Part shown: positions 1 through 48,361 of the stretch, in pieces
Position numbering within the stretch: the stretch's first letter is position 1
How the letters are laid out: the number at the start of each line of letters is the position of its first letter
Made by a program: the position numbers and the translations under genes
Assembly (NCBI GenBank): GCA_934613185.1
Contig: CAKTSO010000001.1
Span: 1 to 48,361, forward strand
Direction: 5' to 3'
DNA length: 48,361 bases
From: an uncultured Clostridia bacterium
GTDB lineage: Bacteria; Bacillota; Clostridia; Christensenellales; Maliibacteriaceae
Notes under the pieces: model-generated
The model's database searches: none
The model's input: only the letters and a program-made list of their open reading frames with translations
What the model was told of the DNA's origin: nothing

Positions 1-225
1 CTGGACGACTTCGTCATCAGCTACTTCACCTCGGGCAACGGATTTGAAACGCTGCCCATCCGCATTTACGCAATGACCAAAAAGGCCGTCACGCCGAAGA
101 TGTACGCGCTGGCGACGATCATCTTCTTCGTGACGCTGACGCTGCTTTTGATCAGCAACGTCGTCGACAACGAGGATCGCCGGCAGCTCAAAGAGCTGAA
201 AAAGGCCAAAAAGCGTGAAATCTGA
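1..225 (+). CDS. potC: Spermidine/putrescine ABC transporter permease, C-terminal fragment (5' end outside window)
   Basis: Frame-1 ORF enters from the left edge; stop TGA at 223-225. Translation LDDFVISYFTSGNGFETLPIRIYAM...TLTLLLISNV looks like the conserved C-terminus of PotB/PotC-type permeases. Lies directly upstream of potD. Confidence 0.7.
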   Translation: MDDFVISYFTSGNGFETLPIRIYAMTKKAVTPKMYALATIIFFVTLTLLLISNVVDNEDRRQLKELKKAKKREI

Positions 226-264
226 CGCTTTGGAATATTTCTGAAAACAGGGAGGAGCATTTTC

Positions 265-1371
265 ATGAAGAAGGTTCTTTGTGCGGCAATGGCGGCCGTG
301 CTGCTTGTTTGCCTCGTGCTTTCCGGCTGCGGCAAAAGCGCGCTGACGCTCAACGTCTACAACTGGGGAGAGTACATCTCCGACGGCAGCGAGGGTACGT
401 TCGACACGATCCGCGAGTTCGAATCCTGGTATAAGGAGACCTACGGCGAGCGCGTCAAGGTCAACTACACCACGTTCGCCTCCAACGAGGACATGTACAA
501 CAAGATCTCCAGCGGCGCGGTCAGCTACGACGTCATCATTCCGTCGGACTACATGATCGCCCGCATGGCGGACGAGGGGCTGCTTCAGAAGCTCGACTTT
601 GACAACATCCCCAATTACGAACACATCGCCGAAAGCTTCCACGGCCTGTATTACGATCCGCAGGACGAGTACTCCGTCCCCTACGCCTACGGCATCGTCG
701 GCGTGATCTACGACGCGAACGTCGTCGACGAGGGCGACGCGGGCGACTGGGATCTGATGTGGAACGAAAAATACTCCGGCAGCATTTTGCAGTTCAACAA
801 CTCCCGCGACGCGTTCGGCACCGCGATGTACAAGCTCGGCATCGACGTCAACACGACCGACACCGCCGATTGGGACCGCGCCTACGACGAGCTTCTGGCG
901 CAGCGCCCGCTCGTTTACAGCTACGTCATGGACGAAGTGTTCAATATGATGGAATCGGGCGAGGCCGCCGTCGGCGCGTACTATGCGGGCGACTACTTCA
1001 CGATGCGCGACGCGCAGTCCGACGACGTCGACCTTCAGTTCTATTATCCCGAGCGCACGAACTACTACATCGACGCCATGTGCGTCCCCACCTGCGCGCA
1101 GAACAAGGAGCTTGCGGAGATCTTCATCAACTACATGCTTTCCGAAGAGCCCGCCGTCGCCAACGCCGAATACACGTCCTACGCCTCCCCCAACCGCCTC
1201 GTCTTTGAAAACACGGGCTACCGGGAAGACATGGGTGAGGACGCCATCGAGATCCTGTATCCCGAAATGACGAACTTCGCCGAGCAGTACAACAAAATGG
1301 CGTATCGCAATCTGGATGCCGACATGCTCGATTACCTCAACACCCTCTGGGAGAACGTCAAGATCAACTGA
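265..1371 (+). CDS. potD: Spermidine/putrescine-binding lipoprotein (ABC substrate-binding protein)
   Basis: 368-aa ORF with GGAGGAG RBS upstream of the ATG. Lipoprotein signal with lipobox LSGC. Body resembles the PotD/PotF family (NVYNWGEYI, IPSDYM, YYAGDY). Confidence 0.9.
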   Translation: MKKVLCAAMAAVLLVCLVLSGCGKSALTLNVYNWGEYISDGSEGTFDTIREFESWYKETYGERVKVNYTTFASNEDMYNKISSGAVSYDVIIPSDYMIARMADEGLLQKLDFDNIPNYEHIAESFHGLYYDPQDEYSVPYAYGIVGVIYDANVVDEGDAGDWDLMWNEKYSGSILQFNNSRDAFGTAMYKLGIDVNTTDTADWDRAYDELLAQRPLVYSYVMDEVFNMMESGEAAVGAYYAGDYFTMRDAQSDDVDLQFYYPERTNYYIDAMCVPTCAQNKELAEIFINYMLSEEPAVANAEYTSYASPNRLVFENTGYREDMGEDAIEILYPEMTNFAEQYNKMAYRNLDADMLDYLNTLWENVKIN

Positions 1372-1385
1372 CGAAAACGCTCCAA

Positions 1386-1427
1386 GCAAAAACGGCTTTC
1401 GCACATTGCGGAAGCCGTTTTTGTTTT
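1386..1427. terminator. Bidirectional intrinsic terminator between convergent potD and the phosphodiesterase gene
   Basis: Stem aacggctt (1391-1398) / aagccgtt (1412-1419). T-run tttttgtttt lies downstream on + and an A-run upstream gives a T-run on -. Confidence 0.7.
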
Positions 1428-1435
1428 ATGATCTT

Positions 1436-2746
1436 TTACTTTCGAAGCAGTCGGTCTTCGCACTTGCCCTCGGCCTGCAAAAGCTCGACGCCGAGGATCT
1501 TCGCAAACGTCGGGGCGTGGTTCAAAATATGCCCCTCCTCCAGCACGACGCCCGGCGCAAACGACGGGCCCATGCCGATAAACGGCGGCTGCGGGCCTTT
1601 TTCGGGCATATGGCCGTGGGTGGAATGGCCGAAGCGATAGTCCGACGTATCCAGCTCGCGCACGACGGGGCGACGCCAGTCGTCGGAGAAGGTCGTGAAG
1701 CCGTCCGTCTCGATGACGAACGAAAAATCGCCGTCGAGGCCGTAGCGGGCTTTGACTTCCTCCTTCGTGAAGACACGCTCGAAGCCGTAGAGCTTTTCGC
1801 CCGCCATTTTTTGCAGCATGTCGTACACGCGATTTTTGAGTTCTTCATCATCGGGGCGGGACAGATAGACGTGCCCCGACAGCGCGCAGCTTGCGCAGTA
1901 GGCGTCCCACGAGGCAAGTTCGCCGTCCTCCTTCGTTCGGATCAGCCCCGCGTCGGCGAAGAACACGTTCGGGCAGACGGTGCGGCAGATGTTGAGATGC
2001 CCGTGGTCGCTCAGGACGACAAAGTCGGTCTCATTCTCGATCCCCGCGTCGCGCAGCGCGTCAAAGAGCATGGAGAGCCAGCGGTCGGTCACGCGGATCG
2101 ATTCTTTGACCGGCTCGGTGAAAAGCCCGGTGCGGTGGCGTTCGCCGTCGACGAAGCCGGGGTGCGTGAACAGCACGTTCGGGCGGAAGCGGCGCAGAAT
2201 CTCGGCGGCGCAGTAGATCTCGAATTCGTCGTAATCGGGGTGCGCGTTGCCGCAGCCGTAAATTCGGAGCGCATTTTCGACGATGTCCATCACGCATTCG
2301 CTCGTCCCGAGCTTGCGGTAGACGCTCGCGGGGTCGTCCTCATGCCCGCGCATGTCGAGCCCCATGACCTCCGGCACGAGATAGTCGATCACGTCGCCTC
2401 CTTCCGCGGTCACGGGCCAGCGGCACGCGGCGGTCGTCAATCCCGCGCGGTGCGCCGCGTGAAAGATCGTCTCGACATTCACCTGGGATATTTTGTTGAA
2501 CCACGGGCGCTCCAACTGCCCCGGGATGAATTCTTCGTTGGCGACGATCCCCGTTTTCCCCGCGGCGCAGCCCGTCATGATCGACGCATGGATCGGGTGC
2601 GTGAGGGTCGGATAGATCGAGCGGACGCGGTCGATGCGCGCCCCGTTTTTTAGTAATTTCCCGAAAGCGGGCAGCGTCGCGGCAAACGCGAGGTCTTCAT
2701 AGACGAGCGCGTCCACGCTGACGACGACAAGATGACGGTCGGACAT
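1436..2746 (-). CDS. Alkaline-phosphatase-superfamily nucleotide pyrophosphatase/phosphodiesterase-like protein
   Basis: ORF 1436..2821 trimmed to ATG at 2746 (MSDRHLVVVSVDAL...), which has an AGGAGAA RBS. Motifs SVDALVYEDL, YPTLTHPIHASIMTG and LSDHGH are typical of the type I phosphodiesterase/NPP family. Confidence 0.8.
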   Translation of the reverse strand: MSDRHLVVVSVDALVYEDLAFAATLPAFGKLLKNGARIDRVRSIYPTLTHPIHASIMTGCAAGKTGIVANEEFIPGQLERPWFNKISQVNVETIFHAAHRAGLTTAACRWPVTAEGGDVIDYLVPEVMGLDMRGHEDDPASVYRKLGTSECVMDIVENALRIYGCGNAHPDYDEFEIYCAAEILRRFRPNVLFTHPGFVDGERHRTGLFTEPVKESIRVTDRWLSMLFDALRDAGIENETDFVVLSDHGHLNICRTVCPNVFFADAGLIRTKEDGELASWDAYCASCALSGHVYLSRPDDEELKNRVYDMLQKMAGEKLYGFERVFTKEEVKARYGLDGDFSFVIETDGFTTFSDDWRRPVVRELDTSDYRFGHSTHGHMPEKGPQPPFIGMGPSFAPGVVLEEGHILNHAPTFAKILGVELLQAEGKCEDRLLRK

Positions 2747-2993
2747 GGCGATATTCTCCTTTTTGTTTGATGACGTTCCGATAACCCTAAATCTCATTAT
2801 ACCACACAACGCGCGCCGCATCTGCTATAATGAAGCGGATTCCGTACAACAGATCAAAAAACGGCCGCCGTGCGGCATTTCAGAGAAAAACGGGAGGTCT
2901 TCACGTCGAACGCGGCAGGCGCATTCCGTCGCCCGGGCGATCCGCCGCTCGGATGCGCGGATTTCGTCCCGAACGCGTTTCGGCCTTTGCATT

Positions 2994-5516
2994 ATGGATA
3001 AATACGAAGCGCTTTCGCGCTATTACGGACACGAGTCGTTCCGCCCCGGGCAGGAGACGCTCGTCGACGCGCTGACGGGCGGACGCGACGCGTTCGGCGT
3101 GATGCCGACGGGCGGCGGCAAGTCCGTGTGCTATCAGATCCCCGCGCTGCTGTCAAGCGGGATCACCCTGGTCGTAAGCCCGCTCGTCTCGCTCATGGCC
3201 GATCAGGTCGCGACGCTGAAGCAGATGGGCGTCGCGGCGGCGTATCTGAACGCCACGCTGACGCCGCGCCAGATGGAGCTTGCCTGCGAACGCATGGCGC
3301 GCGGGGCGTACAGGATCGTCTACGTCACGCCGGAACGTTTGAACGTGCCGTCGTTCGCCGCGCTTTGCAAAAAACTGCCGATCCGCATCGTCGCCGTGGA
3401 CGAGGCGCACTGCGTCTCCCAGTGGGGGCAGGACTTTCGCCCGAGCTATCTTGCGATCGCGGATTTCATCGCGCTTTTTCCGAAGCGTCCCGCCGTGGGC
3501 GCGTTCACCGCGACGGCGACCGAGCTTGTGCGAAGCGACATCGAGCGGCTGCTGACATTAAAAGATCCCGTGCGCGTGGTCACGGGGTTCGACCAGCCGA
3601 ATCTTTATTACGAAGTGCAAACGCCGAAGGACAAGCTCGACGCGCTGCTGCATTTCGCCGCCGCGCACGAAGAGCAAAGCGGCATCGTCTACTGTTCCAC
3701 GCGAAAGACGGTCGAGCAGGTTCACGCCGAACTTGTGCATTACGGCTTTTCGGCGGCACGTTATCACGCGGGGCTGTCCGACAACGAGCGTGCAAAGGCG
3801 CAGGAGGACTTTCGATTCGATCGCGTGCGCCTCATCGTGGCGACGAACGCCTTCGGCATGGGGATCGACAAATCCAACGTTTCCTACGTTCTTCATTACA
3901 ACATGCCGCAAAGCCCCGAGGCGTATTATCAGGAGGCGGGGCGCGCGGGGCGCGACGGCGAAAACGCGCAGTGCGTGCTGTATTTTAGCACGCGGGACGT
4001 CGTCACGGCGCGCTGGCTCATCCGGCATCGCGCGCCGAACGAGGCGCTGACGGCCGAGCAGACCGCGGCGCTGCAAAAGCAGGACGAAGTTCGCCTGCAA
4101 AAAATGGTCGATTATTGCGAAACGTCCGCGTGTCTTCGCGGCGCTTTGCTGGATTATTTCGGGCAGAAGCACCCTTTGCGCTGCAACGCCTGTGCCAACT
4201 GCAAAAGGGCGCGGGAAACCGCGGCGTTTCTCCTGCGCCCGCTTCCCGCCCCCGCGCCCGCGCCCGCATTCGGCATGCGCGACGTCTCGCACGAGGCGGC
4301 GGCGTTTCTGGCGGGGATTTCCAAAATGGGAAGCGGCGTCAGATGCGCGTTCGCCGTCAAAATGCTGCAAAAAAATGCGCAGGTCGGCACGGCGCTCTAT
4401 GAGAAAAGCGACGAATTTCTTCACGCATTGGCCGCGCAGCTCGTGCAAAGCGGCTTCGTCAGCGAAAACGAGTTCGGCGGCCTTTCCGTCGTCCCGCGCG
4501 CGGCGGAGGTGCTCCGCGGCGACGTCCGCGTGTTTTTGGAGGAGGAGAAGGCGGCAAGTCCGAAAGAAGTTCCCGCCGCGAAAAAAGAGGCGGAACCTTT
4601 CGATCTTTCTCCAACGATCGAAAAGAAAGCCCCGCCCGCAGCCAATCCCGCAGACGTCACGCGCGAGGCAATCGTCATGCTGCGCTGTGTACAGCAGATT
4701 GAGGATATCGCCGAATGCGGCCCGACGATAAGCGATCTTTGCAATGTACTGCGCGGCAAAACGCGCCGCGGCATGCCGATCCGTGATATCGCACAGCTTG
4801 AAACATTCGGCGCGCTGCCGTCGCTTTCCAACGCACAGCTTCGCCGCATCGCCGATGCGCTGATACAGCGGCACGACCTCGCCTGCGACACACAGGGGTT
4901 TCTCTACGTTCCTCTTCGCGCGGAAGAGGTGTTTCAGGGAAAGGCCGCGATTTTCATGGACGACGATTCCGTGCCCGCGGCGGATCTCACGCTTCCCAAT
5001 CTTTCGATCAAGGTGCTGCGCGCCGCAGCATCGCTGCCCGAACCGTTAAAAGAAACGCTTCTCGTCCGCTTCCTGCGCGGCGGGCGGGACAAGCGGCTTC
5101 TGGAAAAAGGCCTCGACAAATGCCGCGGCTATGGGAAATGCCGCGAGCTTTCGCGCGGTGGGATGCAGGAGCTGATTTCTCAACTGATCGAGCGGGAGCT
5201 TTTGCGGATCGACGCGCGCGGCGTCGTCACGCTCACCGACGAAGGGCGCGACGCAGCGGGGATCGTGCGGCCGCGAAAAAAGGCGGCGGGCGCGGGCGAT
5301 CCCGCGCTGTTTGACGCGCTCAAGGCGCGCCGCTACGCGCTTGCGAGCGCGCAGAGGATCCCCGCCTACGCCGTGTTCTCCGACGCGACGCTGCGCGACA
5401 TGGTCAAAAAGCGCCCGAAAACGCCGGAGGAATTTCGCCGCGTCTCGGGCGTCGGCGAGGTCAAGGCCGCGCGCTACGGGAAGGATTTTCTGCGGATCAT
5501 CGCAAAATTCGAATAA
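2994..5516 (+). CDS. recQ: ATP-dependent DNA helicase RecQ, long form with extra winged-helix-like repeats and C-terminal HRDC
   Basis: ORF 2745..5516 trimmed to ATG 2994 (MDKYEALSRYYGHESFRPGQ). Walker A is PTGGGKSVCYQIPAL; DEAH box is VAVDEAHCVSQWGQDFRPSY. Zn module is CETSACLR...CNACANC. HRDC-like end is FDALKARRYALASAQRIPAYAVFSDATLRDM. Confidence 0.9.
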   Translation: MDKYEALSRYYGHESFRPGQETLVDALTGGRDAFGVMPTGGGKSVCYQIPALLSSGITLVVSPLVSLMADQVATLKQMGVAAAYLNATLTPRQMELACERMARGAYRIVYVTPERLNVPSFAALCKKLPIRIVAVDEAHCVSQWGQDFRPSYLAIADFIALFPKRPAVGAFTATATELVRSDIERLLTLKDPVRVVTGFDQPNLYYEVQTPKDKLDALLHFAAAHEEQSGIVYCSTRKTVEQVHAELVHYGFSAARYHAGLSDNERAKAQEDFRFDRVRLIVATNAFGMGIDKSNVSYVLHYNMPQSPEAYYQEAGRAGRDGENAQCVLYFSTRDVVTARWLIRHRAPNEALTAEQTAALQKQDEVRLQKMVDYCETSACLRGALLDYFGQKHPLRCNACANCKRARETAAFLLRPLPAPAPAPAFGMRDVSHEAAAFLAGISKMGSGVRCAFAVKMLQKNAQVGTALYEKSDEFLHALAAQLVQSGFVSENEFGGLSVVPRAAEVLRGDVRVFLEEEKAASPKEVPAAKKEAEPFDLSPTIEKKAPPAANPADVTREAIVMLRCVQQIEDIAECGPTISDLCNVLRGKTRRGMPIRDIAQLETFGALPSLSNAQLRRIADALIQRHDLACDTQGFLYVPLRAEEVFQGKAAIFMDDDSVPAADLTLPNLSIKVLRAAASLPEPLKETLLVRFLRGGRDKRLLEKGLDKCRGYGKCRELSRGGMQELISQLIERELLRIDARGVVTLTDEGRDAAGIVRPRKKAAGAGDPALFDALKARRYALASAQRIPAYAVFSDATLRDMVKKRPKTPEEFRRVSGVGEVKAARYGKDFLRIIAKFE

Positions 5517-5565
5517 ATAAAAACCGCACGGTTCGCAAAACAAAGCGTTCCGTGCGGTTTTTAAA
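5517..5565. terminator. Bidirectional intrinsic terminator (recQ / pseudouridine synthase gene)
   Basis: 11-bp stem aaaccgcacgg (5521-5531) / ccgtgcggttt (5550-5560), with a T-run on + and an A-run upstream serving the - strand. Confidence 0.75.
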
Positions 5566-5584
5566 ATATATTCTGCCGCGCCGA

Positions 5585-6253
5585 TCAAAGGAACTTCGCA
5601 AACGCGTTCCACGGCGCGCGGTCGGGCGGCGGGCAAACAAACGTCATGGGTTCTTTTTTCGTCGGATGCTCGAGTGACAGCTTCCACGCCCAAAGCGCGA
5701 GGTCGCCGCGTTCGGCGCCGCGATTGTACTTTTGATCGCAGACGAGCGGATGGCCCGCATGGGCAAACTGCACGCGGATCTGGTGCGAGCGCCCCGTGTC
5801 CAGATGGACTTCGACAAGCGTGTTTCCGCCGCAGACGCCGAGCGCGCGATACGAAAGCCGCGCGAGCTTCGCCCCCGCCGTTCCCTCCGAAACGACGCGG
5901 GACGTATTCGAGCGCTCGTCCTTCCAAAGCCAGTCGCAAAGCGCGCCGTCTTCTTTGATCGCGCCCGCGACCACGGCAAGATACGTCCGCGACATCTGCC
6001 GCGTCTTCAGCTGCGCCGACAGCCGCGCCGCCGCCTTGGACGTGCGCGCGAATGCCATGACGCCGCCCGCCGGACGGTCGAGCCGATGCACGAGCCCGAG
6101 GTATACGTCCCCGGGCTTGTTGTATTTTTCCTTGACATAGGCCTTCAAAACCGTCAAAAGGTCGGGATCGCCGCTGGCATCCGCCTGCGCGGGCATGTTC
6201 TGCGGCTTTTGGACGATCAGAAGGTGGTTGTCTTCATAGAGAACGGGAACCAT
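5585..6253 (-). CDS. RluA-family pseudouridine synthase (short form, no S4 domain)
   Basis: ORF 5585..6463 trimmed to ATG 6253 (MVPVLYEDNHLLIVQKP), 5 nt after the stop of the upstream gene. Catalytic motif HRLDRPAGGVMAFART; also GRSHQIRVQFAH. Confidence 0.85.
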   Translation of the reverse strand: MVPVLYEDNHLLIVQKPQNMPAQADASGDPDLLTVLKAYVKEKYNKPGDVYLGLVHRLDRPAGGVMAFARTSKAAARLSAQLKTRQMSRTYLAVVAGAIKEDGALCDWLWKDERSNTSRVVSEGTAGAKLARLSYRALGVCGGNTLVEVHLDTGRSHQIRVQFAHAGHPLVCDQKYNRGAERGDLALWAWKLSLEHPTKKEPMTFVCPPPDRAPWNAFAKFL

Positions 6254-6258
6254 CGGCG

Positions 6259-7116
6259 TCACTTCCCGACGAAGCGCCCCGCCGCGCCGCAGGGCAGCAC
6301 CAGCCCGCGTTCGGTCGGCAGGCAGACTTCCTGTGCCTCCACGCGGCCGTTGTAATTTTTGAGCGCGATGGTCAGAAGATTCGACAGCACCGCGGGCTGC
6401 AATCCCGTCGTGTAGGCGTTCAAAATGAAGAACAGCGGGCGATCCGTCAATACCTGCGCGCAAAGCGCCAAAAGCGGCGCGATCTTGTCCTCCAGCCGCC
6501 AGACCTCGCCGCCCGGGCCGCGCCCGTAGCTCGGCGGATCCATGACGATGGCGTCGTAGCGGTTGCCGCGGCGGATCTCCCGCGCGACGAATTTTTCACA
6601 GTCGTCCACAATGTAACGGATGGGCGCTTCGCGAAGGCCGCTCGCCGCCGCGTTGTCCTTCGCCCAGGCGACCATGCCCTTCGCCGCATCGACATGGCAC
6701 ACGCGCGCCCCCGCCGCCGCGCAGGCGACCGTCGCGCCGCCGGTGTAGCCGAACAGGTTCAAAACGCTGATCGGTCGGCCCGCGTTTTTGATGGCGCTCA
6801 TCATGAAATCCCAGTTGGCGGCCTGCTCGGGGAACAGCCCCGTATGCTTAAAGCCCGTGGGATGGACGATAAAACGAAGGTCGCGATAGGAAATCTGCCA
6901 CTTGTCGGGCAGCTCGCGGCGGAAATCCCACGCGCCGCCGCCCGAGGACGAGCGGGTGTAGCGCGCGTCGGCACTCTTCCACGGCATGGCGGGGTCCTTG
7001 TCCCAAATCGCCTGCGGGTCGGGCCGGCGCAGGATCACGTCGCCCCAGCGCTCGAGCTTTTCGCCGCCGCCGGAATCGATGACGGAAAAATCCGTCCAGT
7101 TTTTTGCAAGATACAT
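6259..7116 (-). CDS. Class I SAM-dependent methyltransferase (RlmI/RlmK-like rRNA methyltransferase fold)
   Basis: 285 aa. SAM-binding loop LNLFGYTGGATVACAAAGA and motif IV MDPPSYG. Apparently forms an operon with the pseudouridine synthase. Confidence 0.8.
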   Translation of the reverse strand: MYLAKNWTDFSVIDSGGGEKLERWGDVILRRPDPQAIWDKDPAMPWKSADARYTRSSSGGGAWDFRRELPDKWQISYRDLRFIVHPTGFKHTGLFPEQAANWDFMMSAIKNAGRPISVLNLFGYTGGATVACAAAGARVCHVDAAKGMVAWAKDNAAASGLREAPIRYIVDDCEKFVAREIRRGNRYDAIVMDPPSYGRGPGGEVWRLEDKIAPLLALCAQVLTDRPLFFILNAYTTGLQPAVLSNLLTIALKNYNGRVEAQEVCLPTERGLVLPCGAAGRFVGK

Positions 7117-7162
7117 AAAAGACTTCTCCTACTGAAAAAAGGGGGTCGCGGCAAGATGGTTT

Positions 7163-7192
7163 TAAAAAAAGCCGCTGAAGATTCAGCGGCTT
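7163..7192 (-). terminator. Intrinsic terminator downstream of tRNA-Arg
   Basis: Hairpin agccgctg/cagcggct (7170-7191) followed on the - strand by a 7-nt U-run (plus-strand aaaaaaa at 7164-7170). Confidence 0.7.
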
Positions 7193-7198
7193 TGCAAG

Positions 7199-7272
<74 letters not shown>

Positions 7273-7331
7273 ATATCTCGTGCAGGAATTATAATAGCGC
7301 AAAAGGCCGGGGTTGTCAACGGATTTTCCGA

Positions 7332-9140
7332 TTATTTTTTAAGGCTCGGCGGATTTTTTGCGGTTTCGCCGCCGTTTTCAAGCAAAAGCACCGCGAACGA
7401 CGCGCTCTGCACGGCATTTTGCTCGCCGTTTTCCTCCAAAACGATGGTATCGAAGACGATCCGCACGCGAACGCCGTTTTCTTCGAGTTCAGCGGTCGCC
7501 CAGTTTTCGTCGCCCGCGTCGTATCGTTCGGCGGCGCTTTGGATCGCGGCGTCAAGGTCGAAGCTCGCCGTGCCTTCGTCCGTCTCGACGGCAAGTTCGC
7601 CGGGGAGCGTCCGCGCCCAAACGTTGACCGAAGACATCTCCTGCCCTGCCGCGTCGCTCGGGTCGTAGAAGAAGTCGGGCAGAAGGAAGCGGCCGCCCGC
7701 CGTGTCGATCGCATCGTCCTCCCGCGTCAGGACGCGCGTTGTTTCGTTCACCCAATCGTCGACGCGCTCGCCCGACGGCGTTTCGCCCGCGACGTCGCCC
7801 GAAAATCCGAACGCGTTCCACGGATCGTCCGTCAAAATCTCGCCGCTTTCCAGCGTGATCTTGACGTTCGTCTGCGTCAGAAGGTAGCGTGCGGCGGACG
7901 TGATCGTCTCTTTCTGTTCGTCGGTCGCGTCGGGATTTGGCACGACGCATTCGCGGCTTCCCATTTCAGCTTCGGCCAGCGCGCGGTCAAGCCGCGCCGT
8001 CTGCGACAGGCGGCACAACGTGAACACGTTCAAAAACGGCAGAAGCGCCGCCGCGATCAGCGCGATCCCGAGGGAAAGCGGCAGCGCGCGCGCGGAGAAT
8101 GTTTCCCCGAAAAAGAATGCATAGACGAGCGCGCCGAGCATCCAAAGCCCGAAGAGAACGGCGAGAAGGCGCTGCGGCGTTGCGCCGTAGGCGCGGATGC
8201 GGATGAAACAGGCAAAAAACAGCATCGTAAGCGGCAGAAGCCAAATCGGCGGCGCGGCGCGGAAAAACCCTTTCGCCGCGCGGTCTTCCCGCCCGCTGCC
8301 GAAGAAAAACAGCACGCAGGCGACCGCGGCGCTTGCGAACAAAACGAGCGGCGCGACCTCGTTGCTCGGCCAAATTCCCGTGCCGAGGATGCGCAGAAGA
8401 TAGCCGTAGAAGATCAGCGTCAGCGCGCACAAAAGCGGCAGGACGCCGAATCGGACGAACGCGTTCGCCGCGCGCGGCAGGGATTCCCGCATCGGCTCGT
8501 CGGGCGTCAGCTTCGGCAGAATCAAAAGCGGCAAAAGCGCGCCGTAATAAAGCGCCGCTGCCGTACCGGTGAATCGGAACGGCGAAACCGAGCTTTGCGA
8601 AAGCAGCGCGCCGAACGCGAAGAACAGCGCAATCGTCCCCAAAAACAACGCGGTCGAAACGAGCGCGCCGAGGAACCCCGCCCAAACAAGACGCACGCCG
8701 AACCGCGCCCCCGCCTCCCCCTTCGGGCAAAGCGCCGCGAACGCGAGCAAAAGCAGCGCAAACGTCAATATCGACACGGCCTGCGGCGTCTGCGGCAGTT
8801 TTTGCCCGAGCACGGCGGGAAGATAATACCCGCCCGCCGCGACGGCAAGCGTCCCGAGCGAGGCGGCGGCGCGAACGGACGCCGAGGTTTTGCCGCGCGC
8901 GCAGCAGGCGGCGCAGAAACATTCCGCCGCGAACAAAAGCCACAAAAACGGGAAGGGCGCGTCGTTTGAAAACAGCGCAGTAATGCCGGACATGGCATCC
9001 GCCCCGAAGCCCTCCAGGGCAATGCAGCAGCCGACGATGGCGAGACACACGGCATAGGGCGCGTAAAACAGCGCGAGCGCACGCAAAAGCGGCTCGGGCG
9101 AAATGATGCGCCGCGAATTTGTTTTTCTTTCCGCTTCCAT
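7332..9140 (-). CDS. Polytopic membrane protein (DUF4153-like) with a soluble acidic C-terminal domain
   Basis: 602-aa ORF with an AAGGAGG RBS. About 10 or more hydrophobic helices in the first ~400 aa, then a hydrophilic ~200-aa domain. The family assignment is from memory only. Confidence 0.7.
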   Translation of the reverse strand: MEAERKTNSRRIISPEPLLRALALFYAPYAVCLAIVGCCIALEGFGADAMSGITALFSNDAPFPFLWLLFAAECFCAACCARGKTSASVRAAASLGTLAVAAGGYYLPAVLGQKLPQTPQAVSILTFALLLLAFAALCPKGEAGARFGVRLVWAGFLGALVSTALFLGTIALFFAFGALLSQSSVSPFRFTGTAAALYYGALLPLLILPKLTPDEPMRESLPRAANAFVRFGVLPLLCALTLIFYGYLLRILGTGIWPSNEVAPLVLFASAAVACVLFFFGSGREDRAAKGFFRAAPPIWLLPLTMLFFACFIRIRAYGATPQRLLAVLFGLWMLGALVYAFFFGETFSARALPLSLGIALIAAALLPFLNVFTLCRLSQTARLDRALAEAEMGSRECVVPNPDATDEQKETITSAARYLLTQTNVKITLESGEILTDDPWNAFGFSGDVAGETPSGERVDDWVNETTRVLTREDDAIDTAGGRFLLPDFFYDPSDAAGQEMSSVNVWARTLPGELAVETDEGTASFDLDAAIQSAAERYDAGDENWATAELEENGVRVRIVFDTIVLEENGEQNAVQSASFAVLLLENGGETAKNPPSLKK

Positions 9141-9168
9141 GGGATCGACCTCCTTGCTTTATAATCGG

Positions 9169-9196
9169 ATTATAACATATAATTTATCCATGTCAA
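9169..9196 (-). promoter_or_regulatory. Sigma-A-type promoter for the 7332..9140 gene
   Basis: On the - strand: TTGACA (9191-9196), 16 nt, TGT-TATAAT (9169-9174), about 30 nt upstream of the ATG. Confidence 0.55.
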
Positions 9197-9213
9197 TCAT
9201 CATTTATCGTTTT

Positions 9214-9250
9214 ACAATAAAATGCTCCTCTCAAATCCGAGAGAAGCATT
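9214..9250 (-). terminator. Intrinsic terminator of brnQ
   Basis: Stem aatgctcctctc (9221-9232) / gagagaagcatt (9239-9250) with one mismatch. A T-rich run follows on the - strand. Confidence 0.65.
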
Positions 9251-9263
9251 TGGCGTCTTCGAT

Positions 9264-10448
9264 TCAGAAGATCATCGAAGCGATGCTGACGGCAAACCCG
9301 AGCGCCGCCGCGATGCGATGAACGATCGCCTTCTGCGCCCAGGAAAACGGCAGAAGGTTCAAAACGATCATGATGATCGCCACCGGGTACAAAAGCGTCA
9401 AAACCGGCACGGAGATCTTCAGGATCATGCCGAGGCCGAGGATCGACACGGCGAAGCTGACGAGCGTGAAGATGCGAAGCCAGCACAGGAACGAGAATTT
9501 CGGGAACTCGCGGTGGAAGAACGTCGCACAGCTTGACAAAAGCCCGGTGCAGACGTTGAAGCACGCCACGAAGAACACGAGCGCCAGAATCAGCGCGCCG
9601 ACGGGGCCGAACAGCCGCAGGCAAAGCCCGGACAGAACCGCCGTGCCGTCCGCCGCGCCGGAAAGAAACGCGCTCGCCCGCGCGCCGAGGAACGCCAGCG
9701 CGCCGTAGATCACGGCGAGAAACAGGCCCGTGATGACACCCGCGCGCATCGTCTCGCGCGCCACGTCGCCGTCGGATTCGATGCCGCAGGCGTGGACGTT
9801 CGCCGCGATGACGTAACCGAAGACGATCGCCGCGAGGGTGTCCATCGTCTGATAGCCGTCGACGAAGCCGGTCAAAAACGCGCTGCCCTCGGCGTAAGCG
9901 CCCGTCGCCGCGGCGGGGGCATCCTTCAAGCCGAAGATGCCGAAGACGAAAATCACGGCGATCAACGTCAAAAGCACGGGGGACATGCATTTGCCAAGCA
10001 CGTCTTTAAAATGCTCGGGCTTTCGCGCCAGAAGATACGCGCCGAAGAAGAACGCCGCCGAGAACGCCGCGCGAAGCGCCACCGTCCCGAACGGCGAGAG
10101 CGACAGCTTGTCGGTCAAAAACGCGAACATGGAAAACGACGTCGAGGCCGTGCGCGGAATGGCGAGCATCGGGCCGATGCAAAGGAACACGGCGATCGTG
10201 AACGCCGCGGCGAAGTATTTATGGACTTTGGCGAAAATGCGGTCCGTGCCGCCGACCTTCGCCACCGCGACCACGCCCAAAACGGGGAAGCAGACGGCGG
10301 TCAGAAGCATCCCCAGATACGCCGGAAGCGCCTTGACGCCCGCGCTGTAGCCGACATGCGGCGGGAAGATCAGGTTTCCCGCGCCGAAGAACATCGAAAA
10401 CAGCGTCACGCCGACCAGCGCAAGATTTTTGTTGGACAGTTTTTTCAT
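9264..10448 (-). CDS. brnQ: Branched-chain amino acid transport system II carrier (LIVCS family)
   Basis: ORF 9264..10652 trimmed to ATG 10448 (MKKLSNKNLALVGVTLFSMFFGAGNLIFPP, the BrnQ hallmark) with an AGGAGAAAAG RBS. About 12 TM segments. Confidence 0.85.
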   Translation of the reverse strand: MKKLSNKNLALVGVTLFSMFFGAGNLIFPPHVGYSAGVKALPAYLGMLLTAVCFPVLGVVAVAKVGGTDRIFAKVHKYFAAAFTIAVFLCIGPMLAIPRTASTSFSMFAFLTDKLSLSPFGTVALRAAFSAAFFFGAYLLARKPEHFKDVLGKCMSPVLLTLIAVIFVFGIFGLKDAPAAATGAYAEGSAFLTGFVDGYQTMDTLAAIVFGYVIAANVHACGIESDGDVARETMRAGVITGLFLAVIYGALAFLGARASAFLSGAADGTAVLSGLCLRLFGPVGALILALVFFVACFNVCTGLLSSCATFFHREFPKFSFLCWLRIFTLVSFAVSILGLGMILKISVPVLTLLYPVAIIMIVLNLLPFSWAQKAIVHRIAAALGFAVSIASMIF

Positions 10449-10654
10449 CTTTTCTCCTCTTTTATTTCGGGGATTCCCCCGCGATGCAAAATGTCGCCGG
10501 GATCGCGCGCGTCCGTCCAAAAAAAGGCAACACTTCCCCCTTGTTCGGCCGCAGCGGCTTTTCCCAAGACGAACGCAAGATCCTTTCTTGAATTTTACAC
10601 CGAACGAGCAAAGATATCTACCGAAATTTTGAAAAAAACGAGGAAAGCGCATCG

Positions 10655-10680
10655 CAAAAAGGCGTGTCTTTCAACACGCC
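10655..10680 (-). terminator. Intrinsic terminator of the isomerase/epimerase gene
   Basis: Stem ggcgtgt (10661-10667) / acacgcc (10674-10680) followed on the - strand by TTTTTG. Confidence 0.65.
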
Positions 10681-10694
10681 CATGCGCATTTCTT

Positions 10695-11528
10695 TTATTT
10701 TTTCACATAATCGGGGCGGATGGCGCGGACGTGCGCAAAGCAGCGATCGAATTCCTCTTCCTCTTTCAAATGCTCGAACAGCGCGGGCATGTCGGGATCG
10801 AGCGCCTCGATGCGGTCGAGATAATGCGCGAAATTCAGCACGCCGTCGCCGCAGGGAACCTCGTAGACGCAGAACGAATAGCGCTCTTCATCCAGGCGGC
10901 AGTCCTTGATGTGGCACGAACGGATCATCGGCCCAAGAAGGTCGAAGCTCTCGTCGACGATGCGCTCGAAATCGAGGAAGGTCTTGGGGCTGTAGAGGAA
11001 ATTCGTCGCGTCCATATGCACGGCGAATCGCTCGCGGTCGACGTCGCGCACGAACTGCAGGTACTGCTGCGGCGAATCGGGGAGCATCCACTGCATCGGC
11101 TCGAATGTGAAATACGTCTTCTTCGGGCGGATGTCGTCCAGAAGCGTCTGCACGAGGCGGACGTTCTTTTCATACAGTTTCGGCGAATAATTTTCCTTAT
11201 AGCACAGGTTCCAGACGGGACCCGCCGCGCCGGAAATGTTGACGCAGCAGCGCGCGCCGACGTAATCGGCGAACCCGAGCGCGTCTTTCAGATCGCGCAC
11301 GGCGGCTGCCGCAGCCGCGGGATCGGTGCTGTGCGGCGAGTTCCACACGCCGACTTCGGCGATCATGATGTCATATTCGCGCGCGGCGGCGAGATATTCG
11401 TCGACTTTGCGCAGATCCGTGCGCCACGACACGGGGAAGCGGCTGGCGCGATAGCCCTTGTCGTGCAGATGTTTCGCCCACTGCTCGGGTGAATCGTGCG
11501 GGAATGTTTTGTTGACGCCGATGCGCAT
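10695..11528 (-). CDS. Sugar phosphate isomerase/epimerase family protein (xylose-isomerase-like TIM barrel)
   Basis: ORF trimmed to ATG 11528 (MRIGVNKTF...) with a GGAGGA RBS. The overall pattern (IAEVGVWNSP, FEPMQW, HIKD) resembles the AP endonuclease 2 / xylose isomerase-like fold. Called from memory. Confidence 0.65.
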   Translation of the reverse strand: MRIGVNKTFPHDSPEQWAKHLHDKGYRASRFPVSWRTDLRKVDEYLAAAREYDIMIAEVGVWNSPHSTDPAAAAAAVRDLKDALGFADYVGARCCVNISGAAGPVWNLCYKENYSPKLYEKNVRLVQTLLDDIRPKKTYFTFEPMQWMLPDSPQQYLQFVRDVDRERFAVHMDATNFLYSPKTFLDFERIVDESFDLLGPMIRSCHIKDCRLDEERYSFCVYEVPCGDGVLNFAHYLDRIEALDPDMPALFEHLKEEEEFDRCFAHVRAIRPDYVKK

Positions 11529-11805
11529 AAAAATTCCTCCTGCGGATTTCAAAATTCAATTTTTGTTTCGCGGTTCGATCCGTTCGCCGCTTTTTATCGG
11601 ATTTATTTTAGCACAGTTCGCCGCCGCGTGCAAAGCGGGGAACGCCGCAGGCGGGCGCAGGCGTTTCGCTTGTCAAAGAGCGTCCTCTGCGGGGGATTCG
11701 GGTTTTTAAAAGCGACGATCCCAATCACAGCCGTGTTTGCGGGAAACGCCGCCGCCAATTCACGTTCGATCGCTTCGCCCGCGAAGCCTTTTTCTTCTCT
11801 CATTT

Positions 11806-11845
11806 CAAAAAAGCAAAGCGCCGCGAGATTTTTCGCTCGCGGCGC
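11806..11845 (-). terminator. Intrinsic terminator of the acidic-tail membrane protein gene
   Basis: 10-bp stem gcgccgcgag (11818-11827) / ctcgcggcgc (11836-11845), followed on the - strand by TTTGCTTTTTT. Confidence 0.65.
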
Positions 11846-11879
11846 CGATCGCTTCTCATTTTATCTGATTGGTTCGATA

Positions 11880-13160
11880 TTATTTTTCTTCGAAAAACGA
11901 ACCGTCGTCGAAGTCGCGGTCCGCGGCCAGCGCGGCGCTGCCCGGAGCGGCGCTGTAGGTGCGCGTCGTCTGCGGCGCGGTCTCGGGTTCGGATTCGGGC
12001 GCTTCTTCAATCTCTTCGATCTCTTTGATCTCCTCGATCTCTTCGGCCGTCTCGGCTTCGTCCGCTTCCGTCACGGTCGCGGGCTCGGCTTCTTTCGCTG
12101 CTTCGATATCGTCAACATCCGATTCCGCCGCGGTTTCAAGTTCTTCCGCTTCTTCGACCGTTTCCTCGATCTGCGCCGGGGCGGCTTCTTCGATTTCCGC
12201 CGTTTCGGATTCGGGCGCTTCTTCGACCGCCTCCTCGATCTGCGCCGGGGCGGCTTCTTCCGCTTCAAGCACGGCTTCCGTCTCGTTCTCTTCGGCCGAC
12301 GGCTGCGCCGCGTTCTCCGCTTCCGCGTCCCCTTCCTCCTGCTCCTTTGCAAATTTTTCCTTCGCAAAGTCCTTCACAAACGGCACGGCGATGTGGACGA
12401 AGGCGATCGTTCCGAGAAACGAAACGCCGCCGAACAGGAGCAGGAACCAGCCCATCCGCGCGCTCGCCGCGCTCGTCAAAAGCGGCAGCTTCCCGACCGC
12501 GCGCAGGATCACGCAGCCGATCGTCGCGGCAAGCAGCGCCACGGCGAAGATCAGGAGCCGTTCGCGCCCGTCGCGGTAGAAGACAAAGTGCAGCGCGACG
12601 AGCAGCGCGCACGCCCCAAATGCGTACAATGCCGCGCGGCCGGAGACGACCGTGCCGAAGCCGTCGACGCGCTGCGCAAATTCGCCCTGCATGATCGACG
12701 AAAACGGCGGAAAGACGTTTTTCAGCGCCGCCTGCACGGGCGCGATCAAGTCCTCGATCGCCGCGGCATCGGCTCGGCCGACGATCCCCGCCGCGGGCGT
12801 ATCTTCCTTTGACAGCGACCGCACGAGAAGTTCTCTCGCGAGCGTTTCGCACGTTTCGTCGTCCAGCCCCTGCCATTCGGCCCCGTTTTCAAAGCGCCAT
12901 GCCGCAAGCGCGCGGCTGTAGTCCGACGCCGCGTCCCGAAACGCGTCCAGGGACAAAAGCGACTGCCGAAGGGACTCGCTCTCCCCCGAAAGCGCCGCTT
13001 CGGCGACGCAGCTCGCCGCCGCGGGTTCGCCGAACGCGTCCAGCCCCCGCGCGCCCAGCGCCGCCGACGAAAACGCGAACGCGGCGCACAGCGCGGCGCA
13101 CAAAAGCAGCAGAACGAAAAGGCGCGCCAGACTCCGCGCGGCAGTGGCAATTCGATTCAT
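11880..13160 (-). CDS. Membrane protein with N-terminal signal/anchor, about 4 TM segments and an acidic Glu/Ala-rich repeat tail
   Basis: The 736-aa ORF (11880..14090) is trimmed to ATG 13160 (MNRIATAARSLARLFVLLLLCAAL), which has a GGGGAGGA RBS. The upstream part overlaps the real + strand sigma genes. The tail contains EEAAPAQIEE[AT]VEEA twice and EIEEIKEIEEIEE. Confidence 0.7.
   Translation of the reverse strand: MNRIATAARSLARLFVLLLLCAALCAAFAFSSAALGARGLDAFGEPAAASCVAEAALSGESESLRQSLLSLDAFRDAASDYSRALAAWRFENGAEWQGLDDETCETLARELLVRSLSKEDTPAAGIVGRADAAAIEDLIAPVQAALKNVFPPFSSIMQGEFAQRVDGFGTVVSGRAALYAFGACALLVALHFVFYRDGRERLLIFAVALLAATIGCVILRAVGKLPLLTSAASARMGWFLLLFGGVSFLGTIAFVHIAVPFVKDFAKEKFAKEQEEGDAEAENAAQPSAEENETEAVLEAEEAAPAQIEEAVEEAPESETAEIEEAAPAQIEETVEEAEELETAAESDVDDIEAAKEAEPATVTEADEAETAEEIEEIKEIEEIEEAPESEPETAPQTTRTYSAAPGSAALAADRDFDDGSFFEEK
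12149..12260 (-). repeat. Coding tandem repeat (43-nt core twice, 69-nt period) in the acidic tail
   Basis: 12149-12191 and 12218-12260 are identical except for 2 positions (cttcttcgaccg[tt/cc]tcctcgatctgcgccggggcggcttcttc). Confidence 0.8.
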
Positions 13161-13374
13161 AAACCTATCCTCCCCAAAGCTGTCTCCAAATAAAAAAACA
13201 ATCGGTTTTGCAGGGGTACTGCGGCTGAATAACGCCGCCGCAGCGCGCCTTGATCTTTTCCGTTTTGGCGTTGTGAAAATGCTCGTGCGACGCTTCCGGC
13301 ACCTGGCCCTCGGCGCGAAAATTTCCGCGCATCCTTTGATAGTATAAAGCGCGCGCGCCGCCGCGGCAAGCGAT

Positions 13375-13403
13375 TTGACGCAGACGGACGAAATTGCTAC
13401 ACT
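13375..13403 (+). promoter_or_regulatory. Candidate promoter of the ECF sigma operon
   Basis: TTGACG (13375-13380), 17 nt, TACACT (13398-13403). No clear ECF-type GAAC...CGTC autoregulatory promoter was seen. Confidence 0.4.
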
Positions 13404-13508
13404 AAAAGCGTTCAAAAGCGTAATGTTTTGCGCCTGCGAACGGTTTTTAAAGGTGAGCGGCGTATGTTTTTTCGAAAACGTCCGGCGCTCTTTACGGAGG
13501 ATTGGAAC

Positions 13509-13997
13509 ATGCAGAAAGTTTTGCAGGACTGCGCAGTGGACGTCGACGGCGCGCTGCAGCGCAACGCTGCCCGCGTGTATCGCCTGGTCTATGCCCGCGC
13601 GCACCGCAAAGAGGACGCGGAAGACCTGTTTCAGGAGGTCTTCGTGCGCTACGCCCGCAGCGCTCCCGCCTTTGACAGCGAGGAGCACGAGAAGGCGTGG
13701 TTTCTTCGCGTGAGCATCAATTGCATCAACAGTTTTTATAAAAAGGCGGAGCATCGCCGCGCCGTCAGCGTCGAACAGATCCCCGAAGGGGAGGCCGCGC
13801 CGCAGGACGATTTCGAGCTTCTGCTCCTGGCGCTGCCCGAGGAATATCGCGTGGAGGTGCATCTGTTTTACGGCGAACGCATGAGCGTCCGCGAGATCGC
13901 CGGGACGGTCGGCCGATCGGAAAACGCCGTGCGCGTGCGCTTGACGCGCGCCCGAAAAATGCTGCGCGAGAGCCTTACAGGAGAGGAACAGGCATGA
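13509..13997 (+). CDS. ECF-type RNA polymerase sigma-70 family factor
   Basis: ORF 13428..13997 trimmed to ATG 13509, which has a GGAGGA RBS 7 nt upstream. Region 2 is EDAEDLFQEVFVRY...AWFLRVSINCINSFYKK; region 4 is YGERMSVREIAGTVGRSENAVRVRLTRARKML. Confidence 0.85.
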   Translation: MQKVLQDCAVDVDGALQRNAARVYRLVYARAHRKEDAEDLFQEVFVRYARSAPAFDSEEHEKAWFLRVSINCINSFYKKAEHRRAVSVEQIPEGEAAPQDDFELLLLALPEEYRVEVHLFYGERMSVREIAGTVGRSENAVRVRLTRARKMLRESLTGEEQA

Positions 13998-14659
13998 CGA
14001 CACAGGAAAAATACGAAAAATACAACGAGACGGTCGTCCCGTCCGACGAACTGATCGAAAAAACGCGCGAGGCGATGCTCGCCGCGGCAAGCGAAGCGCC
14101 CGTGAAAAAGCGGAAACGAAACGGCGGACGGGTATTCGGCCGCGTGATGAGCTACGTCGGCGTGGCCGCCGCGTCCGTTTTAATCACCGTCGCCGCGCTT
14201 CGCATGCCGCAGCTTTCGGGGTTCTTTGCGGCGAAAAGCAGCGCCGATTTTCAAGCGGCGTCGGCCGATACGGCGATGATGGCCGAAGCGCCGGAAAGCG
14301 CCGCGCCGATGAACGGGGCGGATGACGCCGCCGCGGAGGAAACGGGCGAGGAGTTCGCCGACATCGAGATCTTCTACGTCGAGGACGGCGAGATCAAGTC
14401 CTGCGAGGAATACCTTTCCTGTTCCGTGGAGGAGGTCTTTGCCGCGTGGGCGAACAAAAACGCCGTCGCGGACGTGAAGGTCGAGAGCGTGACGCTCGAC
14501 GGGGGCGCGGACGCCGTCGGCGTGCGGATCGACTTTTCCGAAAATCTGCGCGAACAGATGGACGGCGAAGGGCTGCTGCTCTCGTCGCTGACGCAGACGC
14601 TCGCCGGGTATTTGAACGCCGACGGCATGGTTTTGACCTGCGGCGGGGAAGCGCTGTAA
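13994..14659 (+). CDS. Putative anti-sigma factor (single TM, extracytoplasmic GerMN-like domain)
   Basis: ATGA overlap with the sigma gene. One TM (VMSYVGVAAASVLITVAAL). The role is inferred from position and topology; the C-terminal domain assignment is tentative. Confidence 0.6.
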   Translation: MTTQEKYEKYNETVVPSDELIEKTREAMLAAASEAPVKKRKRNGGRVFGRVMSYVGVAAASVLITVAALRMPQLSGFFAAKSSADFQAASADTAMMAEAPESAAPMNGADDAAAEETGEEFADIEIFYVEDGEIKSCEEYLSCSVEEVFAAWANKNAVADVKVESVTLDGGADAVGVRIDFSENLREQMDGEGLLLSSLTQTLAGYLNADGMVLTCGGEAL

Positions 14660-14713
14660 AAAATCGGCGGTCAGTGACTTTGTAATATTTTAGACAGAAG
14701 GGAAGTATGTTCG

Positions 14714-15142
14714 ATGGCCTGGACGGAAAAACTGGACGATCTGGCGCGCACGGCGCGCGACAAGGCGGCGGATCTGGGCGGGCGTGCGCGCGCCGAGGCG
14801 ATCAAGCTGCGTGAAGAGGAGAAGATCAACGGCTTATGCCGGCAGGCGGGGAAGATCGCCTACGAGAATTTTGAAAAGACCGGGCAATGCGGCGACGGTC
14901 TGCGCGAGATTTTCGAGGAGATTCGCCGCCATAAGGAGACGATCGCGGCGCTGGATGCGGACGATCCGAACGTGACGAGCGTCCGCACCCGCCCCGTGCG
15001 CACGCCCGCCGACCCGCAAAAAAGCGTCGGCGACGCGCGCGTGTGCCCTTCCTGCGGCGCGGCCTGCGCGCCCGAAAGCGTCTTTTGCCCCGAATGCGGC
15101 GCGGCGCTCGAAGAAAACGGCGCGCTGACGAAAAAAGATTAA
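14714..15142 (+). CDS. Zinc-ribbon domain protein with N-terminal coiled-coil
   Basis: 142 aa with a C-terminal CPSCG...CPECG zinc ribbon. The codon pattern resembles that of neighbouring genes, and a strong terminator follows. Confidence 0.75.
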   Translation: MAWTEKLDDLARTARDKAADLGGRARAEAIKLREEEKINGLCRQAGKIAYENFEKTGQCGDGLREIFEEIRRHKETIAALDADDPNVTSVRTRPVRTPADPQKSVGDARVCPSCGAACAPESVFCPECGAALEENGALTKKD

Positions 15143-15158
15143 AAAGGCGGATCGAAAC

Positions 15159-15208
15159 CGACGCCCGCGGCTTCCTCGAAACGGGAAACCGCGGGCGTCG
15201 TTTTATTT
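15159..15208 (+). terminator. Intrinsic terminator
   Basis: 12-bp stem cgacgcccgcgg (15159-15170) / ccgcgggcgtcg (15189-15200), then TTTTATTT. Confidence 0.75.
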
Positions 15209-15240
15209 GGGAAAATACAATTATTTCACTGCCGCATTTT

Positions 15241-15410
15241 TTCGAATCCGCCGGAGAATAATCGCAGTCAACGGCTTCCTCTGAGAGGGGCTTGCGGAGA
15301 GCGGCACGTTTCGCAGCTTTTGCAGTTGCTTTATTGTCATATCGTTTTTTGAATCTGCCGGAAATTCTATCGCAGATAACACCTTCCCCTTTCAAACGAA
15401 GCCTTGCGCA
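15241..15410. repeat. REP-like intergenic repeat units (two diverged tandem copies), same family as 40796-41135
   Basis: Unit 1 starts gaatccgccggagaataatcgcagtcaac (15244) and unit 2 starts gaatctgccggaaattctatcgcagataac (15351). The 22-mer ggcttcctctgagaggggcttg (15273-15294) recurs exactly at 40805-40826. The sequence accttcccct...gccttgcg resembles 41082-41110. Confidence 0.6.
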
Positions 15411-15428
15411 CGTCCTCGCATCCCCCAA

Positions 15429-15459
15429 CCAAAAAGCCCTTCTCTTCGAGAAGGGCTTC
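15429..15459 (-). terminator. Intrinsic terminator of the GNAT operon
   Basis: 11-bp stem aagcccttctc (15434-15444) / gagaagggctt (15449-15459) with a ttcg loop, followed by a U-run on the - strand. Confidence 0.7.
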
Positions 15460-15474
15460 AAGCTTCGCCTGTTT

Positions 15475-15972
15475 TTAAAGTCGCTTTTGATAATACGCCA
15501 CATCGAGCCAACGGCCGAACTTCACCCCCACACGGTCGAACGTGCCGACATGACGGAAGCCGTGCTTTTCGTGGAACGCGACGCTCGGGGCGTTGTCCCG
15601 CGTGATGATCGAGATGATGTTCGAAAAGCCGCGTTCGCGCGCCGCACACTCGATCCTTTCATACAGCAGGCTGCCGATGCCGCGCGCCGTGACGTCGCGC
15701 GCAAGATAGATCGAAAGATCGACCGTGTAGCGATAGGCCGAGCGCGGGTTATACTCCGCAAGATAGGCGTAGCCCAAAACGACGCCGTCCGATTCGGCGA
15801 CAAAATAAGGATAGTTTTCCTCGATCCCCGCGGCGCGCGCGCCGAAGGCTTCGGGCGAAAGCGGCTCCTCTTCGAACGTAACGGTCGTGTTCACGATATA
15901 ATAATTGTAAATCTCGCAGCATCGCGCCGCATCGCGCGCCGCATACGGTCGAATGAGGATTTCCGCTTTCAT
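15475..15972 (-). CDS. GNAT family N-acetyltransferase (phosphinothricin-acetyltransferase-like)
   Basis: 165 aa. IRPYAARDAARCCEIYNYYIVNTTVTFEEEP and RGIGSLLYERIECAARERGF resemble the PAT/YwnH-type GNAT pattern. Confidence 0.85.
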   Translation of the reverse strand: MKAEILIRPYAARDAARCCEIYNYYIVNTTVTFEEEPLSPEAFGARAAGIEENYPYFVAESDGVVLGYAYLAEYNPRSAYRYTVDLSIYLARDVTARGIGSLLYERIECAARERGFSNIISIITRDNAPSVAFHEKHGFRHVGTFDRVGVKFGRWLDVAYYQKRL

Positions 15973-15981
15973 GGTGTCCCG

Positions 15982-16224
15982 TTACATCTCCATCACGATT
16001 TTTTTGCAGGCGCGGCAGAAGGCGGCGTCCATCGCCGTTTTGTTGATGCGGAACAGATACGGCCCGTCCAAAACGATCCCGTCTCTCTTTTCGACCGCAT
16101 GCCGCGTCAAAAACGGCGGCGGCGTCTCGTTTTTCGGGAAAAAGAACAGGCCTTCCCCGCCGCGCGCGTAGACAAAGCCCCGCGTCATCGCGTCCCCGCA
16201 GTACGGGCAGACAGTCTTGCTCAT
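15982..16224 (-). CDS. Small zinc-ribbon protein (hypothetical)
   Basis: ORF trimmed to ATG 16224 (MSKTVCPYCGD...FCRACKKIV) with an AAGGAGG RBS. Has CxxC...CxxC pairs and ends 10 nt upstream of the GNAT start. Confidence 0.6.
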   Translation of the reverse strand: MSKTVCPYCGDAMTRGFVYARGGEGLFFFPKNETPPPFLTRHAVEKRDGIVLDGPYLFRINKTAMDAAFCRACKKIVMEM

Positions 16225-16289
16225 TTCGTCGCCTCCTTTTTGCTTTGTAACACAATTATAGCATGTTTCCGTCATGCGACACACCGTTT

Positions 16290-16327
16290 TTTTATCAAAA
16301 AAATACCGCCCGCAAAAGCGCGGGCGG
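16290..16327 (-). terminator. Intrinsic terminator of the lysis cassette
   Basis: Stem ccgcccgc (16306-16313) / gcgggcgg (16320-16327), followed on the - strand by TATTTTTTT. Confidence 0.65.
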
Positions 16328-16341
16328 CACATCCGTTCGGA

Positions 16342-17145
16342 TCAATCCGAGCACAGCTTCCCCCAGGTGACGGGGCCCGCGACGGCGTCGGCCTCGATGC
16401 CGCGGCTCGACTGGAACGCGCGCAGCGCCTTCGCCGTGTCCGCGCCGAATTCCCCGTCCGCCCCGGCCGCGCCGACGGGATAGCCCAGCGCGAACAGGCG
16501 CGTCTGCAAATGGGGAACGACGGCGTGCGCCGCGTTGCGGGACGCGGAAACGACGGGCAGCGCCGCGCGGGTGTTTTTTCCGACGATCCCGTCGACCGCC
16601 GTACCGACGGCGCGCTGAACGTCGCGAATGAACGAATCCGCGCTGTAGCCGCAGGCATGCGCTTTCGCGCCGCCGTAGTTCGGACGGACGTAACCCATGA
16701 CGAGGCGGCGGGCGCGAAGCTGGCGCATGACGCAGCCGCCGTTGTCCGCGCTCGAGACGGACGTGTTGCCCTCGATGGCGATGACGGCGTCCCGCTGCAC
16801 GCGCTCGACGATGCCGATGTGATCCGGGTCGGCGTCGCGGTCGAACTGATAGAGCACGAGGTCGCCCGCGGCGATGCCGTCGAATCCCGCGTGATACGTT
16901 CCGCGCCGCTTTGCGTCCGCCATGATCGCGGGGCAGGACGCGGACCGCGCGGCAAGATGCCCCGCGCCCGCCTTTTCCAGCACCCACGAAACGAACGCCG
17001 CGCACCACGGATAGCTTGCGCCGCGAACGCTTCTGCCGTAGAACCAGTCGTTGTATTTCACGCAGTTCGACCCCGACGGGGACTCCTTGACCCCGATCTC
17101 GGCCGCCGCGATGCGCACCACGTCACTTGCCGCCGCCATCTGCAT
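16342..17145 (-). CDS. CHAP-domain peptidoglycan hydrolase with two PG-binding-like repeats (endolysin-like)
   Basis: N-terminal CHAP pattern (YPWCAAFVSWV ... DPDHIGIVE ... EGNTS). C-terminal repeats GIVGKNTRAAL and GEFGADTAKALRAFQ resemble PG_binding_1. An alternative start at 17139 has better RBS spacing. Confidence 0.85.
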   Translation of the reverse strand: MQMAAASDVVRIAAAEIGVKESPSGSNCVKYNDWFYGRSVRGASYPWCAAFVSWVLEKAGAGHLAARSASCPAIMADAKRRGTYHAGFDGIAAGDLVLYQFDRDADPDHIGIVERVQRDAVIAIEGNTSVSSADNGGCVMRQLRARRLVMGYVRPNYGGAKAHACGYSADSFIRDVQRAVGTAVDGIVGKNTRAALPVVSASRNAAHAVVPHLQTRLFALGYPVGAAGADGEFGADTAKALRAFQSSRGIEADAVAGPVTWGKLCSD

Positions 17146-17323
17146 TCTCCCCCTTATGCCTCGTAAAGTAATACGTCATGACCGCGCCGTAGCTTGAAGC
17201 ATACAGCGTCAAAACCTCGCGCGGGACGTCCCCGCCGAAAAACAGCAAAACGCCCAGAAACGCCGTCATCGCGAGCGTCACGATCGACTTCAGATCGATC
17301 AGCTTCGACAGATTTTTTCGCAC
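17123..17323 (-). CDS. Small two-TM holin-like protein
   Basis: The ORF-track start (17341) is a TTG. An in-frame GTG at 17323 is preceded by AAGGAGG plus 5 nt, giving MRKNLSKLIDLKSIVTLAMTAFLGVLLFF... (66 aa, 2 TM, charged C-terminus). Overlaps the endolysin start. Confidence 0.65.
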   Translation of the reverse strand: MRKNLSKLIDLKSIVTLAMTAFLGVLLFFGGDVPREVLTLYASSYGAVMTYYFTRHKGENADGGGK

Positions 17324-17337
17324 AGTTTCCTCCTTTT

Positions 17338-17637
17338 TCAACCGATCCCGATGCGAACCAGAAGATAGCCGACGATCCCCGCGACCGCCGTCAAAAGCGC
17401 CTTTTCGATCACGGACTCCCAGCGCCGCGCGGGAACGAGCGTCAGCGCGCGAACGTCGTGCCGGATCTCGCCCAAATCGCGCTCCATGCGATCCTGCTTC
17501 GTGGCAAGCTGCGCCACGCTCGTCACGAGACGGTCGAGATCGTCCTGCCGCTTTTCCAGTCGCAAGACGCGGTGCGCGTTTTCCTCGATCGCCCGCGCGT
17601 TGTCGTGCACGGCGGCGATGAGCTGTTCATGCGTCAC
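17338..17637 (-). CDS. XhlA-like protein (coiled-coil with C-terminal TM anchor)
   Basis: ORF 17338..17769 trimmed to GTG 17637, preceded by GGGAAGGGAG. 99 aa: a coiled-coil (LRLEKRQDDLDRLVTSVAQLATKQDRMERDLGEIRHDV) plus the TM LLTAVAGIVGYLLV. Size and architecture match the PBSX XhlA family, from memory. Confidence 0.6.
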   Translation of the reverse strand: MTHEQLIAAVHDNARAIEENAHRVLRLEKRQDDLDRLVTSVAQLATKQDRMERDLGEIRHDVRALTLVPARRWESVIEKALLTAVAGIVGYLLVRIGIG

Positions 17638-17779
17638 AAAAATCACTCCCTTCCCCCGCCGGTCGGCCTTTGATGTCCGCCCCTGTGAGGCAACCATACC
17701 GCGCGCACGCCGCGTTCGCCAAGCGCGGCGGAAGTATTTTGGGAATTTTTTGAAGAAAAAACACGCCAAATTCGGCGCA

Positions 17780-17808
17780 TAAAAAAAGACGGCCGAGGCC
17801 GTCTTTTA
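17780..17808 (-). terminator. Intrinsic terminator of the PAP2 gene
   Basis: Stem aagacggcc / ggccgtctt (17786-17805), followed by a 7-nt U-run on the - strand. Confidence 0.65.
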
Positions 17809-17816
17809 TCGCAGTT

Positions 17817-18497
17817 TTACTTCTTTCGTTTTTTCAAAATCCCGTTCCAATGCACGAAACAGGTCAGATACCCGACCGCGCAAAGCGGCAGCGCGAAGAA
17901 GGCGTCCAGCACGGAATGCTGTTTCAAAAACACCGTCGAGGCGCAGATCAGGATCACAATGAGCCAGCAGGCGATCTGCCATACGGGGCGCTTATGAAAC
18001 ACGCCGCTGTCAAGGAGCGCAAACAGCGCCGCGAACGAGCCGATGACGTGGATCGACGGGCAGACGTTCGTGTTCGTGTCGATGGTATAGATCCACTCGG
18101 TCAACCGCGTCAGGAGATTGTCGCGCGGAAATTCCAGCGGCCGAAGCTGCTGACACGTCGGGTAGACAAGATAAACGATCCCCGTGACGATATACGTCAG
18201 CATAATGAACGCCATCGTGCGGCGGAACGTGTTCGGCGCGTAGATCGCGGCGAAGGCGAGGGAACCCGCGAGGAACACGAACCAGAAAAGATACGGCAAA
18301 AGGAACCATTCGCAAAACGGGATCGCGTCGTCCAGCGCGCAGTGCACGGGATGATACGGCCCGGCGAAGGCGTCCTCGATGACTTTGAAGAAGACGCCGA
18401 ACAGCGGCCAGAAGGCGAGCAGCCACAGGTGGCGATACTGTTTCTGATTCAATTTCGACAGGCGGAAGCCTTTGACGTCAATTTGAGGTTTCATCAT
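17817..18497 (-). CDS. PAP2-family membrane phosphatase
   Basis: The ORF-track start 18518 is a TTG; the first ATG is at 18497 and the true start is uncertain. Multi-TM, with motifs CPSIHV and KQHSVLD that fit the PAP2 C2/C3 signature. Confidence 0.75.
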   Translation of the reverse strand: MMKPQIDVKGFRLSKLNQKQYRHLWLLAFWPLFGVFFKVIEDAFAGPYHPVHCALDDAIPFCEWFLLPYLFWFVFLAGSLAFAAIYAPNTFRRTMAFIMLTYIVTGIVYLVYPTCQQLRPLEFPRDNLLTRLTEWIYTIDTNTNVCPSIHVIGSFAALFALLDSGVFHKRPVWQIACWLIVILICASTVFLKQHSVLDAFFALPLCAVGYLTCFVHWNGILKKRKK

Positions 18498-18632
18498 AGC
18501 TTGTTTTTCTCGTTTCAACCGGCGGTTTTTGCGCCGCGTTTTCGGGCGCGGGACTGGCTTTTCCTTCCCGTTTGACGGCGCGCTTTCGCGCGTCTTGCCG
18601 AGCGGGATTTCAAGGGTTCAAAACGCCATATG

Positions 18633-18661
18633 ACTATACCCCATCGCGGCCTTTGTGTAAA
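18633..18661 (-). promoter_or_regulatory. Sigma-A-type promoter of the PAP2 gene, followed by a ~135-nt leader
   Basis: On the - strand: TTTACA (18656-18661), 17 nt, TATAGT (18633-18638). Confidence 0.5.
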
Positions 18662-18781
18662 GAGCCGTCCCGCGTTTTTTGACGCTTTTTTGTCGATTTC
18701 AAAGAAATTCTTAACAATTGCCGCCAAATTCGGCCAAAAACGGGCGGCACGGCGAACGGTCTGTCCGCGTCGGCCATGCCG

Positions 18782-21475
18782 TCAAATGCTTTTTGAAAAC
18801 GGATTGCCGTTTTGATAGATCGTCTCTTCCACCGGATCGTAATAAAGCTCCATCGACTCCGCGATCCGCAGCATCTTGTCCTTCGGCAGACGAATGCCGT
18901 ATTCCGCCTCCAGCAGCGCAAGCAGCGCTTCCAGACGAATGCTGTCCCTGTCCCGAAGCAGCCAGGTCAGCATTCCCACAAAATTGCCGCCCGACGCGCC
19001 GTGCCGGAACATGCGCGTACCGCCGATCCGATAGCCCGAAAAATGCCGCGTATCTTCCATAAGAATCGACGCGTAAAACCATTCGTCGAACCCGAAGCGA
19101 TCCAGCGAATGTGAAAATCCCTTTTTGCGCAGCGACTGCACCGTGACGTATTCGTCGCCGCAGAATTCGTCGGCCGCCCTGCAATAGTCCAAAAGCTCGT
19201 CTTTCGTGATCCCGAGCGCGCACAGATGCCGTTCGTTCACATACTGCTGCGGCAGATATTCTACGATCCGATACGCCGCGCACAGGCGATGGCGCACGGT
19301 TGCGAACGTCGTAATGTTTCGAAACTGCGGATATTTCCGAAGATCGATCCTGTCTTCGCCCGTCAAAAACTTTTGAAAATAATCGACCGCGCCCGAAAAC
19401 GTGTTTTTCACAATATACCCCGAATAACCGGGATAAACGTGAAATCCGAGCGATTTTAGCGTATACGGATTCAGCGGCTCGTTCGCGGCGTTCGGGAATT
19501 CATGCCGATAAAGCGCCTCCGCCTGCCGGATGGTGTAAAAATCGCCCGTCAGGATCTGTTTCATCCGCCGATGCACGTCTTCGGGAAGCGGAACATAATC
19601 CACGCGGTAGCTTCCGTTATAATAATACGGATCGATGCACCCGAAATAATTGCCGCGAACCGTCGCGGCTTTGACGCCGTAGGTCTCCTCATAACGCATC
19701 GCAAGATCGTCCGCCCCGATCGGCGCATATTGCAGCAGAAGATCGTAAACCTGCGTCTTTACGTCCGCATTGCCGACCTTCACATTCGGCATTCTCTGAA
19801 ACGTCACGTTCGACGCTTCCTGCGGCCATATTTTCTTTAAAAGATTATGCAGTTCGTATTCATCCCGAATGTCATACCGGCGCATCAGCGCCGCATGATC
19901 CCGAAACAATCGCAACGTTGAAAACTCGACGTCGCGATACTGTTCCAAATCAAGTTCGCACAGCAGCTCCGAAAAATCATACTGTTCGATCGGATAATAC
20001 CGAAAATGCTTCCATTGATGCCAAAGCGTATACTCGCAGCCCGACAGCTTGTTTTCGTAAGCCTTCGATTCCAGCCGCAGCGAAGCTTCGCCCGCCAGCC
20101 CCAGTTCCGCCAGCCACGCATGATACCCGTCGACAAAATCCCGATACGCCGTCAAAAGCGCGCAGCGCGTCCGCACATAATGCCGCACCAGCTCGGGACG
20201 GCTCTTTTTCACATACGCGCCCTCCAAAAGCACATAATGCTTGAAGACCGCGCGCTCGGCCTGTTTTCGCACCCGAACGTCGATCGTCTCGTCCGTCAAA
20301 ATCGCTTCCAACGGCAGTTTATCGGCGCTCGGGACGGAATTTGTCATTTCCAGATAATAATACGTCTCCTGCGGCACATCGAACGCGAGCATAACGTCCT
20401 GTTTGGAAAAAAGATAGCGCTCAAACAGCGGAAGATAGCGGTCCTCTTGCAGATACGGCCTTTTTTGAAGCCATTTTTTGATCACCTGACGAACCCGTTC
20501 CCGCGTCACGCCGTAGCATCCGCCGATTTGTTCCAGCGTCATTCCCGCAAGGCGCCCCGACAAAATCTCGAGCGCGCGAATTTCTTCGATCGAGGCGATG
20601 TACTCGCGCACCGTCGGGTAACGCCGCCGCGCGATCATGCCGTCCCATTCGATCTTCCCCTCGCGTTCCGATTCCGACAGAAGTTCCCGCAAAACGCCGC
20701 CGGTTTCAAGATGCGGCGGCATCTGCACGGCAATCTGCGGCGCCGAAAGTCCTTCCCCCTCTTTTTCCAGAATCCGAAGGATCTTCCGCTTCGCCGCTTT
20801 CCGCACGCAGCTTTGTTCGTAAAACACGTTCACCGGCACGTCGTCCCGCGGCCCGTCTTTTCGGGAAGCCGCCCGCAAAAACGCGCGCAGCCAGACGTTT
20901 TCCGATCCTCCGTAAGCCGCCAGCGTCTGCGTCAATAAAGGCGGCGGCGCACCGTCCTTTGTCCGCCAGGCCACGCGCAGCTTCGCCAAATATGCGCTCG
21001 TCTGCCGCGCCGTTTTTTCACCCATCGAAGGCATCGCCGTCAATTCGTCAAACGACATGCCGACAAGCTCGGACGCCATGGCAAGGCCCGCCAGCGAAAA
21101 TCGATTTTTGGCGCGTTCGGAGATTGGAAGCGCCGCAATCGGAAGATCGCCGAGCACATTGCCTTTTTCGTCGATCAGAATGCATGCGGAACCGTCGCCC
21201 GCAAGATAGCCCCGCATCGGTTCGGGTTCCCTTTGCGGCAAAACGGCCTCTTTCTCGACCAGCCGATACGCCCCCGAGCCGTCTTTGAGCGTCTGCATCC
21301 AGGAGCGAACCTCGCGCGCCGTTTTCTCTCCCATATTTCGGATCGACAAAAGCCGCTCCGGCGGATAGGCAAGCAGTTCGCCGATCGTGTGAATGTTTTC
21401 GCTGTTTAAGCAGTGAATCGCCCGAACCGACAAAGGCAATGAAGTAATCTCGTCCCGACGGGTAAGATCGGTCAT
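18782..21475 (-). CDS. Large orphan protein: two RNA polymerase alpha-CTD-like HhH modules, a sigma-70 region-4-like HTH, and a ~550-aa unknown C-terminal region
   Basis: 897 aa with ATG at 21475 and a GAGGA RBS. Module 1 is LPLSVRAIHCLNSENIHTIGELLAYPPERLLSIRNMGEKTAREV. Module 2 is ISERAKNRFSLAGLAMASELVGMSFDELTAMPSMGEKTARQT. HTH is LAGMTLEQIGGCYGVTRERVRQVIKKW. Confidence 0.8.
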   Translation of the reverse strand: MTDLTRRDEITSLPLSVRAIHCLNSENIHTIGELLAYPPERLLSIRNMGEKTAREVRSWMQTLKDGSGAYRLVEKEAVLPQREPEPMRGYLAGDGSACILIDEKGNVLGDLPIAALPISERAKNRFSLAGLAMASELVGMSFDELTAMPSMGEKTARQTSAYLAKLRVAWRTKDGAPPPLLTQTLAAYGGSENVWLRAFLRAASRKDGPRDDVPVNVFYEQSCVRKAAKRKILRILEKEGEGLSAPQIAVQMPPHLETGGVLRELLSESEREGKIEWDGMIARRRYPTVREYIASIEEIRALEILSGRLAGMTLEQIGGCYGVTRERVRQVIKKWLQKRPYLQEDRYLPLFERYLFSKQDVMLAFDVPQETYYYLEMTNSVPSADKLPLEAILTDETIDVRVRKQAERAVFKHYVLLEGAYVKKSRPELVRHYVRTRCALLTAYRDFVDGYHAWLAELGLAGEASLRLESKAYENKLSGCEYTLWHQWKHFRYYPIEQYDFSELLCELDLEQYRDVEFSTLRLFRDHAALMRRYDIRDEYELHNLLKKIWPQEASNVTFQRMPNVKVGNADVKTQVYDLLLQYAPIGADDLAMRYEETYGVKAATVRGNYFGCIDPYYYNGSYRVDYVPLPEDVHRRMKQILTGDFYTIRQAEALYRHEFPNAANEPLNPYTLKSLGFHVYPGYSGYIVKNTFSGAVDYFQKFLTGEDRIDLRKYPQFRNITTFATVRHRLCAAYRIVEYLPQQYVNERHLCALGITKDELLDYCRAADEFCGDEYVTVQSLRKKGFSHSLDRFGFDEWFYASILMEDTRHFSGYRIGGTRMFRHGASGGNFVGMLTWLLRDRDSIRLEALLALLEAEYGIRLPKDKMLRIAESMELYYDPVEETIYQNGNPFSKSI

Positions 21476-21549
21476 CGTTTTTTCCTCATTTTCAAAATTT
21501 CAAAAGCGTGCGCGCCGTGCCGTTGTCATAAAATGCTGAAATTAACTTT

Positions 21550-21578
21550 ATTATACGTCCCGGCGCCGGCTGTGTAAA
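21550..21578 (-). promoter_or_regulatory. Sigma-A-type promoter of the 897-aa gene
   Basis: On the - strand: TTTACA (21573-21578), 17 nt, TATAAT (21550-21555). Confidence 0.55.
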
Positions 21579-21605
21579 GGCGCGGACGATTGCGTGGTTT
21601 ATTAT

Positions 21606-21642
21606 CAAAAAAGAGCTTATCGGTTCGACAAGCTCTTTTTTC
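21606..21642. terminator. Intrinsic terminator after the ABC exporter operon (symmetric A/T runs)
   Basis: Stem aagagctt (21611-21618) / aagctctt (21630-21637), flanked by A-runs and T-runs on both sides. Confidence 0.7.
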
Positions 21643-21661
21643 TCTTTTGAGATCGCGGCGC

Positions 21662-23395
21662 TTATTTCCCGATCGTCCAGGCGGCGCTTCGGCGCTGCCG
21701 CGCGGCCATACGGGCGAAGACGCCGTCTTTTTGCAAAAGCTCTTCGGGCGAGCCCTGCTCCGCCACGACGCCGTCTTTCAGGACGACGACCTTGTCCGCG
21801 CCCTCGACGGTGCGCATGCGGTGCGCGATGACGAGGACGGTCTTGCCGCGGATCAGGCGGGACAGCGCGCTTTGGATCGCCGTCTCGTTCTCCACGTCGA
21901 GACTCGCGGTCGCCTCGTCGAGCAGGATCACGGGCGCGTCCTTCAAAAACGCGCGGGCGATCGAAATGCGCTGGCGTTCGCCGCCGGATAAGAAGCTGCC
22001 GTTTTCGCCGATGTCCGTATCCCATCCCTCGGGCAGCTTTTCGGCGAACTCGTCGACGTTCGCGAGCTTCGCCGCCGCGCGGACCTCTTTGTCCGTCGCG
22101 CCGCGCCGCCCGATGCGGATGTTGTCCATGACGCTGCCGTTAAAGAGCGTCACGTCCTGGAAGACGATCGAATACTGCGACAGGAGCGCTTCGGGGTCGA
22201 TCTTGGAGACATCCATGCCGCCCAGCGTGATCCTGCCGGAGTCGGCGTCCCAGAACCTTGCCGCGAGGCGGGAGACGGTCGTCTTGCCGCCGCCCGACGG
22301 GCCGACGAGCGCCGTGACCTGCCCCTGCTTCGCCGTGAAGGACACGTCGCGCAGGACGTGTTCGCCGTCTTCATACGAGAAGGCGACGTGATCGAAGACG
22401 ACGTCGCAGCCGTCGTTGGTAAGCGCGGTCGCGCCGGTCTGGATCGGGCAGTCCAGGATGCTGTTCATGCGTTTGACGTTCGTGTCGGTCGCAATGATCA
22501 CGGCCAGATTCTGCACCGCGCCGTCGAGGGGTTCGTACAGCCGCGCGACGACGAGCAGATACAGAAAATACGTCAGCATGTCGATCTGTCCGCTTTTTAA
22601 CAGCGACGCGCCGCAAAGCGCCGTCGTGGCGATCCCCAATCGCAGGATGAGCGAAGCGCTCGTGACGAACGCCGCCGTGCCGAATTCCGAGCGGATGATG
22701 CGGTTTTCCACCGCGCGGATCTTTTGTTCCAAACCGTCCAGATAGCGATCCTGCGCGTTGTTCGAGCAAAGGTCGCCCATGCACTCCATGGCTTCCTGAA
22801 TGCCTTCTTCGCAGGCGATCTTCGCCGCGGACGCGCGCTGCGACAATCTCTTTTGCATCCCGGAGGCGCAGCAGACCACGGCGATCGCCACCGGCACGAC
22901 CCAGACCGCCGCAAGACCCATGCGCACGTTATAGCAAACCAGCGCGACGGCAATGAGGATCGTCGAGACCATCGCGCCCAGAAGCGGCGCGACGGCATGG
23001 GACTGCGCCGTCTCCAGCACCGCGCAGTCGTTCATGATCGACGACGTAAGGTCGGCCAGATCGCGTTTCCCGAAGAACGAAAGCGGGATGCGGCGCAGAC
23101 GCTCGGCAAGCGCGATGCGGCGCACGCCCGTCTCGCGGTACGTCGCAAAGAACGTGCCGTTATACTGGTACACGCTGCACACGACAATCAGCGCCGCGCA
23201 GCCAAGGCTCCCCAAAGAATAGAACCTGCCGCGCCCGGCGAGCGTGCCGTTTACAAGATCGCGCACGAGCGAAAACAACAGCGCCGCGGGGATCATGAAC
23301 GAAATGTTCTGCAAGGCACAGTACAGGCTGCCCGTCAGAAGATCGACGGCGCCTTTTTTCGAGAGCGCAAATCTGCGCTGAAAGAATCGGATCAT
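21662..23395 (-). CDS. ABC exporter, fused permease/ATPase (heterodimer partner B)
   Basis: 577 aa with 6 TM plus an NBD. Walker A GPSGGGKTT, signature LSGGERQR, Walker B ILLDEATASLD, H-loop VIAHR. Confidence 0.9.
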   Translation of the reverse strand: MIRFFQRRFALSKKGAVDLLTGSLYCALQNISFMIPAALLFSLVRDLVNGTLAGRGRFYSLGSLGCAALIVVCSVYQYNGTFFATYRETGVRRIALAERLRRIPLSFFGKRDLADLTSSIMNDCAVLETAQSHAVAPLLGAMVSTILIAVALVCYNVRMGLAAVWVVPVAIAVVCCASGMQKRLSQRASAAKIACEEGIQEAMECMGDLCSNNAQDRYLDGLEQKIRAVENRIIRSEFGTAAFVTSASLILRLGIATTALCGASLLKSGQIDMLTYFLYLLVVARLYEPLDGAVQNLAVIIATDTNVKRMNSILDCPIQTGATALTNDGCDVVFDHVAFSYEDGEHVLRDVSFTAKQGQVTALVGPSGGGKTTVSRLAARFWDADSGRITLGGMDVSKIDPEALLSQYSIVFQDVTLFNGSVMDNIRIGRRGATDKEVRAAAKLANVDEFAEKLPEGWDTDIGENGSFLSGGERQRISIARAFLKDAPVILLDEATASLDVENETAIQSALSRLIRGKTVLVIAHRMRTVEGADKVVVLKDGVVAEQGSPEELLQKDGVFARMAARQRRSAAWTIGK

Positions 23396-23398
23396 TCG

Positions 23399-25201
23399 TT
23401 ACGCCTCCTTTGCCACGTTCCAGGACGCGGACGTCTGCCACTGCGTCCACATGTCGCGGAACAGGCCGTCTTCGCGTGTCAATTCGTCGAACGCGCCGCT
23501 TTGCACGATTCGGCCAGAGTCCAGAACGAAGATCCTGTCCGTGCCCGCGACGGTCGAGAGGCGATGCGCGATCATGACGATCGTCCGCCCGTGCGCAAGG
23601 TCGGCAAGCGCCTTTTGCACGCGCACCTCGTTGTCGGGGTCGGCGAAGGCCGTCGCCTCGTCGAGCACGACGATCGGCGCGTCCTTCAAAAACGCGCGGG
23701 CGATGGCGATGCGCTGGCACTCGCCGCCGGAAAGATAGACGCCGTTCGTCCCCAGGCGCGTGCGGATGCCGTCGGGAAATTTTTCGACGATGTCCATGCA
23801 CTGCGCCTTTCGGAGCGCGGCGAGAACCTCCTCGTCCGTCGCGTTCGGGCGCGCAAGGCGCACGTTGTCGGCGATGGTTCCCTTTAAAATATGGGAATTC
23901 TGGAAGACGAACGCGATCTTATCCGCAAGTTCCTTTCGGTCGATCGCGCGGGCGTCCGCGCCGCCGATCAGAACTTTGCCCTCCTGCGGGTCGAAGAAGC
24001 GGGCGATCAGCTCCGCCGTCGTGGACTTGCCGCCGCCCGACGGGCCGACGAGCGCCGCCGTCTGTCCGCTTTCGATGCGAAGGGAAATATCGTGCAGCGC
24101 GTCTTTTGCCTTCTCGCCCTCGTCATAGCGGAACGTGGCGTGATCCAGTTCGATCGTCGCGTCGGCGGGATGCGCCGCGGGCGCGATCTGTTCCATGGGG
24201 GCGCAGGCGAAGACTTCGTCGATGCGGGCGAGCGCGTCGGCGACGATCAGTGTGTTTTCGCTCATGTACATGATCCTGGTCAGCGACGAGACGATCATGG
24301 GCGTGAGGATGATATAGAAAAGAAGGTTCAGGATGAGCTCCCGCGACACGCCGCCTTCGGAAAGCCAAAACGCGCCGAGAATCAAAAACGCGAACACGCC
24401 GTTGATCGCCAGCGTGCAGGCGGTCATCGGGGCGCGCATGCTCCTTGTGTAGGAGACCGTCCAGTCCTCGTAGTTGTCGATCGTCTTTTTCAGCCGCGCG
24501 AAGGAATAGACCGTCTGCCCGAAGGTCTTGACCACGGGAATGCCGCGGACGTATTCGACCGCCTCGTTGGCCATATCCGCCAGCGCGTTTTGATACTGCT
24601 TCATCTTCTCCTGAAGGGACTTTCCCGTCATGGACAGCATGCACAAAATCCCGATGACGATCGGCACGAGGCTCAGCGCCCCCAGCCTCCAGTCGAACAC
24701 GAACAAAAGCACGAACAGCCCCGCGATCGACGCCATCGCGCGTGCGCGGTCGGGCAGCTGATGCGCCAGATACGTCTCTGCCGCGCCGGACGTCTCGTAG
24801 ATCGTGCGGCGCAGCTTGCCGCTGCCGAAGCGCTCGATCTGCCCCATGGGGAGCGTCGCGATGTGGCGCGAGAGCGCGATGCGAAGGTTCGTCGCCACGC
24901 GGAACGCCGACAGGTGCGAGCACATCAGCCCCGCGATATACACAAGCATCGCCGCGACGGAAAAGATCACCGCCGCGCGGCCCCAGGAGGCAAGATGCAC
25001 GGCGCGGGAAAAATCGGGTGCCGTCTCCAGCACCTCACGCAAAATGCGCCAGATGTACCAAAGCGGCACGAGCGCCAGCACAGCGCTCGCCGCGGCCAGA
25101 ACCTGCGACAGCGCGGTCAGCGGGCGCCGCGGCCCCGCGTAGCGCAAAAGGCGCGACAGGTCGGACGGCTTTTTCTCCTTTTTCTTCGGAGTTTCCTTCA
25201 A
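23399..25201 (-). CDS. ABC exporter, fused permease/ATPase (heterodimer partner A)
   Basis: 600 aa. Walker A GPSGGGKST, signature LSGGECQR, Walker B VVLDEATAFAD. Separated by 3 nt from the partner gene. Confidence 0.9.
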   Translation of the reverse strand: MKETPKKKEKKPSDLSRLLRYAGPRRPLTALSQVLAAASAVLALVPLWYIWRILREVLETAPDFSRAVHLASWGRAAVIFSVAAMLVYIAGLMCSHLSAFRVATNLRIALSRHIATLPMGQIERFGSGKLRRTIYETSGAAETYLAHQLPDRARAMASIAGLFVLLFVFDWRLGALSLVPIVIGILCMLSMTGKSLQEKMKQYQNALADMANEAVEYVRGIPVVKTFGQTVYSFARLKKTIDNYEDWTVSYTRSMRAPMTACTLAINGVFAFLILGAFWLSEGGVSRELILNLLFYIILTPMIVSSLTRIMYMSENTLIVADALARIDEVFACAPMEQIAPAAHPADATIELDHATFRYDEGEKAKDALHDISLRIESGQTAALVGPSGGGKSTTAELIARFFDPQEGKVLIGGADARAIDRKELADKIAFVFQNSHILKGTIADNVRLARPNATDEEVLAALRKAQCMDIVEKFPDGIRTRLGTNGVYLSGGECQRIAIARAFLKDAPIVVLDEATAFADPDNEVRVQKALADLAHGRTIVMIAHRLSTVAGTDRIFVLDSGRIVQSGAFDELTREDGLFRDMWTQWQTSASWNVAKEA

Positions 25202-25306
25202 GGAACAACCCCTCCTTCTTTTTGTATTTTTTTATGATAGCGCGGGCGCAGCGCCCGGGATATCCGTTTCGTTAGTTTTGGCTAACTTTCATGCCAAAGA
25301 AAAAAC

Positions 25307-25918
25307 TCATGCGCCCATGAGCTTTTTCCAGCCCGCGATGTAAAATTCGTGCATCTGGCGCAAATAGTTCCGCGCCGCATCGCGCGTCATGTCATGCAGG
25401 ATAATTTCGAAATACGCGTTGAACATCCCGGTCACGAGCATGTGCTCCAGATGTTCGTCCACGCGCGGCGCGGGGGTGCCGAGCGCCTCGAGCGTCTCGT
25501 AATAGCGGTGCGTCGCGGCGACTTCGAGCGCGATCACCTCCTCGCGCATCGATTCGTAGCGCGTTCCGGCGGCGCAGTTCAAAAGCAGGCGGAACGCTTC
25601 GCGATGTTCCGTCATATAGTCCAGCGCCCGCTGCATATACGAGGCGGAAATGCGCCCCATGTTTTCGGGCTGCTCGTTTTTCGGCAGCGCGTCGAAGTCG
25701 GCGAGCACCTTTCGATAACCCGACAGCACGACGCGATAGGGCTCGTCCACAAGCGCGGCAAAGACCGCCTCTTTGCTTTCGAAATAGCCGTAGAACGCGC
25801 CCGTCGTCACGCCCGCCTCGCGGACGATCCGCCGAAGGGAGGCCGCCTGAAAGCCGTGCGCGGAAAATTCCGCCGCCGCGCAGGACAAAATGCGCTCCCG
25901 CGTCCCCGTGTTCGCCAT
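25307..25918 (-). CDS. TetR/AcrR family transcriptional regulator
   Basis: ORF trimmed to ATG 25918 (MANTGTRERILSCAAAEFSAHGFQAASLRRIVREAGVTTGAFYGYFESKEAVF, the canonical TetR N-terminal HTH) with an AAAGGAGG RBS. Confidence 0.85.
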   Translation of the reverse strand: MANTGTRERILSCAAAEFSAHGFQAASLRRIVREAGVTTGAFYGYFESKEAVFAALVDEPYRVVLSGYRKVLADFDALPKNEQPENMGRISASYMQRALDYMTEHREAFRLLLNCAAGTRYESMREEVIALEVAATHRYYETLEALGTPAPRVDEHLEHMLVTGMFNAYFEIILHDMTRDAARNYLRQMHEFYIAGWKKLMGA

Positions 25919-25941
25919 AAGGCAGCCTCCTTTCGCGTTTG

Positions 25942-26000
25942 TGTTAGTGTTGCATAACATATAACAGTGTTACAATAATCCATCCGCGCCCGTCTGTCAA
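25942..26000 (-). promoter_or_regulatory. tetR promoter with overlapping palindromic operator candidates
   Basis: On the - strand: TTGACA (25995-26000), 17 nt, TATTGT (25972-25977). The perfect palindrome taaca-N-tgtta (25962-25972) lies immediately downstream, and a second tgtta...taaca pair is at 25942-25959. Confidence 0.45.
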
Positions 26001-26053
26001 GGGAAAATGCGCAAAAAAATGCCGCCGGAGCGCTCACGCCCGACGGCCGATCT

Positions 26054-27403
26054 TTATTTTTCGTGATTTTTCAAAAAAACGCGATAAAACTTCAGCCCCA
26101 CGAGCGTCGTCAGAATCTCGGTCACGGGGAACGTCAGCCAGAAATACGCAAGCCCGAACCGCGAAAACAGCCACCCAAGCGGCACGAACAGAACCACCGT
26201 GCGCACGATCGTCAAAATCGAGCTTTGCAGGCTTTCGCCCACGGCCTGAAAGAACACGGGGAACGTCAGCGACGGGACCATCGCCAGGAAGCTCGGCCCG
26301 ACGAATCGAAATCCCCATGAACCGATCTCGATCACGCAGGAATCGGACGTAAATACGCCGAGCATTTGCGCGGGGATCGTCAAAAAACATATCGTTCCCA
26401 GCGCCATCAGCCCCACGCCGAAGACGATCGCCGCGCGAAGCGTCTCGCGGCAGCGGCCGACGCTTTTTGCGGCATAGTTAAAACTGACGACGGGGACGAT
26501 GCACGTCTGCATCGCGCCCAGCGGGATGAAGAAGAACGTCTGCCATTTGTAATACAGGCCGAGCGCCGTGACCGCCTGATCGGAAAAGCCCGCCAGAATC
26601 AGATTCAGCCCCAATATATAGAACGTATAGGCCGACTGCATGAGGATGTTCGGCAGCCCGAGGCGGAAAATGCGCCCGACGTGATGCGGGAAAAGCGTCC
26701 ATTCCGGCGGCTTTCGGAAGCCTTTTTTCATGACGATCAGCGCCGCGGCGATCTGCCCGGCGACGGTCGCATACGCCGCGCCCGCCACGCCCAGTTCCGG
26801 CAGGCCGAACATGCCGAAGATCAGGATCGGATCGAAAACGATGTTCACCGCCGCGCCCGCAATCTGCGCGATCATCGGCGTCTTCATGTCGCCCTCGGAC
26901 TGCTGCACCTTCGTCCAGACGCTTTCGCAGAAAAGCCCGACGCTGAAGACGCAGACGATCCTTCCGTATTGCACGACGAGCGCCGCCACGGATTCGGAAT
27001 CCGTCGACATGCGCGCATAGGCGGGCAAAATCGCCCACGAAATGATCGCGAAGACGACCCATAAGACAAGCGCAAGCGGCGTGCCGACGCCCGCATATTC
27101 CTCGGCCTTGTCATTTCGACCGACGCCGCGCTTTGCCGCCATGATCGTGTTGATCCCGACGCCCGTGCCGACCGCCAGCGCGATCATCAAAAGCTGCAGG
27201 GGATAGACGATCGACAGCGCCGTCAGCCCTTCGCCCGAAAAGCGACCGACGAAGAAGCTGTCGACGATGTTGTAAAGCGCCTGAATGAGCTGCGCCAGCA
27301 TGACCGGCGGCGCGAGTTTCAATAAAATTCTGCCCACGGGCGCGCTTTGGAACAATTCATTCTGCGTCGTTTTCTCCATCTTATTTTTCATCGCTTTTTC
27401 CAT
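26054..27403 (-). CDS. MATE family efflux transporter
   Basis: 449 aa, 12 TM. N-terminal LKLAPPVMLAQLIQALYNIVDSFFVGR is typical of MATE/NorM proteins. GGAGGCGGAG RBS; the start overlaps the marR end. Confidence 0.9.
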   Translation of the reverse strand: MEKAMKNKMEKTTQNELFQSAPVGRILLKLAPPVMLAQLIQALYNIVDSFFVGRFSGEGLTALSIVYPLQLLMIALAVGTGVGINTIMAAKRGVGRNDKAEEYAGVGTPLALVLWVVFAIISWAILPAYARMSTDSESVAALVVQYGRIVCVFSVGLFCESVWTKVQQSEGDMKTPMIAQIAGAAVNIVFDPILIFGMFGLPELGVAGAAYATVAGQIAAALIVMKKGFRKPPEWTLFPHHVGRIFRLGLPNILMQSAYTFYILGLNLILAGFSDQAVTALGLYYKWQTFFFIPLGAMQTCIVPVVSFNYAAKSVGRCRETLRAAIVFGVGLMALGTICFLTIPAQMLGVFTSDSCVIEIGSWGFRFVGPSFLAMVPSLTFPVFFQAVGESLQSSILTIVRTVVLFVPLGWLFSRFGLAYFWLTFPVTEILTTLVGLKFYRVFLKNHEK

Positions 27404-27845
27404 GATTCTCCGCCTCCAGCGCCGAAAAAAGCGCCTCGTCGTATCGCGTCATAAGATCGATCAGCTTATCGAAATTCTCCTCGCCGAAATTTTTCGCCGC
27501 GCGCTCCTCCATTTTGCCGATGTCGGCCAAAAAAACCGCGGCGTAGTCCTTCCCCGCCGCCGTCAGGACGAACGCCTTCTCACGCCCGCGGGAATGTTCC
27601 GCGCTTTGTTCCAGCAGCCCCTCTTCGCGCATCGCGCAGATGACGTTGTGCATCGTCTGGCGCGGCAATAAATAACTGTCGCACATGCCCTTTTGCGTGC
27701 AATATCCAAGCTCGCGAATCGTATAAAGCACAAGCATTCGGTGATACCCGATCCCGTGCGCGCCCGCCCATGCGGCGTAGATCCCGCGGCAGGCAATGAT
27801 CGCGCGGTTGACGCGGTGATGCGCCGACAAAATCGTCCGATCCAT
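27381..27845 (-). CDS. MarR family transcriptional regulator
   Basis: ORF trimmed to ATG 27845 with a GGAGGA RBS. Winged-helix core is LVLYTIRELGYCTQKGMCDSYLLPRQTMHNVICAMREEGLLEQ...KAFVLTAAG. Confidence 0.85.
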   Translation of the reverse strand: MDRTILSAHHRVNRAIIACRGIYAAWAGAHGIGYHRMLVLYTIRELGYCTQKGMCDSYLLPRQTMHNVICAMREEGLLEQSAEHSRGREKAFVLTAAGKDYAAVFLADIGKMEERAAKNFGEENFDKLIDLMTRYDEALFSALEAENHGKSDEK

Positions 27846-27866
27846 CCAACGGTTCCTCCATGCGTT

Positions 27867-27908
27867 TAATCCCAAATGGGATTATAGCATGCCGACCGCC
27901 TCCGTCAA
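27867..27908 (-). promoter_or_regulatory. marR-MATE promoter with an operator palindrome overlapping the -10
   Basis: On the - strand: TTGACG (27903-27908), 16 nt, TATAAT (27881-27886). The perfect 8+8 inverted repeat taatccca-aa-tgggatta (27867-27884) overlaps the -10, consistent with autoregulation. Confidence 0.55.
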
Positions 27909-28324
27909 GCAAAGATCACGTAAGGGGGAAACCGTTTTGATCGGAAAAGGTGTGAAGGGGATTTCTTCGACACGTTTTCGCGTTCGACGAAACCATCGGC
28001 AGTCGAAACGGAATCCGTCCGCCCCCGCGCCGCAAACGCCCGAAACGAAAGCCGGCCGTCTTTTTCAAAAAGGAGCCGCCGCACGGAGTCCGTCCGGCAA
28101 AGGCGGCAATGCCGCGCCCGCGAAACAGCGCGGCATGAAAATCCGCACGCCGAGAAAAAACGTTGACGCGGGCGCACCGCTTTCAATCCGATCGGTTGTT
28201 TGGCCGTCCTGCCGTGCAGACACCCGCAGACGGTTCTTCCGCATAAACTGACGTTGAGGGAACGAATCCTCTTTTCGATCGTTTCCGCCTTTTCCAATCG
28301 ATTTTCAAGATTTTCAAAGAAGGG

Positions 28325-28885
28325 ATGCGTATGATTTCACAACCCGTATGGCGATGCGAAGATTTCACGTTCGACCGCGTCGCGCTGAGCGTGCCGCCCT
28401 GCGGTGCGAATGCGACGGGGATCGAGCGGTTTTCCATGCGCGTGCTGCGCTGTCACACGGGCGATTCGCCCGAGGGCGCGTGCTTTTGCCAGCTGCATCT
28501 TGTCGCCCGATTCCGCCTCGTTCTGATGTTTGACAACGGCGCACGATGCTGCACGCAGTTCGAGCGCCGCATCACGTTCACCGTTCCGCGCGGCGTATTC
28601 TGCGGGCGCTTCGGCATCTCGGGCGAAGTTTCGTCGATTGCGATCTGCCCCTGCCGCTGTGGCGCGACGGCGCGGATCGCCGCCAACATCTGCGTGTTCT
28701 CGCTTCCCGAGCGCGGGTGCTGTCTTCGCGATTGCGGCAGCCCGTGCGGCTGCTTAAGCGACGACGAAGACGACACATGGGACGCGCCGTGCCGCGGCGG
28801 CGTCGTGCTGCCCTATTCGCTCGGCAGCTCCTGCGGCGGGAACCGAAGCGTCGGCGTCACGTCCTCCTGCGGGTGCGGGCGATGA
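28325..28885 (+). CDS. Hypothetical cysteine-rich protein (about 21 Cys in 186 aa)
   Basis: GAAGGGA RBS, with ATG at 28325 or 28331. Third-codon positions are G/C-biased as in neighbouring real genes. The C-terminal half has CPCRCG, GCCLRDCGSPCGC and SSCGCG. No signal peptide or TM. Confidence 0.6.
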   Translation: MRMISQPVWRCEDFTFDRVALSVPPCGANATGIERFSMRVLRCHTGDSPEGACFCQLHLVARFRLVLMFDNGARCCTQFERRITFTVPRGVFCGRFGISGEVSSIAICPCRCGATARIAANICVFSLPERGCCLRDCGSPCGCLSDDEDDTWDAPCRGGVVLPYSLGSSCGGNRSVGVTSSCGCGR

Positions 28886-29118
28886 GTTGCCGATGCGGGA
28901 AGCCCCCGCGCATCATCGTGACCGATTGTCAGAACTGCCCGCGCCCCGTTGTGCCGCCGTGTTCGTGCGGGGGCGGGTGTGATCGTCCCTGTTCCATGCC
29001 GCCGCAGCCCGTGTGCGGCAGGCCGCCGTGCCGCGCGCCGAAGCTCTGCCCCTGCTGCGGCCGTCCGCTGCCCGAGTGGCCCGAGCCGCGCCCCATGCCG
29101 CCGCTTTGGCCGCGGTAA
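28882..29118 (+). CDS. Hypothetical Cys/Pro-rich small protein (78 aa; 13 Cys and 22 Pro by hand count)
   Basis: ATGA start/stop overlap with the upstream ORF at 28882-28885. Sequence is MSCRCGKPPRIIVTDCQNCPRP...CSCGGGC...CPCCGRP. Followed by a strong terminator. Confidence 0.55.
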   Translation: MSCRCGKPPRIIVTDCQNCPRPVVPPCSCGGGCDRPCSMPPQPVCGRPPCRAPKLCPCCGRPLPEWPEPRPMPPLWPR

Positions 29119-29124
29119 AAAAAG

Positions 29125-29180
29125 TCCATAACAAAAGCGCCGGGCATGCCGCCCGGCGCTTCGTTCTTCCGTTTTCGTTT
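29125..29180. terminator. Bidirectional intrinsic terminator (Cys-rich operon / M23 peptidase gene)
   Basis: 9-bp stem agcgccggg (29136-29144) / cccggcgct (29152-29160). A T-rich tract follows on + and an A-run upstream serves the - strand. Confidence 0.7.
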
Positions 29181-29185
29181 TGCGT

Positions 29186-31123
29186 TCAGTTTTGCAGCAG
29201 ATAGTTGCGCGGATCGTACGCCGTGCCGCCAATGCGCACCTCAAAGTGCAGGTGGCTGCCGGTGGAGCGCCCCGTGCTGCCGACCAGCGCAATGACCTCG
29301 CCCTGGCTGACGGTCTGCCCGGCGGAGACCAGAAGCTGCGAACAGTGGCCGTAGCGCGTCATTTCCCCGTTGCCGTGGCTGATGTCGACGCAGTAGCCGT
29401 AGGAGCCGTTCCAGCCGGAGGCCGTCACCGTGCCGCTCTTGGCCGCGCGGATGGGCGTACCGGTGGGCGCGCCGATGTCGATGCCCGCGTGCAGGCGGCC
29501 CCAGCGATAGCCGAAGTTCGACGTGACGGTGCCGTTGGTGGGCGTCATGAAGCCGGAGGACGACACGCCCTGCACGATGATGCCGTAGCGCTTCGTGCCC
29601 TGCGCAACGACCTGGTTCGTCGCCGCTCGGATGACGTTCTCGCTCAGGACGGTGCGCTCGACCTCGGTCGAGCCGATGTAGCGGACCTCGACGGTCACTT
29701 CCTTTTCGCCGTTGACGCCCGCCTGGACGACGCGGCTCTGGCCGACGTAGAGCGAAGCGTCGGTGGTATATTCGGTGGCGAAGGCGATGCCCTCGTTGTA
29801 GGTCAGGATCTGCTTGCTGCCGACGTCGATGACGCTGTTTTGCGGAATGAGATTGAGCGTCATGCCCGCGGAAAGATCCTCGTTTGAGGAGACGCCGTCG
29901 TTGTCGGCGACAAGATCCGCCGCGGTGACGTTCTTCGCCAGGGCGATGCTGTCGAGCGTGTCGCCCTCGCGGACGGTGTAGGTATCGTTCTCGTCGACGC
30001 CCGTTTGCAGGAAGTTGAGCGCCTCGGTCTTGTTCTTCAAGAGCGAGCAGGACACGTCGCTTTGGCGGATCTCGACTTCCTGAACGAAGCCGATGTCCGT
30101 GGCGTTGTCGGCGTAGGGGGCCTTCAACTGTTCCAGAACCCAGTTGGCGTCCTCCTCGGTCGCGAAGGCGACGGCGGCCATGCCGTCGACATAGATGACG
30201 GAGGCGCTGACCTGCGCGTCGAGATTGCGGCGGATCTGCGCGCTGACATCCTCAACGCTGGAAAGATAGCGGCGGTCGACGCGCGTCTGCCGCACCTCCA
30301 GAAGCTGATCGTCCAGCACGGTCACGCCGTACTGCGCGGACAGGTCCTTGTAAATATCGTCGATGGCGGCCTGAACGTTGTCCTTGTCGGCGACCGTCCC
30401 GACGGCGATGCCGTTGACGTAGACCTCGCTTGCGTCGACGTAACGCGACGCGGGATCGAATCCGCCGAAGATCCAGAAGCCGATGACCGCGACGACTGCC
30501 GCGCCCACGGCGGACGCGACGGCGACGAGGCGGCGCGTATTCACGCGCGCATGGGTCTTCACATGGTTTTTCACCTGCGTCCGCACGGCGGAGGCGATCT
30601 TCTCGCCCAGCGCCGCGGTGCGCCCCGCGCGCTTGTTTTTGGCGCGTTTGGGCTGCGCCAGAGGCGCGACGCCGTCGATCTCTGGGATCAGATGCGTGTT
30701 TTCGTCGATGTCGCCGATGCCGAGCATGTCGTTCATGACGCGAAGATTCGACGGAATGACGTCGATGCTCTTTTCGGCCAGCGCGAGCGCCGAACGCACC
30801 GACGCAAACTGCGCGTGGCCGCCGTCGCGTGCGGGGGCGGAGACGTCCACGGGCGCAAGCTGACGGCGCATGCGGTCGGTATCCTCGAACGGATCGCGCG
30901 CGCGGGGACGGAAGGAATCGTCCATGCCCATATCAAAGCCGTCCAGGCTGTGCAGATCTTCAAACGCGGCGCTGTAATCGGTATAGCCGAAGGCGCTCAA
31001 GCTGCTTTGGGGGCGCCGCGGCTCGGCGTAGGGATAATCGCGGTTGACGGAGTAAAAACCGAACCCGCCGGAAGTTTCATAGGGCTGCGTCCGTTTGGCG
31101 GGATCGTTTGTTTTCGCCTGCAT
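29186..31123 (-). CDS. LysM-G5-M23 peptidoglycan DD-metalloendopeptidase family protein (paralog 1)
   Basis: 645 aa: cytoplasmic N-terminal region, one TM (LVAVASAVGAAVVAVIGFWIF), LysM (YTVREGDTLDSIA...LSAGMTLNL), G5-like (VVQAGVNGEKEVTVEVRY) and M23 (HAGIDIGAP...GSTGRSTGSHLHFEV). Confidence 0.9.
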   Translation of the reverse strand: MQAKTNDPAKRTQPYETSGGFGFYSVNRDYPYAEPRRPQSSLSAFGYTDYSAAFEDLHSLDGFDMGMDDSFRPRARDPFEDTDRMRRQLAPVDVSAPARDGGHAQFASVRSALALAEKSIDVIPSNLRVMNDMLGIGDIDENTHLIPEIDGVAPLAQPKRAKNKRAGRTAALGEKIASAVRTQVKNHVKTHARVNTRRLVAVASAVGAAVVAVIGFWIFGGFDPASRYVDASEVYVNGIAVGTVADKDNVQAAIDDIYKDLSAQYGVTVLDDQLLEVRQTRVDRRYLSSVEDVSAQIRRNLDAQVSASVIYVDGMAAVAFATEEDANWVLEQLKAPYADNATDIGFVQEVEIRQSDVSCSLLKNKTEALNFLQTGVDENDTYTVREGDTLDSIALAKNVTAADLVADNDGVSSNEDLSAGMTLNLIPQNSVIDVGSKQILTYNEGIAFATEYTTDASLYVGQSRVVQAGVNGEKEVTVEVRYIGSTEVERTVLSENVIRAATNQVVAQGTKRYGIIVQGVSSSGFMTPTNGTVTSNFGYRWGRLHAGIDIGAPTGTPIRAAKSGTVTASGWNGSYGYCVDISHGNGEMTRYGHCSQLLVSAGQTVSQGEVIALVGSTGRSTGSHLHFEVRIGGTAYDPRNYLLQN

Positions 31124-31230
31124 CGAAGCATCACCCTCCTTTTCAAAATTGCAAAAAGCGTTCCGCCGCGCACACGAGAAAAAAGAGCGCTGTCTTTTTG
31201 TACGCGGTCTTACAAGGTTTTGTAGGTTCT

Positions 31231-31259
31231 ATTATAGAGTTGTTACGGAATTATTACAA
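31231..31259 (-). promoter_or_regulatory. Sigma-A-type promoter of M23 paralog 1
   Basis: On the - strand: TTGTAA (31254-31259), 17 nt, TATAAT (31231-31236), then AGAACC. The same architecture occurs at paralog 2. Confidence 0.55.
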
Positions 31260-31332
31260 CTAAATTCGCAAAATCATTGTAAAAAATTTATTTAATTTTT
31301 ATTTTCGCAGACGCAGCCGCCCGTTTTCGCCG

Positions 31333-31375
31333 CAAAAAAGCCCCGCATCGTTCCCCGTCGGGAAACGCTGCGGAG
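31333..31375 (-). terminator. Intrinsic terminator of M23 paralog 2
   Basis: Imperfect long hairpin: ccgcatcg/cgctgcgg enclosing ttccc/gggaa, 31343-31373. A 6-nt U-run follows on the - strand. Confidence 0.6.
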
Positions 31376-31384
31376 CTTTCGGTT

Positions 31385-33433
31385 TTAGAAGTTGACGTAA
31401 TTTCTCGGATCCTGCGCCGTGCCGTTGACGCGCACCTCAAAGTGCAGGTGGTTGCCGGTGGACACGCCGGTGGAGCCGACGAGGGCGATCTGCGCGCCCT
31501 GCGAGACGTACTGCCCGGTGGAGACGAGCACGCGCGAGCAGTGGCCGTATCTTGTGACGACGCCGTCGCCGTGATCGATCTGCACCATGTAACCGTAGCC
31601 GCCGTTCCAGCCGGCGTAGGTGACGCGTCCGGCGCGGGTGGCCATGATGGGCGTGCCGTAGCCGACGCCGATGTCGATGCCGTAATGATAGGAGCTGGCG
31701 CCCGCGGTCGGGCGGTTGCGCCGGCCGAAGCCGGAGGTGATCGTGCCGCCGTTGACGGGGCGAAGATATCCGCGCGCGGAGACATTGCTCGGGCGCTTCT
31801 GCGTGCCCTTGACGATGATCTCGGTGACGGGTTCGACGGTCACGACTTGTGACAGCGTCTCGCGGGAGACCTCCGCGCCGTTGATGTAATTGATCTGAAT
31901 GGTGGACTTGCGCTCGCCGTCGCTGCCCTTTTGACGCACGACGGTCTGGTCGGAATACATCGAGTCGTCCGTGATCGTCTGCGTCTCGTGCGTCAAAGTC
32001 TCTGTGACTTCGATGACGCGCTCGGACGAGACGTTCAGGAGTTTTTGCGGGCGCATGAGCGAAAGCTCCATGCCGACGCTTAAATTGTCGGTATTCGCGA
32101 CCGCCGGGTTCGCCGTGCGAAGCTCCGCGACGGTGTAGCCGTTTTTCTCGGCGATCGACCAGAGCGTGTCGCCGGAGGCGACGGTATAGGTCTGCGCGGT
32201 CTCGACGCCGACATTCAAAAGCTGATAGGCCTCTTCCTTCGTGCGAAGGAGGCTGTAGTCGACGTCCTTCTGCTCGATGGAGACGTCCTCCAGGAACTTC
32301 GTCTCGGTGATCCCGTCGCCGCCGGAATAGGGCGCAAGCGTCTCGTCGAGCACCCACTGGGCGTCCTCCCGCGTCTCCAGCGCGACCGCCGACATGCCGT
32401 CGATGTCGATGACGACGGCGTTGACGCAGATTTCGATGTTGCGGCGCACCTCCTGCGCCACGGCGTCCGCGGAGCTGACGTATTTGGGATCGACCATCGC
32501 GTCGCGAAGATCGAGCGTCTGATCGGCAAGAACGTTGACGCCGTATTCGGTGCTGAGCTGTTCATACAGCGCCTCGACGCAGCTTTTTAATTCCTCCGCG
32601 TCCATGACCGTGCCGACGGGGTGGCCGTCGAAATAGACTTCCTTGGCGGCGACGTAATTGCGGGAGGCGTCGAACAGACCCTGATACCACGCCAGGATCA
32701 CGCCGCCGCAGGCGAGAACGAGCGCACCGCAGACGCTGCCCGCCGCGATCCACGCGCCGCGGCCGGAACGCTTCTTTTTCGGTGCGGCGCTGCATGCTTT
32801 TTCCACGCGGCGGCCGACGCGTTTTTCCGTGCGGTCGAGATGCCTTGCGCCGAACAGGCGCTCGCGCAACGTCTTTTTTCGGCGGGCGGGGCGAAGCATG
32901 GCCATGCGCGCGTTTTCATACGGGGCAAGCACGCTGTCGTCGCCCACGGCGCGCTTGATCTGCGCGGAATAATCCGCGCGCGGCGTGCCGTCTTCGTCGA
33001 AGCGGACGGGCGGCATGGACGCGGTGTCCGCCATATTTCGCGAGGCGGGACGGGGCGGCCGGTGCAGCGCGTTCAGCGCCTGCGCGGCCTCGTCGAGCGC
33101 GGCGGAAGCGCCTCGGGCCTGCGCGTCGACGTCAAGGTCGACGATGTTGCCCGACAGGTCGACCATGCGCATGGTGTTCCCGAGGTTCGCCTGCCCCTCG
33201 ATCGCCTGCATGCGGATCGTGTGCTGGCTCAATTCCATCGCGGGCGGCGCGCCCTGCAGGTTCTGCCCGCTTTGCGCCGAATCGAGCGGGCGAAGCGGCT
33301 TGGGCTGTTTCGCATCCGCGCCTTTCGTTTGTTTTATTGCCTTCAGGCGGCGCAGCCACGCGGGGCCGACCCAGCGGAAGCGATATTTTTTCTTCGCTTT
33401 CCGCTCGCCGTCGTTGTTTTTATTGAAATGCAT
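31385..33433 (-). CDS. LysM-G5-M23 peptidoglycan DD-metalloendopeptidase family protein (paralog 2)
   Basis: The ORF-track start 33469 is a TTG. ATG 33433 (MHFNKNNDGERK) has a GGAGG RBS 8 nt upstream. Same TM-LysM-G5-M23 layout (YTVASGDTLWSIA, VVRQKGSDGERKSTIQINY, HYGIDIGVG...GSTGVSTGNHLHFEV). Confidence 0.9.
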   Translation of the reverse strand: MHFNKNNDGERKAKKKYRFRWVGPAWLRRLKAIKQTKGADAKQPKPLRPLDSAQSGQNLQGAPPAMELSQHTIRMQAIEGQANLGNTMRMVDLSGNIVDLDVDAQARGASAALDEAAQALNALHRPPRPASRNMADTASMPPVRFDEDGTPRADYSAQIKRAVGDDSVLAPYENARMAMLRPARRKKTLRERLFGARHLDRTEKRVGRRVEKACSAAPKKKRSGRGAWIAAGSVCGALVLACGGVILAWYQGLFDASRNYVAAKEVYFDGHPVGTVMDAEELKSCVEALYEQLSTEYGVNVLADQTLDLRDAMVDPKYVSSADAVAQEVRRNIEICVNAVVIDIDGMSAVALETREDAQWVLDETLAPYSGGDGITETKFLEDVSIEQKDVDYSLLRTKEEAYQLLNVGVETAQTYTVASGDTLWSIAEKNGYTVAELRTANPAVANTDNLSVGMELSLMRPQKLLNVSSERVIEVTETLTHETQTITDDSMYSDQTVVRQKGSDGERKSTIQINYINGAEVSRETLSQVVTVEPVTEIIVKGTQKRPSNVSARGYLRPVNGGTITSGFGRRNRPTAGASSYHYGIDIGVGYGTPIMATRAGRVTYAGWNGGYGYMVQIDHGDGVVTRYGHCSRVLVSTGQYVSQGAQIALVGSTGVSTGNHLHFEVRVNGTAQDPRNYVNF

Positions 33434-33484
33434 TCGCAAGACCTCCGTGAAACGGCGCTTTTTCTCCAAAAGACGCCCGGTTCT

Positions 33485-33513
33485 ATTGTAAATATATTAC
33501 AAAGATATTACAA
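33485..33513 (-). promoter_or_regulatory. Sigma-A-type promoter of M23 paralog 2
   Basis: On the - strand: TTGTAA (33508-33513), 17 nt, TACAAT (33485-33490), then AGAACC. Confidence 0.5.
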
Positions 33514-33554
33514 GTCCCTTTTTCCTGTCAAAAAGGGCGGCGGGCAAATACGGA

Positions 33555-33583
33555 TTGCCTCTGTGTGCATTTCATATTATAAT
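33555..33583 (+). promoter_or_regulatory. Sigma-A-type promoter of the dnaD-like gene
   Basis: TTGCCT (33555-33560), 17 nt, TATAAT (33578-33583). Confidence 0.5.
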
Positions 33584-33635
33584 AGATTTGGTATAGTTTC
33601 GGCAAATCACTGCCTGTAAGATCGGAGAAAATGCC

Positions 33636-35117
33636 ATGCCGCTTTGCAGATTTCCCGGCGGCGGCGCGATGTTCTGCGCCACACCCGTCGAAAACATGTT
33701 TCTGGAAGAGTACATGCCCAACGCCCCGTCGGACTACGTCAAGGTCTATCTTTACGGCCTGATGCACTGCTATTATCCCAACGGCGGCGCGGCCGACCTT
33801 TCCTCCTTCGCCCGCAGCCTCCGCATCCCGGAGGACGACGTGCGCCGCGCGTTTTTCTATTGGCAGCAGCAGGGGCTGGTGCGCATTCAGGTCTCCCCGC
33901 AGGGGCCGAGCGTGTTCTACAACATCCTGCCGCGCGACGCGCGGGGCTTCGCGCTGCCCGCGGCCGACCGCTTTTTGAACTTCAACCGAAAGGTGCAGTC
34001 GCTCTTTGATCCCCGCCAGCTCACGCCGCGCGAGACGGACGCCATGCACGAATGGATCGAGGCGGACGGCTTTGAGGAAGACAGCATTTTGCAGCTTTGC
34101 GAATACGCCATCTCGCTGCACGGGCGAAACGTCGGCTTTGCGTATTTGAAGACCGTCGCGCAGAACTGGCTCGCCGAAGGCCTGACGAGCGCGGCGGACG
34201 TGCGCGCGCATTTGCAGCAGCGAAAATCCGAGGTGCGCGACGCGCAGTCGGTCCTGGCGTCGCTCGGGATCCGCAACCGCGCCGCCACGGAGGCGGAGCT
34301 TGCGCTGTATCGCAAATGGACGCTCGAATGGGGCTTTGACCGCGACGCGATCGACGTCGCGTGCGCGCAGTCGGCCTCCGCGGCGCAGCCGACGATGAAA
34401 TACGTCGACACGATCCTGTCTTCCTTCGCGGAAAACCACGTCTTCACCGCGCCCGAGATCGAGGCGTTTTTGCAATATCGCGCGCATCGCCGCGCGGCGG
34501 CGGCTTCCATTCAGAACGCCATGGGCGTCTACGGCGCGCCGAGCCCGACGCTGATGAACTGCCTTGACACCTGGCGCGCGCAGTACGGATACGACACGCC
34601 CGTGGTGCTTCTTGCCGCGCAGCAGGCCGGCCGCCGCGGACAAAAGACGCTCGACGCGCTGGAGAACATTCTGTCCTCCTGGCACGCGGCCAATCTTCTG
34701 TCCCAACAGGACGTGGTCGATTACCTTGCCGCGCAGAAGACCGACGGCGAGGCAGCGGCGAACGTGCTGCGGCATCTGGCGCTGGAATTCGCGCCGAACG
34801 AACAGACGCGCCGAAGCGTCTCGCTTTGGAGCACACAGTGGGGGCTGCCGATGGACGTGATCCTCTACGGCGCGGACGAGATCGTAAAGTCCGGCGTGCA
34901 GCGCGACCGCATGCGCGCGCTGCATAACCTCCTTCAAAATTGGTTCGAGCGAGGCGTCCGCGACCTCGCCGCCGCACAGGCCGCACAGGCCGCCCCGGCG
35001 GAACGAAGCTTCACGCCCTATTCCGCCGCGCGCGGGCAGCAGTCAGGCAGCAACAATTCTGCGCTGTCCTACGAGCAGCGCACCGACTCGATGAACGATG
35101 CCTATCTCGATCTTTGA
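33636..35117 (+). CDS. DnaD/DnaB_2-domain replication initiation and membrane attachment protein
   Basis: 493 aa. N-terminal FLEEYMPNAPSDYVKVYLYGL, plus repeated DnaD-type modules (RETDAMHEWIEADGFEEDSILQLCEYA...YLKTVAQNWLAEGL and YVDTILSSFAENHV). Lies upstream of a DnaI-like loader. The start could instead be M12 at 33669. Confidence 0.75.
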   Translation: MPLCRFPGGGAMFCATPVENMFLEEYMPNAPSDYVKVYLYGLMHCYYPNGGAADLSSFARSLRIPEDDVRRAFFYWQQQGLVRIQVSPQGPSVFYNILPRDARGFALPAADRFLNFNRKVQSLFDPRQLTPRETDAMHEWIEADGFEEDSILQLCEYAISLHGRNVGFAYLKTVAQNWLAEGLTSAADVRAHLQQRKSEVRDAQSVLASLGIRNRAATEAELALYRKWTLEWGFDRDAIDVACAQSASAAQPTMKYVDTILSSFAENHVFTAPEIEAFLQYRAHRRAAAASIQNAMGVYGAPSPTLMNCLDTWRAQYGYDTPVVLLAAQQAGRRGQKTLDALENILSSWHAANLLSQQDVVDYLAAQKTDGEAAANVLRHLALEFAPNEQTRRSVSLWSTQWGLPMDVILYGADEIVKSGVQRDRMRALHNLLQNWFERGVRDLAAAQAAQAAPAERSFTPYSAARGQQSGSNNSALSYEQRTDSMNDAYLDL

Positions 35118-35157
35118 TCGGGTTTGGAGCTTTTCACGCCTCCCAAAGGAGCAAGCC

Positions 35158-36168
35158 ATGTCACAGTATTATCAGCGCGCGCTGCGCCAGATGGATCTTG
35201 ACCGCAGCGACAAGATCGCCCGCGCCGAGGAAAACCGCCGCGCGTTTTACGCCGCGCACCCGGAGCTGGACGATCTGGAAAGCCAAATCGCCGCCGTCAC
35301 GCGCGAGGCGTTCCGAAGCCTTCGGGGGACGCACCCCGTCTCGGGCGAGGAGGCGGCCGCCGCCGCGCAGAAAAAAATCGACGTCCTTCGCCGCGAACAT
35401 GAGGCGCGCGTGCGCGCCGCGGGCGGCGACCCGAACGATTTTCTTCCCCGATGGGACTGCCCCGTGTGCCGCGACATGGGCTACATCGACACACCCGACG
35501 GCAACCGCCGCATGTGCGATTGTCTGAAGGCGAAGGCCGCCTCGATGGCGATCACGCACGAAGAGTTCCGCCCCGACCAAAATCAGAACTTCGACGCCTT
35601 CGACCTTTCCCGCTTCCCCGAAACGCCCGACCCCGTCCCGGGGGAGCGCAATTCGCAGCGAAAGCTCATGGCTCTCGCCTGTCAGATCGCGCGCGAATAC
35701 GCGGGGGCGTTTTCCGAAAAAGGCAGCGGCAACTTCCTTTTGTGCGGCGCGAGCGGCCTCGGGAAGACATATCTTCTCCAGTGCGTCGCGAATGCCGTGG
35801 CCGAGCGCGGCTATTCGGTCTGCTATCTTACGGCCTATCGGCTGTCGAACCTTCTGCGCGACGCGTATCTGGGGGAAGACGAGGCCGCACACACGGAGCA
35901 GGCGCTGATCAACTGCGATCTTCTTTGCATCGACGACCTTGGCAGCGAACCCATCCGCCGCAACATCAATCTGGAGAGCCTTTTTTCGATCTTAAACGAG
36001 CGCACGATCGCACATCGCGCCACGGCCGTGGCGAGCAATCTTTTATTAACCCAGCTTCGCGACCGCTACGGCGAACGGATCACGTCCCGTCTGGCGGGCG
36101 AAAACTGCCGCACGATCCGCCTCTACGGCGCGGACCTTCGTCTTGCAAAAAACACGCGCGAACCGTAA
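35158..36168 (+). CDS. DnaI/DnaC-like replicative helicase loader (AAA+)
   Basis: ORF trimmed to ATG 35158 with an AAAGGAG RBS. Zn motif CPVCRDMGYI...RMCDC, Walker A GASGLGKTYL, Walker B LLCIDDLGSE. Confidence 0.85.
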   Translation: MSQYYQRALRQMDLDRSDKIARAEENRRAFYAAHPELDDLESQIAAVTREAFRSLRGTHPVSGEEAAAAAQKKIDVLRREHEARVRAAGGDPNDFLPRWDCPVCRDMGYIDTPDGNRRMCDCLKAKAASMAITHEEFRPDQNQNFDAFDLSRFPETPDPVPGERNSQRKLMALACQIAREYAGAFSEKGSGNFLLCGASGLGKTYLLQCVANAVAERGYSVCYLTAYRLSNLLRDAYLGEDEAAHTEQALINCDLLCIDDLGSEPIRRNINLESLFSILNERTIAHRATAVASNLLLTQLRDRYGERITSRLAGENCRTIRLYGADLRLAKNTREP

Positions 36169-36265
36169 AATAAAAGCAGAATCACAGCCGCACGGCTTTC
36201 GCGAAACGGAACGCGGCGGTCTGCCATAACATCATACGATCAACGGAGGATCAAGAAAAAACGCC

Positions 36266-37219
36266 ATGAACGAAAATCTTCCCAATGCGGTGCTGTGCGT
36301 CGGGATGCTCAACTGCGACGTCTTTTTCCGCAACACACCGAAAAACCTCATGCACACCGACACGTCCTTCATGCGCGACGTGACGATGCTCGTCGGCGGC
36401 GACGCGGCGAACGTCTCGCAGAACCTCGCGCACATGGGCATCACCTCCTATCTTGCCGCGAACGTCGCGGGCGACGTGTTCGGGCAGCATGTCTGCGACA
36501 CGCTCGAGGGCGAAGGCGTGGACACCCGCTTCGTGCGCCGCGACAGCGAGACCGGCACGGCCGTGAGCCTGTTTTTCTATGACACGGACGGCAAAAAGCA
36601 CTGCGGCGCGTTCCGCGGCGGCAACCGTTCGTTCCGTCCCGACATGGTGACCGACGAGATGTTGAAATCCGCGCGGCACATGCACATCGGTTCGTTCGTG
36701 ACGCTCGAAAGCTTTATCGGGCAGCCCGCCGAAAATCTGATCCGCCGCGCAAAGGCGCTCGGGCTGACCGTCTCCGCCGACATCTCCGGCGGCAGCGCGG
36801 CCGACCGCGACACGATGCGCCGCGTCATCCCGCTTTGCGACGTGTTCACGATGAACGAAGAGGAGACGCTCGAATTGACGAACGAAACCGACATGAAGCG
36901 CGCCTCGGAAAAGCTTCGCGAATTCGCACCCACGCTTTTGATTTTGAAGCAGGGCGCACGCGGCGTCTTCGTCACGGATTTCAAGGGCTATGAAAAGCAG
37001 TTCGCGCCCCTCGCGCGGCCCGAAGAGGTCAAAGACGCCGTCGGCGCGGGCGATTCTTTCATTTCCGGCTACATCGCCGCGCTCCTTCACGGGGAAAGCC
37101 GCGACGAGTGCATCAAGACCGGCTCCGCCGCGTCCGCGATCTGCATTTCGGATTTCGGCGCGTCCAACTGGAAGGTCTCCTATGAACAAGTCCGCGCCTT
37201 TGCTGCGGAGCGCGCCTGA
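36266..37219 (+). CDS. PfkB-family kinase paralog K1 (most divergent; canonical NxxE)
   Basis: 317 aa. Motifs GGDAANVS (GG motif), VFTMNEEE (NxxE) and DAVGAGDSFISG (GAGD catalytic motif). Confidence 0.85.
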   Translation: MNENLPNAVLCVGMLNCDVFFRNTPKNLMHTDTSFMRDVTMLVGGDAANVSQNLAHMGITSYLAANVAGDVFGQHVCDTLEGEGVDTRFVRRDSETGTAVSLFFYDTDGKKHCGAFRGGNRSFRPDMVTDEMLKSARHMHIGSFVTLESFIGQPAENLIRRAKALGLTVSADISGGSAADRDTMRRVIPLCDVFTMNEEETLELTNETDMKRASEKLREFAPTLLILKQGARGVFVTDFKGYEKQFAPLARPEEVKDAVGAGDSFISGYIAALLHGESRDECIKTGSAASAICISDFGASNWKVSYEQVRAFAAERA

Positions 37220-37238
37220 GACGCGGGAGGTAGTGACA

Positions 37239-38204
37239 ATGCAGAAACGTTTTGACATTCTTTGCATGGGCATCGGCTGCTACGACGTCGTCGTGCGCCA
37301 TCTGCCCGCGGATTTCATGGAACAAAGCGTCGTCCCCATCGGCGATATCACCACTTCCACCGGCGGCGACGCGCTGAACGCCTCCGTCGATCTGACGCGT
37401 CTTGGCGCGAAAACCGGCTTTTTGACCGTTCTCGGGAACGATGCCTGGGGCAAGAGCGTCCTGGCCGATCTCGCGCAAAAGGGCGTGGATACCTCCGCCG
37501 TTCAGGTGCGCGACGACTTCAGCACCTGCGTCAGCTACGTTCTCGTCGAGAAAAACGGCGACCGTCATTTTGCCGTCAACTTCCCCGAGAACCCTCTTCC
37601 TCTTCACAACAGCGACATCTCCGACGAGCTTCTTGCCTCCACGCGGCACATTCATGCGGCAAGCTGCAATGCGCTGGGGTCGATGGACGACGAGCTGGAC
37701 GTCCTGTTCCGCCGCGCGCACGAGATGGGCGTGACCACGAGCATGGATACCGGCGCGGACCCCACGGGCCGCTGGTTCGACCGCATTCGAGAGACGATCA
37801 AATACTGCGACATCTTCTTCCCGAGCCACTACGAGGCGGCGGCCTACTGCGGCGGCGAAACGGATGTTTTGAAGATGAAGGAATTCTTCCGCGACAAGGG
37901 CGTGAAGATCTTCGGCGTGAAGCTGGGCGCGGACGGCGTGTTCGTCACCGACTTTAAAGAGGACATCTTCATGAAGCCGCTGTTCACCGGCACGCCCGTG
38001 GACACCACCGGCGCGGGCGACGCGTTCTGCTCGACGTTCGTGGCGGGCATCGTGCGCGGCATGAGCATGCACGACGCGGCGGCGCTGGGGCAGGCGCAGT
38101 CGGCGCACATCATCCGCACCGTCGGCGCGAACAACGGCGCGGTCGACATCCATACCCTCGTGGAATACGCAAAGGGCTACGGATACGATCTGGATATCAA
38201 ATAA
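37239..38204 (+). CDS. PfkB-family kinase paralog K2
   Basis: ORF 36990..38204 trimmed to ATG 37239 (GGGAGG RBS). Motifs TGGDALNAS, VTTSMD, FFPSHYE and DTTGAGDAFCST. Confidence 0.85.
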   Translation: MQKRFDILCMGIGCYDVVVRHLPADFMEQSVVPIGDITTSTGGDALNASVDLTRLGAKTGFLTVLGNDAWGKSVLADLAQKGVDTSAVQVRDDFSTCVSYVLVEKNGDRHFAVNFPENPLPLHNSDISDELLASTRHIHAASCNALGSMDDELDVLFRRAHEMGVTTSMDTGADPTGRWFDRIRETIKYCDIFFPSHYEAAAYCGGETDVLKMKEFFRDKGVKIFGVKLGADGVFVTDFKEDIFMKPLFTGTPVDTTGAGDAFCSTFVAGIVRGMSMHDAAALGQAQSAHIIRTVGANNGAVDIHTLVEYAKGYGYDLDIK

Positions 38205-38222
38205 TCGTTGTATTTCAACATC

Positions 38223-38262
38223 ATCCGCACGGGAAAATCGCTTTCCGTGCGGATTTTTCTTT
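38223..38262 (+). terminator. Intrinsic terminator after K2
   Basis: 10-bp stem atccgcacgg (38223-38232) / ccgtgcggat (38245-38254), then TTTTCTTTG. Confidence 0.75.
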
Positions 38263-38275
38263 GTGTTTTCTGGTT

Positions 38276-38554
38276 AGCTGCTTTCAAATAAGAAAACAAT
38301 CGTCAAAAAATATGGCATAACATGTGAAATCCTTTAAACCCACACATGCAATTTCTAAAACAAAAGTACATTTTTATAGATTCACATCATCAAAATGCCT
38401 TATTTTTTGATGCTTGCAGTTTTAAGCTAGAGATTTTTTGTTTTTGGCTAAGTGAAAAGCGGAGGCGACGCCGGAAGCGTCGTTGAGCATTTTCACAACG
38501 CCAAAACGGAAAAGATCAGCTTAAAACCGATTGTTTTCTTTTTTGAAGGCAGCT
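38276..38554. repeat. AT-rich 279-bp element bounded by 27-nt inverted repeats, with an internal ~109-nt long hairpin (MITE-like or structured RNA)
   Basis: The left arm agctgctttcaaataagaaaacaatcg (38276-38302) matches the reverse complement of 38528-38554 at 25 of 27 positions. An inner imperfect hairpin spans 38419-38527, with a gttttaagct/agcttaaaac base, a gtgaaaa/ttttcac helix and a cgacgc/gcgtcg tip. An additional hairpin catcaaaa/ttttgatg lies at 38387-38411. Confidence 0.6.
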
Positions 38555-38584
38555 TTAGTCATTTCTTTTTTTGACTGTTTCATA

Positions 38585-38590
38585 TATAAT
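38585..38590 (+). promoter_or_regulatory. Candidate -10 box of the L,D-transpeptidase gene
   Basis: TATAAT lies within tatataataga, the same extended context as the K3 promoter. No convincing -35 at 17-nt spacing. Confidence 0.35.
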
Positions 38591-38634
38591 AGACACGCGA
38601 TTTGCGATCTATCGGTTAAAGGAGCAATCATTCG

Positions 38635-39651
38635 ATGCAATCCGTCAAGCGGCGGCCCGTATGGGCCCTGATGGCAATCTTACTTGCGGCGGCGGCCGTG
38701 TTTTCCGGCTGCGCGAAGCGCGGCGTGGACGCGTCCGTCCCCTCGCCCGAACCTTCGTATGCGCAAAGCGAAATCGAAAATGCGCTGAGCGGCAGCGTGC
38801 AGGAAGCGCTGGCGCTGTTTGAAAAACAGCAGGAGGGCGCGGACGGCGCGGCACAGAACTTCCCGAAGACTTCCGTTTCCGCCGCGGCGCCCGAGGCGGA
38901 GCAATCGCCCGAGCCGACGCCCACGCCGACGATCCCGCAGGTGTCGTCCCAGATGCCGTACATGATCGCCATCTACATCGGCTCTCAGCGCGTCGTGGTC
39001 TATCAAAAGGACGCGGACGGCGCCTACACCGTCCCCGCGCGCGTGTTCACCGTCTCCACCGGTCTTGGCAGCAACACCATTTTGGGCCAGTATAAAATTC
39101 AGAGCCGCTGGCGCTGGCTTCCCATGCACGGGATCTACTGCCAGTACGTCACGCAGTGGAGCGGCAACTATCTGTTCCACTCCGTCATGTATTCCCAGAC
39201 CGACCCGTCGACGATGGATCGAAGCGCCTACAACCGCTTGGGCAGCAAGGCCTCCGCGGGCTGCATCCGCATGACCGTACGCGACGCCAAATGGATCTAC
39301 GACAACTGCGGCCGCGGCACCTATGTCATCGCGACGAACGATTCCTGCCCGCCCGGCACGCCCGGAAGCAGCGGCGTCCCGCCGCTGACGCTCGACGTGC
39401 GCTGGGATCCGACCGATCCCGACCCGCGCAATCCCTACATCACGGGGCTGCCCACGCCGACACCCGCGCCCGAACCGACGCCCGCGCCCGAACCGACGCC
39501 CGTCCCGAGCCCGAGCGAAGAACCGACGCCCGTCCCGAGCGAAACGCCGAGCCCGACGCCGACGCCCGCCCCGAGCGAAGCGCCCACACCCACTCCCGTG
39601 CCGACGCCGACGCCCGCGCCGCCCGAGCCTTCGCCCGGCGCGGAAAACTGA
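38635..39651 (+). CDS. L,D-transpeptidase (YkuD domain) lipoprotein with a Pro/Thr/Glu-rich C-terminal tail
   Basis: 338 aa. Lipobox FSGC. YkuD core is IAIYIGSQRVVVYQKD...LFHSV...GSKASAGCIRMTVRDAKWIY (catalytic His and Cys). Tail is PTPAPEPTPAPEPTPVPSPSEEPTPVPSETPSPTPTPAP. Confidence 0.85.
   Translation: MQSVKRRPVWALMAILLAAAAVFSGCAKRGVDASVPSPEPSYAQSEIENALSGSVQEALALFEKQQEGADGAAQNFPKTSVSAAAPEAEQSPEPTPTPTIPQVSSQMPYMIAIYIGSQRVVVYQKDADGAYTVPARVFTVSTGLGSNTILGQYKIQSRWRWLPMHGIYCQYVTQWSGNYLFHSVMYSQTDPSTMDRSAYNRLGSKASAGCIRMTVRDAKWIYDNCGRGTYVIATNDSCPPGTPGSSGVPPLTLDVRWDPTDPDPRNPYITGLPTPTPAPEPTPAPEPTPVPSPSEEPTPVPSETPSPTPTPAPSEAPTPTPVPTPTPAPPEPSPGAEN
39451..39640 (+). repeat. Coding short tandem repeats (Pro/Thr/Glu linker)
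   Basis: The 18-mer cccgcgcccgaaccgacg is tandem at 39463-39480 and 39481-39498. The 21-mer gaaccgacgcccgtcccgagc occurs at 39490-39510 and 39520-39540. Confidence 0.75.
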
Positions 39652-39663
39652 ACAGACGCTTTT

Positions 39664-39699
39664 CGGCGAACCGGATTTCCCCCCGGTTCGCCGTTTTTA
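39664..39699 (+). terminator. Intrinsic terminator after the L,D-transpeptidase gene
   Basis: 11-bp stem cggcgaaccgg (39664-39674) / ccggttcgccg (39683-39693), then TTTTT. Confidence 0.75.
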
Positions 39700-39711
39700 T
39701 ATCGATTTCAT

Positions 39712-39740
39712 TTCAAAACCGCGCGGTTTCGTTATATAAT
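39712..39740 (+). promoter_or_regulatory. Sigma-A-type promoter of K3
   Basis: TTCAAA (39712-39717), 17 nt, TATAAT (39735-39740). Confidence 0.55.
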
Positions 39741-39766
39741 AGAAGCTGAAAGTGAGTGCGGCTATC

Positions 39767-40717
39767 ATGAAAGTATTGTGTATCGGCGCGATTCTCTGCG
39801 ACGTGGCGTTCAGCCCCGTGGCGGAGAACGACTGGAAAAAGACGCGCCCCGTCACGGCGGAGGCATTCTCCCTGCACGGCGGCGGCGAAGGCAACAACGC
39901 TTCGATGGATCTTGCGGCCCTCGGCGAAGAGGTGCGGCTCGTCGGCCGCGTCGGCGACGATTTCATCGGGGCGCATCTTCTGGACGAACTGAACAAAAAG
40001 GGTGTGGATACCGAACACGTCATTCGCGTGCCGGGGGAAAACACGACCGTCTCCGTGCAGATGATCAGCTCCCGCGGCGCGCGGACGCTTGCGGCAAAGC
40101 GCTGGGGCGCGAACGAGACGCTCGAAGCGGGCGACGTGCCCGACGAATTGATCAAATGGGCGGATCACGTCCACATCGTCGCGGCGATGTGTTTGTCCGG
40201 CTTCGACGGCGCGGGCAGCGCCCGCGTGTTCGCCCGTGCGCACGCGCTCGGCAAGACGACGAGCATGGATCTGAACAATCCGCGCTTTGACGGCGAGTGC
40301 TTCCATCTGTTCCGCGACGCGCTCAAAAACTGCGACGTGTTTTTGCCGTCGAGCTACGAAGTCGAGCGCGCGGTGGGGCTAAGCGACATGCACGACATCC
40401 GCGACTTTTTCGCGCCCTACGGCATAAAAATTCTGGGCGTCAAGCGCTCGGAAAAGGGCGTGTATCTGACGGATTTCAAAAAAGAGATCGACATGCCGTC
40501 CCTTCTTTCGGGCGACCCGGTCGACGTCGTCGGCGCGGGCGACGCGTTTTCCTCGACGTTTGTCTCCGCCTGGAAGCGCGGCTATTCGATGCAAAACTGC
40601 GGCGCGATCGCAAGCGCCGCCTCGGCGCATGTGTTAAAAGCCCTCGGCGCGACGGCGGGCATGCGCGATTTCGACACGCTCGTTTCCTTTGCGAGGGAAA
40701 AGGGCGCGATGGAGTAA
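39767..40717 (+). CDS. PfkB-family kinase paralog K3
   Basis: The ORF-track start 39752 is a GTG; the first ATG is 39767 (MKVLCIGAILCD). Motifs GGGEGNNAS (variant GG motif), KTTSMD, FLPSSYE and DVVGAGDAFSST. Confidence 0.85.
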   Translation: MKVLCIGAILCDVAFSPVAENDWKKTRPVTAEAFSLHGGGEGNNASMDLAALGEEVRLVGRVGDDFIGAHLLDELNKKGVDTEHVIRVPGENTTVSVQMISSRGARTLAAKRWGANETLEAGDVPDELIKWADHVHIVAAMCLSGFDGAGSARVFARAHALGKTTSMDLNNPRFDGECFHLFRDALKNCDVFLPSSYEVERAVGLSDMHDIRDFFAPYGIKILGVKRSEKGVYLTDFKKEIDMPSLLSGDPVDVVGAGDAFSSTFVSAWKRGYSMQNCGAIASAASAHVLKALGATAGMRDFDTLVSFAREKGAME

Positions 40718-40795
40718 GAAGAAATCTTGCGGGAAGCATCCCTTTCAGAAAAAGGGCTGCAAGCCGCGGTCAATTACATTGCTTGAGAGAACGGC

Positions 40796-41135
40796 GCAGT
40801 TAAGGGCTTCCTCTGAGAGGGGCTTGTACCCCTAGGGCACGAGACACCCCGAGCGTCCCCGAAGGGGACAGTACCCCTAGGGCACGCGATTCAGGCGTGA
40901 AGCCGGCGCCAAAGGCGACTGATGAGGTGTCGCTGTTGGGGCAGATGCAATAAGAAGAACGACAGTTTCGATCTTCGCCGCAGCAAATGCAGCGCTGATT
41001 TCCAACCGTCAACCTTCTTATTGAACCTGCGCTCCGTATTCGAAGCAGAGACACCTCATCCGTCTTGCCTTACGGCAATCCACCTTCCCCTCTTAGGGGA
41101 AGGCTTGCGGGAAGCGTCGCAGAGAAGAAATGCGG
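40796..41135. repeat. Cluster of REP-like hairpins and nested inverted repeats in the K3-K4 spacer
   Basis: Elements seen:
- The 22-mer ggcttcctctgagaggggcttg (40805-40826) equals 15273-15294.
- The direct repeat gtacccctagggcacg (40827-40842 and 40871-40886) flanks the hairpin gtccccgaaggggac.
- Nested stems gatgaggtgtc (40921-40931) / gacacctcatc (41050-41060) and caataagaag (40948-40957) / cttcttattg (41014-41023).
- The hairpin ccttcccct-ctta-ggggaagg (41082-41102).
- cttgcgggaagc occurs at both 40726 and 41104. Confidence 0.55.
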
Positions 41136-41245
41136 GGTCCTCGACATCCGAAGCCCCACAAGCTCCCGCCGTCATTTCTACACTCCCCGATCTTACGGCG
41201 CATTTGCGCTCAAACGATAGAAACAAACCCACACGGAGGACATCC

Positions 41246-42196
41246 ATGAACTTTTTGGTCATCGGCCCGATCGTCTGCGACATTGCGATGAAAAACATCG
41301 ATCCCGAGGATTTCAAACGCGGACGCACCGTTTTGGAAAGCTTTGAGATCGCGGGCGGCGGCGACGCCAACAATGCCGCGATCGATCTTGCCGCCCTCGG
41401 CGAAAACGCCCGCATCTGCGCGCGCGTCGGCGCGGACTTCCTGGGCGACCGTCTCGTTTCGCTTTTAGAGGCGCGCGGCGTGGACGTGCGGTATTTGAAG
41501 CGGATCGAGGATCGCCCGACCACCACGTCCGTCCTCATGCTCGGCTCCTCGGGCGACGTGACGCTCAACGTCATGCGCCACGGCGCGAACGAATCGATGG
41601 AGCCCGGTGACGTGACGGAGGACATGATCGCTTGGGCAGATCACGTTCACATGGTCAGCGTTTTGAATCTGCACGGCTTCGACGGCGAAGGCACGGCGCG
41701 CGCGTTCGCGCTTGCCAAAAAGCACGGCAAGACGACGAGCATGGATCTGAAAAAGCGCATTGCCGACGTTCCCGACCGCATGGGACTGATCGAAAAGACG
41801 CTCGAAAACTGCGACGTGTTTTTGCCCAGCCATTACGAGGTCGAATATCTGTGCGGTCTGACCGATCCGCAGGAGGCGGCGCGGTATTTTCGGCGCTTCG
41901 GCTTAAAGGTCTTCGGCTGCAAGCTCGGCGCGCAGGGCGCGTATCTGACGGATTATAAAGACGAAGTCTTTCAGCCGTCGCTGTATCGGGGGACGCCCGT
42001 GGACGTCATCGGCGCGGGCGACGCGTTCTCCTCGACATTCTCGTGCGCATGGAAGCGCGGATATTCCCTGAAAGACGCCGCGGCGATCGCGAGCGCCGCC
42101 TCGGCGCAGATCGTCGGCACGGTCGGCGCGACGGCCGGCATGAAGGATTTTGATACGCTCGTTTCCTTTGCGCGCGCTTGCGGCGCGCTCGATTGA
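41246..42196 (+). CDS. PfkB-family kinase paralog K4
   Basis: ORF 40922..42196 trimmed to ATG 41246 (CGGAGGA RBS). Motifs GGGDANNAA, KTTSMD, FLPSHYE and DVIGAGDAFSST. Confidence 0.85.
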   Translation: MNFLVIGPIVCDIAMKNIDPEDFKRGRTVLESFEIAGGGDANNAAIDLAALGENARICARVGADFLGDRLVSLLEARGVDVRYLKRIEDRPTTTSVLMLGSSGDVTLNVMRHGANESMEPGDVTEDMIAWADHVHMVSVLNLHGFDGEGTARAFALAKKHGKTTSMDLKKRIADVPDRMGLIEKTLENCDVFLPSHYEVEYLCGLTDPQEAARYFRRFGLKVFGCKLGAQGAYLTDYKDEVFQPSLYRGTPVDVIGAGDAFSSTFSCAWKRGYSLKDAAAIASAASAQIVGTVGATAGMKDFDTLVSFARACGALD

Positions 42197-42216
42197 CTTT
42201 TTTCGGAGGTTTTGCG

Positions 42217-43173
42217 ATGAAAATGCTCTGTCTGGGCGCGGTGTTGTGCGACATCGCGGCGAAGCCCGTCCCCGCGGACGCGTTTGCGGCGCGCCGCATC
42301 CAGCTTGACAGTTTGAATCTGGCGGGCGGCGGCGACGCCAACAACGCGTCGATCGACCTTGCGCGCCTCGGAGAGGACGTGCGGATCGTCAGCCGCGTCG
42401 GCGGCGACTTTTTGGGGCAGATGCTCACGACCCTTCTTTCGCAAAACGGCGTGGACACGCGCTATGTCGCGCGGGACGAACACGCCGAGACGACCGCCGC
42501 GATTCTGATGCTCGGCCCCGACGGGGTCACGACGATCAGCGCGCGGCACAGCGGCGCGTGCGACAGCGTCCGCGAAAGCGACGTCACGGACGAGGCGCTC
42601 ATCTGGGCCGACCATCTTCACGTCGTCAACGTCATGAACATGCCGTGTCTGGACGGCGAGGGACTCGGTCGCCTCTTTGCCCGCGCGCACGAAGCGGGCG
42701 TGACCACGAGCATGGACTTGAAGCGTCCGCGCACCCCGCTGGAAAAGCCGCTGGAGGCCGTCGTCCCCGCGCTTTCGCACTGCGACGTGTTCCTGCCCAG
42801 CGACTACGAGGTCGAATACCTGTGCGGATTCACCGATCCGCATCGCGCACGCGACTTCTTCCGCGATTTCGGCGTGAAGGTCTTCGGCATGAAGTGCGGA
42901 AAAGCGGGCGTGTATCTGACGGACTTTCAAGAGGAGGTCTTTCAAAAATCGCTGTTTTCCGGCACGCCCGTGGACGTCACCGGCGCGGGCGACGCGTTTT
43001 CCTCGACGTTTGCGGCGTCGTGGCGGCGCGGGCTGTCCCTGCGCGACGCGGCGCTGATCGCAAGCGCCGCCTCGGCGCGCGTGCTTTCCGCGGTCGGGAC
43101 GACGGCGGGCATGGTCGATTTCGACACGCTTTGCGCCGACGTCCGCGCCGCGGGCGAGACGCTGTCGGTCTGA
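42217..43173 (+). CDS. PfkB-family kinase paralog K5
   Basis: ORF trimmed to ATG 42217 (CGGAGG RBS), 20 nt after the K4 stop. Motifs GGGDANNAS, VTTSMD, FLPSDYE and DVTGAGDAFSST. Confidence 0.85.
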   Translation: MKMLCLGAVLCDIAAKPVPADAFAARRIQLDSLNLAGGGDANNASIDLARLGEDVRIVSRVGGDFLGQMLTTLLSQNGVDTRYVARDEHAETTAAILMLGPDGVTTISARHSGACDSVRESDVTDEALIWADHLHVVNVMNMPCLDGEGLGRLFARAHEAGVTTSMDLKRPRTPLEKPLEAVVPALSHCDVFLPSDYEVEYLCGFTDPHRARDFFRDFGVKVFGMKCGKAGVYLTDFQEEVFQKSLFSGTPVDVTGAGDAFSSTFAASWRRGLSLRDAALIASAASARVLSAVGTTAGMVDFDTLCADVRAAGETLSV

Positions 43174-43247
43174 CAAACGCTCAACACGGCGGAAACGCCG
43201 TTTGAAATTTTAAAAAATTCTCAACATCATTCACGGAGGTATTTCCC

Positions 43248-44213
43248 ATGACCAAATTCCTTTGCGTCGGACAGGCGCTGTGCGACCTGTATCTTCACCC
43301 GGCAGGCCCCGAGATTTTCGACGGCAGACAGAACCACGTTCTGGACTCGATCCCCGTCATGGGCGGCGGCGACGCAAACAACGGCTCCATCGACCTTGCA
43401 AAGATCGGCAACGAAGTCGCCATCGCGACCAGCCTGGGAAGAGACATCTTCGGCTCTCAGGTGCTGCGCCTTCAGCAGGAGGCGGGCGTGGACACGCGCT
43501 TCGTCACGCTCCGCGACGACATGCCCACGGCGGTCCATGCGATCCTGCTTTCCAGCGAAGCCACGCGCGGCAACGCGGCTCTGCCCGGCACTGCGCAGGC
43601 GCTTCGCCGCGAAGACATCCCCGACGAAGCGATCGCCTGGGCGGATCACGTCCATATCGTAAGCGTTTTAAGCCACCCGCTACTCGACGGCGAGGGCGTG
43701 GCGTCCGTCGCGCGCGAGGCCAAGCGCCTGGGCAAGACGACGAGCATGGATCTGCAGTATGACGAGCGTTTGTGGAAGCCCGAGGAGACGCTTTCCAAAA
43801 TCGAGGCGGCGCTTCCCTACATCGACGTCTTCCTTCCCAGCTTCGACGAGGCGACCGTCGTCACCGGCGGGCTGACCGATCCGCTTGCAATGAAGGAGTT
43901 CTTCCGCAAGTACGACCTCAAAATCTTCGGCTGCAAGCTCGGCGCAAAGGGCGTGTATCTGACGGATTTCGATCAGGACGTCTTCCTTCCCCCGCTGTAT
44001 CGCGGCGAGCCCGTGGACACCCTGGGCTGCGGCGACGCGTTCTGCTCCGGCTTCATCTCCGCCTACAAGCGCGGATTCTCCCTCGAGGGCTGCGGCCTCA
44101 TCGGCAGCGCCGCCTCCGCGAAGATCTGCGCCGTCGTCGGCTGCAACGCCGGCATGCGTCCGTTCGACGAACTGGTCGCGCATGCCCGCGATTTCGGCTA
44201 CGACGCCAAATAA
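43248..44213 (+). CDS. PfkB-family kinase paralog K6 (GCGD variant)
   Basis: 321 aa with a CGGAGG RBS. Motifs GGGDANNGS, KTTSMD, FLPSFDE and DTLGCGDAFCSG. Confidence 0.85.
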   Translation: MTKFLCVGQALCDLYLHPAGPEIFDGRQNHVLDSIPVMGGGDANNGSIDLAKIGNEVAIATSLGRDIFGSQVLRLQQEAGVDTRFVTLRDDMPTAVHAILLSSEATRGNAALPGTAQALRREDIPDEAIAWADHVHIVSVLSHPLLDGEGVASVAREAKRLGKTTSMDLQYDERLWKPEETLSKIEAALPYIDVFLPSFDEATVVTGGLTDPLAMKEFFRKYDLKIFGCKLGAKGVYLTDFDQDVFLPPLYRGEPVDTLGCGDAFCSGFISAYKRGFSLEGCGLIGSAASAKICAVVGCNAGMRPFDELVAHARDFGYDAK

Positions 44214-44218
44214 TCGGT

Positions 44219-45229
44219 ATGAAAAAGGATTTTGACGTCATCGCGCTGGGCGGCGCGGCGTTCGACATTCCCGTGTCGCCCGTGCCGCGCGATATTATGG
44301 CAATCGGCGGCGTGAACGCCGATATCCGCATGGCGACCGGCGGCGACGCGCTCAACGGCGCGATCTCTCTTTCGTCCCTCGGGATGCGCACCGCGCTTTT
44401 GACCTACACCGGAACGGACGAATTTTCCGACGCCATCGTCGAGAGATTAAAAGAAGCCGGGGTCGACACGTCCCTCGTCGTGCGCGACGAAAACTTCCGC
44501 ACGACCATGGCCTATCTCCTGATCGAAGAAAGCGGCGAGCGGCACATTCTGGGGCCGGGCTACGCGAACGTCAAATCCGGTCTCAATCGCACGCATGTGA
44601 CGGACGAGATCCTCAGCCGCACGCGGCATCTGCACTACGCGAGCGTCAACGCCAACAAGTTTCTGGACGGCGAAGACATCGGCGACGTGTTCCGCCGCGC
44701 AAAAGCGCTCGGCATCACGACGAGCATGGATGCGGGCTTCGACCGTGACGGGCTCTGGCTCGAAAAGGCCAAATACGCCCTGCCCTACTGCGATATTTTC
44801 TTCCCGAGCTATTCCGAGGCCGTCCCCATCGCGGGCGGCAGGACGGACGTGCGCGAGATGGCGGAGTTCTTCCGCCCGTACCATCTTCAATACTTTGGCT
44901 GCAAGCTCGGCGCGGACGGCGCGTATTTGTACGATTATGCAAACGAACGCGAATATCGTCAGCCGACGCTCCTGCGCGGCCCCGTCGTCGACACGACCGG
45001 CGCGGGCGACGCATTCTTCGCGGGCTTTTTGACGGCGTATCTGCACGGCTGGGACGTGGACGACTGTCTTCGTCTTGCCTCGGCGCAGTCGGCGATCATC
45101 ATTTCGTCCATCGGCGCGAACGTCGGCGTGCGCGATCTTTCCGCGGCGCTCGACGTCGCAAAGAAGGCGGGCGTGACGATCCGCGGCGCGCAGAAGGAGG
45201 GTCTTTATGGCGAAAGAGAAACGGTTTGA
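44219..45229 (+). CDS. PfkB-family kinase paralog K7
   Basis: ORF 43772..45229 trimmed to ATG 44219, 5 nt after the K6 stop. Motifs TGGDALNGA, ITTSMD, FFPSYSE and DTTGAGDAFFAG. Confidence 0.85.
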   Translation: MKKDFDVIALGGAAFDIPVSPVPRDIMAIGGVNADIRMATGGDALNGAISLSSLGMRTALLTYTGTDEFSDAIVERLKEAGVDTSLVVRDENFRTTMAYLLIEESGERHILGPGYANVKSGLNRTHVTDEILSRTRHLHYASVNANKFLDGEDIGDVFRRAKALGITTSMDAGFDRDGLWLEKAKYALPYCDIFFPSYSEAVPIAGGRTDVREMAEFFRPYHLQYFGCKLGADGAYLYDYANEREYRQPTLLRGPVVDTTGAGDAFFAGFLTAYLHGWDVDDCLRLASAQSAIIISSIGANVGVRDLSAALDVAKKAGVTIRGAQKEGLYGERETV

Positions 45230-46166
45230 CGTCATCGTTGCGGGCTACGCCGGATACGATCTCGCCGTCTCGCCCGTGCCGCAGAACATCATGGATGTGG
45301 ACACCGGCACCGCGCCGCAGCGGATCATCACCGTCGGCGGCGACGGGATCAACGCGGCGACGAGCTTTGCGTCTTTGGGATGCAAAACGGCGCTTTGTTC
45401 CGCCGTCGGCCGCGACATGTTCGCAAAAACCGTCCGCAATCATTTGAAAGACCATAACATCGACGCGCGATACGTCTTCGACGTCGACGCGCCGACAACG
45501 TTCACGCTGATCCTCGTCGGAGAGGACGGCGAACGGCACTGTCTCATCCGCCGCGGCGCGACGGAATCCATCTGCCGCGACATGGTCCCGGCCGAGGCAA
45601 TCGAAAACGCGCGGCATCTTCACTACGCGAGCTTTTTCCCGATGACGCGCCTTGACCCGGAGGCACATCTTCTGCTTCGGCAGGCAAAAGAAGCCGGGCT
45701 TTCCACAAGCATGGACGCGGTGACGTATCACGGCGACAAAGACCCGCTGGAGCTGCTCGCCCCGTCTCTGCCCTACGTCGACATCTTCATGCCGAGCTTC
45801 GACGACGCGGCGCTGATCTTCAAAACGCGCGACTTCGCCGAAATGAAGCGGCAGATGGCGCGGTTCGGGACGAAGTTTTTCTGTGTCAAATGCGGCGCGA
45901 ACGGACTTCTCGCCACGGATTTCGGGCGCGACGTTCACGTTCCCGCGATGTGCCGCGGCGCGGTTGTCGACACCACCGGCGCGGGCGATTCCTGCGCGGC
46001 GGGCTTTGCGGCGGCGTATCTTCGCGGCGGCGACCTTGCCGCCTGCGCGGCGATCGCAAGCGCAAACGCGGCGTTCGTCGTGCAATCCTTCGGCGCAACG
46101 ACCGGCTGCCGTCCGTATGAAGACGTGGCCGCGCTGGCAAAGAGCTTCGGCTATGACGTGCCGTAA
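45207..46166 (+). CDS. PfkB-family kinase paralog K8
   Basis: 319 aa with a GAAGGAGGG RBS; the start overlaps the K7 end by 23 nt. Motifs VGGDGINAA, LSTSMD, FMPSFDD and DTTGAGDSCAAG. Confidence 0.85.
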   Translation: MAKEKRFDVIVAGYAGYDLAVSPVPQNIMDVDTGTAPQRIITVGGDGINAATSFASLGCKTALCSAVGRDMFAKTVRNHLKDHNIDARYVFDVDAPTTFTLILVGEDGERHCLIRRGATESICRDMVPAEAIENARHLHYASFFPMTRLDPEAHLLLRQAKEAGLSTSMDAVTYHGDKDPLELLAPSLPYVDIFMPSFDDAALIFKTRDFAEMKRQMARFGTKFFCVKCGANGLLATDFGRDVHVPAMCRGAVVDTTGAGDSCAAGFAAAYLRGGDLAACAAIASANAAFVVQSFGATTGCRPYEDVAALAKSFGYDVP

Positions 46167-46172
46167 AAAAAT

Positions 46173-46210
46173 CAAAAAAGAGCAAGTCGTCAATGACTTG
46201 CTCTTTTTTA
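46173..46210. terminator. Bidirectional intrinsic terminator closing the kinase array
   Basis: 11-bp stem aagagcaagtc (46178-46188) / gacttgctctt (46195-46205), flanked by A-runs and T-runs. Confidence 0.75.
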
Positions 46211-46220
46211 ATAAAAAAAA

Positions 46221-46523
46221 TCACGCATACCAGTTGTAGTCCCATCGATTTTCCAGGCAGTACAGAACCCTGTGGCGCTTGAACAGGACGTCTTTTTCCA
46301 CAAGCTCTTTCAGTTCGGCCGCGGTAATGGGGCGCCAGTGCGTGACGCGTCCGAGTCTCGGATCATACCCGAGCGCCCATTCGCACCCTCTTGCGCCGTG
46401 CGGCAGATAGTCAAAATGCGCGATCCATTCCTTTCCGTTCGGCAGCACACGGCGCACGATGCAATACTGCCCGTTCTCCGGCCATTTGTCCTGCATTGAA
46501 TGCCACGGTTTCTTTGAGATCAT
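46221..46523 (-). CDS. DUF551-like small protein (phage-associated family)
   Basis: 100 aa with a GGGAGGA RBS. The pattern WPENGQYCIV...W...RVTHWRPI resembles DUF551 (THWMPLP-type C-terminus). Called from memory. Confidence 0.55.
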   Translation of the reverse strand: MISKKPWHSMQDKWPENGQYCIVRRVLPNGKEWIAHFDYLPHGARGCEWALGYDPRLGRVTHWRPITAAELKELVEKDVLFKRHRVLYCLENRWDYNWYA

Positions 46524-46609
46524 CGCGTTAATCCTCCCGCCTTTGATGGTGTTATCTTACCACGCGCCGCGCGCCGTTTTTTTAACGCTTCGCGCGCATA
46601 AAACGCCCC

Positions 46610-47044
46610 GTGCGCGCAAAACCTAAGCGCAAAACCGATCGTCGGGAGGCGCTGATTTTGAAAAAACTGATTCTTATCGTCGTCCTTGTCCTCGTCGCCG
46701 CGGCGTTTTTGCCCGTGCGCCCCGCGATGCGCGCGCCCGAGGTGACGCGCCTTTCCCTCGAGGCGGACGACAAAAAAAGCGCGTCGCTCGTGCGAATTTT
46801 AAACAGCGACGCCGCCGCGCTCAACGCCGTGTCCGTCTACTGTTACGGGCTTGCCGCCGACCGCCTCGCCGCGCGGCAGGGCGCAAACGAGCCGACGTGC
46901 GTGACGTTCTATTTCGACGGCCTGCGTTACGTCGGCGCGACGACGACCTTTCGGGGCGCGGGGGAGTACTTCGACTTATCCGGCCGCAGCGCCGAACAGC
47001 TCGACGGCCTGACGTTCGAGCAGTGGGCCGCACAGAGGGAGTGA
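46610..47044 (+). CDS. Hypothetical N-terminally anchored protein
   Basis: The ORF-track start 46610 is a GTG. An in-frame TTG at 46658 preceded by GGGAGG plus 7 nt would give MKKLILIVVLVLVAAAF... It has a single TM and no recognisable domain. Confidence 0.5.
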   Translation: MRAKPKRKTDRREALILKKLILIVVLVLVAAAFLPVRPAMRAPEVTRLSLEADDKKSASLVRILNSDAAALNAVSVYCYGLAADRLAARQGANEPTCVTFYFDGLRYVGATTTFRGAGEYFDLSGRSAEQLDGLTFEQWAAQRE

Positions 47045-47111
47045 ACGCGGGACGCGCGCATTCCGACGCAGGGGTATCCCGCCGCAGCCGATTTCAAATC
47101 AAAAGAGGACA

Positions 47112-47156
47112 AATAAAAAAGAGGAAGATATTTTGCCGTATCTTCCCCTTTTTTGT
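47112..47156. terminator. Bidirectional intrinsic terminator
   Basis: Stem ggaagata (47123-47130) / tatcttcc (47139-47146), with an A-run upstream and a T-run downstream. Confidence 0.6.
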
Positions 47157-47162
47157 TCTCTT

Positions 47163-48361
47163 TTAAAACTGCGCGCCGTACAGTTCCGCGTAGACGCCGC
47201 CTTTTTGAAGAAGCGCTTCGTGCGTGCCCTCTTCGGCGATGCCGTCCTGCGTTAAGACGAGAATGCGCTGGGCGTTTTTGATCGTCGAGAGGCGGTGCGC
47301 GATGACGAACGTGGTCCGCTCGCGCGAAAGCGTTTCGAGCGACTGCTGGACGATGCGCTCGGACTCGTTGTCCAGCGCGCTCGTCGCCTCGTCGAAGATG
47401 AGGATCGGCGGATTTTTCAAAAACACGCGCGCGATGGAAAGCCGCTGCTTCTGCCCGCCCGACAGCTTCACGCCGCGCTGACCGATGTCGGTCTGATAGC
47501 CGTCGGAAAGCCCCATGATGAACTCGTGCGCGTTGGCGGCGCGCGCCGCGCGGATGACCTCCTCGTCCGTGGCGTCGGGGCGGCCGTAGCGGATGTTCTC
47601 CATGACGGTCCCCGCGAAAAGATACACGTCCTGCTGGACGATGCCGATGTTCTTATGAATATCCTTCTGTTTCAGGCGGCGCACGTCGATCCCGTCGATC
47701 GAGACCGTGCCCTCCGTCGCGTCGTAAAACCGCGGGATGAGGCTGCAAAGCGTCGTCTTGCCCGCGCCGGACGCACCGACGAGCGCGACGTATTCCCCCG
47801 CGCCGACGTGCAGATTCACATGGGACAGCACGTCCTCCTGCCCTTCGCCGTAACGGAACGAGACGTCGTCGAAGTCGACCGTGCCCTCCATCTCGGGGCG
47901 CGAGACGGCGTCGGGCGCGTCCTCGATGACGGGGGCGATGTTCATGATCTGCAAAAAGCGTTCATAGCCGGTATAGCCGTTCTGGAACTGCTCCGTGAAG
48001 CTGACAAGGCGCTTGACGGGGTCGGTGAAATTGCTGATGAACAGCAAAAACGCCACGAGGTCGGCGGCGGAAAGCTCGCCTTTTGCCATAAACAACGCGC
48101 CCGCAATCAACGACAAAACGATGATCAGCGTCGAAAACGCGGTCATGCCCGAATTATACAGGCCCATGTATTTGTAGCTGATGCGCTTGGCGGCGACGAA
48201 CTTTTCGTTGCCCGAACGGAACTTTTTGATCTCCTCTTTCTCGTTGCCGAAGGACTTGACCACGCGGATGCCGGAGAGGCTGTCCTCGATCTGGCTGTTG
48301 ATGTCCGCGATGCGGCGGCGGTTCTCGGCGAAGGCGTGCTTCATGCGGCGGTTCATCGTGA
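47163..48361 (-). CDS. ABC exporter, fused permease/ATPase (N-terminus outside window)
   Basis: The ORF runs to the right edge of the window. Walker A GASGAGKTT, signature LSGGQKQR, Walker B ILIFDEATSALD, H-loop VIAHR. Confidence 0.9.
   Translation of the reverse strand, partial: TMNRRMKHAFAENRRRIADINSQIEDSLSGIRVVKSFGNEKEEIKKFRSGNEKFVAAKRISYKYMGLYNSGMTAFSTLIIVLSLIAGALFMAKGELSAADLVAFLLFISNFTDPVKRLVSFTEQFQNGYTGYERFLQIMNIAPVIEDAPDAVSRPEMEGTVDFDDVSFRYGEGQEDVLSHVNLHVGAGEYVALVGASGAGKTTLCSLIPRFYDATEGTVSIDGIDVRRLKQKDIHKNIGIVQQDVYLFAGTVMENIRYGRPDATDEEVIRAARAANAHEFIMGLSDGYQTDIGQRGVKLSGGQKQRLSIARVFLKNPPILIFDEATSALDNESERIVQQSLETLSRERTTFVIAHRLSTIKNAQRILVLTQDGIAEEGTHEALLQKGGVYAELYGAQF

Follow-up and report, generated by a model that had tools for sequence, protein, structure and literature searches.

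A 48,361-nucleotide stretch of DNA (the window) carries an unbroken open reading frame, here called gene A, whose product (P0001, 897 aa) is a predicted multi-domain DNA-binding protein. In its usual genomic form, A heads a tight operon in which it is followed by B, an optional PLD-family nuclease gene and then C. On balance, A is probably the subunit that reads DNA in a candidate, as yet undescribed system against mobile elements, and the window copy a survivor of it, a DNA-binding protein that stands alone.

The gene, its signals and its neighbours lie as follows:

18782..21475, minus strand: gene A, belonging to the A-B-(PLD)-C operon family but solo here (ORF, homologues, AF2 model)
21483..21487, minus strand: GAGGA ribosome-binding site, 7 nt 5' of the ATG (direct reading)
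21550..21578, minus strand: sigma-70-type promoter-like site, TTTACA-17-TATAAT (consensus scan and direct reading)
21607..21640, minus strand: terminator-like hairpin and T-run after the upstream ABC-transporter gene (direct reading, putative function)
17817..18518, minus strand: polytopic membrane protein, weakly PAP2-like, downstream neighbour of gene A (sub-threshold Pfam match)
16342..17769, minus strand: phage-type lysis cassette of XhlA-like, holin-like and CHAP + PG_binding endolysin genes (PHROG and Pfam)

The intact 897-aa frame reported by the first-pass annotation was recovered on the minus strand, and the promoter sequence claimed upstream of it is present. This site fits 11 of 12 consensus positions in the scan and is a consensus match only, with two sites seen in the region against 2.1 expected in shuffles. 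Because the terminator-like hairpin (aaaaagagctt-gtcgaaccgat-aagctcttttttg) would close the upstream ABC gene, gene A probably begins its own transcription unit. A gap of 263 bp separates it from the next gene, which has a second promoter-like site ahead of it. Given its own promoter-like site, the gap and the second site, it is plausible that gene A is monocistronic.

The downstream neighbour sits where gene B stands in relatives, and the same neighbour is found in a 97% twin of the locus (L006). Its earlier label, a PAP2 gene, does not hold at the Pfam threshold (18.2 bits, cut-off 27.2). The phage-like lysis cassette described further downstream is borne out by PHROG and Pfam matches: the XhlA-like protein matches phrog_937 (E 2.6e-9), the endolysin matches phrog_9589 (E 3e-35), and the third member is a small holin-like protein. 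This cassette is context and lies outside the A system. In a protein-level comparison, a TetR-ABC-ABC arrangement is common to the window and G005; gene A, the PAP2-like gene and the lysis genes are not. Borders of an insertion at the window locus are not definable, the DNA synteny with same-genus genomes being too diverged. An AT-skew peak at 8-10 kb of the window reflects the usual coding-strand bias of genes for membrane proteins.

Within gene A, we distinguished the following parts:

21290..21451, minus strand: alpha-CTD-like module 1, residues 9-62 (Pfam PF03118, PDB sequence matches, Foldseek)
20981..21142, minus strand: alpha-CTD-like module 2, residues 112-165 (second PF03118 stretch, hhalign)
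20615..20818, minus strand: winged-helix-like module, residues 220-287 (H-H-H-E-E pattern in the AF2 model)
20450..20590, minus strand: sigma-70 region-4-like HTH, residues 296-342 (Pfam PF04545, PDB sigma A region-4 matches)
18797..20449, minus strand: C-terminal array of about eight winged-helix/helical modules, residues 343-893 (AF2 and Foldseek)
18785..18832, minus strand: degraded tail, residues 882-897 (...VEETIYQNGNPFSKSI where the family has ...IMEAVYIDYDTYFEEI)

The two N-terminal helix-hairpin-helix modules are genuine homologues of the RNA polymerase (RNAP) alpha-CTD, as had been proposed from their sequence pattern. Pfam RNA_pol_A_CTD (PF03118) matches A in two stretches (78.2 bits, cut-off 23.8), hhalign shows the modules to be homologues of one another (probability 99.6%), and in the AF2 model they superpose on solved alpha-CTD structures with an rmsd of 0.9-1.5 A, a TM of 0.67-0.87 and 33-43% identity (Foldseek). 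Among 63 homologues, R18 and G49 of module 1 are invariant and K51 and C22 conserved, as are R121, N124, G152 and K154 of module 2 (R18/R121 and G49/G152 in 60-63 of 63, K51 in 55, K154 in 60). The 265 determinant, with which alpha-CTD binds DNA (R265, N268, C269, G296, K298 and S299 in E. coli numbering), is thus conserved in the A modules. In contrast, the 261 determinant, which contacts sigma, is not kept (T, S and P at D258, D259 and E261), nor is the 287 determinant, which contacts activators (P and E at T285 and V287); the family consensus also differs at both. The assignment of positions to the three determinants follows E. coli RpoA numbering. The rpoA models match A in their CTD portion alone: TIGR02027 (RpoA) reaches 60 bits (cut-off 227.8), and Pfam gives no alpha-NTD match. 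A distant-homologue search showed the alpha-CTD stretch to be the variable part of the A family; the conserved core in distant relatives starts at about residue 215, at the winged-helix-like module.

The sigma-70 region-4-like HTH predicted to follow the alpha-CTD modules also stands. Sigma70_r4 (PF04545) matches residues 309-338 (27.0 bits, cut-off 24.1), and the recognition helix, T324-R-E-R-V-R-Q330, places R325, E326, R327, R329 and Q330 at R584, E585, R586, R588 and Q589 of sigma-70. These -35-contact residues are conserved in 57-63 of the 63 homologues. We found no Sigma70_r2 match in Pfam, and TIGR02937 reached 15.6 bits against a cut-off of 42.9.

The remaining 550 or so residues were described as rich in Tyr, Phe and Arg, without a transmembrane segment and without a recognised sequence family, and each part of that description is correct. 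Residues 340-897 contain 8.6% Tyr, 8.1% Arg and 5.0% Phe, and match nothing in Pfam, NCBIfam, PHROGs, PADLOC or PDB sequences. Hydrophobic runs anywhere in A reach seven residues at most, so the protein has no transmembrane segment. The AF2 model (mean pLDDT 85.6, with the C-terminal array mostly at 85-95) and Foldseek resolve this region into tandem winged helices, with UFL1/DDRGK1, SelB WH1-4, ESCRT-II and Dcc1, all tandem-winged-helix proteins, as best matches. Neither recognised a catalytic domain or a known enzyme fold in the array. Internal repeats among its modules are not convincing (best hhalign probability 36%). As modelled, A is a chain of predicted nucleic-acid-binding modules with no enzyme domain.

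A had been called an orphan, and this is contradicted by more than 402 full-length homologues in one search and at least 772 clusters (50% identity) at E <1e-30 in another. The window protein matches this family with E-values down to 1e-264 and a coverage of 98-100%. The family is large and has no established name; NCBI labels its members automatically as "sigma factor-like helix-turn-helix DNA-binding protein". Inspection of the gene contexts of five distant homologues showed the order A-B-C in all five, and 80 named loci include 40 ABC, 10 AB, 17 solo and 5 Dialister-type arrangements. Neither the solo A genes nor the AB loci, after B, have a conserved alternative neighbour.

In relatives, partner B is a 402-aa protein with a ParB/Srx fold and an invariant DGxRR arginine motif (D116, G117, R119 and R120). 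The top 12 Foldseek matches of B are all ParB/Noc/Spo0J at a probability of at least 0.99. At the sequence level, a ddrB-ParB Pfam match is weak and sub-threshold in 11 of 19 members and a profile of B gave nothing meaningful against PDB sequences, so that its ParB nature is visible by fold alone. Partner C, an SNF2 ATPase of 620 aa, retains its GSGKT and DEVH motifs intact. At 15 loci a PLD gene separates B from C, and at 5 it forms a fusion with the helicase; A-B-PLD-C operons occur, for example, in Paenibacillus and Cohnella. Apart from the ParB-fold B, the three-gene form encodes no obvious nuclease. PADLOC holds no model for A or B, and we found no description of the A-B-C trio in the literature. 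The operon is absent from this defence catalogue, the one tested.

Genes near the operon encode PDC-S01, AriA-like (PARIS-like), type I and II RM, DrmMII and BrxL proteins, resolvases and integrases, and many chromosomal loci adjoin RM, BREX or PDC genes. On conjugative and mobilizable Enterococcus plasmids, the A-B-C trio is placed among IS elements and TA genes; NZ_CP092908 and NZ_CP141641 hold such plasmid loci. The operon also occurs in prophage or integrative elements, at one prophage end and, at another locus, beside integrase/resolvase genes. These plasmid, prophage and integrative-element contexts support the suggestion of a mobile-element origin made in the first-pass annotation. A-family clusters number in the hundreds, mostly from gut Bacillota, and A is absent from 40 of 40 relatives examined, which indicates a patchy distribution. 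There was no match to A in 50,697 sequenced phage genomes and no full-length viral structural match. Judged by guilt by association, the operon is probably an undescribed nucleic-acid-targeting conflict system, directed most likely against phages or plasmids.

The same contexts also fit a system that serves its carrier element. The operon could then be a maintenance or competition module of mobile elements, acting in partition, replication control, entry exclusion or anti-defence, with the window A as a leftover regulator. The ParB fold of B is in keeping with this, as partition and conflict between plasmids both involve plasmid ParB-fold proteins (PMC5512222). The Enterococcus plasmids, the integrase/resolvase neighbours, the single prophage end and the phage-type lysis cassette beside the window gene can all be read in the same way. 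However, we saw no ParA-type partner with the operon, and the plasmid trio is IS-flanked cargo that lies away from the replication genes shown. The blank result in phage genomes, the many chromosomal loci beside RM, BREX or PDC genes and the frequent presence of a PLD nuclease also argue against a service role, which we regard as unlikely.

In the conflict system that we favor, A would be the fast-evolving DNA reader and scaffold of the operon. Judging by their conserved residues, its alpha-CTD modules may recognise an A/T-rich minor groove and its sigma-4 helix a -35-like hexamer. The SNF2 motor C, together with the PLD or ParB nuclease/NTPase, would act on the DNA that A has bound. Reading of promoter-like DNA (UP element plus -35) by A is a fair idea, because the DNA-contact residues of both domain types are kept.

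This idea can be taken further. The order alpha-CTD, alpha-CTD, sigma-4 in A is the order distal UP, proximal UP, -35 on promoter DNA (compare PDB 3n97, which is among the Foldseek matches of A). Because a single polypeptide holds two alpha-CTDs and a sigma-4 in UP/-35 order, A might recognise strong promoter architecture as a free-standing reader, without RNAP. The operon form would then load the SNF2 motor, with or without PLD, and the ParB-like B, acting as an NTP-dependent clamp or a nickase, onto invader DNA at the strong early promoters, and widowed copies would serve as occluders or xenogeneic silencers. We assign this more specific proposal a low probability.

The first-pass annotation had instead suggested that A could mimic or compete with RNAP parts, as a decoy or a transcription re-router. 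Spelled out, A would compete with the RNAP alpha-CTD and sigma region 4 for UP elements, -35 boxes or activators and thereby redirect transcription, with no need of partner genes. Part of this proposal stands: the homology to alpha-CTD and sigma-4 is true, the DNA contacts of both are conserved, the module order mirrors that of promoter elements, and solo copies recur and are kept by selection. The polymerase side of the proposal does not stand as well. A keeps neither the sigma (261) nor the activator (287) surface and lacks both an alpha-NTD and sigma region 2; moreover, the alpha-CTD region is where the family varies, and PglW uses the same module as the DNA-binding part of a defence protein. 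Most members are tied into an operon with ParB-like, SNF2 and PLD genes. Because the ParB-fold B, the SNF2 ATPase and often the PLD nuclease are conserved partners, a DNA-targeting conflict system accounts for A better than an RNAP decoy, which we find improbable.

The window copy has no such partners. B and C were not found in its own genome (a MAG of 225 contigs and 88% completeness), and the 97% twin has the same solo context with no B or C at the locus. In the A tree, the window protein sits on a long branch (stem 0.83) nested inside an ABC-type clade, and solo copies originated on at least 11 occasions. The protein keeps 59 of 59 family-invariant residues and matches 84% of conserved columns, the lowest of 63 sequences (minimum of the others, 87%). 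Comparison with the twin, a close relative (dS 0.064; 39 synonymous differences and 32 non-synonymous ones), gave a dN/dS of 0.24, indicating purifying selection. No stop or frameshift interrupts gene A in either genome.

The most specific loss concerns the C-terminus. The family tail ends ...DYDTYFEEI, with the motif Y-x-x-Y-[FYL]-[EDK]-[EVN]-[IVL]-COOH, and the exact motif occurs in 48 of 50 B-linked A proteins versus 0 of 17 solo ones; it is retained in AB loci without C. This covariation suggests that the acidic/aromatic tail of A may dock the ParB-like B. The window protein ends ...IYQNGNPFSKSI and lacks the motif, all nine of the last family-conserved positions (residues 882-896) being changed. 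Taken together, window A appears to descend from an operon-type ancestor, to have lost B, C and the putative docking tail, and to be still kept by selection. Its most likely present role is that of a DNA-binding protein acting on its own, whether as a regulator or silencer-like occluder of DNA that resembles a promoter, or as a guard for another partner. That it is a functionless remnant, decaying after the loss of B and C and not yet broken, would fit its long stem, its lowest match to conserved positions, its lost tail and the 11 or more solo origins, an outcome to be expected of decaying operons, but is quite improbable given the low dN/dS and the intact frame in two genomes, the complete set of invariant and key DNA-contact residues and the good promoter-like site and RBS that it has kept.

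Should the operon prove to be a defence system, it would be a widespread one, missing from the catalogue tested, with a sensor built from recycled RNAP DNA-binding modules. It would then be a testable case of immune sensing through promoter-like DNA and of a ParB-fold protein joined to a SNF2 motor. The link between the nine-residue tail and partner B offers a handle for dissecting the complex, and the Enterococcus plasmid copies make experiments feasible in cultured strains. Widowed A genes have survived under selection more than once, which leads one to ask how conflict-system subunits come to be re-used as stand-alone regulators.

Among known proteins, RpoA alpha-CTD (PF03118) shares the fold and clear homology with A, which has two copies and keeps the 265 determinant. 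Unlike in RpoA, the modules of A are embedded in an 897-aa multi-HTH protein and the 261/287 determinants are not kept; A cannot assemble into RNAP because it has no alpha-NTD. Likewise, its HTH keeps the -35-reading recognition-helix residues of sigma-70 region 4.2 (PF04545), but A is without regions 1-3 and is not a sigma factor. SelB WH1-4, UFL1/DDRGK1, ESCRT-II and Dcc1 resemble residues 340-890 or so in fold type only (9-16% identity, overall TM 0.1-0.3), and this likeness to tandem-winged-helix scaffolds implies no common function.

The C-terminal half of PglW (BREX type 2) combines an alpha-CTD-like module with several winged helices as its nucleic-acid-binding part (PMC12839542). PglW belongs to a BREX operon and has a kinase and other enzymatic domains, whereas A has no enzyme domain and other partners; the match of A to PglW is confined to the alpha-CTD stretch (28.6 bits, cut-off 990), so identity was rejected. 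MzaA of MZA was rejected as well, being a full sigma factor that A matches over one small module only (23.2 bits versus 800).

On the partner side, the best PADLOC matches of C are ZorD, DpdE, PbeA and DrmD, in the helicase core only. DISARM, with the SNF2 protein DrmD and the PLD protein DrmC alongside DrmA/B, resembles the operon in joining a SNF2 ATPase to a PLD nuclease; its identity was rejected on partial SNF2-core matches to DrmD, with no DUF1998 (DrmB) and no operon methylase in the operons inspected. Dpd, with DpdE and the ParB-like NTPase DpdB, resembles it in placing a SNF2-type ATPase and a ParB-like protein in defence islands. Zorya and Dpd were set aside, as there is no ZorAB and no TGT, and ARMADA was also considered and rejected as an identity. 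Menshen (NsnABC) pairs a ParB-fold protein and extra wHTH DNA sensors with an NTPase and a nuclease effector (PMC12065111). B does not match the Menshen models, and Menshen is built from ParB-DUF262, an ABC ATPase and a PIN/BECR nuclease, with no helicase and no A-like protein; the logic of the two systems is nevertheless alike.

Gene A, which encodes the 897-aa protein of the window, lies in the following setting:

16342-17769, minus strand: phage-type lysis cassette (XhlA-like protein, small holin-like protein, CHAP + PG_binding endolysin)
downstream of A: weakly PAP2-like membrane protein (sub-threshold Pfam match)
18782..21475, minus strand: gene A, intact ORF of 897 codons
21578..21550: promoter-like site TTTACA-17-TATAAT, 5' of A
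21662-25960, minus strand: TetR regulator and two ABC_membrane/ABC_tran half-transporter genes, directly upstream of A

The promoter-like site agrees with the promoter proposed in the first-pass annotation. A hairpin and T-run closing the upstream ABC gene stand before it, and a GAGGA site lies between it and the ATG. In Pfam, two stretches of A match RNA_pol_A_CTD (78.2 bits against a gathering score of 23.8) and residues 309–338 match Sigma70_r4 (27.0 bits against 24.1). An hhalign comparison shows that one alpha-CTD copy is homologous to the other (probability 99.6%), and a PDB sequence search with A returned alpha-CTD and sigma A region-4 chains and no others, confirming the initial reading of two alpha-CTD modules joined to a sigma region-4 (sigma-4) HTH. 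NCBIfam rpoA and sigma models touch A solely via these small modules, with scores far under their cut-offs. Residues 340–897 gave zero matches in five libraries (Pfam, NCBIfam, PHROGs, PADLOC and PDB sequences), in line with the first-pass annotation, which had recognised no family in the C-terminal ~550 residues. As also described, this region is rich in Tyr (8.6%), Arg (8.1%) and Phe (5.0%) and lacks a TM segment, the longest hydrophobic run in the whole of A being 7 residues. Several tailed phages (BFVD matches) encode small stand-alone proteins of 130–240 aa annotated or folding as RNAP alpha-CTD, which resemble the N-terminal modules of A only.

An AlphaFold2 model of A, built from 63 homologues, has a mean pLDDT of 85.6, with residues 290–880 mostly above 85. 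Foldseek comparison with the PDB matched alpha-CTD structures at 0.9–1.5 Å rmsd (TM 0.67–0.87, 33–43% identity), which, together with the RNA_pol_A_CTD match, relates the N-terminal modules to RpoA-CTD. The long region resembles the tandem winged-helix (WH) proteins UFL1/DDRGK1, SelB WH1-4, ESCRT-II and Dcc1 (probability 0.8–0.99). No enzyme fold appeared among the PDB matches. The secondary-structure string of A contains ~8 successive helix-helix-helix-strand-strand units, too diverged for hhalign to detect as sequence repeats. On the basis of these matches and units, A is a string of nucleic-acid-binding modules: two alpha-CTDs, a winged helix, the sigma-4 HTH and ~8 winged-helix/helical modules.

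The first-pass annotation had suggested that A might act as an RNAP decoy. In RpoA, the 265 determinant of the alpha-CTD binds DNA, the 261 determinant contacts sigma-4 and the 287 determinant contacts activators such as CAP. We aligned the modules of A to E. coli RpoA 249–329 and sigma-70 region 4, using their residue numbering as reference, and counted residues over the 63 homologues. The 265 determinant is kept in module 1 (R18 and G49 in 63/63, K51 in 55/63) and in module 2 (R121 60/63, N124 62/63, G152 63/63, K154 60/63); the N268-equivalent of module 1 is His in the window and Asn in 59/63 homologues. All five -35-contacting residues are kept in the sigma-4 helix (R325, E326, R327, R329 and Q330, each in 57–63 of 63). 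In contrast, neither the 261 nor the 287 determinant is conserved in the alpha-CTD modules. Thus, the borrowed modules look competent for DNA binding and do not look built to mimic the protein–protein surfaces of RNAP; the decoy idea is supported in part, by the DNA contacts but not by the 261 and 287 surfaces.

The label 'orphan' had to be abandoned, since phmmer, run exhaustively over 1.84 billion cluster representatives, found 772 clusters with E < 1e-30 to A. A word-indexed search returned at least 402 matches to residues 340–897, and almost all of the best 120 of the 402 are ~900 aa long with the same two Pfam domains. In more distant relatives the match begins at about residue 215, so the family shares a conserved core running from the first winged helix through the sigma-4 HTH to the end of the C-terminal region, and varies in its alpha-CTD part. 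No source names these proteins, save the automatic NCBI label on plasmid records, 'sigma factor-like helix-turn-helix DNA-binding protein'.

Relatives of A are commonly followed by partner genes. In all five distant homologues inspected (47–55% identity over residues 340–897), a gene for a 402-aa protein, B, starts 3 bp beyond A and is overlapped or abutted by a 620-aa SNF2/ResIII/Helicase_C gene, C. We surveyed 80 loci of A from named genomes, mostly Clostridia, Bacilli and Negativicutes but also Leptotrichia, Treponema, Desulfovibrionaceae, Muribaculaceae and Melainabacteria. The 78 scorable sequences, sorted by tblastn, comprised 40 A-B-C loci, 10 A-B loci, 17 solo loci (each with 1.5 kb or more of sequence beyond A), five of a Dialister/Veillonellaceae variant and six undecidable. 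B gave no significant match in Pfam or PDB sequences; 11 of 19 members weakly touched ddrB-ParB, and a DG-x-RR motif is invariant. The AF2 model of B (pLDDT 88.4, pTM 0.78) has ParB, Noc and Spo0J, including CDP-bound ParB, as all of its top 12 structural matches (probability ≥0.99). In C, the GSGKT and DEVH motifs are intact. Conservation of B and C far exceeds that of A (45–82% versus 27–46% identity to references), which fits A as the fast-evolving, target-facing part of the operon.

Further forms of the operon were found at these loci:

L035:4800-5480 and 14 other loci: PLD-family gene, 227 aa with HxK motif, between B and C (PLDc_2 29.1 bits against 27)
L068, L071, L087, L090, L091: Dialister/Veillonellaceae variant operon
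L072:11981-13492, L076:12390-13724, L015:9496-15966: genes that follow B where an A-B locus has no C-like helicase

The four-gene form with PLD accounts for about one third of operons (15 loci). The Dialister variant joins a homologous PLD domain to the helicase N-terminus (tblastn E ~1e-25); the order is a 1087-aa A', a 425-aa unknown protein, an optional 229-aa gene, a 698-aa PLD::helicase fusion, a 664-aa SMC/RecF-like AAA_23 ATPase and a 140-aa protein. A' carries one alpha-CTD and sigma-4. Where C is missing, B is followed by BrxL (directly, at one locus), by a PDC-S01-type AAA_14/DUF4143 ATPase, or by a UvrD helicase together with another SNF2 protein, of 1058 aa. It may be that one helicase partner can stand in for another.

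The tail of B-linked A is near-invariant, ending ...IMEAVYIDYDTYFEEI-COOH. The motif Y-x-x-Y-[FYL]-[EDK]-[EVN]-[IVL] occurs in 48 of 50 B-linked A's, forming the exact C-terminus in 45 and preceding a short acidic extension in three more. It is found in none of the 17 solo A's, some of whose tails are visibly decayed versions, and in none of the five Dialister-type A's, which form a single clade (support 99). The solo state requires at least 11 independent changes on the A tree, so the association of tail and partner is not one inherited event. Since the motif is retained in A-B loci lacking C, this covariation points to B rather than C as the docking partner.

The window's A is solo, the next gene being PAP2-like. 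Using tblastn, we found neither B nor C in the window or the rest of the genome, a MAG of 225 contigs with 88% completeness. A 97%-identical A in another metagenome (locus L006) has the same neighbours, including the lysis cassette. A complete genome of the same family, G005, shares the TetR-ABC-ABC block (47–64% aa identity) and lacks A, PAP2 and the lysis genes; the block marks the conserved side of a junction with a lineage-specific segment holding A. The window and L006 copies fall inside a clade of operon-type A's (support 92); the stem leading to them measures 0.83 substitutions per site, that of the sister clade 0.17. The window's A matches the consensus at 84% of 222 columns conserved at ≥90% (minimum 87% and median 97% for the other 61 members), and nine of its 36 changed columns fall in the last 16 residues. 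All 59 invariant residues and the key DNA-contact residues are retained. The two copies differ by 39 synonymous and 32 non-synonymous changes, which gives a dN/dS of 0.24, and neither has a stop or frameshift. Taken together, these features argue that the ancestor of the window's A was of the operon type, that partners and tail have since been lost amid rapid change, and that selection keeps the gene today.

No phage structural genes were detected beside the lysis cassette, which may be what is left of a prophage, or else lysis genes that have been domesticated. Elsewhere in the window, 13428-14659 (plus strand) holds an ECF sigma factor-like gene, followed by a 221-aa protein with a weak Germane match; the L006 counterparts match Sigma70_r2/r4_2. 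The strong AT skew at 8001-10000 (0.27–0.45) is ordinary: it reflects genes on the minus strand that encode a 602-aa polytopic membrane protein (DUF4153 in L006) and a branched-chain amino-acid transporter. The first-pass description was largely right, save for 'orphan' and the PAP2 call; the lysis cassette stood.

A mobile-element origin had also been raised, and operon loci on plasmids, at a prophage end after tail genes and adjoining an integrase, WYL and resolvase agree with it. A census of the 124 genes closest to 32 diverse operons, taken as raw counts rather than as an enrichment, included PDC-S01 ATPases (5), AriA-like (3) and PDC-S48 (3) genes, type I and type II RM genes, DrmMII/DruM-type methylases, AbiEii-like AAA_21 (3), resolvases (4) and integrases (2). 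A relative occurs on 52 plasmids, 48 of them from Enterococcus and most conjugative or mobilizable. The two inspected, L103 (NZ_CP141641) and L104 (NZ_CP092908), hold all three genes, A-B-C, surrounded by IS3/IS6 elements, PemK/MazF, Fic and recombinases. Both come from cultured Enterococcus. In the plasmid-borne relatives the N-terminal alpha-CTD signal is weak or absent. Among 40 relatives of the window's organism, three same-genus species included, none carries A, and no match turned up in 50,697 sequenced phage genomes. This placement and company are typical of accessory cargo of the defence-island type that moves horizontally.

These computational results cover how A is built, the operon and the folds of its partners B and C, the link to PLD, the mobile and defence-island context, tail–partner covariation and the selected solo gene of the window; from them we infer a DNA-targeting conflict system. 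The alpha-CTD modules of A would read an A/T-rich minor groove and sigma-4 a -35-like hexamer, with the winged-helix array making further DNA contacts. The tail would recruit B, a putative ParB-fold NTPase/nickase, and the bound DNA would be processed by the SNF2 motor, plus the PLD nuclease where present. The partnerless A of the window most likely works alone on DNA as a regulator or occluder. The main interest lies in the family, whose reader subunit would recycle RNA-polymerase DNA-binding modules, the window holding a widowed copy. The A/ParB-like/(PLD)/SNF2 system is widespread and apparently undescribed: neither A nor B is modelled in PADLOC 2.0, and we found no description of the trio in searchable literature. 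The best PADLOC matches of C are the helicase cores of ZorD, DpdE, PbeA and DrmD. Menshen, ARMADA, DISARM, Zorya, Dpd and MZA were each rejected as the identity of the operon, their defining parts being different.

Follow-up and report, generated by a model that had tools for sequence, protein, structure and literature searches.

An overlapping pair of cysteine-rich genes with a SigK-like promoter motif and a possible role at the spore surface of an uncultured Clostridia bacterium

The window analyzed here is a stretch of 48,361 nt from an uncultured Clostridia bacterium, and it carries two overlapping cysteine-rich genes on the forward strand. The pair forms a self-contained two-gene operon with a putative promoter, a leader of about 80 nt, ORF1, ORF2 and a terminator. 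ORF1 (28331..28885, +) encodes a protein of 184 aa with 21 Cys, and ORF2 (28882..29118, +) a basic peptide of 78 aa (pI 8.9) with 13 Cys and 22 Pro. The stop codon of ORF1 and the start codon of ORF2 overlap in the four nucleotides ATGA (28882..28885, +). A preliminary description of this DNA had reported both frames (ORF1 as 28325-28885), about 21 Cys for ORF1, the size and composition of ORF2 and the overlap. All of this was confirmed except for the start of ORF1, which had been placed at 28325 (186 aa) and is revised here to 28331. The ribosome-binding site AGAAGGG (28318..28324, +), as read from the sequence, directly adjoins the ATG at 28325 and is located 6 nt before the ATG at 28331. 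Public collections hold the 184-aa form, and the 186-aa form was not found there. Based on the spacing and on the form in the collections, 28331 is the likely start codon. A counterpart of the ribosome-binding site, GAAAGGA, is kept in other clades.

The overlap of the two genes takes the form ATGA in L001-L004 and TGATG or TAATG in L005-L009, L012, L013 and L015, and one of these three versions is present at every ORF2-bearing locus. In the window, a G-rich, Shine-Dalgarno-like stretch, GGGTGCGGG (28871..28879, +), lies within the last codons of ORF1, 2-6 nt before the ATG of ORF2; its counterpart before the ORF2 start in L005, L012 and L013 is GGGGGGTG. Downstream, a bidirectional intrinsic terminator hairpin with an 11-bp GC stem and T-rich tails on either side (29135..29161, both strands) is placed between the stop of ORF2 (29118) and that of a convergent M23 peptidase gene (29186), and is common to both. 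Its folding energy is -24.8 kcal/mol on the forward and -26.3 kcal/mol on the reverse strand (z about -3.5 to -3.4). The conserved overlap, the Shine-Dalgarno-like stretch and the single promoter box together with the single terminator are the marks of a coupled bicistronic operon, and we infer from this arrangement that the translation of ORF1 and ORF2 is coupled.

Both ORFs are real genes under purifying selection. The GC content at codon position 3 is 0.80 in ORF1 and 0.84 in ORF2, compared with 0.58-0.72 at positions 1 and 2, and Pfam-supported genes of the window have third-position values of 0.71-0.87. This bias had been used before, together with the ribosome-binding site and the terminator, as an argument for real genes, and all three signals were recovered. 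Against L001, a relative with 83% identity, the substitutions cluster at the third codon position, with 22/12/37 at positions 1/2/3 in ORF1 and 8/4/16 in ORF2. The resulting dN/dS is 0.34 for ORF1 and 0.28 for ORF2, with values above 1 for the two other frames of the forward strand. For a second clade with 43% identity, where dS reaches about 1 or more, dN/dS ranges from 0.09 to 0.13 in ORF1 and from 0.17 to 0.29 in ORF2. Homologues of ORF2 were obtained from translated DNA 3' of the ORF1 homologues at 12 loci, and every indel observed in ORF2 preserves the frame, its length being a multiple of 3. The preliminary description had named conservation in related genomes as a check on the pair, and a lack of homologues with a conserved frame as the outcome that would speak against it. 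Frame and stop/start overlap are kept in the relatives, so this outcome did not occur. A third clade (L010, L011 and L014) has no ORF2, indicating that the pair is not obligatory.

Upstream of ORF1, we identified a candidate -10 element, GCATAAACT (28241..28249, +), which follows the family pattern GCATAnAnT, and a candidate SigK-type -35 element, AC (28222..28223, +), 18 nt upstream of CATA. The columns of GCATAnAnT are invariant in the alignment of 7/7 loci from three clades, with diverged flanks, and each of these family loci has AC 17-18 nt upstream of CATA. SigA-type -35 candidates matched 0-2 of 6 bases in the seven loci, and a SigE-type ATA was looked for upstream of ORF1 and not found. 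By chance, the full motif AC-N17/18-GCATAnAnT should occur 0.375 times in 48 kb when both strands are counted, and CCGCATAAA occurs once in the window versus 0.49 expected occurrences. In C. difficile, SigK promoters combine a -35 AC with a CATATAAT-type -10 at a classical spacing of 16-18 bp, and SigE promoters carry ATA at -35 (PMC3789822). The region upstream of ORF1 thus has the -35 AC, the 16-18 bp spacer and the CATA-type -10 of SigK-regulon promoters at the level of the motif. A search for sporulation promoters of the SigE or SigK type, as proposed in the preliminary description, was therefore positive for SigK, and the promoter of the pair fits a SigK-type mother-cell promoter as far as a short motif can indicate.

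The neighbouring MarR-like gene has a near-perfect, canonical SigA promoter (TTGACG-16-TGnTATAAT), which suggests that housekeeping promoters of this organism look ordinary. The TAnAnT core of the box upstream of ORF1 could also serve as a SigA -10. GCATA is in addition the -35 element of forespore SigF/SigG promoters, and the sporulation compartment is therefore not certain. A forespore promoter using GCATA in this way is less likely, as the downstream -10 candidates were poor by manual inspection.

The 5' untranslated leader (28250..28317, +) contains a weak hairpin (28256-28271) and two copies of the 9-nt tandem repeat GATTTTCAA (28300-28317), of which L002 and L003 have three. Positions 28241-28330 differ from L001 at only 4/90 sites, compared with a raw synonymous difference of 24% in ORF1 (P = 6e-7). 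The hairpin was rejected as a general feature: it is significant in the L005 clade only (z -2 to -3) and not in the window (z 0.36). An Rfam scan of the leader gave no family and one chance match (E 0.46), and a scan of the whole window found only a tRNA, away from the pair.

Judged by its sequence, ORF1 founds a protein family that is very small: a collection of 5.8 billion proteins contains 8 clusters of it, and a search of 1.84 billion representatives gave 5 matches. ORF1 had no match in Pfam, NCBIfam, PHROG, PADLOC or PDB, and a Pfam-A hmmscan at E ≤ 10 returned zero families for ORF1 or any of 7 family members. ORF2 likewise remained without a match in Pfam, NCBIfam, PHROGs and PADLOC, and the earlier statement that the pair belongs to no recognisable family thus still holds. 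A PDB sequence search with profiles of both proteins yielded a single chance match (E 0.45). Scanning GTDB genomes gave no match with the ORF1 sequence alone and one MAG with the ORF1 alignment, and the same alignment found no match in the JGI metagenomes. Among named genomes, only a MAG of Christensenella sp. contains a protein of the family. Two further candidates were discarded: P0005, a match of 494 aa in which 7 stretches aligned, is a spurious match to a repeat protein of low complexity, and the apparent domain fusion in P0003 lies on a chimeric or rearranged scaffold.

The N-terminal part of ORF1 (28331..28702, +) is predicted to form an all-beta domain of about 125 aa with six long strands. 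Two AlphaFold2 models of different target sequences gave the same six strands with a pLDDT of about 60-84. Residues which are invariant in the family include C43, G46, D47, C53, Q56, H58 and P88-R89-G90 (186-aa numbering) of this domain. Foldseek searches of PDB with two ORF1 models revealed no structural match (best E 0.03, TM 0.26 or less), a result that is mute on SPOCS membership, since a sequence of B. subtilis CotE matched no PDB entry either. Compared with PDB, the modelled beta domain is novel and possibly novel in fold. The C-terminal tail (28703..28882, +) is acidic (pI 4.4), Gly-rich, contains 15% Cys and is predicted to be disordered (pLDDT below 35). In both ORF2-bearing clades, the tail has a pI of 4.1-5.1 and 15-21% Cys, and its length and Cys positions differ among clades. 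Whole ORF1 proteins of the family contain 10.7-16.4% Cys.

ORF2 peptides of the family have 75-79 aa, are basic (pI 8.5-9.1) and consist of 14-30% Cys. The number of Cys varies from 11 to 23, most positions vary and only 8 Cys columns are invariant; conservation is highest at the two ends. In the clade of the window, the peptide contains 26-29% Pro, and Trp or Phe is present. ORF2 is without annotation in public protein collections: its exact sequence was not found among 15 billion proteins, and a word-index search gave zero candidates. The acidic tail of ORF1 and the basic ORF2 are oppositely charged in both clades with the pair. A similarity of the ORF2 N-terminus to ORF1 residues 110-123 (CRCG..RI....C, E 0.025 in a single comparison) was dropped, as a profile-profile comparison did not support it. 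A second Cys-rich, ORF2-like match (37987-38151, -) runs antisense to a PfkB gene and is spurious. In agreement with the preliminary description, we found no signal peptide in ORF1 or ORF2, and no transmembrane segment is apparent (maximal Kyte-Doolittle mean over 19 residues: 1.39 for ORF1 and 0.46 for ORF2).

Sporulation genes were detected neither in the 48-kb window nor in the 20-kb syntenic loci. Two contigs of the same species (L016 and L017), which share an identical protein with the window (43248-44213), encode a protein of the spore-coat family Coat_F (PF07875) about 5.7 kb beyond the window end. Around 45 nt upstream of the ATG of this gene we found tccGCATAAAT, which contains the same CCGCATAAA 9-mer as the region upstream of the pair; an AC is missing where its -35 element would be expected. 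Sporulation has been predicted for some Christensenellales MAGs (PMC12536801), and the named species of Christensenella are described as not forming spores (PMC11536998). The sporulation ability of this health-associated gut lineage is debated.

The conserved late-sporulation-like promoter leads us to read the pair as part of the spore surface, where it would form a layer locked by disulfides. More precisely, ORF1 and ORF2 would be a late-sporulation, charge-complementary and disulfide-crosslinking pair of the spore envelope, a function assigned from sequence features, and we give this proposal an even chance of being right. RNA polymerase with a mother-cell sporulation sigma factor of the SigK type would transcribe the pair late in sporulation, and termination-reinitiation at the ATGA would supply ORF2 beside ORF1 in a roughly fixed proportion. 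The beta domain of ORF1 may then oligomerise or self-assemble, and the basic ORF2 could dock electrostatically onto the acidic, Cys-rich tails. Upon exit of the spore from the reducing environment of mother cell and gut, dense intermolecular disulfides would lock a resistant layer, so that the product would be part of the proteinaceous spore envelope, either coat or exosporium. A variable number of cysteines at mostly unconserved positions fits a compositional role in cross-linking, and the lack of a signal peptide or transmembrane segment fits deposition from the mother-cell cytoplasm. The preliminary description had left the choice between a spore-surface and a metal-sequestering pair. The former gained support from the SigK-like promoter, the Coat_F box and the conservation of the pair; the latter gained none: most Cys positions vary between clades, and no metallothionein family was matched.

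There is precedent for such a layer, as Cys-rich proteins of diverse and mutually unrelated kinds self-assemble into layers of the spore that disulfides stabilise (PMC7333573; bioRxiv 10.64898/2026.09.03.749163). A close analogy comes from the Clostridia-class anaerobe Clostridioides difficile and its proteins CD1067 and CD1581, which, like the pair, are Cys-rich, made in the cytoplasm and free of a signal peptide. We take them to be CdeC and CdeM of the exosporium. CdeC is much larger than ORF1, cdeC and cdeM are not known to be translationally coupled, and the Cys content of both proteins is well below the 14-30% of ORF2. A SigK promoter has been mapped for CD1067, and CD1581 shows a 100-fold drop in a sigK mutant (PMC3789822), in line with the SigK-like promoter found here on the motif level. 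For CdeC and CdeM, the proposed mode of action is self-assembly together with disulfide cross-links in the outermost layer of the spore (PMC7677010, PMC6101409). By analogy, the same mode of action may apply to the pair, which has no sequence similarity to CdeC or CdeM in Pfam, NCBIfam and profile searches.

Small size and high Cys content are shared with the CotY, CotZ and ExsY proteins of Bacillus, which comprise about 150-190 aa. These proteins are made in the mother cell and self-assemble into disulfide-stabilised 2D lattices (PMC5434927). No Pfam match links the pair to them at E ≤ 10, they belong to another taxonomic class, and ORF1 differs by its predicted architecture of a beta domain and a disordered tail. 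For CsxA/CsxC of Clostridium and other Cys-rich SPOCS proteins of the spore envelope (DUF3794; CdeC and CsA/CsB are also counted here), whose beta fold forms an intertwined trimeric 'tripod', trimer-based lattices with cooperative disulfides have been proposed (bioRxiv 10.64898/2026.09.03.749163; PMC7333573). Their all-beta core combined with many cysteines resembles the predicted all-beta domain and the Cys-dense regions of ORF1, and a high Cys content is shared by ORF1 (10.7-16.4%), its tails (up to 21%) and ORF2 (14-30%). In contrast, the DUF3794 model of Pfam was matched by no family member at E ≤ 10, and ORF1 is far smaller than CsxA, which has 24 Cys per subunit, and is paired with a separate hyper-Cys peptide.

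Several observations count against a role in the spore, namely that homology to known spore proteins is not detectable, that no sporulation gene is nearby and that sporulation of the lineage is unproven.

A bolder version of the spore-envelope proposal would see in the pair a hitherto undescribed unit of the endospore surface made of two components: ORF1, self-assembling and with a new beta fold, and a separately encoded hyper-cysteine 'staple', ORF2, which would be co-translated stoichiometrically and would cross-link the acidic Cys-rich tails of ORF1. The fold of ORF1 would be unrelated to SPOCS, CotY/ExsY and Ena subunits, and the pair would mark true spores in a gut lineage that resembles the Christensenellales, a group described as non-sporulating. 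We put this version forward as a tentative possibility.

Among the other explanations, the one that survives best is a metal-binding pair resembling metallothioneins, which would hold Zn, Cu, Cd or Fe-S clusters for storage or detoxification in vegetative cells or in the spore. ORF2 is, like the SmtA/BmtA type and MymT, short, fast-evolving and very Cys-rich (14-30%) with CC, CxC and CxxC motifs, the ORF1 tail has 15-21% Cys, the invariant residues C43, C53 and H58 of the beta domain could form a metal site, and free thiols persist in an organism of the strict-anaerobe type. We nevertheless regard this explanation as unlikely. Neither a metallothionein nor a metal-binding family was matched at E ≤ 10 (Pfam and NCBIfam), the number of Cys (11-23) and most of their positions differ between clades, and ORF2 is strongly basic, rich in Pro (26-29% in the clade of the window) and equipped with the aromatic residues Trp or Phe. 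Furthermore, ORF2 has a structured beta protein as its coupled partner, none of the genes syntenic across clades is a metal-responsive regulator or a transporter, and the pair is preceded by a conserved promoter of sporulation type and not by a repressor-controlled SigA promoter.

An improbable explanation, which ranks next, is that the pair works in vegetative or stressed cells, for example as a thiol redox buffer or oxidant sensor, is expressed from a SigA promoter consisting of a -10 only and has nothing to do with spores. The TAnAnT core does give a fair SigA -10 (TACAAT, TATAGT, TAAACT), and the absence of sporulation genes from the window and the unproven sporulation of the lineage agree with this idea. 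What speaks for the late-sporulation promoter instead is the invariant GCA before TAnAnT and the invariant AC at -35, both of which are non-SigA features. In all 7 loci a TG extension is missing and the -35 matches remain at 0-2 of 6. The neighbouring gene has a near-perfect SigA promoter, and the Coat_F gene is preceded by the same CCGCATAAA box as the pair.

Very improbable is a RiPP locus, in which ORF2 would be an exported precursor with modified cysteines (thioether, ranthipeptide or SCIFF-like) and ORF1 its partner or scaffold. ORF2 resembles many precursor peptides of Clostridia in its small size and its richness in Cys and in being overlooked by gene finders, and ABC exporters are found 3-7 kb away in the window. 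The preliminary description had argued against a RiPP locus from an absence of radical-SAM, lanthipeptide and transporter genes. For the first two this was correct, and cyclodehydratase and peptidase genes are likewise not nearby. Transporter genes are present: a MatE and two ABC exporter genes lie 1-7 kb upstream of the pair on the opposite strand. As they are not syntenic in relatives, they are irrelevant to the pair; three unrelated genes stand between the pair and the transporters, which the syntenic L005 locus does not contain. Moreover, a radical-SAM maturase adjoins the pair neither in the window nor in L005/L006, no search linked ORF1 to an enzyme, and no match to SCIFF (TIGR03973 type) or other precursor families of NCBIfam was obtained. 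ORF2 is longer than SCIFF peptides, does not contain their conserved C-terminal six-Cys core and is most conserved at its two ends, which is not the pattern of leader plus core.

That the ORFs are chance open frames in GC-rich DNA, or shadows of a gene on the opposite strand, is effectively refuted: overlapping ORFs abound in all six frames of the locus, and gene finders skip ORF2 and call a different frame in L001, but frame-specific purifying selection in two independent clade comparisons, in-frame indels, the conserved start, stop and overlap, and the presence of a ribosome-binding site and terminator all argue against it, and the antisense frame with shared third positions crosses the terminator and has no start context.

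Taken together, ORF2 is a small and compositionally extreme gene that is under selection, is kept in at least two clades and has been missed or mis-framed by standard callers. Should the spore-envelope reading be wrong, the pair would still be a validated orphan operon of narrow taxonomic reach. If it is true, the pair would be a sequence-novel and possibly fold-novel addition to the unrelated Cys-rich proteins that harden the outer layers of spores, in a variant where a separate mini-protein, coupled in translation, contributes a large share of the cysteine. The pair would then also offer a marker for sporulation in an uncultured gut lineage, together with a promoter motif that can be tested.

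As the preliminary description had reported, two cysteine-rich open reading frames lie on the plus strand, ORF1 (28325-28885, 186 aa, 21 Cys) and ORF2 (28882-29118, 78 aa, 13 Cys and 22 Pro), and share an ATGA stop/start overlap at 28882-28885, as read from the sequence. Its length for ORF1 probably needs a correction: the ribosome-binding site AGAAGGG (28318-28324, plus strand) directly precedes the first ATG, and 6 nt separate it from the second, at 28331. Since public collections (NCBI, ENA, Logan) hold the 184-aa product from 28331 and no occurrence of the 186-aa form, translation most likely starts at 28331; residue numbers used here refer to the 186-aa form. The bidirectional terminator was recovered as a hairpin with T-rich tails on both strands (29135-29161, -24.8 kcal/mol, z -3.5) in the gap that separates the stops of ORF2 and a convergent M23 peptidase gene. 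GC at third codon positions (ORF1 0.80, ORF2 0.84) is inside the range of window genes with Pfam support (0.71-0.87). Both proteins lack any stretch hydrophobic enough to span a membrane, again as described before, and the pair carries no export signal.

Three lines of evidence from sequence comparison identify ORF1 and ORF2 as real genes, probably coupled in translation. In an 83% identical relative, the 2-kb contig L001 has both ORFs, still overlapping by ATGA, and ORF2 differs by an indel of one codon. Substitutions between L001 and the window are in excess at third codon positions (22/12/37 at positions 1/2/3 for ORF1, 8/4/16 for ORF2), with dN/dS of 0.34 for ORF1 and 0.28 for ORF2. In a second clade at ~43% identity (P0004, P0007 and P0008 on L005-L009, L012, L013 and L015), where dS is ~1 or more, dN/dS is 0.09-0.13 in ORF1 and 0.17-0.29 in ORF2. 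Here, the ORF1 stop and the ORF2 start overlap as TGATG or TAATG, so a stop/start overlap is kept in both groups of relatives. Between the two clades ORF2 is 36-45% identical and retains the N-terminus M-x-C-x-C-G-..-R-[IVLM]-I-[VL]-..-C-x-[ND]-C, a Q-x-V-C-x-x-P-P motif and a C-terminal [LF]-[FWL]-P-[RD]. ORF2 is missing from the remaining ORF1 clade, which is further removed (P0006 and P0009 on L010, L011 and L014). The ORF2 homologues were detected by translating the DNA downstream of each ORF1 homologue; no gene finder had called one in any of the loci examined, and in L001 a gene caller had put a wrong-frame ORF over it. The two other plus-strand frames gave ratios of 1.07-2.04 against L001, so the long alternative ORF 28546-29118 cannot be the reading frame upstream of 28882.

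The family is very small. With ORF1 as query, HMMER run exhaustively over 1.84 billion representative proteins returned 5 matches, one being a spurious repeat protein, and a profile search of 5.8 billion clusters returned 8 clusters. JGI metagenomes yielded no ORF1-family match, and the 185,579 species genomes of GTDB contain a single carrier, a human-gut MAG labelled Christensenella sp. For ORF2, 5.8 billion clusters contained no candidate sharing words with it, and 15 billion proteins do not include its exact sequence. In agreement with the earlier impression of no recognisable family, searches of Pfam, NCBIfam, PHROG, PADLOC and PDB sequences gave no match for either protein, and 7/7 ORF1-family members lack a match to any Pfam family at E <= 10, SPOCS/DUF3794 included.

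AlphaFold2 was run on the 7-sequence ORF1-family alignment with two different targets. Both models predict six long antiparallel strands over ~residues 9-126 (pLDDT ~60-84), followed by a tail with pLDDT <35. The family-invariant residues (F16, D17, C43, G46, D47, C53, Q56, H58, R62, F63 and P88-R89-G90) fall in this beta domain, and the tail varies across the family in length (46-106 aa) and in its Cys positions. In the clades with ORF2, the ORF1 tail, predicted to be disordered, is acidic and Cys-rich (pI 4.1-5.1, 15-21% Cys) and ORF2 is a basic hyper-cysteine peptide (pI 8.5-9.1, 14-30% Cys), so that, judged by composition, the pair is charge-complementary and cysteine-dense in both of them. 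The Pro-richness of ORF2 (26-29%) is peculiar to the window clade. Foldseek searches with the ORF1 models against a PDB set seemingly without CotE gave a best E of 0.03 and a TM of at most 0.26; the predicted all-beta domain could belong to a SPOCS relative that has diverged far, or represent a new fold. Protein P0003, on a 1.9-kb metagenomic scaffold (L004:1220-1866), joins residues 1-37 of a Fer2_4 (2Fe-2S) protein in frame to residues 87-186 of ORF1, and an intact ORF2 follows; it reflects a chimeric assembly or else a genuine rearrangement deleting most of the beta domain.

In an alignment of the upstream regions of seven loci from three clades, GCATAnAnT was the single block kept, the remainder having diverged. 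The window copy is the candidate -10 box GCATAAACT (28241-28249); the remaining loci have GCATACAAT or GCATATAGT. In 7/7 loci CATA is preceded by an AC dinucleotide, 18 nt upstream (17 in L001), which makes the SigK-like motif invariant. At the expected -35 position only 0-2/6 bases match the SigA hexamer TTGACA in the seven loci, and none has the SigE element ATA upstream. In C. difficile, mother-cell promoters share a CATA-type -10, e.g. CATATAAT, with AC as the -35 for SigK, ATA for SigE and a classical spacing of 16-18 bp (Saujet et al.; PMC3789822). Of the two sporulation sigma factors to be looked for, the upstream region thus resembles the SigK type. As the composite motif occurs three times in the window (0.375 expected), twice inside genes, the weight of the promoter argument lies in its positional conservation and not in its rarity. 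A useful internal reference for housekeeping promoters of the same organism is the adjacent MarR-like gene (27381-27875), with a near-consensus extended SigA promoter (TTGACG-16-TGnTATAAT, 11/12; 27881-27908, minus strand).

From the promoter box through the 5' leader (28241-28330), 4/90 positions differ from L001, compared with a raw synonymous difference of 24% in ORF1 (P = 6e-7), which argues that the leader is constrained beyond promoter and ribosome-binding site. Rfam gave no family match for it, and it showed no significant fold in the window, the small 5' hairpin reaching significance in the L005 clade alone. Just before the ribosome-binding site (28300-28317) the 9-nt unit GATTTTCAA is repeated in tandem, with two copies in the window and three in the related loci L002 and L003.

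Walking outward past the window, via a window protein identical on longer contigs, led to the same-species contigs L016 and L017. Here, a Coat_F (PF07875) gene lies ~5.7 kb past the right end of the window (L016:20781-20966, L017:20493-20671), so the species has a coat-family gene. Its ATG is preceded at ~45 nt by tccGCATAAAT, with no AC at the expected -35 position, and the 9-mer CCGCATAAA is common to this region and the ORF1 promoter (1 copy in the window, 0.49 expected). The literature is divided: PMC11536998 describes named Christensenella species as not forming spores, and PMC12536801 has some Christensenellales MAGs as predicted spore formers. Prompted by genome annotation, Sun et al. 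used an ethanol pre-treatment for isolating Christensenellaceae, and a new genus among their isolates resembles the window in G+C content (61.0 mol%; PMC11085954).

The window itself encodes ordinary Firmicutes functions, among them DnaB_2/DnaD-type and DnaI-type replication proteins, a PfkB kinase array, two LysM-G5-M23 peptidases, MatE and ABC exporters and TetR and MarR-like regulators, and no sporulation genes. The L005 clade retains DnaB_2, DnaI and two M23 peptidases nearby; in that clade the pair has the opposite orientation, with GIY-YIG and YchF genes on its flanks, so none of the neighbours is a conserved functional partner. The M23 genes are tandem paralogues (29186-33469, minus strand, 645 and 694 aa) and also adjoin the ORF1-family gene in the L005 clade, in opposite relative orientation. 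Between the ORF2 homologue and the M23 gene, L001 carries a ~570-bp insert absent from the window (L001:1145-1710), whose two ~300-bp tandem units each hold palindromes of the CTTCCCCTnnnAGGGGAAG type (4 copies) and which resembles an intergenic element of the MITE or REP kind. In the kinase array (36266-46166, plus strand) some seven to eight PfkB-family carbohydrate kinase paralogues follow one another, with a YkuD L,D-transpeptidase gene (38635-39651) breaking the series; the array recurs in the same-species contigs. An 897-aa protein (18782-21475, minus strand) combines an N-terminal RNA polymerase alpha-CTD-like domain with a sigma-70 region 4 helix-turn-helix. It gives weak, partial matches to BREX PglW and to MzaA, the sigma factor of the MZA system, and may be a multidomain protein with a role in defence or regulation. 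Pfam and NCBIfam gave no match for three sizeable minus-strand ORFs with coding-like GC3 (11880-14090, 17338-17769 and 17817-18518; 736, 143 and 233 aa).

The best-supported reading, to which we give about an even chance, is that the pair forms a late-sporulation, mother-cell-expressed structural component of the spore envelope. Transcription would depend on SigK, and termination-reinitiation would roughly fix the ORF1:ORF2 stoichiometry. The beta domain of ORF1 might self-assemble, ORF2 could dock electrostatically on the ORF1 tails, and oxidation would lock the assembly by disulfides. Strong precedent comes from the mutually unrelated or barely related Cys-rich proteins CdeC and CdeM of C. 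difficile, CsxA and CsxC of C. sporogenes and CotY and ExsY of Bacillus, which self-assemble into disulfide-stabilised spore layers (PMC7333573; bioRxiv 10.64898/2026.09.03.749163); in C. difficile, CD1067 and CD1581 are SigK-controlled (PMC3789822). The likeness would be one of working mode and not of established family membership, and the CotY/ExsY models gave no match to the pair. Of the two functions suggested in the preliminary description, spore-surface cross-linking gains partial support from new, independent sequence evidence, including the SigK-like promoter and the Coat_F gene of the species.

The other one, metallothionein-like metal binding, fits the composition of the pair but appears unlikely, as family match (none to metallothionein models), positional conservation, charge and promoter all misfit. 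A vegetative thiol or redox role driven by SigA, which the TAnAnT core could serve, is likewise improbable. A RiPP locus, with neither a maturase nor a conserved transporter and no match to SCIFF models, has very little probability, and spurious ORFs are refuted by the selection analysis.

With the spore-envelope reading partly supported, the pair would be a lineage-restricted, sequence-novel addition to an already known functional kind, the Cys-rich spore-envelope proteins. Its wider interest lies in a conserved hyper-cysteine mini-gene, ORF2, that is invisible to annotation, and in what would be a usable promoter and sporulation marker for Christensenellales-like gut bacteria.

Follow-up and report, generated by a model that had tools for sequence, protein, structure and literature searches.

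Eight tandem YdjH-like PfkB-family kinase genes form an array that recurs across Clostridia lineages

By both sequence and fold, the nearest described relative of the kinases reported here is Escherichia coli YdjH, a ketose/sugar-acid kinase whose RefSeq name is "L-glycero-L-galacto-octuluronate kinase". YdjH and YdjI are described in PMC9602453, which cites the primary work, as favouring long-chain monosaccharides with a terminal carboxylate. The ydjH gene is single-copy and lies among genes for the aldolase YdjI, dehydrogenases, transporters and the regulator YdjF. E. coli YihV (7ag6), a sulfofructose kinase encoded in a sulfoglycolysis operon, is similar as a ketose-1-kinase of an anionic sugar, and E. 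coli RbsK (1RKD), with the ribokinase/KDG kinase/fructokinase group, shares the fold. The acarbose kinases AcbK and Mak1 (6wb4), which also belong to PfkB, to our knowledge act without downstream pathway partners and occur as single genes. The plant proteins FLN1 and FLN2 are PfkB-fold paralogs that serve as complex subunits, not as free sugar kinases; PMC3409070 describes a role of fructokinase-like proteins in the plastid RNA polymerase complex.

We analyzed a stretch of 48,361 nucleotides (the window; contig CAKTSO010000001.1 of assembly GCA_934613185.1) from an uncultured gut Clostridia bacterium. A first-pass annotation had reported eight co-oriented PfkB-family genes, here K1 to K8, between dnaD/dnaI and a strong terminator, with a secreted L,D-transpeptidase as the only other gene. 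We found eight intact open reading frames of 316-336 aa, free of internal stops, exactly where they had been placed, and flanks as described. No transporter, regulator or aldolase gene was found in or adjoining the array, in contrast to the surroundings of ydjH. The features are as follows.

33636-35117, + strand: dnaD-like replication initiation gene (DnaB_2 domain; PF07261 on the identical gene in L001 and L002)
35098-36168, + strand: dnaI-like helicase loader gene (PF01695/PF00308 matches, IstB/DnaA AAA)
36266-37219, + strand: K1, outlier PfkB kinase (MNEEE, TVSAD), the fastest-evolving member (PF00294 E 5e-47)
37239-38204, + strand: K2, YdjH-like PfkB kinase, the best-conserved member (PF00294 E 8.9e-49)
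38223-38254, + strand: terminator-like hairpin 3' of K2 (13-bp stem and T run)
38635-39651, + strand: L,D-transpeptidase (YkuD) gene between K2 and K3 (PF03734 E 1.2e-12)
39767-40717, + strand: K3, YdjH-like kinase, GGGEGNN variant, with a promoter-like box of its own upstream
40718-41245, no strand: K3-K4 spacer of 528 bp, with a strain-specific insertion of ~262 bp at about 40823-41083
41246-42196, + strand: K4, YdjH-like kinase, opening the K4-K8 block (PF00294 E 1.1e-43)
42217-43173, + strand: K5, YdjH-like kinase (PF00294 E 9.5e-41; AlphaFold model superposes on YdjH)
43248-44213, + strand: K6, YdjH-like kinase, GCGD variant common to the L006 and L009 orthologs
44219-45229, + strand: K7, YdjH-like kinase (31% identity to E. 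coli YdjH, E 1.7e-45)
45207-46166, + strand: K8, YdjH-like kinase with PSFDD (34% identity to YdjH, E 2e-46)
46171-46212, no strand: bidirectional terminator-like hairpin with an 18-bp stem at the array end

The dnaD-like gene has an equivalent position upstream of the arrays in L006, L090, L092 and L097. Metagenome gene callers place the start of the dnaI-like gene at 35158. The spacing between dnaI and K1 is 97 bp here versus only 16 bp in L090, and no terminator-like site was predicted between the two genes (36168-36266). The L,D-transpeptidase gene, whose product has a signal/lipobox-like N-terminal sequence and a Pro/Thr-rich tail, is preceded by a TATATAATAGA box and followed by a terminator at 39664-39693; though it lies within the array, it is probably a transcription unit of its own. 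It occupies the matching place in L090, L092 and L097 and is absent from L006. The K3-K4 spacer, which contains GTACCCCTAGGGCACG twice, had no match in Rfam; in the L092 strain it measures 251 bp and lacks the ~262-bp stretch. K4 has the ribosome-binding site GGAGG, and the genes from K4 to K8 are separated by 20, 74 and 5 bp (the last between K6 and K7), with K7 and K8 overlapping by 23 bp. Judging by terminators and promoter-like boxes, the locus appears to comprise at least three or four transcription units, which would be dnaD-dnaI-K1-K2 (possibly), the L,D-transpeptidase gene, K3, and K4-K8.

All eight products matched PF00294 over near-full length (E 2.7e-38 to 8.9e-49), as their assignment to PfkB had predicted, and each has the GG motif, the DxxG[AC]GD motif and a conserved N-terminal Asp. 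Inspection of motifs likewise bore out the reported PSxx[ED] in K2-K8 versus MNEEE in K1, together with GCGD in K6 and GGGEGNN in K3. The [TS]TSMD strand ascribed to every member is present in seven; K1 reads TVSAD instead. In all eight window copies the Asp that binds substrate, the catalytic Asp, the GG motif and the Mg/phosphate motif (PSxxE, or NxxE in K1) are retained, and in the anion hole of K6 GCG replaces GAG. The unusual K3 and K6 motifs are also seen in orthologs from other genera, with the exception of the L090 K6 ortholog (GAGD), and are therefore mostly fixed features of their orthogroups and not signs of decay.

The family is a YdjH-like branch of PfkB. When a profile of the eight proteins was compared with the PDB, YdjH (3h49/3in1) scored 232 bits and the next match 134 bits; for K8, the paralog nearest to E. 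coli YdjH, phmmer gave 146.7 bits with 3h49 and 61.9 bits with the runner-up. An AlphaFold model of K5 (pLDDT 95.8) had 3in1_A as its top Foldseek hit (TM 0.92/0.94, rmsd 1.8 A), followed by YihV (TM 0.79-0.86), which differs in its 22% identity and its 83.5 bits against the family profile. YdjH shares GGD (with Asp at the place of RbsK Lys43), P[NS]xxE and GAGD with the array kinases; identity is only 24-34%, and the array family has TTSMD, an HxH motif and PS instead of PN. More remote are Mak1 (68 bits) and the eukaryotic FLN1/FLN2 (60 bits). None of the eight paralogs passed the cutoff of any NCBIfam equivalog, the best score being 117 bits where cutoffs were 247 or higher. Scores were 71-117 bits for TIGR02152, far under its cutoff of 299.65, and, among nucleoside-kinase models, 24-41 bits for NF041164 and at most 61 bits for pseudouridine kinase, against cutoffs of 450-540. 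Defence-system models gave no matches.

The array kinases keep the equivalents of RbsK Asp16, the GG motif, Asn46, the NxxE glutamate and Asp255, but have other residues at the lid and at the sugar-contact positions Lys43 and Glu143. In an alignment to the RbsK sequence, as distinct from a liganded structure of an array kinase, the columns of RbsK residues 14, 98, 100, 110, 112 and 143, which we take from the 1RKD literature to be sugar-contact or lid positions, vary between orthogroups, and most are fixed within them; the equivalents of D16, G41/G42, N46, E190 and D255 are shared. This pattern fits the substrate diversification that had been proposed for the paralogs.

Pairwise identity among the eight proteins is 29-54%, with K3, K4 and K5 at 50-54% and K1 at about 30% to the others. 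The N-terminal halves are indeed more divergent than the C-terminal halves, but the strong difference that had been claimed is an overstatement (mean identities of about 33% versus about 40%). In a tree of the kinases of the window, L006, L009 and L090, K1-K8 each fall in a separate cross-genus orthogroup with 98-100% bootstrap support; the paralogs are therefore old and not a recent amplification, in agreement with the first-pass annotation. Purifying selection acts on every paralog: dN/dS is 0-0.31 against another strain of the species and, against another genus, 0.06-0.21 for K2-K8 (0.06 for K2) and 0.46, with saturated dS, for K1. Across lineages K2-K6 are 62-83% identical (K2 orthologs 73-83%), versus 52-58% for DnaI; in L006 the identity is 70% for the K7 ortholog and 64% for the K8 ortholog, compared with 57% for DnaI. 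K1 orthologs are only 33-58% identical. Because the kinases are more conserved than replication proteins, a core role fits them better than optional sugar scavenging.

The same array is found in other genomes. L001 matches the region at 100%, and L002 (98.5-99.5%) and L092 (96-99%), from other samples, carry the same eight genes; since independent metagenome assemblies share the array, an assembly artefact was ruled out. A search of related Clostridia revealed at least four other genus-level lineages with one-to-one orthologs in conserved order after dnaD-dnaI. Copy number there ranges from six to eight, and L090 has six, without K7 and K8. One Christensenellales lineage carries an eight-gene array that expanded separately and lies in another housekeeping neighbourhood, flanked by radC and a YmfI-like EF-P modification reductase gene; according to the tree it reached eight copies through different duplications. 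At all 80 genome loci with a distant relative, the kinase gene is the lone copy within +-10 kb, so the array exceeds chance. Full-text literature searching turned up no published account of an array of this kind. The enzymes probably carry out ordinary chemistry, in a new variation on gene arrangement.

Pathway partners were missing around the array, as had been noted for the window, in every lineage examined, with one exception: in L009, MadL/MadM malonate-transporter homologs lie 3' of the K8 ortholog. It is unusual for catabolic kinases to have no aldolase, transporter or regulator gene linked to them, and the arrangement does not explain what becomes of their products. The single-copy YdjH-like kinases of Firmicutes are organized differently, with one kinase per locus. 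Three of the four examined lie in ydj-like catabolic operons (L094 and L099 from metagenomes, and L103 from Kineothrix alysoides), where the neighbouring genes encode one or more class II aldolases, an ABC transporter and a regulator of the DeoR or GntR type; oxidoreductase genes are also present in two, a Zn-dependent ADH in L094 and an aldo-keto reductase in L103. The fourth adjoins a sugar-catabolic gene cluster. L094_1 is nested within the K clade and shares TTSMD, PSDYE, HLH and GAGD with it, and the L094 and L099 kinases are 37-39% identical to K5. These contexts make ordinary sugar phosphorylation, and not a new kind of system, most likely.

Other readings of the array were weighed against this one. 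The paralogs might pair through the beta-sheet lid, the PfkB dimer interface, into mixed dimers or larger complexes with partner-dependent specificity or regulation and some non-catalytic subunits. L006_1, a K1 ortholog, and L008_5 have degenerate catalytic motifs (lost in L006_1) in intact reading frames, one such member in each of two eight-gene arrays, which hints that not all members act as independent enzymes; the tight packing of K4-K8, the gene order kept across genera and the unusually strong conservation point the same way, and chloroplast "Fructokinase-like 1" chains (8xzv_E, 8w9z_I) among the PDB matches offer a precedent. However, every window gene has a complete active site, terminators divide K1-K2, K3 and K4-K8, and lineages differ in having six or eight copies, which together with the promoter-like boxes argues that the members are independent; the Christensenellales array, moreover, got to eight by other duplications. 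We consider such an assembly unlikely. Variable copy number and separate transcription units also speak against the idea that the paralogs phosphorylate a single polyhydroxylated scaffold (e.g., inositol or a higher-carbon sugar) in sequence, one hydroxyl each, as do pocket positions that vary too widely for re-binding of one scaffold. Many co-oriented kinases without other enzymes would suit it, and PfkB-family myo-inositol kinases are known in plants and Thermococcus, but we know of no bacterial precedent for sequential phosphorylation by such paralogs, and the idea seems highly improbable.

Salvage of nucleosides or cofactor precursors by a small-genome organism without de novo routes would account for both the strong conservation and the position among housekeeping genes. 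K1-K2 may share a transcript with dnaD-dnaI, the L006 and L090 arrays are closely followed by a gene for a PRK-family nucleoside/nucleotide kinase, and PfkB covers adenosine, inosine-guanosine and pseudouridine kinases, all seen among PDB matches. The poor nucleoside-kinase model scores and the sugar-catabolic character of the nearest structure and nearest single-copy relatives make it quite unlikely. Nothing in the analysis pointed specifically to the nucleosides or cell-envelope compounds that the first-pass annotation had suggested as substrates. Phosphorylation could instead inactivate sugar-like inhibitors or antibiotics, as with AcbK/Mak1: kinases of this type need no transporter or downstream enzyme, which fits the absence of partners in all lineages, and the family profile does find Mak1. 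It does so at 68 bits versus 232 for YdjH, however; unlike typical accessory resistance genes, the array belongs to the core genome, keeps its synteny across genera and is strongly conserved, the closest single-copy relatives are catabolic, and the defence-system models were silent, so that we regard a detoxifying role as very unlikely. Gene-dosage amplification or decaying duplicates without distinct roles would agree with the tandem same-strand layout and the fast evolution of K1, but are scarcely credible: on the sequence evidence they are already contradicted by the low identity between paralogs, the separate orthogroup of each across genera and dN/dS well below 1 (for all within the species, for K2-K8 between genera), and the reading frames and motifs of the window are all intact.

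We therefore favour, as somewhat probable, a lineage-specific, core-genome and tandemly expanded battery of YdjH-like ATP-dependent sugar kinases with diversified substrates. As the tree and gene contexts suggest, a kinase of a ydj-like catabolic operon would have been duplicated repeatedly in an ancestor of uncultured gut Clostridia that form a family-level clade. Each enzyme alone would be a typical PfkB homodimer acting on a different sugar-like substrate, with ketoses, sugar acids and higher-carbon sugars the most plausible candidates by analogy with YdjH. Phosphorylation would retain the sugar inside the cell, and the phospho-sugars may then pass to enzymes encoded elsewhere in the genome.

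The ORF listing of the window contains, with all frames intact and at exactly the coordinates given before, the eight plus-strand genes that the first-pass annotation had described as tandem PfkB-family kinases (K1 to K8 in gene order). Their products all match the Pfam family PF00294 near full length (E = 2.7e-38 to 8.9e-49), with scores of 132–167 bits, all above the cutoff of 25.8. The one other gene inside the array was identified by Pfam, as originally annotated, as a YkuD L,D-transpeptidase gene (ldt).

Elements of the window array
36266–46166, plus strand: kinase genes K1 to K8
38223–38254: terminator-like hairpin after K2
38635–39651: ldt, between K2 and K3
39664–39693: terminator-like hairpin after ldt
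46171–46212: terminator-like hairpin after K8

An AlphaFold model, made for K5 alone (pLDDT 95.8), has the ribokinase fold, an alpha/beta domain plus a beta-sheet lid, and matches many PfkB structures with TM scores of about 0.8–0.94.

The array is not an assembly artefact, since all eight genes are also found in assemblies made independently: at locus L001 the array is 100% identical to that of the window, at L002, from another sample, 98.5–99.5% identical, and at L092, from a third sample, 96–99%. Nor is it a recent amplification, a reading already disfavored at first pass, because the paralogs are only 29–54% identical in pairwise comparison and each has its own orthogroup across genera (98–100% support in a neighbor-joining tree with 200 bootstraps). 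K3, K4, and K5 form the closest set (50–54%), and K1 is ~30% identical to each other paralog. The claimed contrast between divergent N-terminal and conserved C-terminal halves held in direction but had been overstated: means computed from the pairwise table of K1–K8 are ~33% and ~40% identity, respectively. Values of dN/dS were 0–0.31 per kinase against another strain and 0.06–0.21 for K2–K8 against the array at L006, a distance at which dS is saturated. Simple redundancy of the eight kinases is contradicted by their degree of identity, their separate orthogroups, and these dN/dS values.

Contigs that encode close homologs revealed the same array in other lineages.

Arrays in other lineages
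L006: dnaD-dnaI, then eight kinases; ldt absent
L090: dnaD-dnaI-K-K-YkuD-K-K-K-K, six kinases
L097: M23-dnaD-dnaI-K-K-YkuD-K-K, where the contig end is reached
L009: orthologs of K4 to K8, then MadL/MadM

DnaI identity among the lineages of the window, L006, L090, and L097 is only 52–58%, which makes them roughly genus-level relatives. In the tree, L090 lacks orthologs of K7 and K8. Across the same four lineages K2–K6 are 62–83% identical, and identity to the L006 ortholog is 70% for K7 and 64% for K8; K2–K8 are more conserved than the neighboring DnaD (55% between the window and L006) or DnaI. K2–K6 are under tighter constraint than the adjoining replication initiation proteins. K1 is the exception, with orthologs 33–58% identical. 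On L008, a Christensenellales contig, eight kinases lie between radC plus a YmfI-like reductase gene and a NYN gene; these copies are largely separate duplications, with L008_1–4 grouping at 100% and L008_6–7 at 99%. Close homologs are rare: only ~36 clusters at least 37% identical to K5 were found among 5.8 billion proteins, the few with names being "Clostridia bacterium" or "Christensenellales bacterium." A metagenome scan with a K8 alignment recovered at least one fragment.

When a profile of K1–K8 was compared with known structures, E. coli YdjH (3h49/3in1) scored 232 bits and the next structure 134 bits. YdjH was also the top match of K1 alone (85.8 bits) and of K8 alone (146.7 bits), and it is 24–34% identical to the eight proteins. 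Foldseek analysis of the K5 model likewise placed YdjH first (3in1_A, TM 0.92/0.94, rmsd 1.8 Å), with the sulfofructose kinase YihV ranking after it. By both sequence and structure, YdjH is the nearest characterized homolog of K1–K8. None of the eight reached an NCBIfam equivalog cutoff. The models compared were those for ribokinase (TIGR02152/NF008353), IolC (TIGR04382), tagatose kinase (NF049991), FrlD (NF007321), KDG kinases, fructokinase, and pseudouridine and nucleoside kinases; the best score was 117 bits (K1 to IolC_N and K4 to ribokinase, with cutoffs of about 300), and the remaining matches also fell below their cutoffs of 216–700. PADLOC defense-system models matched neither K1–K8 nor the two small ORFs downstream (46221–46523 and 46610–47044).

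Members of the YdjH-like subfamily would be expected to phosphorylate 2-keto sugars or sugar acids of 7–9 carbons; to our knowledge, kinases of the YdjH type belong to those carbohydrate kinases that lack a known natural substrate, even in E. coli. The RefSeq name of YdjH is "L-glycero-L-galacto-octuluronate kinase," and a published study that cites the primary work states that long-chain monosaccharides bearing a terminal carboxylate are preferred by YdjH and the aldolase YdjI (PMC9602453). In RefSeq, YdjH is encoded beside YdjI, dehydrogenases, transporters, and a DeoR-type regulator, whereas genes of all these kinds are absent in or beside the window array, which bears out the earlier claim that pathway partners are missing. 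No YdjI-type class II aldolase, dehydrogenase, transporter, or DeoR-type regulator was found at the arrays of L001, L006, L008, L090, and L097 either. At L009, MadL and MadM malonate-transporter equivalogs (L009:4923–6089) have the same orientation as the K8 ortholog and start 16 bp past it; no other array was seen with a transporter directly attached. Partner-like genes downstream encode endonuclease IV and an enzyme resembling glyoxylate reductase/PGDH. The neighboring dehydrogenase and "xylose-isomerase-like" genes were considered as hidden partners and rejected, NCBIfam identifying them as glyoxylate reductase/PGDH-like, as endonuclease IV (Nfo), and as YmfI, a reductase of EF-P modification. 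The rest of the window encodes a solute-binding protein, a phosphodiesterase, RecQ, a pseudouridine synthase, BrnQ, ABC and MATE exporters, a TetR regulator, and two LysM-G5-M23 peptidases.

PfkB kinases usually travel with the genes of their pathway. As a copy-number control, GTDB genomes were scanned with an alignment of K3–K6, and the resulting loci were scanned with all eight proteins. Among the matches listed there were no orthologs, only relatives of 24–33% identity, and 80 of the 80 loci with such a distant relative held one such gene within ±10 kb. Four loci with a single-copy relative were examined for their gene content, and in three of them (L094, L099, and L103) the kinase is part of a complete catabolic operon.

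Neighborhoods of single-copy relatives
L094: DeoR regulator, two class II aldolases, ABC transporter, Zn-dependent ADH, FGGY kinase
L099: DeoR regulator, two class II aldolases, ABC transporter; contig end reached
L103 (Kineothrix alysoides): GntR regulator, class II aldolase, sugar ABC transporter, aldo-keto reductase
L102: adjoins a GH31/MFS/isomerase-like/ROK cluster

The rule of a lone PfkB gene kept with its pathway, invoked at first pass, was thus upheld by these relatives.

Because no terminator is predicted between dnaI and K1, and because this gap is 16 bp in L090, K1 and K2 may be read from the dnaD-dnaI transcript. K4–K8 are tightly packed, with a 23-bp overlap of K7 with K8. A TATATAATAGA box precedes ldt and likewise K3; beyond it, no shared operator was found upstream of K1, ldt, K3, K4, and K6. 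Rfam searches of the array spacers gave nothing credible at the gathering threshold or at E ≤ 1, so no riboswitch accounts for the 528-bp gap among them.

The K3–K4 spacer carries an insertion of ~262 bp (40823–41083) that is absent from strain L092. It contains GTACCCCTAGGGCACG two times, interrupts a hairpin, GGGCTTCCCCTGAGAGGGGAAGGC, which is unbroken in L092, and looks like a small REP/MITE-like element. Similar copies of a GC-rich hairpin, GGCTTCCTCTGAGAGGGGCTTGCGG, lie in two intergenic regions (15263–15294 and 40800–40823), and this hairpin may represent a repeated extragenic palindrome acting as the target of the insertion. A low-GC stretch of ~289 bp (38269–38558), located between the K2 terminator and ldt, is absent from L002 and L092, and 50 bp of it are 94% similar to 13251–13300 on the other strand. 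The two LysM-G5-M23 peptidase genes (29186–31123 and 31385–33469, both minus strand) are adjacent paralogs divergent from dnaD; the pair is also found upstream of the array in L002, L006, L090, and L092, and L097 shows one at its contig end. Elsewhere in the window, an 897-aa protein (18782–21475, minus strand) has a sigma-70 region 4 match and, at its N-terminus, a domain of the RNA polymerase alpha C-terminal type, an unusual combination. ORFs with gene-like codon bias and no detectable family lie at 11880–14090, 17338–18518, and 46221–46523 (minus strand) and at 46610–47044 (plus strand); Pfam gave no match for the 736-aa ORF at 11880–14090 or for 17338–17769, 17817–18518, and 46221–46523.

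In the alignment of K1–K8, the N-terminal sugar-binding Asp (D12 equivalent) and the GG dipeptide are invariant. The C-terminal DxxGAGD motif, which holds the catalytic Asp and the anion hole, reads GAGD in K1–K5, K7, and K8; K6 has GCGD, which retains the Asp and recurs in the K6 orthologs of L006 and L009. At the NxxE motif (Mg/phosphate), K1 has NEEE, K2–K7 have SxxE, and K8 has SxxD. Most motifs noted at first pass (GG, PSxx[ED] in K2–K8, MNEEE in K1, GCGD in K6, and GGGEGNN, which K3 carries) were found as described, but a [TS]TSMD strand in all eight was not, K1 reading TVSAD. Since the operon-embedded single-copy kinase of L094 also has Ser for the Asn of NxxE, the Ser variant is probably functional and unlikely to mean inactivity.

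For comparison of the pockets, E. coli RbsK and YdjH were added to an alignment of the orthogroups, with RbsK residues as landmarks. Equivalents of RbsK D16, G41/G42, N46, E190, and D255 are retained in K2–K8 and in the window K1, with Asp at the E190 position in K8. The Lys43 equivalent is Asp in K2 and K4–K8, as in YdjH, Glu in K3, and variable in the K1 group. Columns aligned to RbsK 14, 98, 100, 110, 112, and 143, which we take from the 1RKD work to be sugar-contact and lid residues, vary from one orthogroup to the next and are mostly fixed inside each. Two proteins of other arrays are, judging from their motifs, likely pseudokinases: L006_1, a K1 ortholog (L006:6809–7747), keeps an open frame and has lost the GG, NxxE, and GAGD motifs (IGAGAGA/LDEAT/GVTE), and L008_5 (L008:7122–8054) likewise has an intact frame, its catalytic motifs being degenerate (AGGGAFT/CDEYV/GLED).

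With moderate confidence, we interpret the array as a lineage-specific battery of YdjH-like sugar kinases that would have arisen by tandem duplication of a kinase from a ydj-like operon. Since each copy appears catalytically competent, is individually kept, and has a diverged pocket, each would probably phosphorylate a different sugar-like substrate; the chemistry of K1–K8 is likely ordinary. We consider it doubtful that the kinases form a hetero-oligomeric or otherwise integrated system, a housekeeping-linked core trait of a family-level gut Clostridia clade in which they would build lid-mediated mixed oligomers with occasional pseudokinase subunits, or act in concert on one endogenous metabolite class, and be expressed partly from the dnaD-dnaI transcript. 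Such a system would explain why the kinases exceed DnaD and DnaI in conservation and why transporters and aldolases are lacking.

That K1–K8 are salvage kinases seems improbable to us, that they serve in detoxification more improbable still, and that they phosphorylate one scaffold in sequence very improbable. All these alternatives retain some weight because partners are not linked to the array, housekeeping genes adjoin two separately expanded arrays, the kinases outdo replication proteins in conservation, and two arrays keep a likely pseudokinase member. Retained catalytic residues and individually maintained, pocket-diverged copies argue for the battery of separate sugar kinases.

K1–K8 add new members to a known family, and their conserved, partner-less array of 6–8 genes is a new form of its organization; full-text literature searches turned up no account of bacterial PfkB genes in tandem arrays. 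The arrangement departs from the PfkB rule in placing 6–8 tandem kinases in the core genome, by replication genes, conserved beyond DnaI and without partners. If the kinases are simple sugar-trapping enzymes, the locus is a tidy example of tandem duplication followed by subfunctionalization. If they assemble or act jointly, they represent a new organizational mode for a very common enzyme family, and only if the integrated or hetero-oligomeric reading is true would this be a new kind of system. With eight diverged, individually conserved YdjH-type versions in one organism, the locus offers a natural specificity panel for recognition in this subfamily. Both enzyme discovery and the study of an uncultured gut lineage would find a good target in it, and it could reveal the sugars harvested by this abundant group of Clostridia.
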